From a virus (lineage: Duplodnaviria; Caudoviricetes): DNA of 64,000 nucleotides. Below are positions 1 through 64,000 of this stretch, one piece after another (position 1 is the first letter of the stretch; each line of letters begins with the position of its first letter). The position numbers were made by a program, and so were the translations under genes. The notes beneath the pieces are model-generated. The model saw only the letters and a list, made by a program, of their open reading frames with translations. It had not been told where the DNA came from and did no database searches. Location: IMG/VR virus record IMGVR_UViG_3300028048_001169, positions 1 to 64,000 of that record; one strand, 5' to 3'.

Positions 1-747
1 GGTAATACTGGAAAGTCATTCTATACGGTAACAAAGGTTTCAGATGATGGCACCAATATTTCCTATACTGATTTTGATGCTCGTTCTATGGATACAATGT
101 TCTTCTCACACAAAGAGATTGAGCGTATCGAGAATCATCTTGATAAGTTCATGTCTCGTAGAGAGTTTTACGAAGATCGTCAGTTATTATATAAGACTGG
201 TATTCTCTTATATGGTAATCCAGGAACAGGAAAGTCATCTTTGGCAAAGGCAATTGCAACAAAATATCATCGTTCTATCATCAGCATCAATCTGTCTAAT
301 ATTGATCAGATTGATTTTTCTGAGATTACTCCGATGATTACAAACGATAAGATGGATGAGTATATTATCTTATTAGAAGATATCGATACACTTTTCCCTA
401 ATCTGGATCGTGAAGCAAAAGATGCATCTGACAAAAAAGGAGATGTTATCAATAAACTTCTGCAGTTCTTGGATAGTAACTCTTCTCCAACAAATGTAGT
501 ATTTGTTGCTACTACGAACCATATTGATCGTCTTGATAAAGCTCTTATTCGAGATGGACGATTCGATATTAAGATCGAGGTAAAAGAGTTAAACAAAGCT
601 GATGCTCATAAGTTTGCTGAATCTTTTGGATTATCAAAAGAGGAAGCAGAATCAGCAATCAGAAAGTATATTTCTGATAATCCGGACAATGCTGAAGCAA
701 TCAATCAGTCAGCATTACAGAATTACATCTTAAGAGAGATGAAGTAA
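1..747 (+). CDS. AAA+ ATPase (BCS1-like), 5'-truncated by window
   Basis: Frame open from base 1; Walker A GNPGTGKS, Walker B ILLEDID, sensor TTN, LDKALIRDGRFD second region of homology. Confidence 0.85.
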   Translation, partial: GNTGKSFYTVTKVSDDGTNISYTDFDARSMDTMFFSHKEIERIENHLDKFMSRREFYEDRQLLYKTGILLYGNPGTGKSSLAKAIATKYHRSIISINLSNIDQIDFSEITPMITNDKMDEYIILLEDIDTLFPNLDREAKDASDKKGDVINKLLQFLDSNSSPTNVVFVATTNHIDRLDKALIRDGRFDIKIEVKELNKADAHKFAESFGLSKEEAESAIRKYISDNPDNAEAINQSALQNYILREMK

Positions 748-763
748 CCAGGAGAAAATAAAA

Positions 764-1009
764 ATGACAATACACGGAAGATATAGACTTGGTAAGTATT
801 TTATAATAGTTTTTAGTGATAATACGATGTATTTAATTGCTAGAAATAGTTATGATTGGATTCGTGTAAATGTTGGAAAAATCTTTGAGAATGGCGAACC
901 ATTCACAAAGGCTTACTACGATCGCTTGGAGGAAAAATGTGACAAGGTTGGCACATTTGAAGTCTATGAGGAATATCTGATCAGCAGAGTGTTGATCAGA
1001 GATAAATAA
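764..1009 (+). CDS. hypothetical protein
   Basis: AGGAG RBS, 81-aa ORF, followed by hairpin. Confidence 0.65.
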   Translation: MTIHGRYRLGKYFIIVFSDNTMYLIARNSYDWIRVNVGKIFENGEPFTKAYYDRLEEKCDKVGTFEVYEEYLISRVLIRDK

Positions 1010-1126
1010 AAAACCGGGGACTAATAAAAAGTCCCCGTGATTTATTTATCTAGAAAGAATCTTTGATATTGGAAACTATAGATTTCATGTCGATAATCAA
1101 ACTCGAAGAAATAAAGGAGGATATTA

Positions 1127-1396
1127 ATGTTTGAAAGTATAAAAAGTATGCTGAGATTCAAATTCAGTAAAGGAATAAGACTTAGACGTAAGACTTGTCC
1201 TATCTGTAAGAAGAAGCATATTATTATAGGTACTAATATATCAGAATCTGTTACGGTTAGCACCACGTTTAAAACCATTCACTATAATGATCTATGTAAT
1301 CATTGTTCTCGAGCATTTCTTAATATAGAAAGAGATTTAGGAATGGATTTAGACGGAGATACTGCTAATGTAGTTCTCGGACTACAGGCTGACTGA
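1127..1396 (+). CDS. small Zn-finger protein with DLDGD motif
   Basis: AGGAGG RBS; CPIC...CNHC; C-terminal GMDLDGDTAN. Confidence 0.7.
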   Translation: MFESIKSMLRFKFSKGIRLRRKTCPICKKKHIIIGTNISESVTVSTTFKTIHYNDLCNHCSRAFLNIERDLGMDLDGDTANVVLGLQAD

Positions 1397-1448
1397 TGAT
1401 AAAGAGTATCTGGACAAGCTACTCTATCTTTATTTAGGAGAAATTACA

Positions 1449-1847
1449 ATGGAAAAATATAAGAATATTTACAGATGTATTGATGCTATTGGAGATCGTG
1501 TAAGTAATGAATCACCGTATAATACAATTCTGTATTATCAGAATACAATTCAGAAGATTCAATCAACAAAAATGTCGATTGATCGTGAGACACGTAACCA
1601 GATCATTGATGAATTATTAGTTGGAAATTCTATTGAGCATTTATTACCAGATGATACAACAGAAGTTGTATTATTAACCATGCAGGTTGATGCTATGATA
1701 TTACTGGGATATTATACATTGACAATGTCAAAGATGGAAACTAATCTCTGTGGGAGGATGAAGTATGTATACTACGAAGAAGACTTTGATAATAATCTGA
1801 AATGGTTTAGAGAATTAAAAGATGGCTGGAATCAGAAATTAGATTAG
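1449..1847 (+). CDS. hypothetical protein (3' end possibly frameshifted)
   Basis: AGGAG RBS, 132-aa ORF; an overlapping -1 frame stays open to 1936. Confidence 0.65.
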   Translation: MEKYKNIYRCIDAIGDRVSNESPYNTILYYQNTIQKIQSTKMSIDRETRNQIIDELLVGNSIEHLLPDDTTEVVLLTMQVDAMILLGYYTLTMSKMETNLCGRMKYVYYEEDFDNNLKWFRELKDGWNQKLD

Positions 1848-2105
1848 AAGCAATCTTTGATATCGTTATCATTACAAACGATGAAACTCATTATGATGGA
1901 ATTGTATCATATAACGAGTTATTAGAGCTATTATAGGTATTTGTGGTATCATTGATGTAATTGAACTCTATAGTGTAGCTCAGATATCGAAAACTCATAT
2001 CACTACGATACATAGTATACAAAAATAGGCATCAAAAATTATAAAATAGATGGTGAACCGTTTTGGCTCACCATTTATTTTTTTTTTAAATTCTCTCTGT
2101 ATAAA

Positions 2106-2188
2106 TGTAAAAGTTACGGATTTAAATTATATACTATAGACGAGAATAGAGATACGAGTGTATCTTATTCAGGGGTTAAGGAGGCCCT
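2106..2188 (+). promoter_or_regulatory. promoter plus structured 5' leader, copy 1
   Basis: Colinear, largely identical copy at 32966-33048; TTATATACTATA motif, hairpin, AAGGAGG inside a second hairpin. Confidence 0.75.
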
Positions 2189-2193
2189 TTGTT

Positions 2194-2736
2194 ATGTTAG
2201 ATATTTATGGATATATGGATAATTCGAACGATCCTGATCTCTTAGCTCTCAAGAAGTCTCTTGACGATGCTGGGATTGTATTTGCAGAACCTACACCTGT
2301 TAAGGAGCAGCCAGGGTACAAGTTCGTAGATAACGTTGTACCATTCCCGAAGCATAATCGTTTTGGCTTAATGACGACAATTCATGTTTTTAATGAATTA
2401 CCTGTTATTAAGTATAATGATGGGATTAGGGCTGATCAGCCTAGGTACATTGTACGTGAAGATAAGGGGCTGGATTTCTGGAATGAAATTCGTGGTTTCT
2501 TCGTAGCCAATGGAGATCGTGGAGTAATGGTACATGATCTGCCGAAGTTTGAACTTCCAGCAGAGGACGATGTGACGTATATCGATGCCACAGAAAAGGA
2601 TCTTGATTCTATCAGTGGCTGGGCATATAGCCCAGTAGTAGGAGACAGGATCATCACATCTGATTACAAGGTGTATGTTGTAATCGGATTCAACCATCAT
2701 GATGGATCAGCTTCCGTTTACGGTAACGTCATGTAA
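2194..2736 (+). CDS. hypothetical protein
   Basis: Start moved to ATG 2194 behind AAGGAGG; terminator follows at about 2742-2782. Confidence 0.75.
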   Translation: MLDIYGYMDNSNDPDLLALKKSLDDAGIVFAEPTPVKEQPGYKFVDNVVPFPKHNRFGLMTTIHVFNELPVIKYNDGIRADQPRYIVREDKGLDFWNEIRGFFVANGDRGVMVHDLPKFELPAEDDVTYIDATEKDLDSISGWAYSPVVGDRIITSDYKVYVVIGFNHHDGSASVYGNVM

Positions 2737-2808
2737 TCAATAAAAAGGAAAGTTGGATATATGTCCAGCTTTTCTTTTTTTTGTTTTAGTTATCAAAAAT
2801 AGTTTTAA

Positions 2809-2820
2809 TCATATATTATA
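2809..2820 (+). promoter_or_regulatory. putative phage early promoter motif TCATATA(C/T)TATA
   Basis: Same 12-mer (at most 1-2 changes) at 2127, 5465, 8904, 18248, 32987, 42555, 50836, 57331, 63039, always intergenic and upstream of + strand genes or the tRNA-like element. Confidence 0.75.
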
Positions 2821-2883
2821 ACTTTGTAGTAGAAGAATTTAATATCAAGAGAGTAATATTACTAAGAAAGGAGCTAAGTATAA

Positions 2884-3405
2884 ATGACAAATATAGATAT
2901 TGATAGCAATCCTAATAAAGCTGCTAAATGGTATATGAATCATTATAAAGACGAAATAGATAATATACCAGGATTAAAGAAACTATTAAAGAGATATATG
3001 AATATTGCTTATGAATCCGTAGATGAAGAGATAAAAGAATACTATAAAAGATTAATAATATTCTTAGCATATCCAGAATCTCAAACAGAGTATGATTGTC
3101 AGTATATTCATGTACAAGGAGGAATAATAGAAGATATACTAACAAAAGAAGATATTGCTCATTGTTCACAAAATGATATTAATGATTATAATATAAAAAT
3201 AGCTACATTAAGAGCTATCAGATATTGCGATGATGATCATTGTAATATTAAATCTGACAATCATAGCAGTAGATCAATTATTAATAATATATCTAATAAA
3301 TATAAAGATATATTTAAAATAAAGAATATCAGAAATTATGATTGGAGAATAGACTTTATCAATAAGTATAGGCAATCAAAAGATGCAAAGAAATGGCATT
3401 TATGA
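2884..3405 (+). CDS. hypothetical protein, probable paralogue of the next gene (DUF29-like)
   Basis: RLIIFLAYPES and C-terminal FINKYRQSKDAKKW resemble HAMKYELQP and FIKKYSATSDSKKW of the next ORF. Confidence 0.6.
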   Translation: MTNIDIDSNPNKAAKWYMNHYKDEIDNIPGLKKLLKRYMNIAYESVDEEIKEYYKRLIIFLAYPESQTEYDCQYIHVQGGIIEDILTKEDIAHCSQNDINDYNIKIATLRAIRYCDDDHCNIKSDNHSSRSIINNISNKYKDIFKIKNIRNYDWRIDFINKYRQSKDAKKWHL

Positions 3406-3421
3406 TTGGAGGGCATAAATT

Positions 3422-3859
3422 ATGAATATTTACGGTGATGTATTTTTAAATGAGAAAGATAACAATATTGAGTCTGCTAAGAATTTCTATATAAAGGGCA
3501 TGGCTCATGCTATGAAGTACGAACTACAACCTAACAAACAATCTAAATCATGGTGTGATACAATGTTACATGCATATGATAATATTAATACTTTGAAAGG
3601 TGTAAATATTAATAAATTTGAAGATTTTTGTAGTGATCCTTCAAATTTCAAAACTAGAGTTATAAATTTATATAAAAAGGATACTGGTAAGTCGGATTCG
3701 GAGATACCAGAAGATATTAATAAAGAAATATTTACAGATCCAGATAAATTTATTACTTTTATTAAAAAATATTCTGCAACTTCGGATAGTAAAAAGTGGA
3801 TAGATACTTATGATATTAATTCTGGCACTACTAAAACTAAAAAGAAAAATAGAGGGTGA
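3422..3859 (+). CDS. DUF29-like protein with N-terminal MNIYGDVFLNE tag
   Basis: HAMKYELQPNKQSKSW resembles the DUF29 HLLKxxYQPxxRSxSW motif; tag matches the MIYGQTFLNE family. Confidence 0.6.
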   Translation: MNIYGDVFLNEKDNNIESAKNFYIKGMAHAMKYELQPNKQSKSWCDTMLHAYDNINTLKGVNINKFEDFCSDPSNFKTRVINLYKKDTGKSDSEIPEDINKEIFTDPDKFITFIKKYSATSDSKKWIDTYDINSGTTKTKKKNRG

Positions 3860-3884
3860 GCCTAACGGTCCACCCTTTTATTTT

Positions 3885-4796
3885 TTATTTATTGATTAAT
3901 AATGCCATGTCTGAGCAGTAATTCATCAACTCATTTTGTACATAACTCTCGAGATTAACGATAATACTATCACCATTCTTAAGGTTTAATGTAACGCTAG
4001 AAGCATCCTTACTGATCTGTGCGTTCTCGTAAATAATATCAAAGTTCTCTGTAACAAATTTTACATTCTTAGAGTCTTCTTTGATAAAGTTTACAACACT
4101 ATTATTTGTAATAGGAATAACACGAGCTGATTCGCTGCATAATACATCAGTATAATCTGTTGTCTCTAATAATTGATCTAATCGAGACTTTGGTAATTCG
4201 ATTGCACTAGATTCTGTTAATGCACTAGGATCAACAATACCCTGTGTATAAGCATGTGGATGTGATGGATAATAAACACGATCATAGCAAATCATTCTCA
4301 TACCATGAACAATATTACCTCTAGGTGACTTTTCAATCGTACCTAAAGCACGTAAAGAAAATGCTGGTTTACATCCTTCGCGAAGATCTTCATCTAATGC
4401 TTTTCCTAACGCATTATTCGTGCCTTCGAAATAACCAACAACATTATCTCCTTCTGTCCAGAATTTTAAAATTCTAAAACATACTTTAGTAGGATCGATA
4501 GTAGACTGTCTGGTAAGAGATGACTCTAATGGATGACCAGCTTCTCCTACGAACTCCTTATTACGTAATAACTCAATAGTTCTAGGACAAGTTAACTGAG
4601 GGAATAATTCACTCTTAGGATAAATACGACCATTACGGTTTACTTCATCAGCTGTCTGGAAAATAGCCTTTGCCATTACTTTACCATTTGCTTGTTCTTT
4701 AATGACAGACTGTGTTGTACATCTGTCGATATCATTCTCGTTCAGAATATAGTAGCCTACTGGCTTTGCTAAATCTGATTCTCTTAATATACTCAT
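3885..4796 (-). CDS. prohead (capsid maturation) protease, T4 gp21-like
   Basis: NRNGRIYP, GEAGHP (His), FSLRALG (Ser), YDRVYYPSHPHAY; AACA-N6-TA promoter at 4834-4845 (-). Confidence 0.88.
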   Translation of the reverse strand: MSILRESDLAKPVGYYILNENDIDRCTTQSVIKEQANGKVMAKAIFQTADEVNRNGRIYPKSELFPQLTCPRTIELLRNKEFVGEAGHPLESSLTRQSTIDPTKVCFRILKFWTEGDNVVGYFEGTNNALGKALDEDLREGCKPAFSLRALGTIEKSPRGNIVHGMRMICYDRVYYPSHPHAYTQGIVDPSALTESSAIELPKSRLDQLLETTDYTDVLCSESARVIPITNNSVVNFIKEDSKNVKFVTENFDIIYENAQISKDASSVTLNLKNGDSIIVNLESYVQNELMNYCSDMALLINK

Positions 4797-4912
4797 AGAG
4801 ATATATCTCCTTCCTCTTAGAATTATGCATAATTATTTAGATGTTGAACAATGCAGAAAGTCTAAGGCAGAAAACTGCCTTAGACATAGTATTTTGCATA
4901 ATGATTTAATAA

Positions 4913-5353
4913 TTATCGAGCGTTCTGTACTCTCTGCTGCTCTGGAGTAGCCTTCTCCTTAGCTGCCTTCTTAATATACTCTTTCTGAGATACCTTAGCA
5001 AGACGAGCTGCCTTATTACCATACTTCTTGAATACAAGAGCACGATACTTCTTCCAAAGAGCACGATACTTGATGCACTTAGCGAAGTTAGGATCATTAG
5101 CTTCCTTAGCCAGCTGATAGCAGATAAGTCTCTCACGACGGATCATATCAGATTCTTTGCTGAGTCTCATAACTGTAGGTTTCTTCAGAACAGAACGCTC
5201 CATAAGAGCATTACAATGATCTGACTCTAACCACTCATGCAACTGATCAGAATTCATTCTCATAAGATCATCTACGAGAAATGATTCTACAACAGCGTCC
5301 ATATCTACTTCATTGTTTACATTGTCTAGCTGATTGTGTCCATATAATGACAT
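4913..5353 (-). CDS. putative prohead core/virion protein
   Basis: Directly upstream of the protease, AACA-N6-TA promoter at 5425-5436 (-), acidic N-half and basic C-half. Confidence 0.55.
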   Translation of the reverse strand: MSLYGHNQLDNVNNEVDMDAVVESFLVDDLMRMNSDQLHEWLESDHCNALMERSVLKKPTVMRLSKESDMIRRERLICYQLAKEANDPNFAKCIKYRALWKKYRALVFKKYGNKAARLAKVSQKEYIKKAAKEKATPEQQRVQNAR

Positions 5354-5547
5354 ACGACAAATTCCTCCTTACAAATATTTTTTAATCGATTAAGCAATAT
5401 TGTAGTTTTATAACCATTATTGATTACTTAAATGTTACTGCTGTAAGGGTAAAATTGGTTTCGATCATATATTATAAATAGGTAAGTGTAGGTATTTACT
5501 AAGAGGAAAACATATAGTTAGTAATAAAATAGAAAGGAAGCAATTTC

Positions 5548-7707
5548 ATGGCAAAGACTGCACTGGGTGAATACAAAAAGACAATGGGTCGATTCGTACG
5601 AATGTTTGATTCAAATATTCCAGATGATCAATTATCAGCAGCATTGGATTATTCGATACAAAAACGATATAAACCATATAATGCTCAGCTGAATAATAGT
5701 TATACGTATCAGAAACAATCGACAACATTATTACAGTTAACGGATTGGATCTTTGAGAAGGAGCCGATTGTAACAGCATATGGAACTATGTTTAAAAGAC
5801 ATGCTCAAACAATCAATCCATTGACAACTGTTATACAGCAGTTTCTAGATACTAGATCTATTCATAAAAAAGAAATGTTCAAATATCCAAAAGGTTCTGA
5901 AGAATTTGAACGATATAATCTATATCAGCTATTAGATAAGATTGATTGTAATGGTATTTATGGATGCCTTGGTCAGTATAGTGCATTAATATATAACGTC
6001 AACGTCGCAACGTCTATTACAACACAGGGACGAGCTGCAGTATCTACAATGATGTGCTTCTTTGAGGCTTTCTTAAGTAATAATGTAAAGTTTGGAAGTC
6101 TCGATGAAGTATTAACGTTTATTGACCACGTTAAGTCTGAGTATAAAGATCGTAAGTATCAAGATAGTAAGATTCTTGATCATGATGTATCAGTAGCTGA
6201 TTGTTTTGCTAAGATTATTTATAGTTGTGGATTCCGCTGGGTACCTGATGATAGAGAAATGGATATCATCTGGAGAGTGGTTAATAACTTAGGTCAAGAA
6301 GATTTGAACCGAGTATATTATAAGAATAATCTCTATTATTTCTGTGAGAATTCTTATATGACAAATCTTATCAAAGAAACAATGGCTACAATGGAGACTC
6401 CTTATTATGATCCAAATAAACCACCAGAAGAAATCGTTGGATTATTAGACGAGTTTACATCATTATTACGTGAGTATGTATTCTATAACTGGATGTATGT
6501 TGATCGTATTGACAGAGCTGAGAATATGATTAAAAATATCTGTGTTATTTCTGATACAGATAGTAGTATTATCAGTCTTGATGCTTGGTTCCGTTTTGTT
6601 AACGATATGACAAAATATGATCATCTAAAGATTCAAAGAATTCAACCACGTAATCCGTTCAAAGTAATCGAGAAGGATGAATATGGAGATCCAGTACATA
6701 AGAGTGATTTATCTCCATTTATCCCATTAGAGCAAAATTATGACTATGATTTCGAAAACGATGAACTCGTTGCAATGAAGCATGTCATTAATCCATTTGT
6801 CATATTACCAGAAGATAATGTAAGATTCAGTATTATCAATATGATGTCATATGCTCTAACGAGATTAGTAAATGAGTATATGATTACATTGACAAAGAGA
6901 AGTGGATCTTATGCAGAAGGTAAGGAATGCAAATTATGGGCTAAGAATGAGTTGTTGATGAAACGTAGTCTTATCACTGAGTCCAAGAAAAACTATGCTT
7001 CTATTCAGGAATTACAAGAGGGTAATCGAATTCCTAAGAATAAGCAGTTAGATATCAAAGGCATTGAGTCTATGGCAAAATCAAATACAGCAGATTCTAC
7101 AAAGGATGCTTTGAAGAAGATCTTATTAGAAGATGTCATGAATGCTAGTACAATTGATCAGTTTAAGATTATTAAGCATATTGCAATTCTAGAGAAGCAG
7201 ATTACAGATTCTGTATTATCTGGATCAAAAGAGTTCTATAAACCAGCAACAATTAAATCTGCTGCAAATTATGAAACTCCGTTTAGAATTCAGGGTGTTA
7301 AAGGAGCATATGCTTGGAACAACCTGAAACCAGAGAGTGAGAACTTACCTGCAATTAATCTAGAAGAACGTAATGCTGTTGTAATAGCAAAGACTACCAT
7401 TGATATTAACACTGTGGAAACTTTAAAAGAAGATTTCCCAGAGGTATATGATAATGCAATGAAATTATTACGTTCTGATATCTTTGGATATAAGAAGGTA
7501 AAGAATAAGTCAGGTGAGAAGGAAGTCTTTGGTCATATTGATTGTGTATCAATTCCTTTAGATACTCCTACACCAGCATGGATTATGCGAGTAATTGATC
7601 TCAGTACAATTATCAATAATAATATCAAAGGATTCACATATGAATCTGTAGGTATTCAGAGATTACACAAAGACAAGGTTAATTATACAAATATGATCAA
7701 CCTATAA
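5548..7707 (+). CDS. family B DNA polymerase, C-terminal subunit of a split enzyme
   Basis: Motif B KIDCNGIYG, motif C ISDTDS, KKNYA, IKGIE; no motif A (DxxSLYPS) and no exonuclease motifs. Confidence 0.85.
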   Translation: MAKTALGEYKKTMGRFVRMFDSNIPDDQLSAALDYSIQKRYKPYNAQLNNSYTYQKQSTTLLQLTDWIFEKEPIVTAYGTMFKRHAQTINPLTTVIQQFLDTRSIHKKEMFKYPKGSEEFERYNLYQLLDKIDCNGIYGCLGQYSALIYNVNVATSITTQGRAAVSTMMCFFEAFLSNNVKFGSLDEVLTFIDHVKSEYKDRKYQDSKILDHDVSVADCFAKIIYSCGFRWVPDDREMDIIWRVVNNLGQEDLNRVYYKNNLYYFCENSYMTNLIKETMATMETPYYDPNKPPEEIVGLLDEFTSLLREYVFYNWMYVDRIDRAENMIKNICVISDTDSSIISLDAWFRFVNDMTKYDHLKIQRIQPRNPFKVIEKDEYGDPVHKSDLSPFIPLEQNYDYDFENDELVAMKHVINPFVILPEDNVRFSIINMMSYALTRLVNEYMITLTKRSGSYAEGKECKLWAKNELLMKRSLITESKKNYASIQELQEGNRIPKNKQLDIKGIESMAKSNTADSTKDALKKILLEDVMNASTIDQFKIIKHIAILEKQITDSVLSGSKEFYKPATIKSAANYETPFRIQGVKGAYAWNNLKPESENLPAINLEERNAVVIAKTTIDINTVETLKEDFPEVYDNAMKLLRSDIFGYKKVKNKSGEKEVFGHIDCVSIPLDTPTPAWIMRVIDLSTIINNNIKGFTYESVGIQRLHKDKVNYTNMINL

Positions 7708-7751
7708 CATTTTACTAATTACAGCAATTAATACATAAAGGAGGTGTTAAC

Positions 7752-7883
7752 ATGGCTGAACCAACAGTGATGCTGAATGAGCAGGGTGATTTGGGTTTAT
7801 GGTGCACAGAGCTTAATTCTCAGGATCAGAAGACATTAAATGAATCTGATCAGCAGGAGAAAGACGACAAGCACAACGATTAA
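7752..7883 (+). CDS. 43-aa acidic peptide (absent from ORF track)
   Basis: AACA-N6-TA at 7706-7717, GGAGG RBS, MAEPTVMLNEQGDLGLWCTELNSQDQKTLNESDQQEKDDKHND, hairpin after stop. Confidence 0.7.
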   Translation: MAEPTVMLNEQGDLGLWCTELNSQDQKTLNESDQQEKDDKHND

Positions 7884-7952
7884 ATCAAATGTGTAGAGTG
7901 CTAGATATAAATCTAACACTCTACATTTGTTGTAAAGAAATGGAGGAATAAC

Positions 7953-8837
7953 GTGGGATTATTTGAATCTTTAGACAATATAACACCAGAAGAGGAGATC
8001 CCTACGAACGTTGATTTAAATATCAAGTTCAGTACTTTGGAATATACATATGATACGTTTCTTAAGAAACTAGAGACAAACAATATTACAGATGTACAGA
8101 TTGAGAATGAGATTTTATATTACTATAATAATCTATGTAATTATGATCGATTTAAACATTCTGAGACTCGTGAAACATTCCAGAAGATTTGGACAAATGA
8201 ACGATTCTTGAATGTATTCTGTAAGTTATGTCCTAGACTTATGAAAGATCCAGATTTCCAGAATAATGGATTTTATAATCATACAATCTGTAAGATTGCT
8301 TATGATTATTATTCTGAGTATGGTAATAAAGAAGGAATGTTCAGAGGAGTAACAAGCATTCTATTTAGAATTGTAGAGACTCTAAATGCAAACCAGATTA
8401 TTCCATTAACAGCTTATATGAATGAAATTCATGCAATGTTTATCATACTAGCTTCTAAAAGTAGCTTTGATCCATATGAGTGTGTACAGCGAGTTAATGA
8501 ATTCATTATGCGATTAGGATATGATTTTGATATATCAACTATCGTATATATCTACAGCTTATTATACTCTAAGAAATTCAGTGAATTATTCATAGCTACT
8601 ATGATTCAGACATATGACCTTGATACATTAGATACAAATGAGAAGACGATGTATTATCGAATCAATCGTACTTTACTTATGATCTTAAATAGTATGCCGA
8701 GTGGAGAGATTTGTACCGTTATTAAACGCTACGATAATTTCTTAAACTTAGAGCCTCATCCAGTAAGATTTAATCTGATGGAGAAGGCTAGAGAATATGA
8801 AAGATTATACGATAATATGCTTCATGCATATGATTAA
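7953..8837 (+). CDS. hypothetical protein
   Basis: GGAGG RBS, GTG start, 294 aa, terminator at about 8847-8883. Confidence 0.8.
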   Translation: MGLFESLDNITPEEEIPTNVDLNIKFSTLEYTYDTFLKKLETNNITDVQIENEILYYYNNLCNYDRFKHSETRETFQKIWTNERFLNVFCKLCPRLMKDPDFQNNGFYNHTICKIAYDYYSEYGNKEGMFRGVTSILFRIVETLNANQIIPLTAYMNEIHAMFIILASKSSFDPYECVQRVNEFIMRLGYDFDISTIVYIYSLLYSKKFSELFIATMIQTYDLDTLDTNEKTMYYRINRTLLMILNSMPSGEICTVIKRYDNFLNLEPHPVRFNLMEKAREYERLYDNMLHAYD

Positions 8838-8968
8838 AATAGTAACCGATAGGAACAAATTCCTATCGGATTATTATTTTTTTGGAATTCTTCATAATTA
8901 TAATCATATACTATAAGGGTGTAACGTAAAAGTGTCTAAAAAATAAATAGAATTGGAGGAAAAGACAC

Positions 8969-9640
8969 ATGAAACATTTAGGTATTGAGGTAACATTCAC
9001 AGAAGACGTACTTGGTATGATGCCAAGCAACCCAGACGTAGTGAGCGAGTACATTGCGTCAAATGCACCAGATGCTAAGACTAAGAAAGAGGAGATCGAA
9101 GCAATTGGTGTTGAGGAGATGGAAAATAAGGCAATGACCATCTTCCCGAGAACAGAAGATGGAAGACCAATGTTCTGGGATTACCAGGTACTTGGTTTCT
9201 TTAAAGAAGCATGTTCTATGCTTCGTAGAGAAAAGAATGAAGAAGAGGCAAAGCACTCTTCTAAGCTGGCAGCTTTTAAGAAGACTATTGATGGAAATAT
9301 TCGAGTATATCCTCGTAGAATTCCTATCAATGCATCTGGTGAGCTGGGTAACCTGCAGCGTCCATTACGTGCATCTACACCACAAGGTGATCGAGTAGCA
9401 CTTGCATCATCTGAAGTTGTACCTGCTGGTTCTAAGATGAAGTTTATCGTAGAGTGCCAGGATGATTTACAGAATGTAATCATTGAGTGGCTTATGTATG
9501 GACGTAAGCATGGCACTGGTCAGTGGAGAAATTCCGGTGCTGGAAGATTTATCTTTGAAGCAACAGATCTCGACACTTCAGAGATTATTGCTAGATCTGA
9601 GGAGCATGATCCATCTAAGGATTATGATTTCTTAGATTAA
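8969..9640 (+). CDS. stand-alone Cas7/Csm3-like RAMP protein
   Basis: RAMP motif order: N-terminal strand ending DVLG; FPRTEDGRPMFWDYQVLGFFKEA; EVVPAGSKMKF; C-terminal glycine loop GTGQWRNSGAGRF; own promoter (8904), RBS and terminator. Confidence 0.75.
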   Translation: MKHLGIEVTFTEDVLGMMPSNPDVVSEYIASNAPDAKTKKEEIEAIGVEEMENKAMTIFPRTEDGRPMFWDYQVLGFFKEACSMLRREKNEEEAKHSSKLAAFKKTIDGNIRVYPRRIPINASGELGNLQRPLRASTPQGDRVALASSEVVPAGSKMKFIVECQDDLQNVIIEWLMYGRKHGTGQWRNSGAGRFIFEATDLDTSEIIARSEEHDPSKDYDFLD

Positions 9641-9658
9641 TAGTAATTCCATAAACAT

Positions 9659-9704
9659 AAAAAAGGCTGGTGGAGAGAGCTTTCCACCAGTCTTTTATTT
9701 TTTT
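9659..9704. terminator. bidirectional intrinsic terminator
   Basis: GGCTGGTGGAGA-GAGC-TTTCCACCAGTC stem with an A-run before and a T-run after. Confidence 0.85.
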
Positions 9705-9836
9705 GCCAATAGCTGTGTGTTGTATAAAAGTATTCAGGTAGAGGGTTTACAAAGCAAAAACAATATGTAGGATCATGAAATAAAATAGTAGGAAAATTCA
9801 AGATTCAACAAAAATGAACACGGCTATCGACAAATT
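9705..9836 (-). ncRNA. candidate stem-closed small RNA convergent with the RAMP gene
   Basis: AACA-AATATA-TA promoter at 9847-9836 (-); GTCGATAGCCGTGT (9831-9818) pairs with ACACAGCTATTGGC (9718-9705), 13 of 14 pairs counting G-U; no RBS-led ORF. Confidence 0.5.
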
Positions 9837-9873
9837 ATATATTTGTTATTTACTTGATAATTTTAAACAGATT

Positions 9874-9885
9874 AACACATTAATA
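9874..9885 (+). promoter_or_regulatory. putative late promoter AACA-N6-TA (AR9 nvRNAP-type)
   Basis: Exact motif also at 4834-4845(-), 5425-5436(-), 5509, 7706, 9836-9847(-), 25047-25058(-), 25075, 28129, 53029-53040(-), 57444; mostly upstream of virion genes. Confidence 0.75.
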
Positions 9886-9910
9886 ATTCTAATAGAAGTG
9901 GAGGTCTATT

Positions 9911-11113
9911 ATGGCATCTATAAATTATGGTAAAATGACATCCGTTATTGCGGATAAATTATATCCATTTGTCGAAGTACATTTGGTAAAACGAGAGCGA
10001 CAATATAAAGCAGTTATTGCTGATTTCATGAATAAGAATCATGATATATTGTATGAGGTTGCTCCTTATGATAATATTTTCTTTACAAAAACAGATATTC
10101 TTAAATTTTTTATGGCTTTAGATATAAAAGAATCTGAGGTAAAAGCAATTACAAATGACTGTTACTTTGCTCATAAACCAGTCAATCCACCAGTGGTTAA
10201 AGTACCATATGCTCAGGTACTGGTTTGTATTTTGATGTATTATCTTAAACATAAGAAGCAAAAAGAAGCAGAGATTACATTACTCTATATGGCATTTAGT
10301 GGTAAATTTTATGCCAGCATCTTCGGTAAATATTTCAAAACAGCACCACCTAGCAAGTATCGTTCCACTATGGATTACGTTGTAAATAATATGCTAAATG
10401 ATAGATTTGATTTACGATCTAAAGGAAATTTATTCGGTGCAATTCGTAGTATGTGTATATCTCTCATTGAAATGTATGGAGATACATTAGCTGGACATCC
10501 AGATGATGAGGAGATCAAATACTTCATGCAGCAGTTACGAGATCGTGAAAATACTTTTATGAATCGTATTTTCAATCTTTATATTACAGCATGGCAAGAT
10601 AAGAAATACTTGAACTATGAATCAGATAATCTGGAAGATGGTTCTGAATTTAGAATCAGTGATAGTGATGCAACGATTGCTGCTCGTATTACAGAGAATG
10701 CTTTGAACTATATGCTAAATAATACAGTAAGTTTGAAGATCTGTAATATGTTTAGCGATGCAAATATCCGTCCAACAGAATTACGAGATATAATAGAAGC
10801 AATCGTAAATGATCGTAAGAATATAAATCAGTTACAACGTGTTATTAATATTCTGATTTGTGATTTTATGAAGAAGAATCCGAACAAACGTGTTGGTGAC
10901 GTTGACTTCTTGGGATATTGTCTCAAAGAACAACCAAATACTAAAGATGAGTATATTATCGAAATGCAAAGCATTATCGTAAGTTGGTTGGATGATAAGA
11001 GTCCTAATTATCGTCGACGTAAGAGTAGAAAGGCTACTGAGATTAGTTATCGAAAAGCCATTAAATTCTACATTACTATGGTAATAGCAAACGTAGCAAA
11101 TAAAACAAGGTAA
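9911..11113 (+). CDS. conserved-looking late protein, function unknown
   Basis: GGAGG RBS, 400 aa, late-type promoter. Confidence 0.75.
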   Translation: MASINYGKMTSVIADKLYPFVEVHLVKRERQYKAVIADFMNKNHDILYEVAPYDNIFFTKTDILKFFMALDIKESEVKAITNDCYFAHKPVNPPVVKVPYAQVLVCILMYYLKHKKQKEAEITLLYMAFSGKFYASIFGKYFKTAPPSKYRSTMDYVVNNMLNDRFDLRSKGNLFGAIRSMCISLIEMYGDTLAGHPDDEEIKYFMQQLRDRENTFMNRIFNLYITAWQDKKYLNYESDNLEDGSEFRISDSDATIAARITENALNYMLNNTVSLKICNMFSDANIRPTELRDIIEAIVNDRKNINQLQRVINILICDFMKKNPNKRVGDVDFLGYCLKEQPNTKDEYIIEMQSIIVSWLDDKSPNYRRRKSRKATEISYRKAIKFYITMVIANVANKTR

Positions 11114-11128
11114 AGGAGGAAATGTATT

Positions 11129-11683
11129 ATGAATCCAGGAAAAGTAGGAACAACAGTTGTAGACAATGGTGTAACTTTATCTCCACCGTGGGATACTCAT
11201 TTCAAGAAGATTTGGAATCTGTTCAATGGTGATCCAGAGGTTGATGTTGATGATGAGCTTGTAGAGACCGAGACTGGTACTTATGAGTTTACAATTCATT
11301 GTGTTAACCCTGTAAAGCTGGCTGCTATTAAGCAGGTTGTTAAGTCTGAAGTTATTATGGGTAACGTTAAACTGAAGGTTAACTTTGAATTAGTAGATCC
11401 TAATGATGGTCATGATGTTGATGGCATTGGAACAGCTGTTATTGAGGCTGCTTTCAAGGGTAATCCTAACTTTGATCGTTGTGAGCTGGTTAAGGTTCCA
11501 TTTAGTAATAGTAGTCGTGGATATGCTGTATTTAAGAAAGGTATCATTCAGTTCTATAATGATGATCTCACAGATATCTACGGAAATTATAGCGATATCG
11601 TTGCTAATGTTGCTACTGATATACGCGATGATAAGAATAAACTTACTCAGAACGTATCATTTTGTACAGATGTAGAGGAATAA
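11129..11683 (+). CDS. hypothetical protein
   Basis: AAGGAGG RBS, 184 aa. Confidence 0.8.
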   Translation: MNPGKVGTTVVDNGVTLSPPWDTHFKKIWNLFNGDPEVDVDDELVETETGTYEFTIHCVNPVKLAAIKQVVKSEVIMGNVKLKVNFELVDPNDGHDVDGIGTAVIEAAFKGNPNFDRCELVKVPFSNSSRGYAVFKKGIIQFYNDDLTDIYGNYSDIVANVATDIRDDKNKLTQNVSFCTDVEE

Positions 11684-11696
11684 TATCTAATACACG

Positions 11697-11725
11697 CCCA
11701 GTAGGATTGTAATAGTCCTACTGGG
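11697..11725. terminator. CCCAGTAGGA-Nn-TCCTACTGGG palindrome family, copy 1
   Basis: Identical stem at 16703-16728 and 32413-32439. Confidence 0.8.
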
Positions 11726-11735
11726 TTTTATTTGA

Positions 11736-11837
11736 AAAATCGTTTTTTTTTTTGAACTCTTATATAAATACGAAATTTGCTTATTAATAATAGGAGGAAT
11801 AAATTCTATGGTATATGGTAAAACATTTTTAAATGAA
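11736..11837 (+). repeat. about 100-bp promoter-RBS-tag module, inverted copy at 18103-18198
   Basis: AAAATCG(T)nGAACTCTTATATAAATAC...ATAATAGGAGGAATAA...ATGRTATATGGTMAAACATTTTTAAATGAA present in both copies. Confidence 0.85.
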
Positions 11838-12209
11838 GGCGTTGTAAGCCAAATTTTCTTGGTTAGAAAAATTAAGCCTAAAATGGATATTGTAGATGCT
11901 TATAAAAAGCATTCATATCCAGGTCTTTTAAATATGGTAAAGAACACTGATAATATCAATGATTTGAAATATCTTCTTAAAGATAGTACGACTGCAAGTA
12001 ATCAAGTAAAGATAATTGCTACACGAATTGATAAATGTAATAAGCTTGGTAATTGTGCAGAAACTAAGAATTATTACAAAGGTATCAAGAGTAAGTACAT
12101 TGATAAAGGCGTTACTGCTAAGGATATGGAAGTTTATAATAAATGGTTGAATGAAGTTTATAAGAAAGCAATTCAAGATAAAATAAAAGAGTTAAAGAAA
12201 GGAAAATAA
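11808..12209 (+). CDS. putative internal virion protein, tag MVYGKTFLNE
   Basis: N-terminal tag, basic 133-aa protein. Confidence 0.7.
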   Translation: MVYGKTFLNEGVVSQIFLVRKIKPKMDIVDAYKKHSYPGLLNMVKNTDNINDLKYLLKDSTTASNQVKIIATRIDKCNKLGNCAETKNYYKGIKSKYIDKGVTAKDMEVYNKWLNEVYKKAIQDKIKELKKGK

Positions 12210-12210
12210 T

Positions 12211-12819
12211 ATGATATACGGTCAAACATTTTTAGACGAGGGTCTAATATTTAAAAATGCTAATGAGAAGAAACTGATGGAAGAAATAAAATCAGTTTGT
12301 GCAAAATACAAAAGAAATCCTGGATTATTTGCTAGTTCAAAAGAATGTAATAAAGATGCTCCTGCAATGAGTCGAGATGTTTATAATAAACTAAAATCAA
12401 AATTTGATATCGTCTATCGTTCGTGTATTGTTGTTGAAACTACAAATTCAGTAGAAATGCCAGGTGCATCGGTTTTCTATACTTGTATTGATTTGAAAAA
12501 CAATACACAATATACGTTTAAATTATATTGCCATCCAAAGGACCCAAAAGCACACTCTATGATTGAAAAGAAATTTGATAAAATCACTGTTCCAGAAGAA
12601 GCTATTCGAAAAGTAATAGCTGCATGTAATGGTAAAGGATATCAAGCATCAATCACTGGTTCTGGCAATGCATTAAAAGTTTCACCTGTTATATCAACAT
12701 TCAACACTGGTGTATCCTTAGGTGCAATTGAGAGTATGATGAAATCTATTGCTGAGAAGAATGGAATGGAAATAAAAAATTTCCCATTGTCCAGCAAATA
12801 TACATTTGTACCTGCATAG
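12211..12819 (+). CDS. putative internal virion protein, tag MIYGQTFLDE
   Basis: N-terminal tag; body unrelated to neighbours. Confidence 0.7.
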   Translation: MIYGQTFLDEGLIFKNANEKKLMEEIKSVCAKYKRNPGLFASSKECNKDAPAMSRDVYNKLKSKFDIVYRSCIVVETTNSVEMPGASVFYTCIDLKNNTQYTFKLYCHPKDPKAHSMIEKKFDKITVPEEAIRKVIAACNGKGYQASITGSGNALKVSPVISTFNTGVSLGAIESMMKSIAEKNGMEIKNFPLSSKYTFVPA

Positions 12820-12829
12820 GAGGAATTCT

Positions 12830-13681
12830 ATGATATACGGACAATCATTTTTAAATGAGATGAAGGGTACTGATTGTATTGATATGGAGTTAATAACTTT
12901 AAGAAATTGGTACCCTGATCAAATGAGGGAACTTAGACTTCCTTACTTATATGATTCCATTGCATTGAGAGAATCGTTAGAATGTCTAGATGAGGCTGTA
13001 AAACAAAATGCAAAAGCTAAATCATTCTTTGATTCTTTAGGTATCGAATATGATAAGATTATATCTAGAGTCAAACAGTGTGGATCAGATATAGCTAAAG
13101 CAATTAAGTCAATTGGAGTTAATGATAAATCCAAGATGACAATATCTAAAGCTATTAGTTCCATGAATAAAGATATTGCTGATTATATGACAATTAATGA
13201 TTCTCCAGCATTAGAAAATATCTTTGGTACTGGGTATGATTTAAATAAAGTGAGAAAAGCTATTTCACTAACTTTAAGACTTATTGTAGCAAATACAATT
13301 ATAGCTAATGTATTAGTAATATTATTTGGTATGGGTGGTTATATACTTACTGTTGCAGTTGTTGCTCCTATCTTTGAAGAGTTCTCAAAGAATATTGCAA
13401 CAAAAGGAAAATTTGCTACAGAGTTTGCAATTGTATTTAATCTCTGTGAACTTAGTATGTATGTATCTAAAGGTGTTGGAGTTGCAACAAGAGTTATGGT
13501 TGCAGGTGTATTACATGGAACTAATGCAATTATACAATTCATTACTTCTGATGAAAAAGTACAGAAAGCTCTTAAAGTAAAGCCTGAAGATTCAGATAAA
13601 GTATCATTTATAGGTCAGACTGTTGCTACATTATATCATATTATTTGGAATTCTTTAGCAGTAGCTGCTGCATTTAAATAA
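12830..13681 (+). CDS. tagged (MIYGQSFLNE) protein with PrsW/CPBP-like intramembrane protease domain
   Basis: Start moved to ATG 12830 behind AGGAGG; hydrophobic helices with APIFEEFSK, LHG and YHIIWN motifs. Confidence 0.6.
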   Translation: MIYGQSFLNEMKGTDCIDMELITLRNWYPDQMRELRLPYLYDSIALRESLECLDEAVKQNAKAKSFFDSLGIEYDKIISRVKQCGSDIAKAIKSIGVNDKSKMTISKAISSMNKDIADYMTINDSPALENIFGTGYDLNKVRKAISLTLRLIVANTIIANVLVILFGMGGYILTVAVVAPIFEEFSKNIATKGKFATEFAIVFNLCELSMYVSKGVGVATRVMVAGVLHGTNAIIQFITSDEKVQKALKVKPEDSDKVSFIGQTVATLYHIIWNSLAVAAAFK

Positions 13682-13786
13682 GTATAAAAATGCTCAGTAG
13701 GGTTGGTTAAATGCTAACCCTAGTGAATTTACATTATAATAATTAGTAATATTATAAATAAATCGTCCCGGAAAGGAGATACTTAA

Positions 13787-14575
13787 ATGGGTATATATTC
13801 AAATCTGGCAAAAGAAACATTGGAGAAATCCACTGCATTTAATGAAGCTGCTTTAGAAGATAAGTATTCAACAAACTTATTTTACGGATCAGCAGAAGTA
13901 ATTGTTAGTGCTCGTAGTTACGATGAGGCTAAATTATTCGAGAAATTAGCAGTTTCTGATTTCAGTAGACTTAAGACATCTTTACGTGAGAATGCAGTCG
14001 ATAGTAGCACTATCGATAAGATTCTTATTTTCTATAATGAATCTGAACGATATCCTGAGTTCAATATCTTATACAAAGATGGACATAATCAGATTGTATC
14101 CGTTGATGAGAGTAAGAAATCCTTAGAGAAGTATTTCACAACAGATGTTGATCTTTCTAAAGTTACAGAAAAAGATCTTAAAGACAGTACCAAAGTTAAT
14201 AAGATTATTCGTTCACTTCGTAAAGAACAAGATGATAAGCAGAAACAGCGCTATGGTATTAAATTATTAAGATTGCTTGCAGAATATGTTGTTATGCTTG
14301 CAACTTCTCTGTCTGTAGTTACATTACCAATTACTATAATAACAGCTATTATTATGGTAATCGATGTTATTGGTAATACAATTGAAGAGATGAAAATCCC
14401 AAGAGAAGAATCTCTTCTTATTGTAAAGAGATTGGAAAAAGCAATCGAGAAAATCGAAAAGAATGATAAGATGACAGAAGCTCAAAAGAAGAAAGAGATT
14501 GCTAAGATCGAAAAGATTATTGATCACGTTGATGAGAAGTTATCTGCAAAAGAAGTTAAAGGTCTTTCTTTCTAA
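13787..14575 (+). CDS. putative virion protein with one hydrophobic segment
   Basis: MGIYSNLA...FNEA start resembles the 28199 gene; TACA-N6-TA variant promoter near 13730. Confidence 0.6.
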   Translation: MGIYSNLAKETLEKSTAFNEAALEDKYSTNLFYGSAEVIVSARSYDEAKLFEKLAVSDFSRLKTSLRENAVDSSTIDKILIFYNESERYPEFNILYKDGHNQIVSVDESKKSLEKYFTTDVDLSKVTEKDLKDSTKVNKIIRSLRKEQDDKQKQRYGIKLLRLLAEYVVMLATSLSVVTLPITIITAIIMVIDVIGNTIEEMKIPREESLLIVKRLEKAIEKIEKNDKMTEAQKKKEIAKIEKIIDHVDEKLSAKEVKGLSF

Positions 14576-14589
14576 AGAGGTTAATAATT

Positions 14590-15651
14590 ATGATTTACGG
14601 AAAAGTTTTTTTAGAATCAAATAATGTACAAAATGTTGAGCCATTTGATATTGTATTCGAAGAATACTTGAATAGAAAATCAATGCTGACAGAATGTACA
14701 AATTTAGAAGATAGAAGATTACTCGAGGCTCAGGTACAAGTTCTAAGAGAAGTATCATTCTCCTCTATTATCGATAAAATTGTAGAAATCTTTAAAAAGA
14801 TTGTTAGGTTTATTGAGAAGGCATATCTTAAAGTTATAGAATTGATTACTGGAGATAAGTATGATTCTATAAAAGGTATGATAAGTGCCTATAAAAATTA
14901 TAGTGAAGATAAGCTTAATTGGATTAATCGATTGATTAAGTCAGGAAGATTTGATGCTGTATTTGACTTGGAAAAATATGTAGATATGAGTAAAATATCT
15001 GATATTACTCAAGCTGTTCAGCAATCTTCTGATTGTATTAAAGATATACTTGCTGCAGATACTCGTTCAGAATTAATGAGTGCTAGAAGTAAGCTACCAA
15101 AGCATCAGGAGATTACAATCCTAACACAAGATGGTCTGAGTAGAGTTAATAGTCGTTTACAAGGCGATGTTAAGAATATCAATGATATGAAAGATAGAGT
15201 TTCAATATATCATAAAGTTTTAGATAATATTATCGAAAATGATAATGCTATAGAGATGAAGAAAGTTGTTGATAAGATCAATAGCACACATGATTTAGGA
15301 TTTTTTGAAACTTCTATTAGTAGTATTCCAAAACAGCGTGATCTATTAATGCGTTCTAGAGAGACAATGAAAAACCCTCAGAACACATTAGAGGCAATTA
15401 GTAGAGATCTTGAGAAAATATCTAAGAAAAAATCTCAGGAAAAACCAAAAACTTCAGATGCTACTGGTTTGTCTACTAATACAACACCAGATGACAATGA
15501 TGATAGTGGTGCAACTGATCAAGATATAAAGGATATTATTCAACTTACAACAATGATTAGACTTATCATTTCTTGTAATATGAATATCATCGGTGTTGTT
15601 GCCACACATTTGAAGCGTAAGGTAGATATATTAATTACGGCGCCTAGATAA
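14590..15651 (+). CDS. putative internal head protein, tag MIYGKVFLE
   Basis: Shares LEAQVQVLREVS...DKIVEIFKKI with the 16747-18132 protein. Confidence 0.7.
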   Translation: MIYGKVFLESNNVQNVEPFDIVFEEYLNRKSMLTECTNLEDRRLLEAQVQVLREVSFSSIIDKIVEIFKKIVRFIEKAYLKVIELITGDKYDSIKGMISAYKNYSEDKLNWINRLIKSGRFDAVFDLEKYVDMSKISDITQAVQQSSDCIKDILAADTRSELMSARSKLPKHQEITILTQDGLSRVNSRLQGDVKNINDMKDRVSIYHKVLDNIIENDNAIEMKKVVDKINSTHDLGFFETSISSIPKQRDLLMRSRETMKNPQNTLEAISRDLEKISKKKSQEKPKTSDATGLSTNTTPDDNDDSGATDQDIKDIIQLTTMIRLIISCNMNIIGVVATHLKRKVDILITAPR

Positions 15652-15679
15652 ATTATAAATCATATTGGAGGATAAATAA

Positions 15680-16672
15680 ATGGTTTATTGTAACGAAATT
15701 CAAAACGCAGCTTTAGACATGTCTGATTGTCTCAGCTTTGCTGGTATTAGCGAATCTGCTGAATATATTATAGAATCTTCTAATAGAGACTTCAGAACAA
15801 TGATTACTGAAATGAATCTTAATGAAGATGTATCTGGAGAGTATAATGAGAAGAATTTATTTCACAGAATAGCAGCTTGGGCTGTAGAAATCTGGGGTAA
15901 GATCAAGGGATTATTTGAAGCTGCTTTTAGAAAGATTAGTGAAATCATCACTGGTATTGTAACAAAGTTTGCTAGTTGGAGAATTAAGAATAAAGATCTT
16001 AAAGCAACTCTTCAGAATACCGATAAGTTTGAGTTCAAAGGATATAAATATGAAGAAATAGGAAATGGTATCGGTAATAAACCTTTTGATATGGAAGATG
16101 TAGAAAAGATAGTTAGAGCTATGTTTAATGGTAAAGTAATTGGTCAAGATCAATTAGCTGCAGCATCAGCAACATCATCAGGAGATATACTGAAACCTCT
16201 GGATTCAAAGCATATTGCAGAGCTTCGTGAAGATATTAGAGGATCTAAAGAAAAAGAAACTATCGGTAAAGATTACATTCTGAAGAATTTTGATAATATC
16301 TATAAATCTGTAACTGATTTCAAATCAGTAAAAGATTCAGAAAAGAAGAACTACGATGAACTTAAGAAAAATTGCGATGAAATCGTAAAAGCAGTAAAGA
16401 AAGAAAATAGTGAATTGGATGAAAAGGATGAGTGGAACAAAGTAAAGAAGTTACACATGAACAATATCCGAATTGCAATGAATAACAAGATTCGTATACA
16501 AGGTATTGAACTGTCCGAGCGCTATGCATGTATTCGTCGTAATGCTGCTATTTGTATGAAGCTTGGATCTTTGTCCAAGAACAATGAATCTTCAAAAGAA
16601 GATAAGCAGAAAGATACTAACTTAGGTGAGTCTAGTTCTTTCGTAAACAATCTTTTTGATTGGTCACTGTAA
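15680..16672 (+). CDS. putative internal head protein, paralogue of 29294-30229
   Basis: Shared EIQNA..DMSD..SFA, WxKIK, IRGSxxxET, RRNAAI and LFDW(S/N)L terminus. Confidence 0.75.
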   Translation: MVYCNEIQNAALDMSDCLSFAGISESAEYIIESSNRDFRTMITEMNLNEDVSGEYNEKNLFHRIAAWAVEIWGKIKGLFEAAFRKISEIITGIVTKFASWRIKNKDLKATLQNTDKFEFKGYKYEEIGNGIGNKPFDMEDVEKIVRAMFNGKVIGQDQLAAASATSSGDILKPLDSKHIAELREDIRGSKEKETIGKDYILKNFDNIYKSVTDFKSVKDSEKKNYDELKKNCDEIVKAVKKENSELDEKDEWNKVKKLHMNNIRIAMNNKIRIQGIELSERYACIRRNAAICMKLGSLSKNNESSKEDKQKDTNLGESSSFVNNLFDWSL

Positions 16673-16746
16673 TACTTATATAATACTATTACGGAAAATA
16701 ATCCCAGTAGGAAATTAATCCTACTGGGCTTTTGTTGTTGTAGATA

Positions 16747-18132
16747 TTACTTATTAGTTTTTCCGAAGTAATCATCTATTACGAATTTAGTATAGTCACT
16801 TGCACCAGATTTTAATGCGTTTATACCCATCACATTTGCCGCTGTATTTAATGTAGATGTAGCTACTCCGTTTGCTTTAGCAGAGTATAATGTAATTTGA
16901 GCTAAACAAGCAACATTATCTTTAAGCATAGCAATAACAGTTCTAAGTCCACTAATTGTAAGATTATCATAGGTTTTTTGAAAGTCAGTTTTAGCTTCAT
17001 CATTGCTTCTCTTGGACAGAATCTCATTGATCGCTTTTTCAGCATTTGCTATTCCTCTATCAAAATCAACAGTGCATTCCATCAAGTCTTCGTAGTTGTT
17101 ATCAATTACAAATGCAATATTTTTTATAGCATCAGCAAATGTACTTGATTCAGCCTGTTTTACTCTCTTTTGAAGATCGTTTGCTATATATTCTTTCAAA
17201 GCAGGTGCATAAGTTTTACCATAGAGACTACCTCGAATATTAAATCCTTTAGCATAATTATCTTCTTCTCCATTTAATAGTGCTTTTTTCACATCATCGG
17301 TTATAACTTGTACATATTTTTTATTATCCTCAAGCCATTCTCCAATCTCACGCTCGTATTGTTCAATATCACTATCAGAAAGCTTACCTTTTGAAGCAGG
17401 TCTTGTATTATTTGGATCAATATCGATAAAGACATTACATCGCGACATTTTAACAGGATTTACATCTTTTCTGAAATAATTGTAAGCGTTGAAATATAAT
17501 AATGGATTTTCGATTGCTTTTGAAAAGACACTATTAAGTTTCTTTGTTAATGCTTCTTTTTCAGCTGTTACATCTTTTATTTTAGTATTTGCTGCGTTGA
17601 GTTCTTTGTCCTTTTTATCAAGAGCATCGTTAGTATCTTTCAATTTTTTATTTGCTGCGTCAAGCTCTCTGTCTCTTTTTTGAAGATCGCGTTTAGCTTG
17701 AACTAATTCACTATTAAGTTCATGCTCATTATCCATATTTCTCATATTTTGCTCAAAGTTTTCCTTTTTGAGTTTCTCATTCATGAGATTGGCTTCTTCA
17801 AGCTTTTTCTTAACAGCTTTAAGCTCTTCTTCTTGTTTCTTTTTATCATCCTTATTAAAGAAACTCTTAATCTTATCAATGATCTTTTTGATAAAATCAC
17901 CAATCTTCTTTAAGAATGCTAAAAATTTATCTTTAATATCTTTAAGAGATACTTCTCTCAATACCTCTATCTGAGCTTCAATTAAAGAGCGTGTATGTTC
18001 ATCTTTACAAGACTCTAGCATTGTAACTCTATTTTGATACTCGTCGAATGCTACAGACTCTAAAAGAGATAAACTACTATCTCTTCGATTCTGATTTACA
18101 GATTCATTTAAAAATGTTTGACCATATATCAT
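16747..18132 (-). CDS. putative internal head protein, tag MIYGQTFLNE, coiled coil
   Basis: Tag; N-domain shared with 14590; heptad repeat KDRELDAANKKLKD / KDKELNAANTKIKD. Confidence 0.75.
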   Translation of the reverse strand: MIYGQTFLNESVNQNRRDSSLSLLESVAFDEYQNRVTMLESCKDEHTRSLIEAQIEVLREVSLKDIKDKFLAFLKKIGDFIKKIIDKIKSFFNKDDKKKQEEELKAVKKKLEEANLMNEKLKKENFEQNMRNMDNEHELNSELVQAKRDLQKRDRELDAANKKLKDTNDALDKKDKELNAANTKIKDVTAEKEALTKKLNSVFSKAIENPLLYFNAYNYFRKDVNPVKMSRCNVFIDIDPNNTRPASKGKLSDSDIEQYEREIGEWLEDNKKYVQVITDDVKKALLNGEEDNYAKGFNIRGSLYGKTYAPALKEYIANDLQKRVKQAESSTFADAIKNIAFVIDNNYEDLMECTVDFDRGIANAEKAINEILSKRSNDEAKTDFQKTYDNLTISGLRTVIAMLKDNVACLAQITLYSAKANGVATSTLNTAANVMGINALKSGASDYTKFVIDDYFGKTNK

Positions 18133-18198
18133 ATTAATTATTCCTCCTATTATAAACAGATTTAGTATTTATATAAGAGTTCAAAAAAAAACGATTTT
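18103..18198 (-). repeat. inverted copy of the 11736-11837 module
   Basis: Reverse complement aligns with 11736-11837. Confidence 0.85.
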
Positions 18199-18303
18199 AA
18201 GACTTTACAGCATAATACCACACCTTCGTAATATAGCACTATTTAAATCATATATTATAAGTATGATAAGGAAAGTTCTTTGTACTAGAAAGGAGACTTA
18301 ATT

Positions 18304-18738
18304 ATGGACTATCCTGAAAACGTTCTTCAAGATCTGCAAATAGATCTTGGAGAGTCCTTTATGCTCCATAGAATCTGGGAACAATACATTGGAATAGTAT
18401 TATCATACGATGAAGTAAAGTTCTTGCATGATTACTATCGAGATAATAAAGGATTTGTATTTGCTGACAGTGAGGATGATGTAAGGGAAATTGAAAAGAA
18501 GAAAAACAAAGTTATTCAAAAAATTATGACATCATTAACAGAAGATCATCATCCACTGACAGAAATTCCTGGATTAAAAGCTCGAGCTATATCTAATCTT
18601 AATCGAGCAGGAATTAATTCTATTGAACGGTTAAAGAAATTATCGTTAAAGCAGATGTCAAAGATTCCAGGAATTGGTGAAAGTTCTATTTTAGTAATAG
18701 AGCAATATTTTAAAAATAGTTATAGTAGGGAGGATTAA
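18304..18738 (+). CDS. protein with RNA polymerase alpha-CTD-like (HhH) domain
   Basis: LKARAISNLNRAGINSIERLKKLSLKQMSKIPGIGESS matches the alpha-CTD pattern LSVRxxNCLxxxGIxxxxDL...IxNLGxKS; early motif at 18248. Confidence 0.75.
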   Translation: MDYPENVLQDLQIDLGESFMLHRIWEQYIGIVLSYDEVKFLHDYYRDNKGFVFADSEDDVREIEKKKNKVIQKIMTSLTEDHHPLTEIPGLKARAISNLNRAGINSIERLKKLSLKQMSKIPGIGESSILVIEQYFKNSYSRED

Positions 18739-18740
18739 TT

Positions 18741-19037
18741 ATGAATTTAGTAGTACGTAGAGGTGAAGCTGTTTTAGAACTTAATAATATCAGAAAAGAT
18801 GAAATATATCTTTATGGAGATTGCATTCGCTTTGCTCACACAAGCAATAATGAATATGCAACAAAGAATGACTTTTCTTGCTCTTATACTCAAAAGGTAA
18901 CAGAGTATCATACTTATAAGAATCTCAAAGAACTTTATAAGTTGATCCAAACTTTTGATGATACCGGTATTTATACGATTACTATTACAACAAAGCACAT
19001 CAAAATTAGCCGTAAGAAGGAGGAATCAAATGCATAA
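18741..19037 (+). CDS. hypothetical protein
   Basis: GGAGG RBS, operonic. Confidence 0.7.
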   Translation: MNLVVRRGEAVLELNNIRKDEIYLYGDCIRFAHTSNNEYATKNDFSCSYTQKVTEYHTYKNLKELYKLIQTFDDTGIYTITITTKHIKISRKKEESNA

Positions 19038-19617
19038 CAACACAACAGCATTATGCTCTTACTGTTTTCAAAAAGCAAGAAGAGGTACGAATCATTGTTC
19101 AAACTGTGGTGCTGATCGAAAGAAACATCCTATCATAGAAGTAGATAATAAAATAGCTGACATTGTATCTACTTTGAATAGAAAAGGATATACTACAACC
19201 AACTCTTTTGGTGGTAATATTGATGGTAATTATAAAGCACCATCTGTTACTATAAAGACCAATGAATCACAGATATGGGAATTATATTCAAATGAAATTC
19301 TAGATATCATGATTGCAACATTACCTAGAATTCTTTCTATGAATATAGAAAATAATTATAAGACCTATGGCAGCGGTACATTATATATTACATATGCACT
19401 ACCATGTAGCTGTAAGGAAATAACAATATCTGGTACGAATCTACCTAGATATTATCCTAATAAGAAAATCAGAATTAGGAAAATGACATTGGAGATATTT
19501 AAAGATTGGGTTGATGGATTACCTGATCTTAAAAAACTGGAAAAAGAAGAGTTTAAAAAAGATATATTGGATATGTGGTTAATGCCACATTATCTTGCAA
19601 AGAAAGATTATATGTAA
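19030..19617 (+). CDS. Zn-ribbon protein
   Basis: Start moved to ATG 19030 behind AGGAGG; CSYC...CSNC. Confidence 0.7.
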   Translation: MHNNTTALCSYCFQKARRGTNHCSNCGADRKKHPIIEVDNKIADIVSTLNRKGYTTTNSFGGNIDGNYKAPSVTIKTNESQIWELYSNEILDIMIATLPRILSMNIENNYKTYGSGTLYITYALPCSCKEITISGTNLPRYYPNKKIRIRKMTLEIFKDWVDGLPDLKKLEKEEFKKDILDMWLMPHYLAKKDYM

Positions 19618-19661
19618 AAAGAGGCCAGTGGAATTTTATCCACTGGCTTTTCTTTTTTTAT

Positions 19662-21161
19662 TTAGATTTCGTTCTTCAGTACTTTAGAGATATAATTTTC
19701 ATCAACTTTCTCTAACTGAATAGTATTAACGAACTCTAAGAATCCATACATAACGCGTGTAGACTCAATGACTTTACTTACATCCAATCTACCATCACTC
19801 ATATAAGATTCTTTTAAAGCTCCATCATCTTTCATGATGTACTGGAAGTTATCTTGAGCCATCATATCGAATACACTACGGAAACGATCATTCTTTGCAT
19901 TAGCTATTAATCTAGCTGCTTCCTGCTTTGCTTCCGTTGAGTCTTCTTCCTTCTCTTCTTCAGAAGCATTATCAGCCTGATTAACCGCTTTAAGACGATC
20001 ATCTACCTGATTAACGATATTCTTGATCTTCTCTTTATCTTCAGCATTCTTCTTAATGAATTCTGTTTCAGCATCAGAGATTCTCTTAGCAATAACTTCA
20101 ACAGCAGAATTAACGTCATTATCTTTCTCAAGTTTATTAAACATCTCTTCTTTACTGTCTTTGATATTACCATCTTTATCTAATGACTCTTTTGTATCAG
20201 GTTCATCCGTTACAGGGTCTTCTGAAGTGTCCTCCGTAGAATTATCCTCTTTTTCATCAGAATCGTCTGATTCGTCATTAGATGTATCGTCAGATGATGA
20301 GTTTTCAGCTTCTGAGGAATCATCCTTGTCCATATTATCAACTAAATTTTCTGAATCTCCCATTCCAGCATCAGAATCTTCAGAGTCATCAACGCCATCT
20401 TTATCTGCATCGCCTAACTTGATATCATCACCAGATACGTTATCATCTCCATCGGCTGCATTCTTCTTACCATCTTTATCATCATCTTCATCTGGATCTA
20501 TTGCATCTTCTGATTCGTCATCTTCATCGTCTTTATCATCATCAGAATCATCATCCATATCATCAACGAGGTTTTTATCATCGTCATCAGATTCTTCCTC
20601 ATCGTCTCCATCATCGGAATCATCCTCGTTATCGTCATCATCTTCAGACTTATCTTCTTCAGGAGATTCCTTCTCAGCCTTCTTCTTTTCTTTTTCCTCT
20701 TCTTCATCTTTCTTTTCATCATCTTTTGCTTCTAAGAAAGCATCAAGATCTTTCTGATGAGCAATAGAAACAGCTTCAAAGATATAATCAAGAAGATACG
20801 TCTTACCAGAACGATCGAAGATAATCTTCTTAGCTCCACCATTCTCCTGAATATAGTTTTCTACCAAAGAAGCAGCTAACTGAATACCATCGTCAGATAA
20901 TGGACCTACCTTCTGTAATGCAGATACATATACAGCTTCCAATGCTGTCTGAAGATACATATTATAATTAGCTTCTGAGAAATTAGAGATATCATGTCTA
21001 GATAATTCTCTCTGCTTACGATACTTATTTAAAGCATCATAGAAGTCTTCCTTCTCACGCTTCTTCATTTCTGTCATCTGCTTCTCCTGAGAAATCTTTT
21101 CAGCAGTAGCTTCCTTCAATGCTTCATAAGCATCACGCATATAGTGTTCTCTACGTCTCAT
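19662..21161 (-). CDS. highly acidic virion/scaffold-like protein
   Basis: Long D/E-rich centre, LKEA/FLEA/LKES sites, last gene of the baseplate operon. Confidence 0.6.
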   Translation of the reverse strand: MRRREHYMRDAYEALKEATAEKISQEKQMTEMKKREKEDFYDALNKYRKQRELSRHDISNFSEANYNMYLQTALEAVYVSALQKVGPLSDDGIQLAASLVENYIQENGGAKKIIFDRSGKTYLLDYIFEAVSIAHQKDLDAFLEAKDDEKKDEEEEKEKKKAEKESPEEDKSEDDDDNEDDSDDGDDEEESDDDDKNLVDDMDDDSDDDKDDEDDESEDAIDPDEDDDKDGKKNAADGDDNVSGDDIKLGDADKDGVDDSEDSDAGMGDSENLVDNMDKDDSSEAENSSSDDTSNDESDDSDEKEDNSTEDTSEDPVTDEPDTKESLDKDGNIKDSKEEMFNKLEKDNDVNSAVEVIAKRISDAETEFIKKNAEDKEKIKNIVNQVDDRLKAVNQADNASEEEKEEDSTEAKQEAARLIANAKNDRFRSVFDMMAQDNFQYIMKDDGALKESYMSDGRLDVSKVIESTRVMYGFLEFVNTIQLEKVDENYISKVLKNEI

Positions 21162-21175
21162 TATGTCCTCCTTTA

Positions 21176-23833
21176 TTAATCCATAACAAGTTCAATTTCA
21201 ATATCAGGTTTTAAAGTCTCACCATCATCAGCAAGGCGATTACGAATATTTATAAATTCTGGTACAACATGTGGATCTGTAACATCACGTAACAACATAT
21301 GCTGAATACCAAGACGATTATTATTGTAATTCATAAACTCAATAAATTCGATGGTATCTTTATATGTCTCAGTTATATCATGAATTAAATTTGGAATATG
21401 AATATCGGATAACTTATCCAAATCTTCCATATAATTCTTAATATATTCAATGATAGAATCTTTTGTTGTTGTATCAGAAGAGTTTAATAATCTTAATCTA
21501 AACTTCATAGAAATATCAAGATGACCAAGGGATGTTTCTTCTTTATCACCGATTGTATATGTAGCAGATTGACCATATGTATTAAAGAATTTGAAATCAA
21601 TCTTCATTGTATTTTCAACGATCTGTAAACAATGATCAATGTATGCTTTACGGTCACTCAGTTTATTAATCAGATATGTAACTTTATCCTCATTCTGGAA
21701 ATAATGATATCCAACCATTGGTATTCCATAGATATCGTATTTCACAACTGATTCATCTTCTGATTTATTTACAACAACTCTTGTGTTCATTACATCTGTG
21801 AAATTCTCGAAGAAAGTTAATCCACCTTCAATCTCATAGATATTTAATAAACTATAATCATCATATCCAGGGCATATCTTGGATAACAAATGATCTTCAT
21901 CTGGATATACTTGATCGAATTTAGCTGCTATATATAAATATGCTTCACAGTTATTCTCAAAGAATCCATAATTCTTACTATTATAACCAGCTTCATACAG
22001 ATTGGTTAATTTAATACGATTTGCTGTATCAAATGCATTATCTGTTTCCAAAGAAGCTTTCCATTGTGTTGTAAATAGATCTTCAGAATATCCTTCTATA
22101 GTACATTCTTGATATCGATATGGTGCATGATTCTGATAGATTACTAAGAAGCACTTAATGTCACAATGCTTCAATTGCTTTGTATCTTGATCAACTTCTA
22201 ATAATCCATAATCCTGATTGATACTCTGTGTAATATTGAATGTAAAGTTATATTCCATATTATTTGTAAGCATCTTACGTTCAAAATGATTACGAATAGT
22301 TGTAAAACCAAGATAACAATTCTGATTAGCAAATTTGTAATTGAAATAACTATCATGATTTACTGTAGTCAGATAGTATGCACAATACAGAGGATCTTCA
22401 TTTAATACAATATTCTGAATAGATTTGTAGTAATAGAGATTCTTTTTATCATCAAAATATGCATCAGAAAATGGTTCTGGTACATCACTCTCAGCAATAT
22501 AAACTCCATATCCAACCTTTGGATCGTATAAAAAGTTTGTACCGCATGGAATAATATAACGACCATCTGATACTTTGACAACATATGGATCAGATATCTG
22601 GAACTTAATACGGAATGTATTTGCTGGTATCATATTTTCATTCTCATCTTTTAATAAGTAATATGCATACCAAATTCGACTGATCTGATTATCAACCTTT
22701 TCTTGGAGCTTAATAATATTCTCTTCATCTGAAATAAGATTGAAGTAATTATTAAGGTCTGTTTCTGTTGTAATATATCCACGACTCATTGCCATCTTTG
22801 GAATTAAAGATTTTAATTCATCAATAGACTTACGATCAGCACCATTAACAGAATCTGTTGCTGTACGAATATAGCAGGTAATCTTTTTATTGTTGGAATA
22901 CGTTGATACAAAGTCACAATATAAATCGTTCTCTTCTGTATCATTGTATGTAAAGTTACCTGCTGCTCCACTTGTTGTTCTAGTAATAATATGAATCTTA
23001 GAATTTAATCCCGGAGTATAAGAATTTGAATCAAATGATACTCGTACTGTATTGTCGTTGACGTAAAGATACCAGCAATATTTTGTTACACCTTGTTCTA
23101 CAGGTGATCCATAGAATAATGGTGTTAATCTGGTTTCCACATCATTATCCGTTACATATACTTCAAAGTCTGCTAACTGACCATCAAAAGAGAATGTATA
23201 AGATTTATTATCAATAACAGATCTAGTGATAATTGTATCTTCTACTTCTCCAATCGATACTTGATGTACAGTTGTAGTGAAGAATACATAACTAAAATTA
23301 TTAAAATTCTGTACTAACGGCTGTGCTAAGTAAGCATTATTAATCTTTGAGATATTATTAGGGTTACCCATATCATACATTGCTGTATAGATATAAGTAT
23401 CAGAACCAGCTGGTTTATATCTCTTTAAGATAATATCATAATCCAAATGGAAAATATAATTTCCAATGAAGATCGCATTCTTATGATCGAATATAAACTC
23501 ATTATGATTCATATAAATATCAAGATCAGATGTCTTGATACCAATATTGATTGTTAGTTCCGCTGGTACAGCGTTAATTCCTTCAATATTACAATAAATA
23601 GCATGTGTTAAGATATTCTTATCTAACTTAGCTCTAGAAGGAAACATTTCGTTTCCTAACTCTCCAGCCATAACTGTAGAGATTTGGATCTTCTTAGCTT
23701 CTACATCACCTAAGAATCCAAAGATACCTAATGCAAGAGTAGTTTCATCTTCATCATTGATGAATCTTGCTTTTATTTTATCAACAGAATCTCGGATATC
23801 ATAGATATCTGTCGAAATATTAAAATCACTCAT
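21176..23833 (-). CDS. baseplate wedge protein (T4 gp6 / baseplate J-like)
   Basis: TTSGAAGN and NGADRKSIDELKSLIP...RGYITTETDL motifs; 885 aa. Confidence 0.75.
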   Translation of the reverse strand: MSDFNISTDIYDIRDSVDKIKARFINDEDETTLALGIFGFLGDVEAKKIQISTVMAGELGNEMFPSRAKLDKNILTHAIYCNIEGINAVPAELTINIGIKTSDLDIYMNHNEFIFDHKNAIFIGNYIFHLDYDIILKRYKPAGSDTYIYTAMYDMGNPNNISKINNAYLAQPLVQNFNNFSYVFFTTTVHQVSIGEVEDTIITRSVIDNKSYTFSFDGQLADFEVYVTDNDVETRLTPLFYGSPVEQGVTKYCWYLYVNDNTVRVSFDSNSYTPGLNSKIHIITRTTSGAAGNFTYNDTEENDLYCDFVSTYSNNKKITCYIRTATDSVNGADRKSIDELKSLIPKMAMSRGYITTETDLNNYFNLISDEENIIKLQEKVDNQISRIWYAYYLLKDENENMIPANTFRIKFQISDPYVVKVSDGRYIIPCGTNFLYDPKVGYGVYIAESDVPEPFSDAYFDDKKNLYYYKSIQNIVLNEDPLYCAYYLTTVNHDSYFNYKFANQNCYLGFTTIRNHFERKMLTNNMEYNFTFNITQSINQDYGLLEVDQDTKQLKHCDIKCFLVIYQNHAPYRYQECTIEGYSEDLFTTQWKASLETDNAFDTANRIKLTNLYEAGYNSKNYGFFENNCEAYLYIAAKFDQVYPDEDHLLSKICPGYDDYSLLNIYEIEGGLTFFENFTDVMNTRVVVNKSEDESVVKYDIYGIPMVGYHYFQNEDKVTYLINKLSDRKAYIDHCLQIVENTMKIDFKFFNTYGQSATYTIGDKEETSLGHLDISMKFRLRLLNSSDTTTKDSIIEYIKNYMEDLDKLSDIHIPNLIHDITETYKDTIEFIEFMNYNNNRLGIQHMLLRDVTDPHVVPEFINIRNRLADDGETLKPDIEIELVMD

Positions 23834-25017
23834 ACTTGTGCATCACCTCTCCACTTTAATTTATATACATATTTTCCAGGGGCTGTTTGATGTGTAAACT
23901 TAGTATCTGTAATTTGTATACCAGCTTTAGACTTATATATTACAGGAGTTCCTCCATCTTCTTCTTTTACAACGCAAGCACAACGAGCTGGTCTCATATC
24001 AGCTGTGTCTAGACTGTCATTGTATGCATCCATATTATACTTACAGTCATCAGTAGTATTGAAATATGGTAATGCTAGTTTGTTAAAATCACTTAAGATC
24101 TGTGGGTCCATGTCTTCAACAAACGCTGCATTAAAATCGATTGTATAAGATAAACCGTTATCAAAGGATGTATTGCTGAATACATCTCTTGGTAAACTCT
24201 TCGATTTTACACCATAATACTTTGCATAATAAATAATTGTCTCATTATCTTCCGCTACTAAAAATTTATAGATAGCATATTGATCATGCAAAATACAATT
24301 ATCTGTATATACTCTAGCCGGTGCAACTACTCCATGATGTTTCAACTTCTCGTAATCTTCATACGCTCTAAAGAAATGATATACAGGTAAGTACTTTGTA
24401 TCTTTAAATTCCAGCGAAAAATCAAAACCATCATCGGATGCCTCTGATGATCCCTTATAATTATAATTTACTCCGTATGTATTTGACGGAGTATCAATCA
24501 TTTCAGAAGATAAACTAGGTACATCTAAATTACTCTGTACCATATTTGATAATAAATGATTAAATGGATCTAAAGGATTTGTTATGTTATGATAAGCTCC
24601 CTCGAGACATTCGATTACTCCTGGATAACGAGCAGATAACTCCTGCCAATAAGGATAATCTTTTAAACCAGGATGTAATTTTTCTTGACCAGAGGTAACA
24701 CTACCATCAGCATTGTTTTGTTTATATATGTTTAGCTGAGGTTTTGTAAAGAAGATATATTCTCTACAAGTATCAACCATCTGCTTATCATTCAATACAC
24801 CAAAACGATAATGAGAATTATATATTCCGTTGACTAACTCAGTACTAGTAACAAAGTTATTGGATCGATAGATTAACTTCTCATATCTTTTTTCATATCT
24901 AGATTGATCATTAATGGCATTTTTTCGTCCATATTTATCGTTTGATATTGCACGTCTTTTTCCATGCATTCTGGGCCTTTTATTAAGCGCACCTGCACTG
25001 TATTCACCATCTTCCAT
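23830..25017 (-). CDS. putative baseplate/tail tube-like structural protein
   Basis: Late promoter, overlaps the baseplate gene start, beta-rich tube-like pattern. Confidence 0.5.
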   Translation of the reverse strand: MEDGEYSAGALNKRPRMHGKRRAISNDKYGRKNAINDQSRYEKRYEKLIYRSNNFVTSTELVNGIYNSHYRFGVLNDKQMVDTCREYIFFTKPQLNIYKQNNADGSVTSGQEKLHPGLKDYPYWQELSARYPGVIECLEGAYHNITNPLDPFNHLLSNMVQSNLDVPSLSSEMIDTPSNTYGVNYNYKGSSEASDDGFDFSLEFKDTKYLPVYHFFRAYEDYEKLKHHGVVAPARVYTDNCILHDQYAIYKFLVAEDNETIIYYAKYYGVKSKSLPRDVFSNTSFDNGLSYTIDFNAAFVEDMDPQILSDFNKLALPYFNTTDDCKYNMDAYNDSLDTADMRPARCACVVKEEDGGTPVIYKSKAGIQITDTKFTHQTAPGKYVYKLKWRGDAQV

Positions 25018-25117
25018 AAACTTGTTTTCCTCCTTCCGTGTTCAATTATTATGATGTTGAGCTGTAACGGGTTTAACATTTGTGTAATATTATCCAAAGA
25101 AGGAGGTAAATTAACAT

Positions 25118-26890
25118 ATGCCAACGACATATTTAAATGAAGGTGTATTTAGCGCACTGGTTGGATTAGCTAAATCGGCTAGAGTTGTAGGTGATCTGAA
25201 GAATTCTGCAGATGCTATTATGGGTCTTGGTAATTTTATTAAGACTGGTAAATTTGACTCTAAGACCGCGGCATTATATAAGTCTAATAAAGCAAAAAGA
25301 GCTGCTGAGAAGTATAGAAAATCTACTTCTATTGCTCGAGCTTCAAAAGACTTAATTATGTCATTTCCTACAATCTGTAGTGATGTAATTAGCCCTGAAA
25401 CCGCTGCTATGATTAATAAAGCAGTGGAGCGTAAAAACGTTCAGATGATCCAAATGATTGCAGCTGCAGCTCATCTTCAGGGATATAATGGCCAGGATGT
25501 AATTAAACAGATTCATACAAATATGGGTATTAACTTCAACGTAGATGATTACGTTGATGCTATGCTTGCTTTAGGTGATACTTTTAATGAATCAGTGTCT
25601 TTAGAGGGAGTTCCATATAATACACTTGCAGAAGATTATAGAGATGCATTTTTAGCAACTCTAAATATTTGTTATCCTCTGGATAGCTTATCTGAATCTT
25701 CTATCAATGATTATGCAGTGAAGGGTGCTTATAGTATCAATCCTACTGTTGTAAAGCTTACAGAGGCTAAACATAGAAAGAATAATCAGCATAGTAGTCG
25801 GGTTAGACATCCAGAACCTTATACTGATCAAAATAATGTATTTGGTCGTAGTCCAGAATTACAAAGAACTCGAGATCAAAAATATGATGATGCATTTAGA
25901 AGATTTGAATCTATGGTTGACACAAAAGAACTTAATGTTCGTAATAAGAGAATGGATCAAACGATAAAATCTAATAACCCGTCATATGATTATTACAAAG
26001 ATAAATCAGCAGATCTTGCCAATAGGAAATTTAAGTATCAGAAAGATCAAGATAAACAAAACCGTGCGGATAATTATCAAAAGATGGCTTCGGATAGACT
26101 TAGAGATAGACGAGATTATGATTATCGTGTAGGCAGAGATGAGATTGAAGATCAGCGTTATGATGCTCGTCAGAATGCAGAGATGCTTAAAGCTAAATCT
26201 GATCACTTCAGTAAGCAGTTATTAGATTCTGATGTAAAGAAGGCAAATGAATTAATGCCTACTATGATTGTTCTTCGTTATCAGGTAGCAGATCCAGATA
26301 AAGATCCATCTGCTGTTACTTCTGATATTCAGGATGAGTTTATTGCCGGTGTTAAGTCTCGTTTAATTTCTGTTCCTTCTCAGGAGATTATGGATCGTGT
26401 CATTGATATGAATCGTAATGGCGTTAATATGAACAACTTGATTCGTGCTACATCAAAGGAAACTTCTTTCACAAGAGATTTCTTAGCAGGAATTCAGCAG
26501 GCTAAGATTGATGCTAAGAAGGATTCTAAGTTAAGTAAGTCTAATCCTATTTGGAGATCTCTTCAGGCTCGTTCTAATCGTTCTAGAATTAATCGTCTTG
26601 CTAGAGTATCAAATAGTGCAGCTGCTATTACGACATTGATTATTTCTGTTCAGGAAGTAGAGTCTATTAAGGCTGAATATAATATTGATTTATTAAATCC
26701 AGTAGTAGCTTCTGAATTTATGGCTACTTATAACTTAATGGCACTGGTTATTGTAGATGAACAGAATGCTGTTGCTCACTTTATTTATGATGGTGATGTA
26801 TACTTTGAAGATTTAGCATTTGCTTCTTTAGAGAAGGATAATGATAGATCTTATAAGCAGGTCGTAAGTCTATTAAATCGTATTCGCTAG
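25118..26890 (+). CDS. putative virion structural protein
   Basis: Late promoter 25075; MPTTYLNE start; FNES, LSES, LTEA sites. Confidence 0.6.
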   Translation: MPTTYLNEGVFSALVGLAKSARVVGDLKNSADAIMGLGNFIKTGKFDSKTAALYKSNKAKRAAEKYRKSTSIARASKDLIMSFPTICSDVISPETAAMINKAVERKNVQMIQMIAAAAHLQGYNGQDVIKQIHTNMGINFNVDDYVDAMLALGDTFNESVSLEGVPYNTLAEDYRDAFLATLNICYPLDSLSESSINDYAVKGAYSINPTVVKLTEAKHRKNNQHSSRVRHPEPYTDQNNVFGRSPELQRTRDQKYDDAFRRFESMVDTKELNVRNKRMDQTIKSNNPSYDYYKDKSADLANRKFKYQKDQDKQNRADNYQKMASDRLRDRRDYDYRVGRDEIEDQRYDARQNAEMLKAKSDHFSKQLLDSDVKKANELMPTMIVLRYQVADPDKDPSAVTSDIQDEFIAGVKSRLISVPSQEIMDRVIDMNRNGVNMNNLIRATSKETSFTRDFLAGIQQAKIDAKKDSKLSKSNPIWRSLQARSNRSRINRLARVSNSAAAITTLIISVQEVESIKAEYNIDLLNPVVASEFMATYNLMALVIVDEQNAVAHFIYDGDVYFEDLAFASLEKDNDRSYKQVVSLLNRIR

Positions 26891-26902
26891 GAGGTGAAAT
26901 AA

Positions 26903-28117
26903 ATGATTCTTTCTGATACTGATATTATTATCAGAGAATATATGGATCTTTCAGATAAAGATACATTGCACAAAGTAGTCGCAATGCAGGAGGCTAATCA
27001 GAATCAATTTTTAGTTGCACTGACTAGTAAGTTATATGATAAGATCCAGGAAAAAGCAACTAAGATCGATTATACAACAATCGAAATTTCTAAAGGTGAT
27101 ATTACTAAGATTCAGAACTATAAATCTATGGTAGAATGTCTTGGTATTATTCGTCAATTAGTATTAGAGTATAAAGAGCAGACACTTCCTGTTGATATTG
27201 TAGCTGATGCTATCAATAATATCAAAACAAGAAAGCAGCTCTTTACAAAAGCATTTGCAATTGGATCATCTTTTCCAATTTTAACATATGACAATATTGT
27301 ATTGGCAATCGTAGAGTCTATCAGTTTCTTGATTACAACTTGTATTGAGTATGTAAAAGATCCAGGCTCTGACACATTCCAGATGGCATTGGACAAAGTT
27401 GCTTATAATCGTACAGAGCAGAATCTTCTGTTTAATACACTACGTAAGTTCAACGAGTCTTGTCGTACAAAGGAATTAGACAAAGCTCTAAATATGATTA
27501 TGTCTCAGGCTGTTGCTAACCGTGAAGCAGCTGAGTTGAAAGAAGAAGAGGATATTCGTATTGCAAATGATCATCCATTCCTTACCGATGAAGAGGAGGG
27601 TGATGATATTGTTGTACATGATGAGAAGTTAGCAGAGGGTAAGATTGGTACTGTATTGTCTTATGCTGGTACAAAGATTCTTCTTTGGATTGCTAAGTTA
27701 TTCATTCCAATTATTCGTAATATTACATATTACTTCTTCTATCATAAGCAAAAGATCTCTAACTTCTATGAAGATCAAGCAAATCTATTACAGATGAATG
27801 CTTATAACGTTCAAGCAAATCAGAATATATCTGCTGATAAGAGAGCAAAGATTTTTGCTAAGCAGATGAAGATTGCTGAGAAATATCGTAAACGTTCAAA
27901 TGAGATGAATATTGATTACGTTGCTGCTAAGAATAATTCTGAGAAACTTTCTTCAACAGAGGTAAGAAATTTCAAAGCAGAAGATCTAGAAGACAATATC
28001 AACTCTGATACTGGTGAGGATCATTCTAATTATGGTTCTATTTTTGAAGCTGAAATAACAAGGGATTATGAGCCTATTACGAAGTTCGAAAGTCCTTTTG
28101 AATTCAGCTGTTTTTAG
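26903..28117 (+). CDS. putative virion structural protein
   Basis: AGGAGG RBS, co-transcribed with the previous gene. Confidence 0.6.
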   Translation: MILSDTDIIIREYMDLSDKDTLHKVVAMQEANQNQFLVALTSKLYDKIQEKATKIDYTTIEISKGDITKIQNYKSMVECLGIIRQLVLEYKEQTLPVDIVADAINNIKTRKQLFTKAFAIGSSFPILTYDNIVLAIVESISFLITTCIEYVKDPGSDTFQMALDKVAYNRTEQNLLFNTLRKFNESCRTKELDKALNMIMSQAVANREAAELKEEEDIRIANDHPFLTDEEEGDDIVVHDEKLAEGKIGTVLSYAGTKILLWIAKLFIPIIRNITYYFFYHKQKISNFYEDQANLLQMNAYNVQANQNISADKRAKIFAKQMKIAEKYRKRSNEMNIDYVAAKNNSEKLSSTEVRNFKAEDLEDNINSDTGEDHSNYGSIFEAEITRDYEPITKFESPFEFSCF

Positions 28118-28198
28118 AATAATAAAGAAACATAATTATAAATAGTATTTTGCATACTAATAAACAAAAAAAATATTTTATAATAGGAGGATAATAAA

Positions 28199-29275
28199 AT
28201 GGGTGTATACTCTAGTTTAGCACTCGAGAAGTACAACGAAGCTTCTACGCCTACTACTAATGTAGCAGGACTTCTTGAGTTTGCTGTAAATGCAGAAGCA
28301 GCTGAGCATAAGATGTTTGATGCAATGCTTGAGCTTGACTTCAGAGAAGCATATATGGAATCTGGACTTCTTACAGAGGAAGAGGATGCTACTGCATCTG
28401 ATGATAAGAAGGATGAAGATAAGTCTGAAGATAAGAAGAATATTTTAGTTAAGATCAAGGATAAGATCGTTGAGCTTTTCAAGAAATTTATCGCTACAGT
28501 TACAACTTTTATTCAGAAGCTTAAGCTGAAGTTCGAGGATTTCTTCAAGTTAAATGAGAAGCTCGTTGAGAAGTTTGGTGATCTTGATCCTGCTAAGATT
28601 AAAGAGGCAGCTAAGGATAAGGACATTAAGCTTACACTTGTATCTGATCCAGAAGGAAAGTTCACTGGTGAGTATCTTGATCGTGCATCAGTTGCATTGG
28701 CTGATTATGTTGATCAAATCGATAATCTTAAAAAATCCGGTAGCAATGATGGTTATTCAAAAGCTGCAGAGGATGCAAGAGAAGCATCTAAGAAGCTTAT
28801 TATTACCGATGATGAATTCAAGAGTCATATCGAAGAGGTATCTGTAGATGATTTCCTTGCTAAGGCTGATCTTAAGAAGCTTGCTGAAGAGATCAAAGGT
28901 GGATTTAAGAAGCAGCTTCTTTCAATTACAAAGCCTGTTGATAATATTATTGCAAGTTGTAAGTCTATGATGATTGAGATCAATAACGGAAAGAAGCACG
29001 CTACTGAAGATAGCGAAAGAGCTTACTGGAGCGCTTATTACTCAATCAATTCCACACATCTTGCTACTTTTAACAAGATCCTTGGAACAACTTCTACATT
29101 CGTAATTAAGAAGGCTTCTGCTGATCGTAAGGCTTATGCTAAGCTGGGTGCTCTTCAGAAGAATGCTAAGTCCGAGGATAAGAAGGAAGAGAAGACAAAT
29201 GAGTCAGTAATGGCTACAATGGCAGCTATTGATATCGTTAACGAAGAGTTCATGGCTGGACTGTTTGAAGATTAA
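28199..29275 (+). CDS. internal head protein paralogue
   Basis: Late promoter 28129; acidic propeptide-like N-terminus then amphipathic KIKDKIVELFKKFI; C-terminal TNES. Confidence 0.7.
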   Translation: MGVYSSLALEKYNEASTPTTNVAGLLEFAVNAEAAEHKMFDAMLELDFREAYMESGLLTEEEDATASDDKKDEDKSEDKKNILVKIKDKIVELFKKFIATVTTFIQKLKLKFEDFFKLNEKLVEKFGDLDPAKIKEAAKDKDIKLTLVSDPEGKFTGEYLDRASVALADYVDQIDNLKKSGSNDGYSKAAEDAREASKKLIITDDEFKSHIEEVSVDDFLAKADLKKLAEEIKGGFKKQLLSITKPVDNIIASCKSMMIEINNGKKHATEDSERAYWSAYYSINSTHLATFNKILGTTSTFVIKKASADRKAYAKLGALQKNAKSEDKKEEKTNESVMATMAAIDIVNEEFMAGLFED

Positions 29276-29293
29276 TTAGGGAGGAGAATACAG

Positions 29294-30229
29294 ATGAGTT
29301 ATAGTTATGAAATTCAGAACGCTCCTGTAGATATGTCAGACATTCCTAGCTTTGCTAATATGAATGAAGCTGGTATGTATGTACTTGAAGCTGAGCAGAT
29401 CATGTTCAACGAGATGATGCAGAATATTGGTCTCTCTGAGCTTGGAGCTATTGAGAAGAATGGTTTCTTCAATGAAGCTGATGATGCTAAGGAAGAGAAG
29501 AAGAAAGCTAATCTTAAGGAAACAATCGTTTCCTTCCTTACTAGAGTATGGGCTAAGATCAAGGCTATGTTCGAAACTCTTCTGAGAAAGATTAAGGAGA
29601 TTATTGCTAAGGTTGCTACTGTAATCGCTAGCAAGAAGGCTAAGGATAAGGATCTTGCAGCTGCTCTTGATTCTAAGGATAAGTTCGAAGTAAAGGCTTA
29701 TAAGTATACTGGTCTTGAGGACAGAGTTGAAAGTCTTGTTACTGGTAGCATCGTTTCCTTAAATGGTCCTACTGAAAAGAAGGTATTCAGTAAGGAGGAA
29801 AGAAAGAAGATCGTTAACGAGATTCGTGGATCTGAGAAGCCTGAGACTCTTGACAAGGCTTTCATTAAGTCTAACCTTACAGACATCATCAGTACTGTTA
29901 AGGACTTCAAGAGTACAAACAATGTAATCAAGAAGGCTTACGACAAGACTAAGAAGGCTATCGATGAGAACGTCAAGAACGTTAAGAAGTCTGACGATAT
30001 CACAAAGGTAGGAATCAATAATGTTCATACAGAAGCATCTAACCTGATCTCTGTTTCAAATATCATTGTTGCTGAGTGGTATGGTTATGTTCGTCGTAAT
30101 GCTGCTATCGTTTCTAAGCTTGCTTCTATTGCAAAGAAGAATGACGATAAGAAGGATGATAAGAAGTCTACAAATGAGTCTGCTGCTTATCAGTCTGAGA
30201 TCGGTTCTCTGTTTGATTGGAATCTGTAA
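29294..30229 (+). CDS. internal head protein paralogue
   Basis: FNEA then LKETIVSFLTRVWAKIK; TNES; paralogue of 15680. Confidence 0.7.
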   Translation: MSYSYEIQNAPVDMSDIPSFANMNEAGMYVLEAEQIMFNEMMQNIGLSELGAIEKNGFFNEADDAKEEKKKANLKETIVSFLTRVWAKIKAMFETLLRKIKEIIAKVATVIASKKAKDKDLAAALDSKDKFEVKAYKYTGLEDRVESLVTGSIVSLNGPTEKKVFSKEERKKIVNEIRGSEKPETLDKAFIKSNLTDIISTVKDFKSTNNVIKKAYDKTKKAIDENVKNVKKSDDITKVGINNVHTEASNLISVSNIIVAEWYGYVRRNAAIVSKLASIAKKNDDKKDDKKSTNESAAYQSEIGSLFDWNL

Positions 30230-30309
30230 TTTTGATCAATAGAATCAATTAGATTATCACAGGGGAGAGGGAAGTAATTCCCTCTCTCTTTTCTTTAAGG
30301 AGAAATTAT

Positions 30310-31341
30310 ATGATTATAGATAAATCATTATTATTAACAAAACCAAAGCATTATACAGAATCAACTGAGAATTTTAATATCTTTGAATATTCGTTAGCAA
30401 CCCTTGTTGAATCAAACCACACTGTTATTCAAGCTCTACAGAATGATTCTGTTATTACAATAAAAGAAGCAGAGACTTGGGGTGATAAAATAACTAAGAA
30501 GTTTAATTTTAAAGGTATTATTGCTGCAATTATTAAAGCATTCTTAGATACAATTCAAAAGATTGTAGATAAGATTATTGATATCTTTATTGAATTATCT
30601 TCTAAGGGAGCAGCATTTTATATCTTATTAAAAACAAATAAGAAGAGAATCGAACAAGGATTAAAAGACAATGCTCAATTCAACTTTGATCATGTCTTTA
30701 AGTTTACACACTTATTCGATGATATGTTCCCTTCAGCATCAATTAAAGATGTATTCTCTTCTTCTGTAAATCGTCATATCTCAATGGCAGAAGCTGCTTT
30801 AAAAGAAGGAGATCGTATAGCAATCGAAAAGTTAACTTCTTTAAATGAAGACTTTGATATCAATAAACTGAAGAATACATTTCGTTATCGTCTATTAGAT
30901 ACTCCAGAAGGCGATGTAATGTCTGATTCTAGTTATTCTGATCGTTGCTTCAGATTATATAGAGATGGACTGAGTTCAGAGCCAGCATCTGTTACATTAA
31001 CTGGTCTATATATTCGTGAGAATATTTATAATCCTTATTTTAAATACAAGGATATGAAGAATACAATCAAGAAAGAACAGGCTTTAGTAGAGAAAGAAGC
31101 TAAGAATGCAAAAGCAGAAGCTGACAAATTCTCTCCTAATATTTCAAAATTCTCAAATGAGAGTCAAAAAGAAATACTAAAGCAGTTAAGTATATTCCAG
31201 AGAAATATATGTACAATGGTAAATGAATATTGTCATGATGTCGTTATTATGTATGGAGCTAAGCTTCAAGCATATAAAGACAATCATCAACAGTCAAAGA
31301 AGATTCTTACAGATGTGATTAAACAATTAAAATGGGAGTAA
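30310..31341 (+). CDS. internal head protein paralogue
   Basis: IKEA then amphipathic IIAAIIKAFLDTIQKI; same size class. Confidence 0.6.
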   Translation: MIIDKSLLLTKPKHYTESTENFNIFEYSLATLVESNHTVIQALQNDSVITIKEAETWGDKITKKFNFKGIIAAIIKAFLDTIQKIVDKIIDIFIELSSKGAAFYILLKTNKKRIEQGLKDNAQFNFDHVFKFTHLFDDMFPSASIKDVFSSSVNRHISMAEAALKEGDRIAIEKLTSLNEDFDINKLKNTFRYRLLDTPEGDVMSDSSYSDRCFRLYRDGLSSEPASVTLTGLYIRENIYNPYFKYKDMKNTIKKEQALVEKEAKNAKAEADKFSPNISKFSNESQKEILKQLSIFQRNICTMVNEYCHDVVIMYGAKLQAYKDNHQQSKKILTDVIKQLKWE

Positions 31342-31347
31342 TGTCGT

Positions 31348-32406
31348 ATGAGTTATGATCAAATTGATAGATATATCATCACAGAGTTATATTCTGCTGA
31401 AAGTGAAATGGTTCAACATTTGGCTTTAATTGATAATATGGCACTTACGGAAGCAGAATCTCCACAAGTATTAAACGAAGCTCTAAAAGAAGTTATTACA
31501 CAGTATATAGAAAAGATCACATTATCCATTACAAAGGCTTGGGCTGCTTTTAAAGGTAAGCAAGTAGATAATAAATTAATGGAATTGATCAATAAGAATA
31601 CTGATAAACTTAATTCTGGATATCAGATGCTTGGACCTGAAGGATTTGTTCCTCCACAGATTAAAGTATGGGATAACTTATCAGAGAAAGTTACTATACC
31701 AGAGTTTACACAAGCAAACTACAATGGTTGGAAAGATGGTAAATATTTAGAGTCATCTGAAGCATTTATCAAGCAATTCTTTCCTGATTTTGTAGATGGA
31801 GATTTAGCACCAAAGGATGTGTTAAATAAGAAAGTATTCCCTGAAGAAGGTAAAGGTGAGAATGCACGTTATCCAATCAATGGTGATAAGATTGGTGAGA
31901 TGGTAGAGTTTTTAAAGGGTTATAGTAAGAACGTTGATACATTGGGTAAATCCATTGATAAGTTCAATGCTTCTAATAAGAATATTCAGACATTACTTAA
32001 TTCATTACAAGAGTCTACTACGTACATGGGTTATTCTTTATTATCAGAAGCACCAGAGGATGATAATCAGCAGAACAATACAAATATGCAGCAATCTACA
32101 ACTGTAGATAAGAATGCTAGTAATAAATCAGTTCCTGCGGATCCTAATGATCCTAAGAATGGTGATAAAAAGAATAACAATACAGAAGATCGTAAGAATA
32201 TTGTCACTTACTATAAAGCATGTACTGCTATCTTCTCAGCTGAATTAAGAACTTGTATTAAGATTGAAACACGAGCTGCAAAATTGGTAAATGATTATAT
32301 CAATCTTCAAGGAGGTAATGAAGGTGATAATAATCAGCAGCAGAATAATAACAACCAGAATCAAGAGAATAATAATGGTGGTGGAAGTACCGTTATTCAG
32401 AAATAA
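31348..32406 (+). CDS. internal head protein paralogue
   Basis: LTEA, LNEA then LKEVITQYIEKI..AW; N/Q-rich tails. Confidence 0.6.
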   Translation: MSYDQIDRYIITELYSAESEMVQHLALIDNMALTEAESPQVLNEALKEVITQYIEKITLSITKAWAAFKGKQVDNKLMELINKNTDKLNSGYQMLGPEGFVPPQIKVWDNLSEKVTIPEFTQANYNGWKDGKYLESSEAFIKQFFPDFVDGDLAPKDVLNKKVFPEEGKGENARYPINGDKIGEMVEFLKGYSKNVDTLGKSIDKFNASNKNIQTLLNSLQESTTYMGYSLLSEAPEDDNQQNNTNMQQSTTVDKNASNKSVPADPNDPKNGDKKNNNTEDRKNIVTYYKACTAIFSAELRTCIKIETRAAKLVNDYINLQGGNEGDNNQQQNNNNQNQENNNGGGSTVIQK

Positions 32407-32448
32407 AAGAAACCCAGTAGGATATCAATTCCTACTGGGATCTTTATA

Positions 32449-32925
32449 TTATTCATCTTCTTCAGCATCAATATCTTCTTCGTCAGACTCTTCTTCATCG
32501 GATTCTTCTGTTATATCAGAAGTATCAGAATCTTCTTCTAGTTTACTACCGTATTTCATCTGTAAGTAATCACTAATAACAGAGAAACCAATCTTCATTG
32601 TATTCTCTGTAGCAGATTTGATGATATATCCACCAATTACAGTAATAAACATATTGTAGACTTCATTCATATAAGTCTCTAATGGTCCTAATTCCCCAGA
32701 TTTAATGAAATTAACCGTAATCATAGCAGTAATAAAGATATTTGCTAATACAAATATACCAAAGGATATCTGAACACATTTCTTTGTAAAAGTTACTGTC
32801 CAATCAAAGAATCCAAAACTACGACGAATAGTTTTATTCTTTTCTCCATTTGATATTACTTTATTGCTTATTTTACTACTTTTATTCTTCCATCGAGATA
32901 TATTAGGCTTATAATATCTGCTCAT
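32449..32925 (-). CDS. two-TM membrane protein (holin-like candidate)
   Basis: Basic N-terminus, two hydrophobic segments, acidic tail. Confidence 0.5.
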   Translation of the reverse strand: MSRYYKPNISRWKNKSSKISNKVISNGEKNKTIRRSFGFFDWTVTFTKKCVQISFGIFVLANIFITAMITVNFIKSGELGPLETYMNEVYNMFITVIGGYIIKSATENTMKIGFSVISDYLQMKYGSKLEEDSDTSDITEESDEEESDEEDIDAEEDE

Positions 32926-32965
32926 ATAAAAATACCTCCTTTCTTTGTATTATAAAAATGTAATT

Positions 32966-33048
32966 TGTAAAAGTTGCATTTTTAAGTTATATACTATAAC
33001 AGTGATTAGAGATACGAGTGTATCTTAATCAGGGGTTAAGGAGGCCCT
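32966..33048 (+). promoter_or_regulatory. promoter plus structured 5' leader, copy 2
   Basis: Colinear with 2106-2188, with a compensatory change in the stem. Confidence 0.75.
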
Positions 33049-33054
33049 TATATT

Positions 33055-33471
33055 ATGGCAAACTTTTTTGAAGATGCAATTAAGGCAACAACAGAATTTG
33101 TAACAGAAAATGCAACAACACTTATCGTTGGTGCAGTATGTGGCGTCGGTGGATTTGTAGTAGGTAATTCAGTAGCTTCATCTGATACAGATGAGAAGAA
33201 AGAGGAAAAGAAGGAAGATAAGAAGGAGACTCCTATTACTACCAAGGAGGAGTTTCTTAAGTCATTAACTCCAGAAGATCTTAAGAATCTTATGGATATG
33301 ATGATGAAGGCAGCTGAAGAAGAGGAAGCTAAGGAAGAAGAAGTACTTAAGGAAGCTGAAGCCGAGAAGGTTGAAACGCCTAAGGAAGAAAAGGCTAAGG
33401 CTGAGAAGGCAGAAGCACCTAAGGAAGAAGCTAAACCTGAAAAGGTGGAAGGAGAAGTTGTTAACAACTAA
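33055..33471 (+). CDS. membrane-anchored E/K-rich protein
   Basis: Gly-rich hydrophobic segment then charged low-complexity tail; own promoter and terminator. Confidence 0.75.
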   Translation: MANFFEDAIKATTEFVTENATTLIVGAVCGVGGFVVGNSVASSDTDEKKEEKKEDKKETPITTKEEFLKSLTPEDLKNLMDMMMKAAEEEEAKEEEVLKEAEAEKVETPKEEKAKAEKAEAPKEEAKPEKVEGEVVNN

Positions 33472-33536
33472 TCCTTCATCTATCTCTTCCGGAAAAGATA
33501 GAGAGGCGTCGTAATGATGCCTCCCTTTTCTTTTTT

Positions 33537-35801
33537 TTATAAATCTTTGAACTGGTCGAATAAGTTACCATGTAGAACTTTTTGTTGCTGATTATAGTAT
33601 TCATAATCATCATCTGGATCTACATTTCCAAATAAACTTGTTGGTAGTTCTACAAAATCAATGCCTCCAGCCATACCTGTAGGATCAATGTGATACTTCT
33701 CCATATAGGCTTCTTTTGCTGGTTGATTCATATCGAGCATTAATTTTAAACTAGCTTGATCTGCTTCATATGAAGCTCTATTAAACTCATTTGCTAGTTT
33801 ATACTTCGATGCATCTGCGATATAATTCAATTGGTATTTAATTTCATCATTCTCCATATCTGATGTATCTTGAATCTCAATGGTTGTTTTTCCACCATCT
33901 TCTTGTTCAATGATATCATCAGTTATCTCTACATCCTCATCTGTTTTAATTGTATTCTTTTGAATACCAAAATTCTCTGCAAGATTTTCTCCATCATACC
34001 ATACACGAATTGCATGTAGATAGCTGAAAATTTGATCATCATGATGAGGAGCAATTGCTTGTACTTTACCATGTTTATCTACAACAATGGTTTGCATCTC
34101 ATGTAATAAGATAGGAGATATGAATTTATCCTTATGGAATGATACACGTTCGTATAGCAACTCAATCATACGAGCACGTATTTGTTTCGTAGAATCTGTA
34201 CCATATACTTTAACACGTTGTTTCTTTCTGGTAAGATGGACTCCGTTAAAGGATTCTTCAATCGTCTTATCTTTCCATTCAAAGTATAGATTCTTTTTGA
34301 TTGATGTCTTTGCTAATATCTGAATAACTGTTATACCAAAGCCACCATTCTTTTCAATATTAACAATAGCATTTGGCATAAACTTTGTTACGAGTGTATA
34401 AATTAAGTCAGCTAATTCATCAGCAGGAATAAAGTTACAGTTGAAATCTGCTACAACTCTTGTACTTACACTATCAATGATTGTAATGGCTGATGAATCA
34501 TTCATTAATGCACCTGAGACATCGACACCTATAATTGGTGGGAATCGTAAATCAATATCCTCATATACATTAAAGATATATCGATTACCTCTTCCAAAGA
34601 ATAACTTACGAATTGGCTCTCTAGTAAAGTCTTTTATTCGCTCGAGATCCTCTTTACTAAATGGACAATTATCTGAAATTTCAGCCCACTCTAATAATAC
34701 TTCTCGTCGAATCTTTAACCAGTTATTCTGTAACTCGATAACCATTCGTTTAAAGTATTCTTCACCACGACCTAATTGTTTGTAAGAGAATGATACTAAG
34801 AAGAATGATGATTTTGTATTAGCTTTATGAAGTTCATCTAATTCATTGAAACTCAAAGCATAGTATTCATCAACCCACCGTGTAGCATTATTTCTTACAG
34901 TATATGCTTCATTACCTTCATCGGTTGTTAAATCGCCAGGTGTAGTTGTAATCATAATACCATAATGAGCACCTACACTAGCAGCAATTTCTGATGCTGT
35001 GGAGAACGCTGGTACCGCTGCAGAATATACAATTTCATTGTAAGCCATGAACGCATACTCATCGAAATATATAAATGGTGCTGTTTTACCACGGGCAATC
35101 TTATCAGCTTGCTCTTTACTTCTAGCACTAGGAAGTGTTACGATAGTATTATTATTTACAATATTCGTAGCAGTCTCTACAGTATTCGGTACTTTTATTT
35201 TTTTACCATTTGAACCTATGGCTTCCTGTTTCATCTGTAAGTATTCTGGTAAAGCATCTCGTAATTCTTTTAGCGTCTTTAAGTTATCTTTAGCTCCACC
35301 ATGATCTTTATGATAGTATAAGATCTTAGAGTTACGAGCTGCAAATAAGAAAATCCACAGATAACAACACTGTGCACCGATGGTCTTACCGAACTGTCGA
35401 GGTTGCTCATTAAATTGAGATATATTTCTCTCAAATAAATAAGTCATTGCCATATTACCTCGGTGTAATTCGTATGGTACATTACCATCTGCTCGAGGAA
35501 TACGTACACATTCTCGTAAGAAATACCAAACGTTTCTTCCACATTCGATTGCTATACGCATCTTAATATCAGAACGTAATAATGGATCGAATGGATCTAC
35601 TCCAATTAATCCTAGATCATAAGTTCTAAGCATAAAATCTGCTCGGAAATTAGGAATACCAATATTTAATAGATAATAATACATATCAATAAATGTATGG
35701 TTGGTTGTTTCTAACGATACATGATATGGTAATGGTTGTTGTGGTTGTACAGTTCCTGCATTATTAGGCTGGTTATTAGCCATTTTAAACCCTCCTTCCA
35801 T
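33537..35801 (-). CDS. terL: terminase large subunit
   Basis: PRQFGKT Walker A, ARG...YFDEYAF Walker B, TTTP coupling motif, IGVDVS and HDD nuclease motifs. Confidence 0.92.
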   Translation of the reverse strand: MEGGFKMANNQPNNAGTVQPQQPLPYHVSLETTNHTFIDMYYYLLNIGIPNFRADFMLRTYDLGLIGVDPFDPLLRSDIKMRIAIECGRNVWYFLRECVRIPRADGNVPYELHRGNMAMTYLFERNISQFNEQPRQFGKTIGAQCCYLWIFLFAARNSKILYYHKDHGGAKDNLKTLKELRDALPEYLQMKQEAIGSNGKKIKVPNTVETATNIVNNNTIVTLPSARSKEQADKIARGKTAPFIYFDEYAFMAYNEIVYSAAVPAFSTASEIAASVGAHYGIMITTTPGDLTTDEGNEAYTVRNNATRWVDEYYALSFNELDELHKANTKSSFFLVSFSYKQLGRGEEYFKRMVIELQNNWLKIRREVLLEWAEISDNCPFSKEDLERIKDFTREPIRKLFFGRGNRYIFNVYEDIDLRFPPIIGVDVSGALMNDSSAITIIDSVSTRVVADFNCNFIPADELADLIYTLVTKFMPNAIVNIEKNGGFGITVIQILAKTSIKKNLYFEWKDKTIEESFNGVHLTRKKQRVKVYGTDSTKQIRARMIELLYERVSFHKDKFISPILLHEMQTIVVDKHGKVQAIAPHHDDQIFSYLHAIRVWYDGENLAENFGIQKNTIKTDEDVEITDDIIEQEDGGKTTIEIQDTSDMENDEIKYQLNYIADASKYKLANEFNRASYEADQASLKLMLDMNQPAKEAYMEKYHIDPTGMAGGIDFVELPTSLFGNVDPDDDYEYYNQQQKVLHGNLFDQFKDL

Positions 35802-35875
35802 TATAAGGCTTTTATACAGAAGTTAAAACTATAATCATTCCACTAATATATAAATACAAAAAGGAGGTATTTATT

Positions 35876-36565
35876 ATGAATTATTCAGATATTGTTGTTA
35901 TTGTAGTATTGGCGTTAATGGTAGGATTTGTCGTAATTAAAAAGCTATTGGACGATAAGAGTAAAAATGAATTGAAGCAATTTTTATCTTACATCAGCGA
36001 TAAATTCGAGAAGATCATTCTTGATTATGTAAAGAAGGTTGATTTTAGCAGCATCACTTCTATTGCTCAGGTTGAGCAATCTATTATTAATGATCTAATG
36101 GATACACTGTGGGATATTACTCAGTCAGAGCTTGCTTCTTACACATCAAATCAACTTGTAAAGTACATTATAGAGAAATCTCTGACCATTGATAATGTAA
36201 GAGGATTGGCAGAGCATATCTTTACATCTAGTTCACAAGTACAAAAAGTTTACACAGCACGTTATGGTGCAGTATTAGCAGCTCATATTGAACATGCTGA
36301 AGAGGAAGAACGATTAGCAGTTGATGAACTTACAGCTATTACCACTGGTATAGAGAAGGGAAACAAGATTGACTATGAAGTAAATCCTATGAATCCTGGT
36401 CCATTGCTGGACAATACAGAAGTTGTACAAAAGATCAATAATCCAGTGGATAAAGAGGAAGAAGATTTGGATTCTGCTATCGAAGATGGTACAGCTGAAG
36501 TTGTCTCTACGGAAGAAGAGGTTGTAGATGACGTCATTGCAAGTATCAACGAGAAAGTTGAATAA
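35876..36565 (+). CDS. N-terminally anchored membrane protein
   Basis: IVVIVVLALMVGFVVI TM segment, acidic C-terminus. Confidence 0.7.
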   Translation: MNYSDIVVIVVLALMVGFVVIKKLLDDKSKNELKQFLSYISDKFEKIILDYVKKVDFSSITSIAQVEQSIINDLMDTLWDITQSELASYTSNQLVKYIIEKSLTIDNVRGLAEHIFTSSSQVQKVYTARYGAVLAAHIEHAEEEERLAVDELTAITTGIEKGNKIDYEVNPMNPGPLLDNTEVVQKINNPVDKEEEDLDSAIEDGTAEVVSTEEEVVDDVIASINEKVE

Positions 36566-36704
36566 GCTGGATACATTGTGATCTGTATAAACCGATATTT
36601 TTATGGTGAGTAGAGGAAAATTCTACTCACCTTTTATATGTAAAATATTACATTTTACTTGACAAATATGTAATTATTGATTCAGATCAGGAGGAGTTAC
36701 AAAA

Positions 36705-37157
36705 ATGGACTGTGAAAATTGTAGATTAAAGAATCTCTGTAAGTATACAGAGGCATTTTCATCATTGGTTGAAAATGTACACAAAGTTGCATGTGATGAT
36801 AATTTAGAGAATGTTGTTGATGTTATAGTTAAATGTAAATTCTTTGAACAGAATACGCCTGTAACAAAACTCACGGTGACAGATTCAAAACTAGCAAAAG
36901 AAGGTATAGATGAATACTTAAAAATGAAGGATGAAAGATCATACGTGTATGAAAAGAAACCTGTTAATAGAACACCTTTATCAGAAGATAGTATTCTATA
37001 CAATGCTTCTCAAGATATGGCTAAATTTGTTCAAGAGAATATGTCAGAAAATAAAAAATCAACGTTAATGGATACAGTGAAGAATGCTGCTACAAATATA
37101 AAGGAATCATTCAAAGATACGATGAATGATATGCATCAATACAGTGAAGAAAACTGA
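36705..37157 (+). CDS. hypothetical protein (Cys cluster)
   Basis: AGGAGG RBS; CENC..C..C. Confidence 0.7.
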   Translation: MDCENCRLKNLCKYTEAFSSLVENVHKVACDDNLENVVDVIVKCKFFEQNTPVTKLTVTDSKLAKEGIDEYLKMKDERSYVYEKKPVNRTPLSEDSILYNASQDMAKFVQENMSENKKSTLMDTVKNAATNIKESFKDTMNDMHQYSEEN

Positions 37158-37228
37158 ATATAGTTGAGGTACTGCTAATAACATTAAGAAGGATGAAAAT
37201 ATATGAATAAATTTAGGAGAAAGACTTA

Positions 37229-37690
37229 ATGGAATTTGAATTTGAGATACCCGGACCTAGTATGGGAAAACAACGTCCTCGATTTGTACGTAGAGGACGA
37301 TTTGTTAGTACATATACACCTAAGAAAACATTAGACTATCAGAAGACTGTTGTAGATAGTTTTAATGAAGTTGCATATGGTAGAAAGTTAGAAGGAGCTG
37401 TTAAAGCAGAAGTATGTGCTATATATGAGCCGCCTAAATCTATTTCTAAAAAGAAGAGACAAGAAATGCTTGATGGTAAGATTCCTTTTACAAAAAAGCC
37501 AGATGTAGATAATATATTAAAGAGTGTATTCGATGGATTAAATGATATTGCATATCAAGATGATTGTGCAATTGATGATGCACATATAACAAAATGCTAC
37601 GGTGAAGTAGCAAAATGTCAGGTAAGATTATCTGACAAAAAACACATTGTAAAACCACTGTTCAAAATGGAAAAGGAGAAAGATATATGA
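37229..37690 (+). CDS. rusA: RusA family Holliday junction resolvase
   Basis: GKQRPRF, KKPDVDNILKSVFDGLNDIAYQDD. Confidence 0.9.
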   Translation: MEFEFEIPGPSMGKQRPRFVRRGRFVSTYTPKKTLDYQKTVVDSFNEVAYGRKLEGAVKAEVCAIYEPPKSISKKKRQEMLDGKIPFTKKPDVDNILKSVFDGLNDIAYQDDCAIDDAHITKCYGEVAKCQVRLSDKKHIVKPLFKMEKEKDI

Positions 37691-38127
37691 TGAATGAACA
37701 AAAACCACCAGTTAATATTAGCACATGCTATCATATCAAAGAGTTATTTCATAATGCTCTTTGTAATGTAGAATTCCAATCCGATTTTATAGAATTCTTA
37801 GGAAATGAATCAAATATTAGATTTAGAAATAACTTTAAATCGTTTAGCTGGGATCATGCATCTAGAACTGCTATTATCACACTAAATGGTGCTGGAGATA
37901 TTGCAGCAATAGAGAATTGTATTGCTGAGTTGCGTGATATTATTAGTCGTTATATGCTACACGTTTATCTAACCCCACAGTTAAAGCATTACTTCTATAT
38001 TTATAATCCTGAATATCTAAAAGAATTTAACAATTTAATAGAGAAAAATGTAGGTGAAATATCACTCTACGCTTTTGATGTGCTTGATTTTTCTACATCA
38101 GAATATATTGCATTGAAGATCGTGTAA
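37687..38127 (+). CDS. hypothetical protein
   Basis: AAGGAG RBS, overlapping stop/start. Confidence 0.7.
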   Translation: MMNEQKPPVNISTCYHIKELFHNALCNVEFQSDFIEFLGNESNIRFRNNFKSFSWDHASRTAIITLNGAGDIAAIENCIAELRDIISRYMLHVYLTPQLKHYFYIYNPEYLKEFNNLIEKNVGEISLYAFDVLDFSTSEYIALKIV

Positions 38128-38214
38128 TATAGTAAAATCCTACAAAATCAGTAACAATACTATACAAATATACATATAGTAACCATTTATATTTATCAAG
38201 GAGGAAACATTATT

Positions 38215-38973
38215 ATGGCATTAGGAGATTCAAGAAACAACAACCAGAGACGTTTTGAGACTACTTATTATTCAGGAACAAGAATCCGTAATTATTCAGA
38301 TCATACAGCTCTGAATTTTTCATTCTCTAGCGGTTTATTAAGAATTAGCATTGCTGTAGAGAATGAGCAGCATCGTTATGATGATAAGATTACTGCTAAT
38401 ATTACACCAAATAAAGCACAGATCTTACTAGCAGCAATTAAGCAGATGCTTGAAGAGAATGATGAAATGAAGGCTTATGGAACTACTTTAGGTATTTCTG
38501 AGATCCAGACTGCTATTGCTGTACAGTCTAAAGATGGTAATCGTTATCTTAGAATTGCAAAAGTTGCATCTGATGGTACTGTTACTGATCAGGCTACATT
38601 TACATTCCCTGTTAACACTAACAGTTATCTTACATGGTCAGATTTTGATGGTATGCAGTTTGGTAAGACGAATGTAGAAGATCTTGAGTTCAATTCATTC
38701 TGTAAGATTCTTGCTGATTTTGCAGATGGAATGTCTGGTGCTCTTGGTTATGGTACATTGTACATGAATCGTTATCAGGAAAGTAGCTTAACAAATAAGG
38801 TTAATGCTGCTCTTGAGAAGTTAGGAGTTCCAGTAGGAACAACAAACAATATTCAGCGTAGATCAAACAATAGTGGTTTTTTCAATGGTAATGCTGATGA
38901 GCCTAGAGGAACATCAAACCATGTAAACTATTCTGATATTGATAATATGCTCGGAGATGATGATGACGAGTAA
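38215..38973 (+). CDS. putative single-stranded DNA-binding protein
   Basis: Beta-rich core, N/G-rich linker, acidic tail GDDDDE; replication context. Confidence 0.4.
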   Translation: MALGDSRNNNQRRFETTYYSGTRIRNYSDHTALNFSFSSGLLRISIAVENEQHRYDDKITANITPNKAQILLAAIKQMLEENDEMKAYGTTLGISEIQTAIAVQSKDGNRYLRIAKVASDGTVTDQATFTFPVNTNSYLTWSDFDGMQFGKTNVEDLEFNSFCKILADFADGMSGALGYGTLYMNRYQESSLTNKVNAALEKLGVPVGTTNNIQRRSNNSGFFNGNADEPRGTSNHVNYSDIDNMLGDDDDE

Positions 38974-38984
38974 GGAGTTATATT

Positions 38985-39683
38985 ATGGCTCGTGAAATTC
39001 ACATGGGTGAAGGAGATGTAAGGGGAATCATTAAACCATTGATTCCCTTCTCCTGTATCTTTGACACAGACATTGGATTAGTGCAACTTATATTAGAAGA
39101 ATATGCTTCTGAAGAATATTTTGATCTTCAGAAGATGTATGATTTATCTGAGGATAGAAAGCAATTAATAAAATTCTTATATCAGAGAGAACATGAAAAT
39201 CCTTTGGTAGAGTTTGCACAGCCTGGTATATCAACTGATGTAATGGATGATTTATATCGACAGTTTATGGAAAGTGAATACGAAAGAATAATAGAAGGTT
39301 CTGTACATTCAGGATTATATGAACTTCTATGTGCTTTTAATTCTGCTGAAGAAGTGAGAACATTCATTTACTGTAATAATGATATAGAAAAATACTATAT
39401 CAAATCTGATGAAAATCTGAATAGTATGACCATTGTTGATATTGGTAATATTGATACGTATAAGAATGAATTTACAGCATTCTTTTTCAAATCCGTCAAT
39501 AGCGGATTGTTTAGAGACATTATCATATCATCACCATTGAAATCGATCTATATTTTAGATTATGGATTTAATTTTGATCATGGTAATCTAAAGAATTCGA
39601 TTCAGATAGTAGCATCAGAAATACAACACTGTACTTTGAATATTATTAATGCTTATGATATCAATAGATTAGAAGGGAATTAA
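38985..39683 (+). CDS. hypothetical protein
   Basis: AAGGAG RBS, 232 aa. Confidence 0.7.
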   Translation: MAREIHMGEGDVRGIIKPLIPFSCIFDTDIGLVQLILEEYASEEYFDLQKMYDLSEDRKQLIKFLYQREHENPLVEFAQPGISTDVMDDLYRQFMESEYERIIEGSVHSGLYELLCAFNSAEEVRTFIYCNNDIEKYYIKSDENLNSMTIVDIGNIDTYKNEFTAFFFKSVNSGLFRDIIISSPLKSIYILDYGFNFDHGNLKNSIQIVASEIQHCTLNIINAYDINRLEGN

Positions 39684-39688
39684 AAAAA

Positions 39689-41548
39689 ATGGAATTTACT
39701 AGAGAAGATTTTAATGCAATTTTAAATGAGGGTTCAACAGAGTCTGTAGAAGAAACTTCTACAGAAGTTGGTGTTAAAGAGCTCTGCATGGATAATGTTG
39801 TATCAAAGGACAAGTTACGTTCAGTTCAGGGTAAGACTCTGAATAAGCTTGCTGAGTATATTCAGGCTACATATGGACCTCTTGGTTCTAATACTATGAT
39901 CGTTAGTGGTAATAATAAGCAGACAATTCTGTCTAATTATTCCAAAGATGGTTTGAAGGTACTGAAGCACATTATCTTCAGTGAACCTCTTGAGATGGCA
40001 ATTCAGTCAGAGATCGAGAATATTGCTCGTTTCGTAGAACGTAAAGTAGGTGATGGTACAACATCTTCTATTATTCTTTCTTCTGAGATCTTTGATGGAT
40101 TATCTGAGATCGAAAAGGAGTTCAAGATTCCACCTCGTAAGTTGATCAAGTTATTTGATCGTTGTGTAAAGGATCTTCAAGAAGAAATTCGTTCTAGAGG
40201 TAGAGAGATTACATTAGATGATATCTATAAGATCTGTATGATTTCTACTAATGGTAATGAATCAATCTCTAAGGTTATTGAGAATCTCTATATGCAGTTT
40301 GGATTTGATGTACAGATTGATGTAGGTATTTCTAATGATTCTGATTCTAAGGTAAAGATCTATGATGGAGCTACAATCGATGAGGGATATTTAGACGATT
40401 GTTATATCAATCGTATGAGCAATGCTACTTGTGAGATCCGTAATGCTAGAATTTATTACTTTGCAGATCCTATCGATACAGCAGAGATGCTTACATTCTT
40501 AGATAAGATTCTTCTGGATAATATCTTTAGTCCATTAGAAGAAGGTAGAGAACCAGTTCCTACAGTAATTCTTTCTACACATATTACCAGAGATGGTTCT
40601 GCATTAATGCGTAAGTTATCTGAGGCTCTTCATAGTTATGATGGTGCTAACCAGATTGAGATGAAACCACCTGTATTGATCGTATCCGATATTTCTGGTG
40701 TTGGTGTTGGCGTTGCTGATGATATTGCTTATCTTTGTGATTGTAAGCCTATTGTTAAGTATATTGATCCTAAGACTCAGAAAGCAGATCAGGAAAAGGG
40801 AGAAGCTCCTACTATTGAGAATATTGCTGAGTGGTGTGGATATGCTGAGCAGGTTATTGCTGATGCTGATAAGACAAAGTTTATTAACCCTAAGTCTATG
40901 CAGAATGCTGATGATAAGAAGTATGAATCTCGTATTAACTTCTTAAAAGCTCAGATCAAGAAAGCTGAAGCTAATAACGATGACCACCTTACAATTGGTC
41001 GTCTTAAGAAAAGACTTCGTTTAATTGAGGGTAATATGATTGAGTATCTTATTGGTGGTATTGCTGAATCTGATCGAGATGCAGTTAAGGATCTTGTAGA
41101 GGATGCTGTTAAGAACTGTGCATCTGCATCTAGTACTGGTGTAGGATATGCTGCTAACTTCGAAGGTCTTCGTGCTTCTATGATGGCTTGGAAGCAGCAT
41201 CATGATAGAGATAAAGAAAACTCAGATGATATTATTATCTATCGCATCAAGTCTATTATCGCAAAGGCTTATTACAATGCAGCTCAGATCTTATACTCAA
41301 CAGCTGTTGATAATTTCGATGATGCAGAAGTCCTGATCTACAATAGTATTACAAATGATCAGCCTTATAATATTGCAACTGTATTTGATTATGGTACAGA
41401 GAATATTGATGATATTCCATTCGATGGTAATGTACTTTGTAGTATCAGTACAGATATTGAAATCTTAGAGGCTATTGATAAGATCGTTACAATTATGGTA
41501 ACAGCTAATCAGGCTCTGGTTCAGGTACCAACACTCAATAGATATTAA
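39689..41548 (+). CDS. phage GroEL-like chaperonin
   Basis: TYGPLG, SKDGLKVLK, VGDGTTSS, VEDAV motifs. Confidence 0.9.
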   Translation: MEFTREDFNAILNEGSTESVEETSTEVGVKELCMDNVVSKDKLRSVQGKTLNKLAEYIQATYGPLGSNTMIVSGNNKQTILSNYSKDGLKVLKHIIFSEPLEMAIQSEIENIARFVERKVGDGTTSSIILSSEIFDGLSEIEKEFKIPPRKLIKLFDRCVKDLQEEIRSRGREITLDDIYKICMISTNGNESISKVIENLYMQFGFDVQIDVGISNDSDSKVKIYDGATIDEGYLDDCYINRMSNATCEIRNARIYYFADPIDTAEMLTFLDKILLDNIFSPLEEGREPVPTVILSTHITRDGSALMRKLSEALHSYDGANQIEMKPPVLIVSDISGVGVGVADDIAYLCDCKPIVKYIDPKTQKADQEKGEAPTIENIAEWCGYAEQVIADADKTKFINPKSMQNADDKKYESRINFLKAQIKKAEANNDDHLTIGRLKKRLRLIEGNMIEYLIGGIAESDRDAVKDLVEDAVKNCASASSTGVGYAANFEGLRASMMAWKQHHDRDKENSDDIIIYRIKSIIAKAYYNAAQILYSTAVDNFDDAEVLIYNSITNDQPYNIATVFDYGTENIDDIPFDGNVLCSISTDIEILEAIDKIVTIMVTANQALVQVPTLNRY

Positions 41549-41587
41549 TCTATCACTAAGGGGGAATAGAAATATTCCCCCTTCTTT

Positions 41588-41776
41588 ATGGAGGCATTTA
41601 ATATGGAAGATAACAAAACTAATAACCGACCAATTTACGAATATCGTGGAAAAGAATATCGTGTACCAGAAGAGTGTTATACTAAATACACTGAAGATCT
41701 TGATAAATGTTTTCGTTCCGATATGCAAGGGTGTATCGGATGTCGACGTATGGAGGAGGTAAAACGTGACGTTTGA
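41588..41776 (+). CDS. small Cys-rich protein (start may be the second Met)
   Basis: GGAGG precedes the MEDNK start; C..C.C..C. Confidence 0.5.
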   Translation: MEAFNMEDNKTNNRPIYEYRGKEYRVPEECYTKYTEDLDKCFRSDMQGCIGCRRMEEVKRDV

Positions 41777-42542
41777 AGATTACATTCTAAACCCAATGGG
41801 TAAACAGAATGCAGTGTTATCTGCCATTACAAGAGAATCAATCAGAACGAACTATACTTATCGTTTTGATAATATTCTCTTAAGAGAAGGCGGAAAGATT
41901 CAATACTATAAATATAAGACTTCTAATAATGAATACATTATTCATATTAAGATTCCTTCAGAACCTGTGAAGAAATTCTATTATGATGTCGTATTGAAGT
42001 TTTCTGCTAATGCTGATGTTAAGGGAGCTGGTAAGAACTTATTACTTTATAACTTCCAAGCATTCAGTAATGATCCAGCCTTTGTTTATAACCATGCATA
42101 TGTATTCAAAAAGAATAACTTATTCTTTACTGATATGACTTCTAAGATGGGAAAGCGTCCATTAAAAGAAGAACCTAAAGTAAAGAATCCAGATAAAGTT
42201 GTAGCATATGTAAAGAGTATTTACTTTGCATATTTATATATGAAAAATAGGGGGCTTTTCAAAACAATTGCTTGGGCAGATGCAGCTGCTTATGATAAGA
42301 AGACATTATTGAACAATGTCATGTCTTGTGATGAAAAGATTGCACTCAGAGAAGAAAAAGAAAAAGAGATAAATCATAAGAAGAAAATTGTAGTAGATGA
42401 TAGCTTGGCTAATAGATTATCTCGTAGTAAACAGTTGTCTGATAGTGATAAAGATCGCTTAGTTGTTAGGACTACAAGGAAAGTACCAACTGTTAAAAAG
42501 ATAAAAGCAGTTAACTCTACTAGACGGATCAAGAAAAGATAA
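41766..42542 (+). CDS. hypothetical basic protein
   Basis: GGAGG RBS, GTG start, 258 aa. Confidence 0.75.
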   Translation: MTFEDYILNPMGKQNAVLSAITRESIRTNYTYRFDNILLREGGKIQYYKYKTSNNEYIIHIKIPSEPVKKFYYDVVLKFSANADVKGAGKNLLLYNFQAFSNDPAFVYNHAYVFKKNNLFFTDMTSKMGKRPLKEEPKVKNPDKVVAYVKSIYFAYLYMKNRGLFKTIAWADAAAYDKKTLLNNVMSCDEKIALREEKEKEINHKKKIVVDDSLANRLSRSKQLSDSDKDRLVVRTTRKVPTVKKIKAVNSTRRIKKR

Positions 42543-42610
42543 AATGATTTTAAGTCATATATTATTAATATGGAGCTAATAGAGTGTCATATTTAAAAGG
42601 GAGATAGACA

Positions 42611-43231
42611 ATGATAAATGCTATTAAAGCAGATATGAAGTACACAAAAATTCTATGCTCTGGTAAAATTCTCGTTGCACCTTTGAAGATAATTGAAGGT
42701 ATTATAACGAAGAACGATGAGCTTAGAGAGCTTACAGATCAATCAAATCGTAAATTCTTTGATAGTTTATCAAATATTGCTCGCTGGGGAGCTACTCAGC
42801 CATCAAATGATGAGCAAGTAATTGCTAAGCTGTATTATGATAATAATTTCTATAAGAGAAGAATTTTATATTGGTCACCATGTAATGCCGATTATCTATT
42901 ACGGATTATTGGTATTGAGTTTGAGAATGGTAAGATTGATCATTGTAATTTCGTGCCTAGAGAAAATCAGATTAGTTTTCTAGGTAAGGATATTAAGAAA
43001 GCATTCTCTAAAGGTACTTCATGTAACGATGATATTATTAATCGTTTTATGAAACGATATATCGACAATACACATACAATTGCTGATAATTGTTTCTATA
43101 CACTGTATATCCGTCAAGATAAGAATTGTACCGATATACGTTGCTCTAGAGATATTCAACTTTCTCCAAGAAATCCAAAATATGCAACTTCAGATGGACG
43201 GAGATTAGAGCTAGAACCAGATCCAGTATAA
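42611..43231 (+). CDS. hypothetical protein
   Basis: Early motif at 42555, RBS. Confidence 0.7.
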   Translation: MINAIKADMKYTKILCSGKILVAPLKIIEGIITKNDELRELTDQSNRKFFDSLSNIARWGATQPSNDEQVIAKLYYDNNFYKRRILYWSPCNADYLLRIIGIEFENGKIDHCNFVPRENQISFLGKDIKKAFSKGTSCNDDIINRFMKRYIDNTHTIADNCFYTLYIRQDKNCTDIRCSRDIQLSPRNPKYATSDGRRLELEPDPV

Positions 43232-43288
43232 TTATACCGGAAGAATCCATAGACAATCATAACAATTTAATATTCTAGAGTGAGGTAG

Positions 43289-44788
43289 ATGAATATGAAT
43301 AATGCAACTATTGCTGAAATACCAAGAGTTGACGATTGGAGTCCAGAAAACCCACAAGATATTATTTTCAGTAACTCAAAAGGTGTTATTGGTGCACCTG
43401 TAACGAAGAGTTTCAATCTTGGACCAGAATACCAAGCATTGGACTATTTTATTATGACTCCTAAGAAGTGTTATAATAGTCAAGTTATGAGAGATCATAC
43501 TTGTAAGTATTTGAACTTCTTTGAGAAATACTATGATCCAGATCATGAATTAGCAACGATTATTTATCGTATTAAATTCATGATTGATACAACCACAGAA
43601 TATAATCAATTAAATTTCGTTCATGATATTCGTACATATCTATTGAATGAATCAATTAAGAACAAAGTTGTTCAATTAGTGGAAGCAAATTATCAGTTAG
43701 ATTTACAGTATAAGAATCTAAGTGATAATCTGAAGTATACTGATACACATGCAAAGATTATGCTGTGTATGAGTATATTTATGAATTTCGTTATTCCATT
43801 GATTACACACTTTGCGTACGTAAACAAAGTACCAGTGATTGATGATTTCATTATGCAGATCTTTGATTTGATTTTGTATATGTTTCCTGGAATTGATATC
43901 TATAGTAAACTATATGAAACCACAATCTCAAATGTATCAAAGAGTGAAGCAAAGAATCCTTTGTGGCTGAAACAGGATATTCGAGGAAAGGATACTGTAA
44001 CTCATAGCTATGCTTCTGTCAATAATATTATCTTAAATATTATGCCTAAGTATACATTTGATAAGAGTATCATCAGTCTTAATTTTACAAGTATTCTTAA
44101 GAATACAAGTTGTCAGATCTTAGATATTGAATATGAATTCAACTATATTAGTTTAAGTTCATCAAAGAGAGATGAAGACAACGTTTCAGACTTTGATAAA
44201 TATGAAGCAAATCTTGTAAAACAGAATGAAGCTTTGTATTTACAGTCTAAGATCAATTGTGAAGAAACAGTTTCTAGAATTGATTCATTATACGGACCTT
44301 TTGACGAATGGGAGATTTCTTTCTATCAAGAGAGACTTAAGAATGATAAGGGGGTTATTATTAACTCTTTCCAGAAACAATTAATCTTCAATATGTTTTA
44401 TAAGGAATTCCATGATGTGGAGAGTATCTATGGAATAAATGCTAGGGATTATATTAAGTTAATGCTGTCTGCTAAAAAGATTCTATTACAGAATCAGATG
44501 ATTATTCTGCCATATATTATTAGCTCTAAGATGGAAAAGATAGTTGGTAGAAAATCAGTCAATAAAAAGGAATTAATGAAGCTTGAGAGTAGCAGTTATT
44601 ATCCAATGATTGTTAACAAATATCATAATGAGAAGATTATGAAAAATATTTTATCAATGGTAGCAACAATCATTAGTAGCGATTTCTCTATTATCGATTA
44701 TAATAACCATAATATAGATGGTAAACGAATCGATGCAGTTCCAGATATTGTTATTGAAGAAGTGTTAGCTTATACCTTGTTAATCTAA
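43289..44788 (+). CDS. putative sigma-like promoter-specificity subunit of non-virion RNAP (AR9 gp226-like)
   Basis: By recollection, segments resemble AR9 gp226 (VEANYQLDL, MNFVIPLITHF, KLYETTISNV, IMPK...SIIS, EEVLAYTLLI terminus); similar size; near the chaperonin gene as in AR9; AR9-type late promoters in window. Confidence 0.65.
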   Translation: MNMNNATIAEIPRVDDWSPENPQDIIFSNSKGVIGAPVTKSFNLGPEYQALDYFIMTPKKCYNSQVMRDHTCKYLNFFEKYYDPDHELATIIYRIKFMIDTTTEYNQLNFVHDIRTYLLNESIKNKVVQLVEANYQLDLQYKNLSDNLKYTDTHAKIMLCMSIFMNFVIPLITHFAYVNKVPVIDDFIMQIFDLILYMFPGIDIYSKLYETTISNVSKSEAKNPLWLKQDIRGKDTVTHSYASVNNIILNIMPKYTFDKSIISLNFTSILKNTSCQILDIEYEFNYISLSSSKRDEDNVSDFDKYEANLVKQNEALYLQSKINCEETVSRIDSLYGPFDEWEISFYQERLKNDKGVIINSFQKQLIFNMFYKEFHDVESIYGINARDYIKLMLSAKKILLQNQMIILPYIISSKMEKIVGRKSVNKKELMKLESSSYYPMIVNKYHNEKIMKNILSMVATIISSDFSIIDYNNHNIDGKRIDAVPDIVIEEVLAYTLLI

Positions 44789-44857
44789 ATTTTTCAGAGA
44801 GGGATTGATTTAATTATCAATCCCTTTTTATTTTATTAATAAGGAGGAGAAATAATT

Positions 44858-45370
44858 ATGTTTTTAGGCTATAAGAAAAAAGATATTAAATTCTTTTTCA
44901 ATGAGGTATTTTTATCATTACATGAACGTATTGATGCAAAGGCTTATGAGAAGAGCATTAATACAAAGGTATCAGGTAAATATCTCTTTAATATCCCTAT
45001 ATTAATAGGAGATAATTATGACGTTAGTTGCTATGACTTAAAGTTTAGAATGCGCTATGTATCTAGTACAGAAGTTGAAAGTGAAGATGCATTTATCGAA
45101 GCATTATCAGAAATTGGAATCTTTAGTGATCATTCATCAAAAGAGTCTCCAAATGAAATCGCTATCAATATGGATATTATGACAGAATATGCAGACTATA
45201 TTACAATGGATCGTAATACAGGTAGATTTGTTGTTCATTTTACTGGTAAGGATAATGCTAATAAACCATTTGAAGCATATCTTAAAATTGATCGTCCTTG
45301 TAGCGATAATACTAGAAGAGAAAGAAAGTTCTATAATAAATTAATCGACATGCTGTTCGATATTAGATAA
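44858..45370 (+). CDS. hypothetical protein
   Basis: AAGGAGG RBS. Confidence 0.75.
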   Translation: MFLGYKKKDIKFFFNEVFLSLHERIDAKAYEKSINTKVSGKYLFNIPILIGDNYDVSCYDLKFRMRYVSSTEVESEDAFIEALSEIGIFSDHSSKESPNEIAINMDIMTEYADYITMDRNTGRFVVHFTGKDNANKPFEAYLKIDRPCSDNTRRERKFYNKLIDMLFDIR

Positions 45371-45444
45371 AAATGTAAGATAATACTAGGATTTTCACAT
45401 CCTAGTATTATTGTTGTTGCTATTATAAAAGGAGGAGTGATATC

Positions 45445-46011
45445 GTGAAAAGTAAAGTGTATATTATTAATGGACCTGCCAGAGCTGGAAAAGATACTTT
45501 TATAGAACTTGCAGAGGATTTGTGTTTTGCTTATAAATCAAAATATGACATTATGTCGAAATCAACTATAGAGAATTTAGCATATATTGCTAAAGATCAG
45601 TTTGGTTATAATCCAGAGGTTAAATCTGATAAAGATCGTAAGTTTTTATCAGATTTTAAAAGACTTGTCGATGATTATTGTGATTATACATTCAAGACGG
45701 TTACATCGACCATTGATATTGATATAAAGAATCGAGATCGTTTTGTCTTGGCATCTCCTGTAGTATATTTTGTCCATGTAAGAGAGCCTTATAATATCTA
45801 TCGATTTACAAAGCATTTCTATAAATCCAAGACGATCTTTGTTGATACTACTAGAAATATTCATAGTGTTACTAATAATGAATCTGATTTGAACGTTCGA
45901 GATTATGATTATGATATTACAATTCATAATGACGGATCGATCGAGGATTATAGAGAAGTCGTTAAGAGATTCTTAATCAGTGAGAATATTATTGAGGTAA
46001 ATAAGAAATGA
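45445..46011 (+). CDS. P-loop (deoxy)nucleotide monophosphate kinase
   Basis: IINGPARAGKDT, HVRE, YDITIHNDGS. Confidence 0.75.
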   Translation: MKSKVYIINGPARAGKDTFIELAEDLCFAYKSKYDIMSKSTIENLAYIAKDQFGYNPEVKSDKDRKFLSDFKRLVDDYCDYTFKTVTSTIDIDIKNRDRFVLASPVVYFVHVREPYNIYRFTKHFYKSKTIFVDTTRNIHSVTNNESDLNVRDYDYDITIHNDGSIEDYREVVKRFLISENIIEVNKK

Positions 46012-47060
46012 ATGTTACAGGATATGCTAATTGGTTAATGACCCATATGTCTAATGCTAAGTGGGCAAGTGGTAAAAAGTTCATTAATTGTCGATGTCCA
46101 GAATGTGGTGATTCAGCAAACCCTAGTTCTGCTCATATGTATATTTACATTCCTTGGAATAATACAGACGTTAGTTGGTATTATTGTCATAAATGTAATT
46201 CTAGTAGTATTATTAATTATAAGAAACTATTAGAATGGGATATCTATGATGAAGAGCTAGCTCTAGAGTTAGATGAATTAAACCGAGCAGCTTTAAACGG
46301 TCCTAAAAAATCTAAGTATTATAATCGTAAAGTATATAATTTAAAGTATACTCCAGATAATATTACAATTGATGATCAGACTGTTATGAAGCGTAATTAT
46401 GTAGGAAATCGCATTGGTCGTATACTAACCTATGAAGATTTGGTTCGATTAAAGATTGTACTAAATCTGAAGGATTTATTATACGAGAATAATATAACCG
46501 ATAGAACAAGAGATGAAAATATTATCAATGATTTAGATCGAGAATTTATTGGATTCTTGTCTATTGATAATGCGTTTCTTAATATGAGAAGAACTTGTAA
46601 TGAAGGTAAGGTCTATAAGAGTATTGATAAACGTTATGTCAATTATAAGATATTTGATAAACAAGATACATCTCAAAGATTCTATACTATTCCTACGGAA
46701 ATTAATATTGAGACGAGAGAACGAATTCCTCTACATATTGCAGAGGGACCGTTTGATATTCTAAGTGTTTTTCTAAATCTAAGAAACGCTGATAGGAATG
46801 CTATCTATACTTGTGTAGCTGGTTCGAACTATATTTCTGTTATTATGTTTTTCTTAGCAGAATTAATGATACCTAATCTAGAATTACATTTCTATCCAGA
46901 TAATGATAAATTAGGTACAAATGAACGAATCCTTAGTATTATAGACAGAATACCAGATAAAACTATTCCAGTATATATTCATAGAAATACAATGCCTGGA
47001 GAAAAAGATTTTGGTGTTCCATTGAAACAAATAAAAGAATCAATTGAAAGGATACGATAG
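46008..47060 (+). CDS. DNA primase (T4 gp61-like)
   Basis: CPECGDS...CHKC zinc finger; TOPRIM AEGPFD, PDND, KDFG. Confidence 0.88.
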   Translation: MNVTGYANWLMTHMSNAKWASGKKFINCRCPECGDSANPSSAHMYIYIPWNNTDVSWYYCHKCNSSSIINYKKLLEWDIYDEELALELDELNRAALNGPKKSKYYNRKVYNLKYTPDNITIDDQTVMKRNYVGNRIGRILTYEDLVRLKIVLNLKDLLYENNITDRTRDENIINDLDREFIGFLSIDNAFLNMRRTCNEGKVYKSIDKRYVNYKIFDKQDTSQRFYTIPTEINIETRERIPLHIAEGPFDILSVFLNLRNADRNAIYTCVAGSNYISVIMFFLAELMIPNLELHFYPDNDKLGTNERILSIIDRIPDKTIPVYIHRNTMPGEKDFGVPLKQIKESIERIR

Positions 47061-47973
47061 AGTGAAGATAGAGTGCAATGTATATAAAGATAATTTAGAT
47101 GCTGTTACTTTTGAACCTGATTATACGTCAGATAATATGGAACGTGCTACAGTTACATATCCAGAAAACTTTATTGACAAACAAGAAAAGTTTGATAGTA
47201 ATTTAGATAATTTAGTTAATTATATTAGAGACGATTATACTCCGCCTACCTTTGATTATGAAAATCAAAAGAATATGAATTTTAATGTAGAAGAAGGTAC
47301 ATTAACTTGTACGTTAGATTCAACGGATCCTATGGATGCTGGTAGAAGATTATATCGTAAAAAGAGTGTTGATTTTCTTAGTGGTACAACGATTATGGTT
47401 GGTCCTAATGGTGTTGGTAAAACAACACTAATTAATTGTATTGAAGATATATTTAGAGATAATAATATTAAAGTATTTGATTATGACAATCTACGTAGTG
47501 GTGGTAGTGTATCTTTAGAATCTGCTTTATTCTATAACGATTTTTCATCAGTTGCTACTATGATGTGTTCTTCTGAAGGTGAAAATATTTTGTTTAATAT
47601 TCGTTCGTCTTTAGGTAAAATTAAGCGATACGTTGATTCTCAGATGGAAAAAGAGAACGAACCTGCTGTATTATTATTTGATGCAATAGATTCCGGTTTA
47701 TCTCTAGATTTTATGTTTGAGATCAAAAGATTATTCAATGCTATTGTTGATTCTGAGCCTGAAGAATATCAGAAAAGAATCTTTATTATCTGCACATCTA
47801 ATTCTTACGAATTAGCCAGAGGATTCCGTTGCTGGGATGTAAAGGGCTCTAAAGAGATATACTTTAACAAATATCAAGAATATGCAGACTTCATTATCAA
47901 TACAAGAAGAGCAATTGATGAGTCTATTAAAAAACAGGCTGAACAATCTAATAATGACACTATTGATGATTAA
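47044..47973 (+). CDS. ABC-type ATPase (start uncertain)
   Basis: GPNGVGKTT, SSEGE signature, LLFDAIDSGLS. Confidence 0.7.
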   Translation: MKGYDRVKIECNVYKDNLDAVTFEPDYTSDNMERATVTYPENFIDKQEKFDSNLDNLVNYIRDDYTPPTFDYENQKNMNFNVEEGTLTCTLDSTDPMDAGRRLYRKKSVDFLSGTTIMVGPNGVGKTTLINCIEDIFRDNNIKVFDYDNLRSGGSVSLESALFYNDFSSVATMMCSSEGENILFNIRSSLGKIKRYVDSQMEKENEPAVLLFDAIDSGLSLDFMFEIKRLFNAIVDSEPEEYQKRIFIICTSNSYELARGFRCWDVKGSKEIYFNKYQEYADFIINTRRAIDESIKKQAEQSNNDTIDD

Positions 47974-47989
47974 TTAGGAGGTTCAATTT

Positions 47990-48589
47990 ATGGGATTATA
48001 CTCTGTAGGTGATTCATTATATGTAAGAGCAGAAATTACAGAAGTGGATCCAGATGATAGTACTAGGTATACTGTTACCACGAACTTAGCAAAATTCCGT
48101 GTAAAAGAAGAAAAGGATACACTTGTACCTGATACAAGTGCTGATAGTTATACGGAATCTCAAATCAATTCATTAATTCATACAATCTTAGCTATGCCAG
48201 ATGAGCAGTTATTGGTCATGTTTGGTAATGGTTTTGAATCATTGGATGGGTTCTTTAAAAGTGGTAAAACAATTGAAGATATGATCAATTGTTATGATGC
48301 TTGGAGAAAGACAAATGAAACAATTATTGGAGATATTGTTTGGTATACTCCTGGTGAAGGTGAAGTAGATCCAAATACAACAAAGGGTAAAATCAAATGT
48401 TGTGTTGTTGCTATTAAAGAAACTCCAGCAGCATCCGAAGAGGAACAACCTACTACTTCATATATTCTTCAGGATAAGGATAGCAACTATTATATTTCTA
48501 CAAGAGCTATGATTGAAAATGTAGGTGTTCATATTGATGTAGCAGAATCATTGAATGCTATTGATAAGATGATTGAAGATGCTGTTTAA
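47990..48589 (+). CDS. hypothetical protein
   Basis: AGGAGG RBS. Confidence 0.75.
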   Translation: MGLYSVGDSLYVRAEITEVDPDDSTRYTVTTNLAKFRVKEEKDTLVPDTSADSYTESQINSLIHTILAMPDEQLLVMFGNGFESLDGFFKSGKTIEDMINCYDAWRKTNETIIGDIVWYTPGEGEVDPNTTKGKIKCCVVAIKETPAASEEEQPTTSYILQDKDSNYYISTRAMIENVGVHIDVAESLNAIDKMIEDAV

Positions 48590-48622
48590 TAGATATCTTT
48601 AGAGGAAGGAAGATCTCAACTA

Positions 48623-49003
48623 ATGGGAGAAACAATATTAATAGATACAGACTATGCTCCAAACTTAGCAACTGATATTGAGTTAGATGATACAGATGGT
48701 GGAAAATATTTAATTGTATATAGCACCGGAGAACAATCAGATGACTTAGGATTATCCATTGTACCTGATACAGAAAAATTCAGAGCTCTCATAGAAGAAT
48801 CTGGAATGAAGATTGTTGGTCATGGAGAATCAGATATATCGCTTGCTAGTTTAATATATGGTCTGAATCACCCTGTACGTATACTTTATAAGTCAACTAT
48901 GCAGGATATACAGAAGTTTCTAATGGAGAAGTTTAATGGTCGTTTTGAAGAAGATGATCGTGTTTTTCGCAAAGAGTTAAATAAGATTCATGAGAATCAA
49001 TGA
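48623..49003 (+). CDS. hypothetical protein
   Basis: RBS, 126 aa. Confidence 0.7.
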   Translation: MGETILIDTDYAPNLATDIELDDTDGGKYLIVYSTGEQSDDLGLSIVPDTEKFRALIEESGMKIVGHGESDISLASLIYGLNHPVRILYKSTMQDIQKFLMEKFNGRFEEDDRVFRKELNKIHENQ

Positions 49004-49080
49004 AGTTGATAAACTCCGAACAATGAAAAATATAATATATAAGAGTAATAGAAACATTATTCATTGTGCTACAAGGAGGT

Positions 49081-49275
49081 ATGAATATGCTAACAAAGAC
49101 AAAACCAATACCAGATTACACACTCAAGAACATTGTACGTTGTGCTAAATGTGGAAAGATTAAGACAGAGAATCTTTATGAAAAATTCTTTCCTCATTAT
49201 GATGAGCAGAATCATAGATCTTGGGTATGCAGTGTCTGTGAAACTGGAAAATTAATCCAGCTTCGTAATTGGTAA
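49081..49275 (+). CDS. small Zn-finger protein
   Basis: AAGGAGG before ATG 49081/49087; CAKC...CSVC. Confidence 0.7.
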   Translation: MNMLTKTKPIPDYTLKNIVRCAKCGKIKTENLYEKFFPHYDEQNHRSWVCSVCETGKLIQLRNW

Positions 49276-49338
49276 ATATTCTATTAAGAAAGGTAGATAT
49301 TATATTTTATATCCACCTTTCCTTTTTTGGAGGTTTTA

Positions 49339-49815
49339 ATGAGAGAAGATGTTATTTCATGGTATAATTACTTTATGCTAATTGCAGAAGCAGTTTCCAA
49401 ACGGTCGAAAGACCCATCTAAGCAAGTAGGATCTTGTATTGTTGATGATGACAATCACATTTTGTCTACAGGATATAATGGATTTCCTAGAGGATGTTCT
49501 GATGAAGTTTTTCCTTGGATTAAGACAAGTGATGATCCTACAAAAAATAAATATATGTACGTGGTACACTCCGAGATGAATGCAATATTAAACGCGCATA
49601 AGGATCTTAGAGGATCGACGATATATGTGACGTTATTCCCTTGCAATGAGTGTGCGAAAGCTATTATTCAAGCTGGTATAAAGAAGGTAATATATAAGGA
49701 TTTTAATCCAAAATCAAAAGATATGAATTACGCTTCATCTCATATGTTTCAAGCTGCAGGTGTTGAAGTTGAGAAATATGTACCAGCGAATTTATCTTTT
49801 ACATTCGAGGTATGA
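49339..49815 (+). CDS. dCMP deaminase
   Basis: RSKDP, GYNGFP, HSEMNA, PCNEC; start at ATG 49339 behind GGAGG. Confidence 0.92.
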   Translation: MREDVISWYNYFMLIAEAVSKRSKDPSKQVGSCIVDDDNHILSTGYNGFPRGCSDEVFPWIKTSDDPTKNKYMYVVHSEMNAILNAHKDLRGSTIYVTLFPCNECAKAIIQAGIKKVIYKDFNPKSKDMNYASSHMFQAAGVEVEKYVPANLSFTFEV

Positions 49816-49819
49816 TATT

Positions 49820-50041
49820 ATGAGAAAGATTATTATTAAGAACGAATTGATCATGTTTATATTCTGTATCATTTCAGTAACAGTAACCGCGTATTTCAAT
49901 GGCACATTTGATGTTTCATTATTATTTAGATCTGCAGGTGCATTTGGTTCGCTATTCTTTGTACTCTGTAATCTATGGTTATTTTTAGTATATCACAGAG
50001 AGAAGTTTATTACAAGTGGAAAGGAAGAACGTGTTAAATGA
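49820..50041 (+). CDS. small two-TM membrane protein
   Basis: GAGG RBS before ATG 49820; two hydrophobic segments. Confidence 0.6.
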   Translation: MRKIIIKNELIMFIFCIISVTVTAYFNGTFDVSLLFRSAGAFGSLFFVLCNLWLFLVYHREKFITSGKEERVK

Positions 50042-50499
50042 ACAAAGGTATTTTTGGAGCTGATGTTGATATTTGTAGACATCCGAACAAAGAAGGTAAA
50101 CTAGTAACTCCGTGTATTGTTACAGACAATGGAGATCTCGTTGATTTAAGAGCAGCAGAATCTTATGATATTAAAGCAGGAGATTTTGTAATAATCAGCT
50201 TGGGAATCACTGTAAAGTTTCCTGAAGGATTTTGGGGATTCTTGGCACCAAGATCTAGTCTATTCAAAAAGACTGGATTAATAGTAGCAAATAGTGTTGG
50301 TGTTATTGAGCAGTGTTATTGTGGCCCAGACGACATTTGGGGATTAGCCGTTTATGCTACAAGAGATACTCATATTGACTTTGATCAGCGTATTGCTCAG
50401 TTTACTTTAATTCCAAAAGTAAGTATGAAATTAAACGATGTAGAAGAAGTATCACAATCAGAGAGCCGTGGTGGTTTTGGGAGTACAGGAGATAAGTAG
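50038..50499 (+). CDS. dut: trimeric dUTPase family protein (motif 3 Asp replaced by Glu)
   Basis: DLRA, PRSS, GVIEQCYCG, RIAQ, RGGFGSTG. Confidence 0.88.
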   Translation: MNKGIFGADVDICRHPNKEGKLVTPCIVTDNGDLVDLRAAESYDIKAGDFVIISLGITVKFPEGFWGFLAPRSSLFKKTGLIVANSVGVIEQCYCGPDDIWGLAVYATRDTHIDFDQRIAQFTLIPKVSMKLNDVEEVSQSESRGGFGSTGDK

Positions 50500-50835
50500 A
50501 TGAAGAATGTCATTTGTAAATGTAAGGATCAAGAAGATGCAGTTAGGTGTTGTATTAACTTCACGAGATTATTAACAAAGCATAATATTAATATTGATGC
50601 TATTGATCATAATCGAATAACTACAAATGATTTCGATATTCTATTCACTGATAGTGATACTGTAAAGTCTTTTGAAGATACTAATAAGAAATTTTACATG
50701 ACGATTCCGTATAATGAAAATCTTATTTCACCAGAAGGTGTAGGAGTAGAAGAAAGCACACTAATTGTTCTGGTGAAGAAGATTGTTGCCGAATACATTC
50801 GGAATACAGAGCTTCGGAATAATGTGAATTCTTGA
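50500..50835 (+). CDS. hypothetical protein
   Basis: Abuts dut, AGGAG RBS. Confidence 0.65.
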   Translation: MKNVICKCKDQEDAVRCCINFTRLLTKHNINIDAIDHNRITTNDFDILFTDSDTVKSFEDTNKKFYMTIPYNENLISPEGVGVEESTLIVLVKKIVAEYIRNTELRNNVNS

Positions 50836-50881
50836 TCATATATTATAACTACGATACTGAGTAGAAGGAGGTTAAAAATTC

Positions 50882-50962
50882 ATGCTAGAAATTACAAAAA
50901 ATGACCATCAAGGTCCAGAAGGAACTGGTGATGATCATGGCACATACGGAACTCCTGTATAG
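50882..50962 (+). CDS. 26-aa peptide in its own transcription unit (absent from ORF track)
   Basis: Early motif 50836-50847, AAGGAGG, MLEITKNDHQGPEGTGDDHGTYGTPV, terminator at 50991-51027. Confidence 0.6.
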   Translation: MLEITKNDHQGPEGTGDDHGTYGTPV

Positions 50963-51026
50963 GGGCAAACTCAGTATGTAAAAAGAATAAGGACTAGTAG
51001 GAGTAATCCTACTAGCCTTTCTTTTT

Positions 51027-51587
51027 TTAGTGCTTACGCTTTTTATTGCGATTATGATTGTTGTTATTCTGTGGCTGTGGAGCAGATACTGGCTCTGCAG
51101 TAATCTCTTCTTCAACAGTCTCATCTTCTACAACTTCTTCCTGATCATCAACATCTTCTTCTGCTGCTACTTCCTCTTCTACAGGAGCAACTTCAACCTC
51201 TTCAACAGGCTCTACAGAAACCTCTGTTTCATCAACTACCTCTTCAGAAGCAGGTTCTACTTCTGTAGAAGCATCAGTTTTCATAGGCTCAGTAACCTCT
51301 TCAGTTGCTCTCGCAACATTTTCGTCAATTACAGTGTAATTATACTTAGTTGCTGTAATTTCGTCTCCTGGGGTCGCTCTATGAAGATGTGGGAAATTTT
51401 CACCTGTAACCTTGATTGGAGCTTTACCAACAAAGAGTCTATATACAGGACCATGTTTCATACAAATGAAAACCTCTTCTTTGTTCAGATCAGCACTGAA
51501 AGGTCTCATAATTAATTTACCAGGGATTAAATCCTTGATTGGTGTGTACGGTGTTACTGAATACTTAAATCTATCCATGTCACTCAT
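51027..51587 (-). CDS. protein with acidic E/V-rich tail
   Basis: 186-aa ORF with RBS. Confidence 0.7.
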   Translation of the reverse strand: MSDMDRFKYSVTPYTPIKDLIPGKLIMRPFSADLNKEEVFICMKHGPVYRLFVGKAPIKVTGENFPHLHRATPGDEITATKYNYTVIDENVARATEEVTEPMKTDASTEVEPASEEVVDETEVSVEPVEEVEVAPVEEEVAAEEDVDDQEEVVEDETVEEEITAEPVSAPQPQNNNNHNRNKKRKH

Positions 51588-51675
51588 TCCTCTAATATCT
51601 CCTTTGCTAAATATAGTGTAGATTAGAATATCTAACCTACACTATACAATTTATTATATTCTTTTAATGTACCAA

Positions 51676-52971
51676 TTACAGTACAGAGTCCATAAGATCA
51701 TCATCTTCATCTGCATTGAGACGGTTAACGTCAGCATCAGATGCAGGGCCATCTTCAGAACCAGCTACAACATCGAGAATAGAATCATCAGCATCATCAT
51801 CCTTCTCAAGAGCTGCTACAGATGCTTCGAAATATCCAAGATAACCCTCTTCGAGCTCCTTATCGAGTTTATCCTGAGCTTTTCCTTCGTTTTCCTCACC
51901 AACTTCATTCTGATGAGCATTATTATTATTGCTCTGATCAGTCTCTGTTTCTTCAATGAAGAAAGAATCAAGATCATCGAATAGCATAGACTCTTCAAAA
52001 GAATCATCTGTTGCATCTTTGGAATCTCCAGCTACATCAAAATCCTTAACCATTCCACCATCCTGTGGCTTAGCATCAGCATCGCTACCAGAATTAAGCT
52101 GACCATCCTTAAGATCTTCTCCACCAACAGCTGAGATAATATCTTCATCAGAAGAATCATAAGCAGGCTTATTAGTAGTATCATGATTAGGACCAAGATC
52201 AGAACCGATACCCTTACCGCCACCAATCTTTCCGTTGCAGTCTTCGATACCTTTATTACACCTCTCATCATCAGACTCAAAAATACCAAGGTATCCTTCT
52301 CTACAAGAACCAGATGCACCGCATCCAGCTCCACCACACTCTGTACCTGCACCATCCTGATCTACAAGACGAGCATCAACTACGTCACGATTATCTGGAA
52401 TTTCATCATCATCTTCATCAGATGTATCAAAAGCATCAACCATATCACCACCACCAGTAGCTGGTACATCTTCTGCTTCTCCAGCACCAGGAACGTCTGC
52501 TTCTGGATCTTCTGGAATATCCTCTGCAGCAGCAATATCTTCATCAGCTTCTGCTAATAAGTAATCCAATGCTTCCTTGAAGCTTGTATGATCAGCAGCA
52601 TAACGATCTTCACCATTTACTAAGAAATCGTTAATCATTCCACCATCCTTAACAGTACCACCAGCGTTGCTACCAGAGTTAAGCTGACCACCGTTCTTTA
52701 ATGTTTCTCCACCAACAGCTGAGATAATATCTTCATCAGAAGAATCATCAGTAGGCTTATTAGCATCGTGATTAGGACCAAGATCAGAGCCGATACCCTT
52801 ACCGCCACCAATCTTTCCATTACCATCTTCAATGCTATTAAAGTCTCTTACATCTTCAGATTCTTTAAGAATAGAATCCATCATGCGATTATCATCTTCG
52901 GCACCGAATATGGCGTCGAATACATCACCATCTGCAAGATGTTTTGCAAATGTCATATCGTAATCACTCAT
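51676..52971 (-). CDS. acidic Gly-rich late protein with internal duplication (scaffold/core-like)
   Basis: Late promoter 53029-53040; two roughly 86-aa repeats; many xxES/xxEA sites. Confidence 0.7.
   Translation of the reverse strand: MSDYDMTFAKHLADGDVFDAIFGAEDDNRMMDSILKESEDVRDFNSIEDGNGKIGGGKGIGSDLGPNHDANKPTDDSSDEDIISAVGGETLKNGGQLNSGSNAGGTVKDGGMINDFLVNGEDRYAADHTSFKEALDYLLAEADEDIAAAEDIPEDPEADVPGAGEAEDVPATGGGDMVDAFDTSDEDDDEIPDNRDVVDARLVDQDGAGTECGGAGCGASGSCREGYLGIFESDDERCNKGIEDCNGKIGGGKGIGSDLGPNHDTTNKPAYDSSDEDIISAVGGEDLKDGQLNSGSDADAKPQDGGMVKDFDVAGDSKDATDDSFEESMLFDDLDSFFIEETETDQSNNNNAHQNEVGEENEGKAQDKLDKELEEGYLGYFEASVAALEKDDDADDSILDVVAGSEDGPASDADVNRLNADEDDDLMDSVL
51991..52833 (-). repeat. intragenic direct repeat, about 260 bp x2 (52573-52833 and 51991-52248)
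   Basis: IEDxNGKIGGGKGIGSDLGPNHD...DSSDEDIISAVGGE..GQLNSGS...DGGM..DF.V.G...SFxE occurs twice. Confidence 0.9.
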
Positions 52972-53049
52972 TCGAATAGTCCTCCTTAATTATTATATTT
53001 CTAAATATCAATAATAAACCACAATATTTATCTCTATGTTAATTTTATA

Positions 53050-54279
53050 TTAATTTAGTAGATGTTCAGTGTATTTGTCGAGAACAAATATAACCATTAT
53101 CAGGTTATAAAATAGAGATTCTTGTGGAGTTATATCAATATAATCCAAATAACTGATATCCTTTTCATTAATTTCTTCATTATGGAAGTATTTAATGATA
53201 ACGTTGAGATACATGAGATCTTTATCTTCATCCCCATATTTACGATTCTCTATAATACGATCAATAAATTCTTCAGTCATGATAGGAATGATACCTCTAG
53301 GATTGAAAGGTCCATTTGGTTCATGAATGATATCGTAGCATAATTCGAAATAGTTTTCATATCGAGTAGCAAAAATTGATGTAGGGTCATTAATTACATT
53401 CGCTTGAGCTTGATATGAATAATTGCGAAACTTTTGAATATTGTGTAATTCAAATGCTCTAAAAATAGATCGATTATAAGATACAGCAAATGTCATTGGA
53501 GTATGTGTTTGATGCTGAATATATGTATAGTCTTTTCCACTTGCTTGAAGAAGTTTATTACGTAATATAAACTCAATTGCATATGGATCGTACATATGAT
53601 ACTCATTATACCATTTATAGATAAATGTCTGCACATACTCACTGTAGAAAAGATCCTTAAAATAGTTTCTAAGGCTATCTGTTACATTATCTATTTTTTC
53701 TGCTAGCTTTACTTTACGAGATAATACAACTCTCTTAGTATTGGTTCCTGCGGTTTGTTCTACATAATCATATTCTTCTACAACGTTTAATTCAATCTCA
53801 GCATTTGTTGTACGATCCAGGATCCAGCTAATCTTCCACGCATCAGTATCAGTTTGAAGAGTTTCATTTGATACTTCTCTTACTTTAAATAACCAATTCT
53901 GACCAGCATGATCAATCATAAAGAAATCACCTTCATAAGGTGTAATTTCATTTGGTAAGATATAACTCTCACCTGTAATATCAGAAGATTCCATTCCAAA
54001 TTCACCCTGTTCCAGAGCTACTTCTAGACGTTGCATCTGATAAATATAAAGATTATGTATTTTATTGAAACGAATCGGAGAGTCTTTACCTATATCTGTA
54101 TAAGCAAATTGTCCACCTGCATCTAAGGTTGTCTTATCAATATTGACGTTATAATAAGTAACTTTTGTACCCTTAGACTGACTATTGAATAAATAGAAGT
54201 CATTATTCAATAATGTATCGGTTAGACTTGTAATTCCTTCTACGACATCTCTTCGTTCCGTAGAAATAAACTTTCCCAT
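53050..54279 (-). CDS. putative neck/head-completion structural protein
   Basis: TACA-N6-TA variant promoter; PYEGDFF...LFKV beta-barrel pattern typical of head-tail joining proteins. Confidence 0.5.
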   Translation of the reverse strand: MGKFISTERRDVVEGITSLTDTLLNNDFYLFNSQSKGTKVTYYNVNIDKTTLDAGGQFAYTDIGKDSPIRFNKIHNLYIYQMQRLEVALEQGEFGMESSDITGESYILPNEITPYEGDFFMIDHAGQNWLFKVREVSNETLQTDTDAWKISWILDRTTNAEIELNVVEEYDYVEQTAGTNTKRVVLSRKVKLAEKIDNVTDSLRNYFKDLFYSEYVQTFIYKWYNEYHMYDPYAIEFILRNKLLQASGKDYTYIQHQTHTPMTFAVSYNRSIFRAFELHNIQKFRNYSYQAQANVINDPTSIFATRYENYFELCYDIIHEPNGPFNPRGIIPIMTEEFIDRIIENRKYGDEDKDLMYLNVIIKYFHNEEINEKDISYLDYIDITPQESLFYNLIMVIFVLDKYTEHLLN

Positions 54280-54350
54280 CTAGGATATCCTCCTTTCTTT
54301 AATTATAGTAATGTAAAAATCCCTGCAGTGTGAATGCAGGGATTCTATTA

Positions 54351-54662
54351 TTAAAATTGCTGAATCATTGTAATAACGATTGATCTATGTGAAACAGCTT
54401 CTGTTTTTACACGAAACATTTTCTCATATTTCCGTAAAACTGAAACTGATTGTAGGTTATTAGATAATGCATTTATTACATTAGGATCGTTATTTTCTAT
54501 TTTAAATGAAACTTCTGTGTTGGTTCCATTCACTATCTCTATTTTAGATTCCGAATCAATCAAATCATATAGAATCATAAATTGATCAAAGTAAACCGAT
54601 AATACATTTACAATTGGTGTCTGATTTGGATTGATACTTCGGAAAAACTCTAATCTATCCAT
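54351..54662 (-). CDS. hypothetical protein
   Basis: AGGAGG RBS. Confidence 0.7.
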   Translation of the reverse strand: MDRLEFFRSINPNQTPIVNVLSVYFDQFMILYDLIDSESKIEIVNGTNTEVSFKIENNDPNVINALSNNLQSVSVLRKYEKMFRVKTEAVSHRSIVITMIQQF

Positions 54663-54677
54663 ATCAATCCTCCTGCA

Positions 54678-54917
54678 TTATTCTTGTCCAGAGAAAGCAG
54701 CCATTAGTGACTCGTCTTTTAATTCTTTTGCTTCTGGTCCATTGGGATCTTTTTGTGCTTTCAAATTTCGTATATAGGCAGCGTGTCTCAGCCAGTACAT
54801 ATACCGATTAGGCATATTTAATAATTCTGGCAAAGACACGATACCTCGTTTATACGTCATCGCTTCAAGCGCAACGTTTATATAGTCGCCAAAATTGAAA
54901 GCCTGCTTCGTAAAAAA
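54678..54917 (-). CDS. -1 frameshift extension of the tail assembly chaperone (GT-like)
   Basis: -1 frame is open from T-TTT-TTA into the RBS-less ORF 54860-54678 (SLPELLNMPNRYMYWL). Confidence 0.7.
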   Translation of the reverse strand, partial: FFTKQAFNFGDYINVALEAMTYKRGIVSLPELLNMPNRYMYWLRHAAYIRNLKAQKDPNGPEAKELKDESLMAAFSGQE

Positions 54918-56833
54918 AGTAGTCCACTAGCAGTCTGATTTTCTGTATTTGCAGGAGTAACATTACCACAGTTAGGGCAAGTTGTCTCTGGGATCTGGAA
55001 TTCAAACCAGTTATTTCTCTCATTGATCTTATTAATATAAGCACCAATGATAGCGTGCTGATCAGATGTAAGTGTATTGAGTACCTTGTCATATCTCTGA
55101 ACCTTAGAACGAGCAGTTCTAGAGATATTATTAGCATAATCCTTATACTCAACAGGAACAAGCTGATGTCCAGCCTGGTCGATCCAGTAAAGAGCATCGA
55201 TATACGGAAGATATCCAATTGTCTCTTCGTAACGAGAAACAAAGGAATCGTTGAAGTAGTTTCTCTCGATCATTACAGAGTAGATAGAAGGCTCACGGAA
55301 TGATACAGCAAAGCTGTCAGAGATCGGGATAATATCTGTTGTATAATATCCATTGGATTCTACTGCATCTGAATTATAGAGATCCCAGAACTTCTTCTCA
55401 GACTCTTCATCCTTAAACTTAACCATATCCAGCATATTGATATTATCAGATAAGTATACCTTATTACACTTAGGATTGATACAATCAATAGGTAAGAAAT
55501 TGGCTTCAGAGAATGATGCAATGTAAGCTGCCATGAAGAGATTATCAAAGTCAGTAAAAGCAATTTCCTTCAACCACTTCTCAAAGCTCTCTGGCTTAGG
55601 AGATACAATATGATCATAAATAACCTTTAATGCACCTCTTGTATCTGGATTTGATCCACGATCCTCTAACAAAGTTCTTACTAACTCAAGATTAGCACCA
55701 GAGATTTCTCTCATCTGAATAACAACACCAGTATTTGGTAATACCCACTTTGCTAAAGCTGCAGGACCTGTAGCTAAGATATTATTAGAAGTTGTACCCT
55801 TCTTAGCAATTGTAAATGAATTAAGATCAAACTTCTTTGATACTGGCTGAATCTTTTCTGTAATAAGATTCTTGAGGAGTACAAGACGATCTTCCTCATC
55901 ATTCTCCGGTACTTCAACAGATGACTCATCATCTTCGTCATCATCTGGAGTATCAATTGCCATATAAGATCTGGTAATACGCCTTACAGTATCAGCTGCA
56001 GACTTTCTCTTTGGCTGCTGAGGCTTAGCCTCTTCCTTCTTTACTTCGTGGATCGGCATTGGCTTAATCTCTTCTACGATCTCTACCTCTTCTACAGCAT
56101 CTGGAATAGAGTCTTCTGTAATCTTCTCAGCATGTTCAATTTCTACGTGCTGCTCTTTTACTGGCTCCGGTACAAGTTCTACTTCATCTTCAATGATATC
56201 ATCCTCTTCTTCAGGAACTTCATCCACAAGATCATCAAGAACTTCTTCTGTTACTTCTGTAAAGTTTCTATTATCTTCCATTTTTTCTTCCTCTTTGGTT
56301 TCTTTTACTAAATTCACTGAACGATATGCCGTTGGCTGAATAATTGTTGTTTCCTTGTCAGTATACTCTTCAGTAGTTTCTTCTTCATCTTCAGTAGATA
56401 CAGGAGCTCCACTACCATCCGGATTAGCTGATTCTACAGCAGCATCATATGTCTCCATATCACGTTCATATTCTTTAAGCATTCTCTGCTTATATTCATC
56501 AAACATTCCGCCTGGTTTGAAAATCTCAGACTCAATAGATTCTTTGATATTTTCATTATAAGCATTACGATCCATATCTCCTCTCAAACCGGATGGTATA
56601 GAAGAGAAATCTGCTGCAACAGGTTTCTGTGGATGTCTAGAAATTTCATTAATCTTAGATGGTCCCTGCTGTATTGTAGCAGATGGACGATGCTGTGGCT
56701 GATCGGAAACTTTTGCTTTTGTAATATTCATTCCGCCAACGCTAATAGTAGGTTCTGTTGTTTCCTCTTCTACATCAGTTGATATACTAGGGACAAAACC
56801 TTTCTTAGTTTTAATATCATTAATATTCGGCAT
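54878..56833 (-). CDS. baseplate hub/tail assembly chaperone (T4 gp26 or lambda G-like) with acidic N-terminal extension
   Basis: CINPKC and CPNCG motifs, ends near LLFL at a slippery site, follows the gp25-like gene. Confidence 0.6.
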   Translation of the reverse strand: MPNINDIKTKKGFVPSISTDVEEETTEPTISVGGMNITKAKVSDQPQHRPSATIQQGPSKINEISRHPQKPVAADFSSIPSGLRGDMDRNAYNENIKESIESEIFKPGGMFDEYKQRMLKEYERDMETYDAAVESANPDGSGAPVSTEDEEETTEEYTDKETTIIQPTAYRSVNLVKETKEEEKMEDNRNFTEVTEEVLDDLVDEVPEEEDDIIEDEVELVPEPVKEQHVEIEHAEKITEDSIPDAVEEVEIVEEIKPMPIHEVKKEEAKPQQPKRKSAADTVRRITRSYMAIDTPDDDEDDESSVEVPENDEEDRLVLLKNLITEKIQPVSKKFDLNSFTIAKKGTTSNNILATGPAALAKWVLPNTGVVIQMREISGANLELVRTLLEDRGSNPDTRGALKVIYDHIVSPKPESFEKWLKEIAFTDFDNLFMAAYIASFSEANFLPIDCINPKCNKVYLSDNINMLDMVKFKDEESEKKFWDLYNSDAVESNGYYTTDIIPISDSFAVSFREPSIYSVMIERNYFNDSFVSRYEETIGYLPYIDALYWIDQAGHQLVPVEYKDYANNISRTARSKVQRYDKVLNTLTSDQHAIIGAYINKINERNNWFEFQIPETTCPNCGNVTPANTENQTASGLLFLRSRLSILATI

Positions 56834-56857
56834 TAATTATAGATTCTCCTTTCTTTT

Positions 56858-57244
56858 TTAATAGAATTGAGATGCTTTTACTGATTCTAATGTAATCGGA
56901 ATCGGAGCTTGTGATGAGTCGTACATATAGACAGTATCATTAATCTCAATCTTTATATTGCATAAATGATCATCAGTTACTTCAATTGATACTTCACTAG
57001 CAGGAAAACAAGGTAAGAATGTAGATATTTGCTCCTGTACTCTTTCCTTTAATTCATCCAATCTTCCCATCGCATAACGATAGTTCTGAATTCCTACTCC
57101 CATGTCTGGGTGTAGTGGATCTGATCCTGGTTCAAGAAGTATCAAACGCATCAGCAACATAGCTATTGCGTTTTCGTTTTCTAATACAACCGGTTCTTTA
57201 AAGGCGTTGATCGTAAAAATACGTTCTTTTTCTTTAATAGCCAT
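56858..57244 (-). CDS. baseplate wedge subunit (T4 gp25/GPW-like)
   Basis: LILLEPGSDPLHPDMGVGI motif, 128 aa. Confidence 0.75.
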   Translation of the reverse strand: MAIKEKERIFTINAFKEPVVLENENAIAMLLMRLILLEPGSDPLHPDMGVGIQNYRYAMGRLDELKERVQEQISTFLPCFPASEVSIEVTDDHLCNIKIEINDTVYMYDSSQAPIPITLESVKASQFY

Positions 57245-57354
57245 TCCTAAAACCTCCTAGAAATTATATATTAGTTTTTCTTGTAATATTTTACATAAAT
57301 GTGATAATTTGTAATAATCTGCATTTTGTGTCATATACTATATCATTGTGTAAC

Positions 57355-57428
57355 CTAGATGTAGTTTAATAGGTAAAACGTTGGCCTTCGGGCCAAAGAT
57401 GCGGGTTCGAATCCTGTCATCTTTTTCA
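57355..57428 (+). ncRNA. tRNA-Gly-like RNA / pseudo-tRNA with UUCG tetraloop in place of the anticodon loop
   Basis: D arm GTTT/AAAC, T arm GCGGG-TTCGAAT-CCTGT, 4-nt variable loop, TTGGCC-TTCG-GGCCAA arm, only 5-bp acceptor stem, no CCA; early motif 57331-57342. Confidence 0.75.
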
Positions 57429-57475
57429 TTTTTTATGTCCTCGAACACTTAAATAATATTAAGGAGGTACCCAAT

Positions 57476-59923
57476 ATGTCAAAGAAATCTTATCTTTGTC
57501 CATATTGTAATAAGCGATTTCATCGTGATGCAATGATTGGACATATTGATCGAATGCATGAGGAGCAATTACCAAAAGGATTTACTCCATTACAAATGAC
57601 ATTCCACATTGCAAATAATCGTCCTGTTGATTATAGAAGAAAGTGTCGTGTTTGTGGAAAACCTACAGAGTGGGACGAAAATAAAGGACGTTATAATTTT
57701 TTGTGTTCAAATCCAAGATGTAAAGATCTTTGGGTTAAAAATATGAAGAATAATATGGGTGATAAGTTTGGAGCTTATCGTCCAACTGCTACTCCAGAAG
57801 GATTAAAGAAAATGTTGGCTAGTCGGAAAATATCTGGCAAGTATAAATGGTCAGATGGCGTTATTTTTGACTATACTGGTTCTTATGAATTGGCTACATT
57901 AAAATTCTTTGATAAGGTATTAAACGTTAAGTCAGAAGATATCGAATGTCCTGGACCTGTTATTAATTATAACTTCAAAGGACAGAATCATCTTTATATT
58001 ACAGATTTATATTATAGACCATATAATTTAGTCATTGAAGTAAAAGATGGTGGAGATAATCCTAGAGGTGGTGCAAATATTGCTTTGACTAGAGAAAAGC
58101 AGATGGCAAAGGAGCAGCATATTATTAAGAATACTGACTTTAATTATCTGAGATTAACAGATAAAGATTTTTCTCAAGTATTATCAGTATTTGCTGATCT
58201 AAAGCTCCATCTTGTAGAGAATGATAAATCCAGAACAATTCACGTTAATGAAAACAGTGCAATTGCTGGTATTACACCTATGGTAGGATTTCGATCAGGA
58301 GATGCAGTTATTGTAAACTATTTAAAGCATAATACCTTTGTAGATGAAAAAGATTATGCTATTTGTGATTCTCCTAAGTTTGATACTGTATTTGCTCGTA
58401 ATGAGAATGGTATATTGGAGCAGTTTGATGCTACATTCTTTGAGAATTGTGACTATACTCCATATATTATCCGTAATGGTAAGTATATTTGTGAAGATGC
58501 TTTATCAGAGAATCTGAATAAAAAGATTCCAGAGAAGTTTTTATATGAGGTGATGTTTGGACATCCTTGTCTTACAGATGATCAGATTATGTTTGAATCA
58601 TCTGCTGAAGAGTATAAGGATTTCTACCAAGAGATTTCTGATATAGAGCATCAGATTGATTCGTATATTGGCTATTACCCTGAACCGATAAAAGAAGGTT
58701 TTCTTTTTTCTGAAAAAGATTTAGCATATAACTATGATGAATTTAGAAAAGGAAAAGTTAATATCTTATTTATTACAGGTCATTCTGGAGCAGGTAAATC
58801 TACAATAGCAAGGAGATTATCCGATGTTGCTAAGGCTGATTATGTAGATCTTGATGATATTATTAGTCCTGAACTGTTTTCTGATGAAGGGTTAAAGGAT
58901 TATGGTCAAGTTGTATACGACTTCTTTACTAAAGATAAGACTGGTATTAAATATCGTTATGGTAATTTAGATAGTATCAAATCTGGTTCAGAGCAATATG
59001 ATTACTTATTAGATTTAGCTAGTGCTTTTATACGATTTGCTATTAAATCTGGTAAGAGATTAATCATTGAAGGTATTGAATTATTTGTCTTATTAGATGC
59101 TAGTAAATTAACCTATGATGAGTTATTGAACTACGGTGTTATTGTTATGGGTACTAGTGGTATAAAGTCTTCAAAACGAGCAGTTGATCGAGACAATCAA
59201 TCCATCAAAGTATCCATTAAAACCAGATTAGCTCAGATAATAAAGCGTATACATTTTGCAATACAAGCAGAATTTAGCCTTAAGAAATTAAGAAAGGTAT
59301 TATCAGAAGAAACTTTTATGGATTTCGATAAAGAATTTTTAACAGAGAAAGCCGTTGCTGGGTATGACTATACAGAGGCAATTAAACGTCGTTGGGGCAT
59401 TTATGCAGACGACGAATCTTATAATTGCTGTGTACTGGTAAAAGGGTATCAGAAACCAATGCGTGGTAGAAGCTCTTTAATTGTATTGAAAGAAAAGAAC
59501 GGTAAGTATTATGTATACTTACGTCATAATACAATTGATCATGAATATAATGCACCGGGTGGTGGATGGAATCTTAATGAAGATCCAAAGGATGCTGCTA
59601 TTAGAGAAACTCAAGAAGAGGCTCATATTAATACAAAAGAAGTAATGCATTGTGGATGTCGCATTGAGTATTATGATAAAGTTCACGATTGGGTAAAGAC
59701 TCATGTAAAGAAGAAAGATTGGTGGTATGGTTACTATACAGAAATCTATGTAGGTATGTATGATGGTAAGTATACTGGTGAAGTAGATGCTCGAGATAGA
59801 GATCCGATTGAGCTTACTGCTAAATTCTACCAAGTTGATCAATTGGATTTAAATGATTTATATCCTGAGTATAAAGCAGCAATTGATCAGTATATTAAAT
59901 ACCATACAGCACATCTGATCTAA
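57476..59923 (+). CDS. multidomain late protein: Zn fingers + TnsA/gp4-like PD-(D/E)xK nuclease + P-loop kinase + Nudix hydrolase
   Basis: CPYC..H..H, CRVC; SYE...YITD...IEVK; GHSGAGKST; GGGWNLNEDPKDAAIRETQEEA. Confidence 0.75.
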   Translation: MSKKSYLCPYCNKRFHRDAMIGHIDRMHEEQLPKGFTPLQMTFHIANNRPVDYRRKCRVCGKPTEWDENKGRYNFLCSNPRCKDLWVKNMKNNMGDKFGAYRPTATPEGLKKMLASRKISGKYKWSDGVIFDYTGSYELATLKFFDKVLNVKSEDIECPGPVINYNFKGQNHLYITDLYYRPYNLVIEVKDGGDNPRGGANIALTREKQMAKEQHIIKNTDFNYLRLTDKDFSQVLSVFADLKLHLVENDKSRTIHVNENSAIAGITPMVGFRSGDAVIVNYLKHNTFVDEKDYAICDSPKFDTVFARNENGILEQFDATFFENCDYTPYIIRNGKYICEDALSENLNKKIPEKFLYEVMFGHPCLTDDQIMFESSAEEYKDFYQEISDIEHQIDSYIGYYPEPIKEGFLFSEKDLAYNYDEFRKGKVNILFITGHSGAGKSTIARRLSDVAKADYVDLDDIISPELFSDEGLKDYGQVVYDFFTKDKTGIKYRYGNLDSIKSGSEQYDYLLDLASAFIRFAIKSGKRLIIEGIELFVLLDASKLTYDELLNYGVIVMGTSGIKSSKRAVDRDNQSIKVSIKTRLAQIIKRIHFAIQAEFSLKKLRKVLSEETFMDFDKEFLTEKAVAGYDYTEAIKRRWGIYADDESYNCCVLVKGYQKPMRGRSSLIVLKEKNGKYYVYLRHNTIDHEYNAPGGGWNLNEDPKDAAIRETQEEAHINTKEVMHCGCRIEYYDKVHDWVKTHVKKKDWWYGYYTEIYVGMYDGKYTGEVDARDRDPIELTAKFYQVDQLDLNDLYPEYKAAIDQYIKYHTAHLI

Positions 59924-59939
59924 AGAGAGGAGACGTTTA

Positions 59940-62900
59940 ATGACAGCAGATTATGTATTAGATCTCTCAGATAATCTCGAAGATCTAGAACAAGATATGA
60001 GTAACTGGATGCAGTTGCCATATGATATGAGAAAACGTTCAAACGATGCTTGTATTATGAAATATGGTTGCACGAATGAGCAGTTATATAATATGATTAA
60101 AGCACGTTTGATGAATATTGATATGAATGAGTATGATCCAGAGAATAAGATTTCTATGGAACAAGCTCTTATTCATGAGAAAGCTTTATTATCTGAATCT
60201 AGCAAGGAAGAGAAACCAATTGTAGAATTCGATGAATTGGGATATCGGCTAATGGAGAATGAATGGCTCCATGATCATGATATGAAGATCTATGATCTAA
60301 CAGAAGATACCCTTACAGATGATTTTGAATTGGATTCATTAAATGAAGCTGATTTATTCCCTGGTTCTGCAAAGCCTATTTATATTGTATTGTCTTATAC
60401 AAGTACCATCGTTGGTAGATTGATTACATCTGTAAAGAAGTGTACATATTCTCATGCTTGTATCTCTATGGATCATAAGCTGCATAATATGTATAGCTTC
60501 AATCTTCGTACTAATAAAGGAGTTAATGGTATATCAGTAGAAGATATTAAGGATTATCCACAAGGTCCTAACTCCAAATTATTAGTTATGGCAATCTTTG
60601 TTACAGATGACGTAAAGAAGAAGATTGAGAGTAACTTAAAATGGTTTACAGATAATAAGAACAAAACAAAGTATGATATATCTGATTTCGTATATATTCT
60701 TTTTAATAAAAAGAAAGAAACAGGTACAAACAATAACTTTGGTATGGTATGTAGTCAGTTTGTAGACTATACTCTGAAGATGGCAAATATCAATATTACG
60801 GATAAACCATCTAATTTAGTAACACCAGAAGACTTCAATACTATTCGTTCTAAGAATCAAGATATGTATGCTGTATATGAAGGTCCTCTTAATCAATATA
60901 ATGAAAAGAAGACATACTTCAAAGTATATCGTCTAAGTCAGAAGATCAATACAACTAATAAATTTACCGTTGGTATGAATAATATCATATCTAAGATTAC
61001 AGAATCTATGGTATTGGACGAAGTTGGTGTTAAAGTTATTGATAAAGATGGTGATTATCATTATGCAACGAATAAGAAGCACCTTAAAGGATACACATCA
61101 GATGGACAAATCAATGTCAATTTGAAGAAGATTCAGATGGGTGATAAAGTACATGAAATGGATGATGACTTAGTTGTTATTAATGACTTTATATCCGATG
61201 ATCGTCCAGATTATAGTATGGGAGAATTAGAAGATCTTTATAATATTTATGTAACCGCTACAATGGATCATAAGAAAAGATCTGATGCATACTCTATTCA
61301 AATCTGGGGAGCTCCTGTTCCTACGATGTACCAGCGAATGAAAGAGAAGTTAAAAGCATTTGCTGATAATGAAGAAATAGAGAAGAGTGTTGATGATGGT
61401 AATTTCAAATTTACGCCATCTAAGACAGATCAAGAATTGATTGCTTATAAAGAATCTATAACAGAAACAGCACAAGATAATCTTGAGTCTATGATTCGTA
61501 AATTGGATTGTATTATCCCTTCAAAAGAGCGTTCTTTATATGAGCAATATGTATTGGAATCCTTTGGTCAAACTATTAAAGTAAACGGTCATTCTTATCG
61601 TCAGGATATGCCTGGTGTTACTCCATTTCTTACTTATACAGAGTACCTTCATAATCCTAGAGTACATGATGAACGTAAGTTGATGAATATCGATCCGTTT
61701 ACTTATGTATTTAATTACAAAGATTCTAAGACATCTCTTCAGCATTATTATGATAATAATGAAGTGGATAAGATTGAAGATGCTCGTTGGAATAAGTATA
61801 TTCGGCCAGATGAGAAATCAATTGAATATGCGAAAGAGAAACAAGCAAAGTGGATGGATGAGCATTATAGTTTTGATATCTATAATATCGAGAATTTTAC
61901 TTCTAGATTAGAACCTACATCAACAATTAATGAATCCATGGATATTGTTGAGAATGGTAAACGATTAGTTCCTGTCTACATTATCATGGGATTCAATAAG
62001 AAGTATTCTGTTGTAGATTTCTTCGGTAAGACTCATAAATATAAGATACCAAACTATAATCATGTAGGAATCTCTTCTACTCCTAATTTTACAACGGTTT
62101 ACACATTCTCTCACAAGATGAATAGTAATATAGCGGATCGTTTGGAGAAGGAGAATTTCAATCATGATTACGATAAGTATCAGACGATTCAAGTTATTAC
62201 ATTCTTTGTATCTTCAGATGTAAAGAAGAGAATAATGGATAGCTTAGAAAATTATCTTAAAGCACAAGATAACACTGCAGGGGATTTTGATACTATCATG
62301 AATATTGTCACAAATCCACCTAAGGTTGTTCATAAAGATCCTCACGTATTATTTGGATACTTTATTGATTCTATTTTTAGAATTGCTGATATTTATGATC
62401 AGACTGGTAGTTATTTCGATAAGCATAAAACTTCAGAGAATGCAAAGCTCTATATTATGTATACTGGTGAGGTTCGTCGTTATAAACCTGGAAAGGTTAT
62501 GAAAGCAATTGAAGAATTAAAGAAGAATGAAAACTTCAAAGATTACAACTTCTTACCTGGAAGTATTACTGACCATCAGTTTGATTATTATGATTTTGAG
62601 ACATATCGTATTAAGTTCGAAAATACGAATGTCCAGAATATAATAAATGAGATTAGAGAATACTTAACTCCAGTAGCGTTCTTTGAAGAGACATTACCAT
62701 ATCAATCTTATGATGAATATCTGAATCGATATAATGAGATTATCACAATACTAAATCAGTATAATGATAATGATGAAGAAGGAATTAAACGTGCATTATC
62801 TGATTTAAGAGATCTTATTTCACTCTTAGAGAAAGAAATAAAGAAAATGCAGAAGGATCATCCTGAGTATGAACGATTTACTATTCTTTTATCTGATGCA

Positions 62901-63026
62901 AAAATGAATTGTGAAGAGTATACAAAAGTAGTAAAGAAATTAGATTCCGATTATAGTGATCACAATTCACTAAAGGAATCTGTTGATCATACAATATACA
63001 AATACTCTTTCAGAAGAACCGAGTAA
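59940..63026 (+). CDS. multidomain virion protein with permuted NlpC/P60 (YiiX-like) domain and a degenerate second copy
   Basis: YSHACIS...CSQFV (His before Cys); second copy YNHVGIS has no matching Cys. Confidence 0.65.
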   Translation: MTADYVLDLSDNLEDLEQDMSNWMQLPYDMRKRSNDACIMKYGCTNEQLYNMIKARLMNIDMNEYDPENKISMEQALIHEKALLSESSKEEKPIVEFDELGYRLMENEWLHDHDMKIYDLTEDTLTDDFELDSLNEADLFPGSAKPIYIVLSYTSTIVGRLITSVKKCTYSHACISMDHKLHNMYSFNLRTNKGVNGISVEDIKDYPQGPNSKLLVMAIFVTDDVKKKIESNLKWFTDNKNKTKYDISDFVYILFNKKKETGTNNNFGMVCSQFVDYTLKMANINITDKPSNLVTPEDFNTIRSKNQDMYAVYEGPLNQYNEKKTYFKVYRLSQKINTTNKFTVGMNNIISKITESMVLDEVGVKVIDKDGDYHYATNKKHLKGYTSDGQINVNLKKIQMGDKVHEMDDDLVVINDFISDDRPDYSMGELEDLYNIYVTATMDHKKRSDAYSIQIWGAPVPTMYQRMKEKLKAFADNEEIEKSVDDGNFKFTPSKTDQELIAYKESITETAQDNLESMIRKLDCIIPSKERSLYEQYVLESFGQTIKVNGHSYRQDMPGVTPFLTYTEYLHNPRVHDERKLMNIDPFTYVFNYKDSKTSLQHYYDNNEVDKIEDARWNKYIRPDEKSIEYAKEKQAKWMDEHYSFDIYNIENFTSRLEPTSTINESMDIVENGKRLVPVYIIMGFNKKYSVVDFFGKTHKYKIPNYNHVGISSTPNFTTVYTFSHKMNSNIADRLEKENFNHDYDKYQTIQVITFFVSSDVKKRIMDSLENYLKAQDNTAGDFDTIMNIVTNPPKVVHKDPHVLFGYFIDSIFRIADIYDQTGSYFDKHKTSENAKLYIMYTGEVRRYKPGKVMKAIEELKKNENFKDYNFLPGSITDHQFDYYDFETYRIKFENTNVQNIINEIREYLTPVAFFEETLPYQSYDEYLNRYNEIITILNQYNDNDEEGIKRALSDLRDLISLLEKEIKKMQKDHPEYERFTILLSDAKMNCEEYTKVVKKLDSDYSDHNSLKESVDHTIYKYSFRRTE

Positions 63027-63090
63027 ATTTATTTTTGGTCATATATTATAAATAGGTAGTAGATAAAAGTTCTAGGGAGGAGATTACACT

Positions 63091-63339
63091 ATGAGATCAG
63101 GAAATTCGTTTAATTGTCCATGTTATGGGTGTGTTGCACCGACACGACATCCATACTGTAAACAGGATGGGACTTGTCCACATCAAGAAGAATACAAAGC
63201 GTATGAAGAAAGGCGAGAAGAGTATCGACAGACTGTTCGAAAGTTGAGACAAGAACAAGATGGCTTGCTATTTCGCAATATAAAGCATGTAAAAGCACCT
63301 ATAAAGGCTCTTACAACTCATAAGTATAGAAACAGATAA
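63091..63339 (+). CDS. small Cys-rich protein
   Basis: Early motif 63039, GGAGG; CPCYGC..RHPYC...C. Confidence 0.75.
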   Translation: MRSGNSFNCPCYGCVAPTRHPYCKQDGTCPHQEEYKAYEERREEYRQTVRKLRQEQDGLLFRNIKHVKAPIKALTTHKYRNR

Positions 63340-63429
63340 TATTATTAATTACTCTAGGGATTATTTATTTTTCCCTAGAGTTTTTATAAGGGAACCATTT
63401 GAAATAGAAAAGGATAGGAGTAAAGAAAA

Positions 63430-63639
63430 ATGAGCTGGCAAACGGCAAGTGTACTTAGTTGGTCATTAGCATCTATAGCTGAATTAGTGGTTATTTTTGC
63501 ACTAATTTATCTCTGTAAGAAGGATAAATTGAAGGATAAAATACATGGAATGGTGGCAGTATTATTATCTTTGGCTACTTTTATAGCATATATACTGATT
63601 ATCCCATTTTCGCTCATACTATTACCAATATACTATTAA
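63430..63639 (+). CDS. small two-TM membrane protein
   Basis: AGGAG RBS, two hydrophobic helices. Confidence 0.7.
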   Translation: MSWQTASVLSWSLASIAELVVIFALIYLCKKDKLKDKIHGMVAVLLSLATFIAYILIIPFSLILLPIYY

Positions 63640-63694
63640 ATTATAATAGAAGAAACTTATTAATAATCTTATAAAGAAAGGATGATTATTATTT

Positions 63695-64000
63695 ATGGAA
63701 TTAGGTAATAAGAAATTACCAGAGCATTACATGGATCGTTATATAGGATACAAATTCTTCAAAGAAAATGAAGATCATTCATTTGATATCGTAAGAGTGA
63801 TTCGTGCAACTTCAGATAACAAAGTAATACTGGTACATGATAACAATACACATCCAACAACAGAAGATTATACATATCTTAAAGAATATACACCATTAGA
63901 TCCATATGGTGTAATGTCATTTAATATTGTAGGTATTTATTCATCTTATGATAAGCCAGATGGAACTACTGGTAGAGAATTATGTAAAGATGTCGTTATT
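63695..64000 (+). CDS. hypothetical protein, 3'-truncated by window
   Basis: AAGGA RBS, ATG 63695, frame open to the window end (MELGNKKLPEHY...). Confidence 0.65.
   Translation, partial: MELGNKKLPEHYMDRYIGYKFFKENEDHSFDIVRVIRATSDNKVILVHDNNTHPTTEDYTYLKEYTPLDPYGVMSFNIVGIYSSYDKPDGTTGRELCKDVVI

What the first reader, a model, noticed from the sequence alone, without database searches (positions are those of the whole stretch)
9659..9847. Unannotated promoter-driven, stem-closed small RNA facing the RAMP gene
Seen: the 270-bp gap after the RAMP gene is long for this genome. On the minus strand an exact AACA-N6-TA promoter (9847-9836) lies 5 nt before GTCGATAGCCGTGT, which pairs with ACACAGCTATTGGC about 100 nt downstream. 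Pairing is 13/14 on this strand versus 12/14 on the plus strand. The transcript would end at the RAMP gene's bidirectional terminator, giving about 175 nt. The enclosed ~100 nt is pyrimidine-rich, looks weakly structured, has CTAC three times and no RBS-led ORF. I see no clean GGY/NN or CRISPR register, at most a weak 5-nt bias. Inference: a closing stem presenting a long single-stranded loop suits a guide or scaffold for a Cas7-like filament, or a late RNA that titrates the early protein.
Basis: partly seen in the sequence, partly recalled or inferred. Interest (0 to 1): 0.72.

Follow-up and report, generated by a model that had tools for sequence, protein, structure and literature searches.

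The report
Conserved late small RNA, not RAMP-linked
The gap after the RAMP gene of this cattle-gut jumbo phage holds a candidate ~180-base non-coding RNA gene (late promoter, closing stem, terminator). Its architecture recurs in eight related phage lineages, but it goes with the neighbouring structural gene, not with the Cas7-like RAMP gene.

Summary
On the minus strand an exact AACA-N6-TA motif (9847-9836) is followed after 1-4 nt by a 5' arm that pairs with a 3' arm 99 nt downstream. A hairpin that scores as a terminator on both strands follows, giving about 178 nt. No coding frame is conserved.

Taken alone, both the motif and the stem are near chance level. The support is comparative. Seven other lineages of related AR9-like jumbo phages carry the same architecture between the p294 and p400 homologs. 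The arms have different, co-varying sequences, and an AACA or AACT-N6-TA motif lies 0-4 nt before the 5' arm.

None of these relatives has the RAMP gene there, so the RAMP gene is an insertion specific to the window's clade.

The RAMP protein does fold like Cas7/Csm3. It fits the recently described VIPR systems, whose guide RNAs are GGY/NN pentamer repeats. Pentamer-periodic arrays flank 75 of 80 homologs. In this genome one lies at about 224,100-225,060. The gap has no such register.

Verdict: a probable new late non-coding RNA family of unknown function. Transcription is not shown. The guide or scaffold reading is not supported. The scan noted this same stretch once more (e1-5467439), not on other DNA.

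The parts
9836..9847 (-). Late (nvRNAP-type) promoter motif AACAAATATATA. The predicted start site is the final A, at 9836.
   Evidence: Sequence. AR9 consensus AACA-(6N)-TA/G, with the last base as the start site (PMC5312081). Invariant in 12 strain variants. An AACA or AACT-N6-TA motif sits at the same place in 7 other lineages.
9818..9834 (-).
   Evidence: Folds and helix table: 16 pairs, 14 of them Watson-Crick, one mismatch.
9719..9817 (-). 99-nt interior. It is pyrimidine-rich, weakly structured and not conserved in sequence between lineages.
   Evidence: Strain variants carry a 9-11 nt indel next to the 3' arm.
9702..9718 (-). 3' arm of the closing helix.
9659..9704 (.). Hairpin that scores as an intrinsic terminator on both strands. 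It ends the RAMP gene's transcript on the plus strand and the predicted small RNA on the minus strand (U-run 9664-9659).
   Evidence: + 9661-9696 then ATTTTTTT; - 9690-9667 then CCTTTTTT.
9874..9885 (+). Divergent late promoter AACACATTAATA of the p400 gene, 26 nt before the ATG at 9911. It is the conserved neighbour of the element.
   Evidence: score 15.1. A matching plus-strand motif lies 20-34 nt before the start codon in nearly all p400 homolog loci.
9911..11113 (+). p400 gene (phrog_2921; its homolog is annotated as a structural protein in one phiR1-37 record). This is the gene the element travels with.
8969..9640 (+). 223-aa Cas7/Csm3-fold RAMP gene (Vipr-like). It is context only and not part of the element.

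Best explanation
The stretch 9659-9847 on the minus strand is most likely a stand-alone non-coding RNA gene of an AR9-like jumbo phage.

Proposed working:
- A late promoter of the AACA-N6-TA class is read by the phage's own non-virion RNA polymerase and starts transcription at 9836.
- The first about 20 nt of the RNA pair with a segment 99 nt downstream. This closes the molecule into a panhandle.
- The hairpin shared with the upstream gene terminates the RNA at about 9659, giving about 178 nt.

The gene sits back to back with the late promoter of the p400 gene and belongs to the p294-p400 intergenic region. The RAMP gene was inserted next to it only in the window's clade.

What is shown: the sequence anatomy, its conservation and the co-variation of the helix.

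What is inferred:
- That the RNA is transcribed, and late.
- That the closing helix hides the 5' end and stabilises the RNA.
- That the RNA acts in trans through its lineage-specific interior, on an RNA or protein partner not yet known. I hold this as the most likely mode at roughly 35-40%.
For: 1. Eight lineages with p400 identity of 54-62% share one arrangement: upstream gene, terminator, arm, 84-131 nt interior, arm, 0-4 nt, minus-strand AAC(A/T)-N6-TA, 8-26 nt, plus-strand AACA-N6-TA, p400 (table).

2. The helices are 11-23 positions long and perfect or nearly so. Five relatives tested (L005, L117, L116, L034, L101) each had 0 of 300 shuffles as good.

3. Arm sequences differ between lineages. 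Own-partner pairing is 10-12 Watson-Crick pairs of 12, against a mean of 8.0 for cross-lineage partners. L116 against L005 shows three adjacent two-sided substitutions (ATA/TAT to CGC/GCG) plus paired indels (by eye).

4. The promoter class is plausible here. The window encodes a homolog of the nvRNAP specificity subunit. Gene-proximal sites share an extended consensus, AACA-T-N4-A-TA-AT. In L113/L114 the equivalent leftward promoter sits 46 nt before a 124-codon ORF.

5. In the window, the two mismatches of the plus-strand helix are G-U pairs on the minus strand. Two strain polymorphisms turn them into A-U pairs.

6. The terminator is scored on both strands.

7. The stretch does not look coding: frame-breaking indels between strains and no conserved ORF.

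8. The body diverges 3-4.6% between strains, against 7-10% at four-fold degenerate sites. This trend is not significant on its own.
Against: - There is no expression evidence. The only metatranscriptome contigs available were too shallow and patchy to say anything about transcription here.
- Taken alone, the window's promoter match and stem are near chance.
- Thermodynamics does not fix the strand. L123's single imperfect pair is G-U on the plus strand and A-C on the minus strand, and both strands fold better than shuffles.
- No interior motif or inner helix is conserved beyond chance, so there is no handle on function.
- Purifying selection on the body is weak, and no stronger than in the neighbouring p294-RAMP spacer.
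- L122 and L123 have AACT instead of AACA.
- Many more distant p400 loci lack the element entirely.
- L005, L117 and L116 are one sub-clade, and the arms of L034 and L101 resemble each other. The number of independent lineages is therefore nearer five or six than eight.
Confidence: 0.6

Rival explanations
1. The element acts in cis and its RNA product does not matter. One version: the inverted repeat works on plus-strand read-through transcripts, for example as a double-strand RNase processing or insulating site between the upstream operon and p400. Another version: leftward transcription only helps to open the nearby p400 late promoter.
For: - The helix forms equally well on the plus strand in most lineages, and better in L123.
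- The element always sits between a terminator and the p400 promoter.
- The interior sequence is unconstrained between lineages.
- AR9 nvRNAP recognises its promoter in single-stranded template form, so local melting matters (PMC5449584).
Against: - It does not explain why a minus-strand promoter motif abuts the right arm within 0-4 nt in all eight lineages.
- It does not explain why the left arm is followed by a hairpin with a U-run in the minus orientation.
- In the window the minus strand pairs better (13/14 against 12/14), and strain changes keep the minus-strand pairs.
- A cruciform with a central spacer of about 100 nt is kinetically unlikely in duplex DNA (general knowledge).
Confidence: 0.15
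2. One reading: the RNA is the nucleic-acid partner of the adjacent Cas7-like RAMP, as a guide, a scaffold or a titrating decoy.
For: - The RNA lies next to a gene whose product has a true Cas7/Csm3 fold.
- Its interior is long and weakly structured.
- VIPR loci do carry their guide RNAs in the flanking intergenic DNA.
Against: - The element is present without the RAMP gene in all seven related lineages.
- It is absent beside the RAMP homologs examined (L001-L004, L121).
- The RAMP family's flanking arrays have a 5-nt G period on the sense strand in 75 of 80 loci. The gap has none: lag-5 autocorrelation is -0.15, and there are no RGY-NN-RGY steps on either strand.
- The genome holds a proper array elsewhere, at about 224,100-225,060.
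- The RNA is on the opposite strand to the RAMP gene.
Confidence: 0.04
3. There is no function. The spacer is leftover DNA: a decaying divergent gene whose promoter survives. The stem and motif in the window are coincidences.
For: - Window-only statistics are near chance.
- L113/L114 have a protein gene at this position.
- Many relatives have only a short gap.
- Constraint on the sequence is weak.
Against: - Perfect 13-23 bp inverted repeats with different sequences at the same position in several lineages are not expected from decay. Each of five tested relatives had 0 of 300 shuffles as good, and own partners pair far better than cross partners.
- Compensatory changes separate L005 from L116.
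Confidence: 0.1
4. The spacer encodes a small protein on the plus strand.
For: In L005, L117, L116, L122 and L101 a purine-rich or GGAGG-like box is followed by an ATG on the plus strand inside the interior. L005 and L117 share part of the peptide (read by eye).
Against: - The window and L034 have no such ORF, and L123 has the box without a start codon.
- The ORFs are 14-45 codons with unrelated sequences and different ends.
- L005 and L117 differ by compensating frameshifts.
- No plus-strand promoter lies between the terminator and the ORF.
Confidence: 0.03

Closest known systems
vrRNAs of VIPR systems (Vipr RAMP plus GGY/NN tandem-repeat guide RNAs; bioRxiv 10.64898/2026.04.26.720920)
   Same: A non-coding transcript of about 100-180 nt, predicted in the intergenic DNA flanking a phage RAMP gene.
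   Different: It has no pentamer register on either strand. It lies on the opposite strand to the RAMP gene. It is conserved in relatives that lack the RAMP gene. It has a 5'/3' closing helix instead of a repeat tract followed by a 3' tail. The genome's real candidate array lies elsewhere, at about 224.1-225.06 kb.
Late and antisense transcripts from AACA-(6N)-TA/G promoters of Bacillus phage AR9 (PMC5312081)
   Same: The same promoter class. AR9 has late promoters that do not lead into a gene, seven of which drive antisense transcription.
   Different: The AR9 cases are antisense to genes. This one is a discrete intergenic unit with its own helix and terminator, conserved across lineages.
phi29-family packaging RNA (pRNA)
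   Same: From my own knowledge, untested here: an RNA of about 170 nt from a phage of Gram-positive hosts. Its 5' and 3' ends pair in a closing helix, and its structure is conserved while its sequence is not.
   Different: There is no match to any Rfam family, at permissive thresholds for the window and at gathering thresholds for the relatives' loci. No inner structure is conserved. Jumbo phages of this group are not known to need such an RNA. This is a resemblance of form only.
Bacterial trans-acting small RNAs with C-rich, anti-Shine-Dalgarno loops (for example Staphylococcus RNAIII and Rsa RNAs, Bacillus RoxS)
   Same: A stand-alone promoter-to-terminator unit. L116, L122 and L123 carry GGUUCCUCC in the interior.
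   Different: In the window's RNA, complementarity to a Shine-Dalgarno sequence is at chance (p = 0.44). The motif is shared by three related lineages only.

Membership tests
VIPR vrRNA | Tract of 9-16 tandem YNNGG (GGY/NN) pentamers | tested here: not met
   In the gap, G autocorrelation at lag 5 is -0.15 (interior) and -0.08 (whole gap). There are no RGY-NN-RGY steps on either strand. The genome's array at 224,100-225,060 has 59 per kb.
VIPR vrRNA | Co-occurs with a vipr (RAMP) gene | tested here: not met
   It is adjacent in the window's clade only. Seven related lineages keep the element between p294 and p400 with no RAMP gene. The L005 record has no RAMP homolog.
VIPR vrRNA | Conserved structured 3' tail; co-purifies with Vipr | not testable with these tools
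   Needs RNA sequencing and pull-down.
AR9-type nvRNAP late transcription unit | AACA-(6N)-TA/G motif with the last base as the start site | tested here: met
   AACAAATATATA at 9847-9836. Consensus from PMC5312081. The weight-matrix score of 9.0 is within the range of gene-proximal sites but not discriminating.
AR9-type nvRNAP late transcription unit | The phage encodes the promoter-specificity subunit (gp226-like) | tested here: met
   Window 43289-44788 matches proteins annotated as the nvRNAP specificity subunit in Staphylococcus jumbo phages and an RNA polymerase gene of phiR1-37 (23-27% identity, E down to 7e-10).
AR9-type nvRNAP late transcription unit | A mapped 5' end at the predicted start, appearing late in infection | not testable with these tools
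   Only shallow assembled contigs from RNA runs were available, and they say nothing about transcription here.
Structured non-coding RNA family | Helix kept across relatives through changes on both sides | tested here: met
   Helices of 11-23 positions in 8 lineages. Own-partner against cross-partner matrix. Compensatory ATA/TAT to CGC/GCG between L005 and L116. No formal R-scape-type test was possible because the interiors do not align.
Structured non-coding RNA family | Match to a curated Rfam family (including pRNA and 6S) | tested here: not met
   No hit at gathering score in the seven relative loci scanned. In the window (9000-10500, E-value mode) the best hit overlapping the element has E = 1 and scores far below its gathering cut-off.
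Intrinsic terminator, bidirectional | GC-rich hairpin followed by a U-run on each strand | tested here: met
   One search lists the hairpin on both strands.
Miniature inverted-repeat mobile element | Several copies in the genome; promoter-independent placement | tested here: not met
   Single copy in the 225-kb genome; the best other match is 12 nt. Its position relative to promoter and terminator is fixed in all lineages.

The most novel reading that the evidence does not exclude
The fixed frame (late promoter, closing helix, terminator) presents a lineage-specific interior of about 100 nt that carries targeting information. That would make it a phage-encoded programmable antisense or decoy RNA aimed at host or rival-phage transcripts, or at a host RNA-binding defence protein. 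Each lineage would have swapped in a new interior while keeping the frame.
Probability: 0.1. Interest if true: 0.8.

Novelty: new member of a known kind. Interest (0 to 1): 0.45.

Why it matters
Jumbo phages of the AR9/PBS1 type transcribe their late genes with their own polymerase from very simple promoters. No discrete, conserved non-coding RNA gene under such a promoter turned up in the papers I searched and read here.

A candidate with clear boundaries, a co-varying helix and eight natural variants is a ready test object. It can be used for nvRNAP promoter use, for termination in both directions and for late RNA-based regulation in uncultured gut phages.

Separating it from the RAMP gene also matters. 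It removes a false lead for the VIPR-type system in this genome and points to the real candidate guide array at the contig end.

Tried and rejected
- **Rfam:** a permissive E-value scan of the window region and a gathering-threshold scan of seven relative loci found nothing relevant. ARAGORN found no tRNA or tmRNA.
- **Similarity searches:** near and distant DNA searches of the gap against phage records gave only chance hits.
- **RNA runs:** contigs of four runs labelled metatranscriptomic were laid on 8700-11200. X21 covers parts of the RAMP and p400 genes at depth about 4 and does not cover the gap. X22 and X23 are probably DNA. This is uninformative.
- **Pairing with the p400 5' UTR:** no better than shuffles in any lineage.
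- **Anti-Shine-Dalgarno idea:** significant only in L116, L122 and L123, and at chance in the window.
- **Shared interior motifs:** none beyond shuffles.
- **Antisense targets or further copies in the genome:** best match 12 nt.
- **Similar units elsewhere in the genome:** a scan for promoter-plus-helix units found no second intergenic case.
- **Alignments:** MAFFT alignments of the eight RNAs were structurally inconsistent. I therefore built no covariance model and ran no column-wise pair count; helices were compared with scripts instead.
- **Shared terminator sequence:** it recurs in unrelated viral contigs L118 and L119, which gave no further members.
- **Missing DNA:** contigs for P0001, P0158, P0159, P0164 and one P0167 place could not be fetched. 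P0159 and P0164 have gaps of 479-509 nt before p400.
- **Other readings:** the inverton and mobile-element readings were rejected because arm sequences differ between lineages, the promoter lies outside the repeat and the element is single-copy.

Full report
**What the window is.** The window is the first 64 kb of a single 225,070-bp contig with 33% G+C. The 400-aa product of 9911-11113 (p400) has distant homologs in AR9, PBS1, vB_BpuM-BpSp, Listeria phage LPJP1, Staphylococcus jumbo phages and Yersinia phage phiR1-37, one of whose two records annotates the homolog as a structural protein. The window also encodes a homolog of the nvRNAP promoter-specificity subunit and a divergent family-B DNA polymerase. 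Sequencing runs that hold the stretch are mostly cattle-gut metagenomes. This is an uncultured AR9-like jumbo phage. AR9 late promoters are AACA-(6N)-TA/G with the last base as the start site (PMC5312081; PMC5449584).

**Checking the observation.** All stated features are present:
- The gap is 270 bp, against a genome median of 64 and a 90th percentile of 215.
- AACAAATATATA lies at 9847-9836 on the minus strand.
- The 14-nt arms are 9831-9818 and 9718-9705, pairing 13/14 on the minus strand and 12/14 on the plus strand.
- The interior is 99 nt.
- A hairpin scores as a terminator on both strands.

The minimum-free-energy fold of the minus strand uses the closing helix, extended to 17 positions, plus the terminator hairpin. 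On its own this is weak:
- The six-base motif is not enriched in the genome or in intergenic DNA.
- A weight matrix from 23 gene-proximal sites scores this site 9.0, a range dominated by hits inside genes.
- The stem is matched by 2% of shuffles.
- About 10% of all such motifs in the genome have a comparable helix.
- The repeat finder did not report the arms at a seed of 6.

The plus strand carries AACACATTAATA at 9874-9885, 26 nt before the p400 start codon. A plus-strand motif of this kind precedes nearly all p400 homologs. The gap therefore holds a terminator, about 170 nt of spacer and two back-to-back late promoter motifs.

**Strain variants.** Twelve near-identical contigs align across the gap.
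- Both promoter motifs are invariant.
- Indels of +9, -2 and -3 nt fall in the interior, which argues against coding.
- Four substitutions fall in the arms. Two turn minus-strand G-U pairs into A-U, one sits at the existing mismatch, and one breaks a pair.
- The body diverges 3-4.6%, against 7-10% at four-fold degenerate sites. This is a trend only.

**Related lineages.** Loci found through p400 show that seven other lineages have the same architecture between the p294 and p400 homologs. These are L005 (same contig as L033), L117, L116, L034, L101, L122 and L123 (same as L124), with 54-62% p400 identity. The order is terminator, left arm, interior of 84-131 nt, right arm, then 0-4 nt to a minus-strand AAC(A/T)-N6-TA, then 8-26 nt to the plus-strand promoter (table).
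- Helices are 11-23 positions long and perfect or with one mismatch. Five tested relatives each gave 0 of 300 shuffles as good.
- Arm sequences differ between lineages. Each 5' arm pairs with its own 3' arm at 10-12 Watson-Crick pairs of 12, against a cross-lineage mean of 8.0. The exceptions are the pairs L005/L117 and L034/L101, which have similar arms.
- Between L005 and L116 three adjacent pairs changed on both sides.
- In L113/L114 (65% identity) the leftward promoter motif precedes a 124-codon ORF instead. This supports the view that the leftward promoter is real.
- More distant loci have only a short terminator-promoter gap.

**Which strand.** Folding energies do not decide. The window favours the minus strand and L123 the plus strand. 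The conserved minus-strand promoter motif abutting the right arm, and a hairpin followed by a U-run in that orientation, make the minus strand the economical reading.

**Function.** I could not pin it down.
- No interior motif is shared beyond chance.
- There is no significant pairing with the p400 leader.
- There is no second copy or long complementary site in the genome.
- There is no Rfam family.
- An anti-Shine-Dalgarno motif is confined to three related lineages.

I commit to a stable late trans-acting RNA whose closing helix protects the 5' end. That step is inference.

**The RAMP gene.**
- No Pfam, PHROG or PADLOC model matches the protein. NCBIfam gave only a Csm4 hit far below its cut-off.
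- It has about 4,600 homologs.
- A confident model (pLDDT 85.6) matches Cas7 of type VII and Csm3 of type III complexes.
- None of the element-bearing relatives has this gene in the locus.
- The ORF-free DNA beside RAMP homologs in L121, L002 and L003 shows a strong 5-nt period of G. So do 75 of 80 further loci, always directly upstream or downstream of the gene.
- A literature search then found the VIPR preprint, which describes phage RAMPs (Vipr) guided by GGY/NN pentamer-repeat RNAs. That explains the pattern.
- The window's own genome has such an array at about 224,100-225,060, outside the window.
- The gap 9641-9910 has no register at all.

The small RNA is therefore not a vrRNA, and the RAMP link fails.

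**Verdict.** The element is probably a real, new late non-coding RNA family that goes with the p400 promoter region.

Noticed in passing
Own genome G000:C1:224,100-225,060 (outside the 64-kb window; contig end), with window 8969-9640: An array of about 950 nt of degenerate pentamers (RGT-NN, for example GGTAA AGTAT GGTAA AGTGC) lies on the plus strand. G autocorrelation at lag 5 is 0.43-0.55, against a genome mean of -0.02 (sd 0.06). Arrays with the same 5-nt G period directly flank 75 of 80 homologs of the 223-aa RAMP in viral contigs. This fits VIPR systems (Vipr plus GGY/NN vrRNAs, bioRxiv 10.64898/2026.04.26.720920). Here the array and the gene would be about 9 kb apart if the contig ends join.
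   Followed up: partly
Own genome 224,686-224,812 and 224,955-225,070: A segment of about 115 nt within the pentamer array occurs twice, the second copy running to the contig end. It could be a true internal duplication, terminal redundancy or an assembly effect.
   Followed up: no
window 8846-8869 and 8870-8968: A second hairpin that scores as a terminator on both strands follows p294, and a 100-nt spacer precedes the RAMP gene. The RAMP gene thus sits as a cassette between two terminators, consistent with insertion into the ancestral p294-p400 spacer.
   Followed up: partly
window 13730 (+), 54315 (-); genome 161827 (+), 189416 (+): Sites reading TTTACAT-N4-ATAAT (TACA instead of AACA) lie 25-46 nt before gene starts. 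AACT variants lie at 63654 (+) and, outside the window, at 75122 (+). These may be tolerated variants or a separate promoter class.
   Followed up: no
L113:1493-1867 (-) and L114:104-478 (-): In the closest non-strain relative, the place of the small RNA is taken by a 124-codon ORF behind the leftward late promoter motif. The protein was not characterised.
   Followed up: no
L005:2812-2950, L117:1796-1890, L116:1823-1873, L122:1903-1947, L101:1423-1494 (approximate): Plus-strand short ORFs of 14-45 codons sit behind purine-rich or GGAGG boxes inside the interiors of some lineages. They are unrelated in sequence and absent from the window.
   Followed up: partly
Genome 157621 (+), 75030 (-), 67429 (-) (outside the window): Three other intergenic matches to the late-promoter matrix (scores 9.6-15.8) have no gene within 800 nt downstream on that strand in my crude gene call.
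   Followed up: no

Follow-up and report, generated by a model that had tools for sequence, protein, structure and literature searches.

Why do proteins that are otherwise dissimilar begin with the same ten residues? This question is raised by six open reading frames (ORFs) within the 64,000-nucleotide stretch of DNA analysed here (the window; positions 1 to 64,000 of IMG/VR record IMGVR_UViG_3300028048_001169). Their starts, at 3422, 11808, 12211, 12830, 14590 and 18132 (minus strand), all carry the tag M(N)[IV]YGxxFL(N/D)E. The record as a whole (225,070 bp) represents an uncultivated jumbo phage that is a distant relative of AR9, PBS1 and phiR1-37. An initial annotation had read the tag as an independent capsid-targeting signal, and the six N-termini it listed all translate as given. 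The features involved are as follows.

3422-3859, plus strand: tagged ORF of 145 aa, an ORFan convergent with the protease gene; tag MNIYGDVFLNE at 3422-3454
3885-4796, minus strand: prohead protease of the T4 gp21 / S77 family, by Pfam and PDB matches
4913-5353, minus strand: small conserved virion protein of 146 aa, starting MSLYG and syntenic with the phiR1-37 structural protein g168
11745-11837, plus strand: promoter-RBS-tag module, with AACT-N6-TATAAAT (late-type) at 11755-11768, GGAGG and then the tag; left arm of a ~93-nt inverted repeat
11808-12209, plus strand: tagged ORF of 133 aa; tag MVYGKTFLNE at 11808-11837; the orthologue on metagenome contig L024 retains the tag
12211-12819, plus strand: tagged ORF of 202 aa, a basic ORFan; tag MIYGQTFLDE at 12211-12240
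12830-13681, plus strand: tagged ORF of 283 aa, PrsW-like; tag MIYGQSFLNE at 12830-12859; second site CLDE55↓A
14590-15651, plus strand: tagged ORF of 353 aa; tag MIYGKVFLE at 14590-14616; paralogue of the N-terminal third of 16747-18132
15680-16672, plus strand: untagged cluster ORF starting MVYCNE...; paralogue of the virion-block gene 29294-30229
16682-16737, no strand: hairpin-like terminator common to two convergent units
16747-18132, minus strand: tagged ORF of 461 aa; tag MIYGQTFLNE at 18103-18132; further Φ-x-E↓S/A sites at residues 25, 40 and 52
18103-18191, minus strand: right arm of the inverted promoter-RBS-tag module, ~90% complementary to 11745-11837

The shared N-terminus

A genome-wide pattern search had been proposed in the initial annotation. 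When the whole 225,070-bp record was searched in six frames with [IVL]Y[GSA]..[FLIVY]L.{0,1}E, only these six matches were found, each at an ORF start and none elsewhere. Amino-acid composition predicts ~0.5 occurrences of [IV]YG..FL in six frames and ~5e-4 at ORF starts, and chance was rejected as the origin of the shared tag. A Shine-Dalgarno sequence lies upstream of every tagged start. Synonymous codons vary at the conserved residues (TAC/TAT, GGT/GGA, GAG/GAA, ATA/ATT), which argues that the tag is conserved as a peptide. The residue that follows the terminal F-L-N/D-E or V-F-L-E is G, S, M or K. Endings of the form Φ-L-[ND]-E within the first 25 residues were observed eight times, against 1.9 expected; five of these are tags, and the others belong to the protease, the AR9 g214-like virion protein and the GroEL-like chaperonin encoded at 39689-41548.

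An all-vs-all BLASTP comparison detected similarity past the tag only between the 14590 and 18132 products (35% over 128 aa, E 1e-11). The earlier statement that similarity otherwise stops at the Glu was therefore correct as a comparison of these proteins, but a propeptide need not stop there, given the longer pro-region of the PrsW-like protein and the deeper sites of the 14590/18132 pair (see below). A late-type motif, AAC[AT]-N6-TA[TA]A, was found at both ends of the cluster and also upstream of sheath, terminase and virion genes; the tagged genes sit in late-promoter units adjoining virion genes.

The tagged proteins

The six cargos comprise one PrsW-like membrane protease, two weakly phiKZ-internal-protein-like (coiled-coil) proteins and three small, mostly basic ORFans. 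Among the latter, the 3422-3859 product has a single relative (92% identical) among 5.8e9 proteins, and the 11808-12209 product is strongly basic, with 28 K+R vs 14 D+E. The ESM Atlas model of the 12211-12819 product is of low confidence, with a weak lead to small polyvalent-protein-associated domains.

The C-terminal part of the 12830-13681 product is a PrsW-like intramembrane metalloprotease domain with EExxK, H229 and HxxWN. Searched alone against PF13367, the protein scored 12 bits (E 0.15); among its aligned homologues, 37 of 42 matched at E <= 0.01, the best at 8.5e-9. The family alignment shows no variation at E183, E184, K187, E207, R221 and H229, and hardly any at H270, W273 and N274. 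Judged by the profile matches of its homologues and by these motif residues, the protein belongs to the PrsW family. An AF2 model was confident for the helical body (pLDDT 81.5 overall), and residues 1-60 were of low confidence, which fits a flexible pro-region; Foldseek retrieved no significant PDB match for this good model. The family has a conserved pro-region of ~55 residues with a near-invariant Φ-x-E55↓A/S site. Since the near-invariant site is E55, not E10, the tag is possibly not the cut site, or not the sole one. Forty-four of 123 distant full-length homologues start M-x(0-3)-Φ-[YF]-[GS], and in 29 of these 44 the next Glu falls at positions 9-12. The other 79 have no recognisable tag, possibly as a result of start-codon calls.

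The second group consists of the 461-aa product of 16747-18132 and its paralogue from 14590-15651. The larger protein matched the phiKZ_IP profile PF12699 at 24.8-25.7 bits, in a coiled-coil-rich stretch; this is below the 27-bit gathering cut-off, and neither protein is counted as a member of the family. Alignment of the 461-aa protein with eight phiKZ internal proteins (IPs) by hhalign gave a probability of 58% over 35 columns, and its AF2 model was too poor (pLDDT 46) for a fold search. The eight phiKZ paralogues share L-x-S-L-E near residues 8-14, and the pair described here bears extra LLE↓S, MLE↓S and LIE↓A sites. The untagged 15680-16672 product and its paralogue 29294-30229 also have a conserved site around residue 25, S-F/Y-A-x-x-x-E↓A/S.

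Proposed capsid targeting and its alternatives

The gp21-like protease noted earlier at 3885-4796 was confirmed by matches to Pfam Peptidase_S77 (PF03420; 52.8 bits, cut-off 27) and to T4 gp21 (PDB 5JBL; E 1e-8), with the catalytic His and Ser aligned. His88, Ser147 and Asp172 are invariant in G0 and the sister phages G1 and G2. The protease has an N-terminal GYYILNE-20, of which GYI-Φ-x-E is kept in the sister phages; the conserved Φ-Φ-x-E-20 of all three genomes parallels LIE-9, the N-terminal site of gp21 itself (PMC9026906).

Taken together, these analyses suggest that MIYGxxFLNE is probably a T4-style capsid-targeting, protease-clipped leader on hypervariable head-internal proteins. We infer docking, cleavage, packaging and ejection, as follows. 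The tagged proteins would be made late and, through Tyr3/Gly4 and Phe7 of the leader, dock to the prohead core during assembly. Cleavage by the gp21-family serine protease would follow after Glu10, with Leu at P3 and Glu at P1, and some cargos would be cut at deeper Φ-x-E↓A/S sites as well; once processed, the proteins would remain inside the head and later leave with the DNA. The putative specificity for cleavage after Leu-x-Glu is deduced solely from motif conservation, and the giant-phage proteases characterised so far favour A/S/G over Leu at P3. It also counts against this reading that a membrane protease with a polytopic topology is awkward as a head-internal cargo. Neither the major capsid protein nor the scaffold was found in the 225-kb record: the AR9 major capsid protein as query gave no BLASTP or phmmer match, and neither phrog_20655 nor phrog_138 had a match. 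A 549-aa candidate for the major capsid protein was rejected since it resembles phiKZ gp182 and decorator or tail-initiator proteins. For the conserved 400-aa neighbour at 9911-11113, no PDB match was obtained and the ESM Atlas model was poor.

The principle is already known from T4; it would be new for the AR9-like jumbo lineage. The T4 capsid-targeting sequence (CTS) MKTYQEFIAE on IPI, IPII and IPIII and the short Alt propeptide are removed by gp21 (Mullaney & Black 1996; PMC9026906, PMC3012670), and functional mapping of the CTS assigned positions 4 and 7 to targeting and positions 8 and 10 to processing. The invariant Y3, F7, L8 and E10 of the tag mirror these positions. Both leaders consist of ~10 residues at the very start of the protein, with Φ-x-Glu as their ending, and have an aromatic residue at 3 or 4, Phe7, Ile/Leu8 and Glu10; when they are aligned, M1, Q5, F7 and E10 match, position 8 is I in the CTS and L in the tag, and the Tyr is shifted by one, although 10 residues are too short for statistics. 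The proteins that carry either leader are otherwise unrelated, partly basic and variable among related phages, and in each case the phage encodes an S77-family protease that itself has a comparable site close to the N-terminus. In contrast to T4, the phage described here is a jumbo phage of the AR9/phiKZ supergroup with a different tag sequence, and homology is not establishable over 10 residues. Its cargos also differ: among them are a PrsW-like protease of polytopic type and IP-like, coiled-coil proteins that have extra internal sites.

In phiKZ and SPN3US, inner-body and ejection proteins are processed by gp175 and gp245, respectively; SLE-13 is the cleavage site in phiKZ gp93, and the first 15 residues of SPN3US gp53 and gp54 are identical (PMC5694885, PMC10052503). 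Similar to the phage studied here, these members of the jumbo supergroup have a gp21-related protease that cuts after Glu and a short N-terminal site followed by further pro-region sites, and the 461-aa cargo weakly resembles PF12699. However, the proteins with shared N-termini there are paralogues from a single family, A/S/G occupies P3 and most propeptides are longer than 100 residues, whereas here one leader with Leu at P3 lies over unrelated folds.

Could the leader instead be a mere propeptide, removed by the protease (for example, keeping the PrsW-like protease or GNAT inactive until head maturation), with packaging directed by other parts of each protein? The tag end is a plausible cleavage motif, the ~55-residue pro-region of the PrsW-like protein has further conserved elements able to carry targeting, and giant phages as a rule have long propeptides. 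Nevertheless, the six unrelated proteins have nothing but the decapeptide in common, so any common packaging determinant must lie within it. Further, Y3, G4 and F7 are invariant upstream of the scissile L-x-E, which a cleavage site alone would not need, and targeting in T4 resides at exactly these positions. We consider this explanation unlikely.

Somewhat less likely again is that the leader addresses another late machine, such as the GroEL-like chaperonin (39689-41548), the membrane, or a tail or baseplate assembly intermediate. The phage does encode a GroEL homologue, a study cited as reference 29 in PMC10052503 reportedly found that proteins are directed to GroEL by the N-terminus of the T4 head protein, and two cluster proteins have TM-like segments. 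Against this, the leader is neither hydrophobic nor signal-peptide-like and ends in a head-protease Glu-type site, the protease itself has the same ending, and an MxΦYG start is also found on the 4913-5353 product, syntenic with a phiR1-37 structural protein.

Conservation at the nucleic-acid level, in which a promoter-RBS-start cassette spread by recombination or gene conversion for strong late expression and the peptide was a passenger, is very doubtful. The inverted modules before 11808 and 18132 are ~90% identical over ~93 nt, promoter and RBS included, and mobile regulatory cassettes are known from T4-type genomes (PMC2839356). The other four genes lack conserved upstream DNA, yet the peptide is kept; its codons vary synonymously, distant homologues of the PrsW-like protein at 30-40% identity retain the peptide pattern, and a different peptide, MFYGVIxE, is kept over five genes in G1. 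A purely DNA-level cassette was rejected on these grounds. Most improbable of all is that the six genes are extremely diverged paralogues of one internal-protein family with only the N-terminus still recognisable: 14590 and 18132 are paralogues and the phiKZ IP paralogues likewise share an N-terminal motif, but cargos of the PrsW family here and of the GNAT and DUF29 superfamilies in sister phages, unrelated and with cellular homologues, led us to reject simple paralogy.

Related phages and looser leaders

In G1, MFYGVIxE begins five mutually unrelated proteins, one of which is a GNAT acetyltransferase (E 4e-24), and in G2 an MIYG start was found on a DUF29 protein and others; in G3 and G4, which are more distant relatives, the tag signature was not found. 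On this comparative evidence the tag is not confined to this genome; it is a much older signature of protein N-termini that occurs clade-wide. The idea of a capsid-targeting signal thus passes sequence-level tests (N-terminal position only, hydrophobic-L-x-E ending, unrelated cargos, a nearby S77 protease and late units), but its independent origin in this phage does not stand, as the tag recurs in 44 of the 123 homologues and in G1 and G2. At the DNA level, the tag pattern gave 0 matches in IMG/VR and five in metagenome contigs, where L024 was the sole true relative and the other four matches, internal ones, were attributed to chance. A BLAST search of 50,697 phage records with the cluster DNA and with two of the cargos gave no match. 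Searches for related loci found nothing with P0096, with the PrsW-family alignments or, in metagenome contigs, with the 461-aa cargo.

No homologue of any of the six cargos was found in G1 or G2; the flanking core genes are 50-62% identical. This complete turnover of cargos between sister phages fits an accessory, host-directed role, by analogy with the internal-protein loci of T-even phages, which are described as polymorphic (Repoila et al. 1994, as cited in PMC9026906). In each case a hypervariable set of genes retains nothing but the leader and differs wholly in content between close relatives, and the repeated leader and promoter DNA could be a substrate for recombination. In contrast to the T-even loci, the tag itself has diverged between sisters (10-residue MIYGxxFLNE vs 8-residue MFYGVIxE), and the tagged genes lie at different genomic positions.

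The giant-phage literature (phiKZ, 201phi2-1, SPN3US) describes long, protein-specific propeptides, and a short portable CTS has been taken as a T4 speciality. If the preferred reading, a capsid-targeting leader, is confirmed, the T4 solution operates in the AR9/phiKZ supergroup too, and N-terminal Mx[IV]YG...Φ-x-E would be a simple rule by which proteins that are packaged in the head, and probably injected, could be catalogued for uncultivated jumbo phages of gut and rumen. The injection of anti-defence effectors and the use for protein delivery proposed in the initial annotation would be further, putative steps. The cargos (PrsW-like protease, GNAT, DUF29 and basic ORFans) are candidates for early host-takeover or anti-defence functions, and the lineage-specific tag variants would offer a natural experiment on tag-receptor co-evolution. 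More speculatively, gut jumbo phages of an AR9-like clade, whose hosts are probably Bacillota, might possess a fast-evolving, portable capsid-address code that co-varies with its receptor or protease (MIYGxxFLNE vs MFYGVIxE) and injects whole enzymes (PrsW-type membrane protease, GNAT, P-loop, DUF29) as first-minute host-takeover or anti-defence effectors. Such a code, if true, would be a natural protein-delivery chassis for bacteria that T4 cannot reach, and its practical value hinges on a cultivable relative.

Looser forms of the leader at 13787, 25118 and 28199 had been grouped with the tag. They are real as sequence and form a separate, older class that is kept in sister-phage orthologues.

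13787-14575, plus strand: ORF with leader MGIYSNLAKE (second class), two TM-like segments and a partial G1 orthologue
25118-26890, plus strand: homologue of AR9 g214 (minor virion structural protein), with the short leader MPTTYLNE↓GV
28199-29275, plus strand: conserved virion-block protein with leader MGVYSSLALE; its orthologues in G1 and G2 likewise begin MGVYS

The G1 orthologue of 25118-26890 has ITLDE↓SV. Orthologues of the small virion protein 4913-5353 start MSLYG or MSIYG in G1 and G2, and its syntenic counterpart, phiR1-37 g168, is a structural protein defined by proteomics.

Probable leader peptides and the late cargo cluster

We consider it probable that a T4-style leader, used for capsid targeting and clipped off by a protease, marks a hypervariable set of head-internal proteins in this phage. 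The shared tag itself is a solid observation. Translations of the six tagged ORFs agreed with the initial annotation, which had described a decapeptide tag (MIYGQTFLNE) on otherwise dissimilar proteins, and a six-frame regular-expression search of the entire record found the motif at these six ORF starts only. The chance expectation for such starts, calculated from composition, is about 5e-4. The genes and elements concerned are:

3422 (start): tagged small ORFan, only slightly basic (24 K+R, 21 D+E)
11808 (start): tagged small ORFan, basic (28 K+R, 14 D+E)
12211 (start): tagged small ORFan, basic
12830-13681: tagged 283-aa PrsW-like cargo
13787 (start): cluster gene without the MIYG tag, beginning MGIYSNLAKE
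14590-15651: tagged paralogue of 16747-18132(-)
15680-16672: cluster gene without the MIYG tag
16682-16737: hairpin common to both convergent units
16747-18132(-): tagged 461-aa cargo

Positions Y3, G4, F7, L8 and the terminal Glu are invariant across all six tags, and a GGAGG-type ribosome-binding site (RBS) precedes each start. Synonymous codons differ at the conserved residues, which points to selection on the peptide. Past the tag, similarity was restricted, as had been claimed, to the 14590/18132 pair (35% over 128 aa; all-against-all BLASTP). The untagged gene 15680-16672 is a paralogue, within the cargo cluster, of the virion-block gene 29294-30229 (34% identity, E 1e-43). M-x-Y-x-x-EIQNA opens both proteins, and at about residue 25 an S-F/Y-A-x-x-x-E↓A/S site is conserved between them (↓, putative cut position).

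The cluster is organized as two convergent units. Upstream DNA of 11808 and 18132 has in common a T-run and a AACTCTTATATAAATAC element, and the motif AAC[AT]-N6-TA[TA]A is also found upstream of sheath, terminase and other virion genes. Modules consisting of late promoter, RBS and tag (11745-11837 and 18103-18191) are inverted copies of ~93 nt with ~90% identity that bracket the cluster. These modules could allow inversion or cassette exchange, and repeats of this kind could promote module shuffling, by likeness to what has been proposed for the ip loci of T-even phages and for regulatory cassettes in T4-type genomes.

The 461-aa protein and its paralogue are long and predicted to be helical or coiled-coil, and they carry, among the first 55 residues, several sites of the types LLE↓S, MLE↓S and LIE↓A. 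Against phiKZ_IP they stay below the threshold (24.8-25.7 bits; hhalign 58%). The tag is retained in close orthologues (71-90% identity) of the 461-aa protein. Each of the three small ORFans has only near-identical relatives among 5.8 billion proteins, and in its charge 11808 recalls the internal proteins of T4, which are likewise basic. Ejection into the host and anti-defence roles of the cargos are plausible by analogy only.

The protease and its candidate cleavage sites

The gp21-like protease previously assigned to 3885-4796(-) was borne out by matches to Peptidase_S77 (52.8 bits) and phrog_207 (2e-25). It aligns with the crystal structure of T4 gp21 (5JBL, E 1e-8), its His and Ser falling where that structure carries Ala mutations. 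Alignment with orthologues from two sister phages showed H88, S147 and D172 to be invariant, as is Glu20 of an N-terminal segment, G-Y-(Y)-I-Φ-x-E (Φ, hydrophobic), that reads YILNE in this phage; T4 gp21 has LIE-9 at the corresponding place (PMC9026906).

Eight proteins in the proteome carry a Φ-L-[ND]-E ending within their first 25 residues, against 1.9 expected: five tagged proteins, the protease, a virion protein similar to AR9 g214 (MPTTYLNE↓GV) and a GroEL-like protein. Further, conserved virion-block proteins possess Φ-x-E↓A/S at fixed N-terminal positions in this phage and in its two sister phages, G1 and G2, examples being VLNE↓AL at about residue 44 and, around residue 25, S-F/Y-A-x-x-x-E↓A. 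The pattern fits a protease that would cut after Glu with a hydrophobic P3. The GroEL-like chaperonin (39689-41548(+); phrog_5725, 7.6e-60) has an N-terminal extension of ~35 residues, with AILNE, the same ending as the tag, at residue 14.

The T4 capsid targeting sequence (CTS) is MKTYQEFIAE (PMC8442874), and suppressor analysis has assigned targeting to residues 4 and 7 and processing to residues 8 and 10 (PMC9026906). Set beside these functional residues, the invariant tag positions give the same architecture to within one position. Because ten residues cannot prove homology, we treat the tag as a sequence that would work like the CTS, not as one that is a CTS.

The tag in relatives of the cargo and of the phage

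An exhaustive phmmer search with the 283-aa cargo against 1.84 billion representative proteins returned 177 relatives of similar length. The Pfam PrsW-protease family was matched by 37 of 42 aligned members, and the EExxK, His and HxxWN motifs are fully or almost fully conserved. Among 123 full-length homologues (25-42% identity), 44 start M-x(0-3)-Φ-[YF]-[GS], and in 29 of these the next Glu lies at positions 9-12 (for example MSIYGNLILNE, MIYGNTFLKE, MIYGQRFLE and MAVYGRSILE). All of these sequences are metagenomic, on contigs of up to 257 kb. By these N-termini, the tag is older than this genome and extends beyond it. Also common to the family are the element N-I-S/T-P-E-Q-I and a Φ-x-E↓A/S site that is almost invariant (LDE55↓A in this phage). 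In the AF2 model (pLDDT 81.5), confidence is high from residue 61 on but not for residues 1-60. In the PrsW-like family at least, a longer putative pro-region therefore begins with the decapeptide.

The surroundings of the conserved 400-aa gene 9911-11113 were recovered from 14 IMG/VR contigs, and four records were examined in full: G1 (119 kb), G2 (243 kb, 99% complete) and the more distant G3 and G4. The cluster interval spans 6.3 kb in this phage but only ~2.5 kb in its closest relative, G1. Homologues of the six cargos are missing from both G1 and G2, the flanking core genes being 50-62% identical, and five relatives lack the PrsW family. In G1, five genes preceded by Shine-Dalgarno (SD) sequences start MFYG[VI]IxE, and their products are mutually unrelated past ~13-38 residues. 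One (2614-3534(-) of locus L038; MFYGIIYE) is a double GNAT acetyltransferase (Pfam E 4e-24), and MFYGVIxE is found on its neighbours, a P-loop protein and ORFans. Among the G2 proteins that start MIYG, one contains DUF29 (E 9.5e-12). The count of N-terminal Φ-[YF]-[GS] starts is 14 in this phage and 10 each in G1 and G2 (internal control, 3 each), with 0 in G3 and 2 in G4. Judged by sequence, then, the tag principle is present in the sister phages although the cargos differ. A conserved protein adjoining the protease starts MSLYG or MSIYG in all three phages:

4913-5353: small protein, phrog_26909 "virion structural protein", syntenic with phiR1-37 structural protein g168

Lineage and giant-phage precedents

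The window comprises positions 1 to 64,000 of a 225,070-bp IMG/VR virus record (GC ~32%; CheckV completeness 92%). An 885-aa protein (21176-23833(-)) shares ~24% identity with AR9 g212 and with the g212 counterparts in PBS1, Staphylococcus jumbo phages, Listeria LPJP1 and phiR1-37; the adjoining genes 23830-25017, 25118-26890 and 26903-28117 match AR9 virion proteins g213, g214 and g215. By these matches the phage belongs, as a distant member, to the AR9/PBS1/phiR1-37 branch within the phiKZ supergroup. Neither the AR9 major capsid protein sequence nor its PHROGs found a match across the whole record; the capsid protein is either very divergent or within the missing ~8% of the genome. A 549-aa late protein (G000:C1:133544-135193; L060:544-2193) resembles phiKZ gp182 and, among jumbo phages with solved structures, the chains labelled 'capsid decorator gp77' and 'tail tube initiator complex protein gp203' (E 1e-15 to 4e-10).

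In SPN3US and phiKZ the protease sites read A/S/G-x-E, with cleavage behind the Glu, and the propeptides are mostly longer than 100 residues, which the authors set against the 10-20-residue CTS of T4; phiKZ gp93 is cut at SLE-13, and SPN3US gp53 and gp54 have an identical 15-residue N-terminus (PMC5694885, PMC10052503). A T4-style leader, as proposed here, would not have been expected for this lineage from the literature. In agreement with the gp93 cut, the eight PF12699 internal-protein paralogues of phiKZ (L052-L059, NC_004629) all have an N-terminal L-x-S-L-E-type motif at about residues 8-14. Anecdotally, Φ-L-x-E occurs within the first 8-13 residues of four AR9 proteins annotated as virion proteins (loci L005 and L049, KU878088):

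g096: SLNE-13
g115: LLVE-12
g215: LLE-11
g216: FLLE-8

Set against these precedents, the distinctive feature of this phage is a single leader on unrelated folds. MVDTILLE opens the AR9 zincin protease g118, encoded beside the capsid gene. One uninterrupted ORF encodes the DNA polymerase in the window (5548-7707) and in G1; in G2 (146916-151261) the gene is divided into three ORFs with gaps of 0.8-1.3 kb between them, a layout suggestive of intervening elements in G2, either introns or homing genes.
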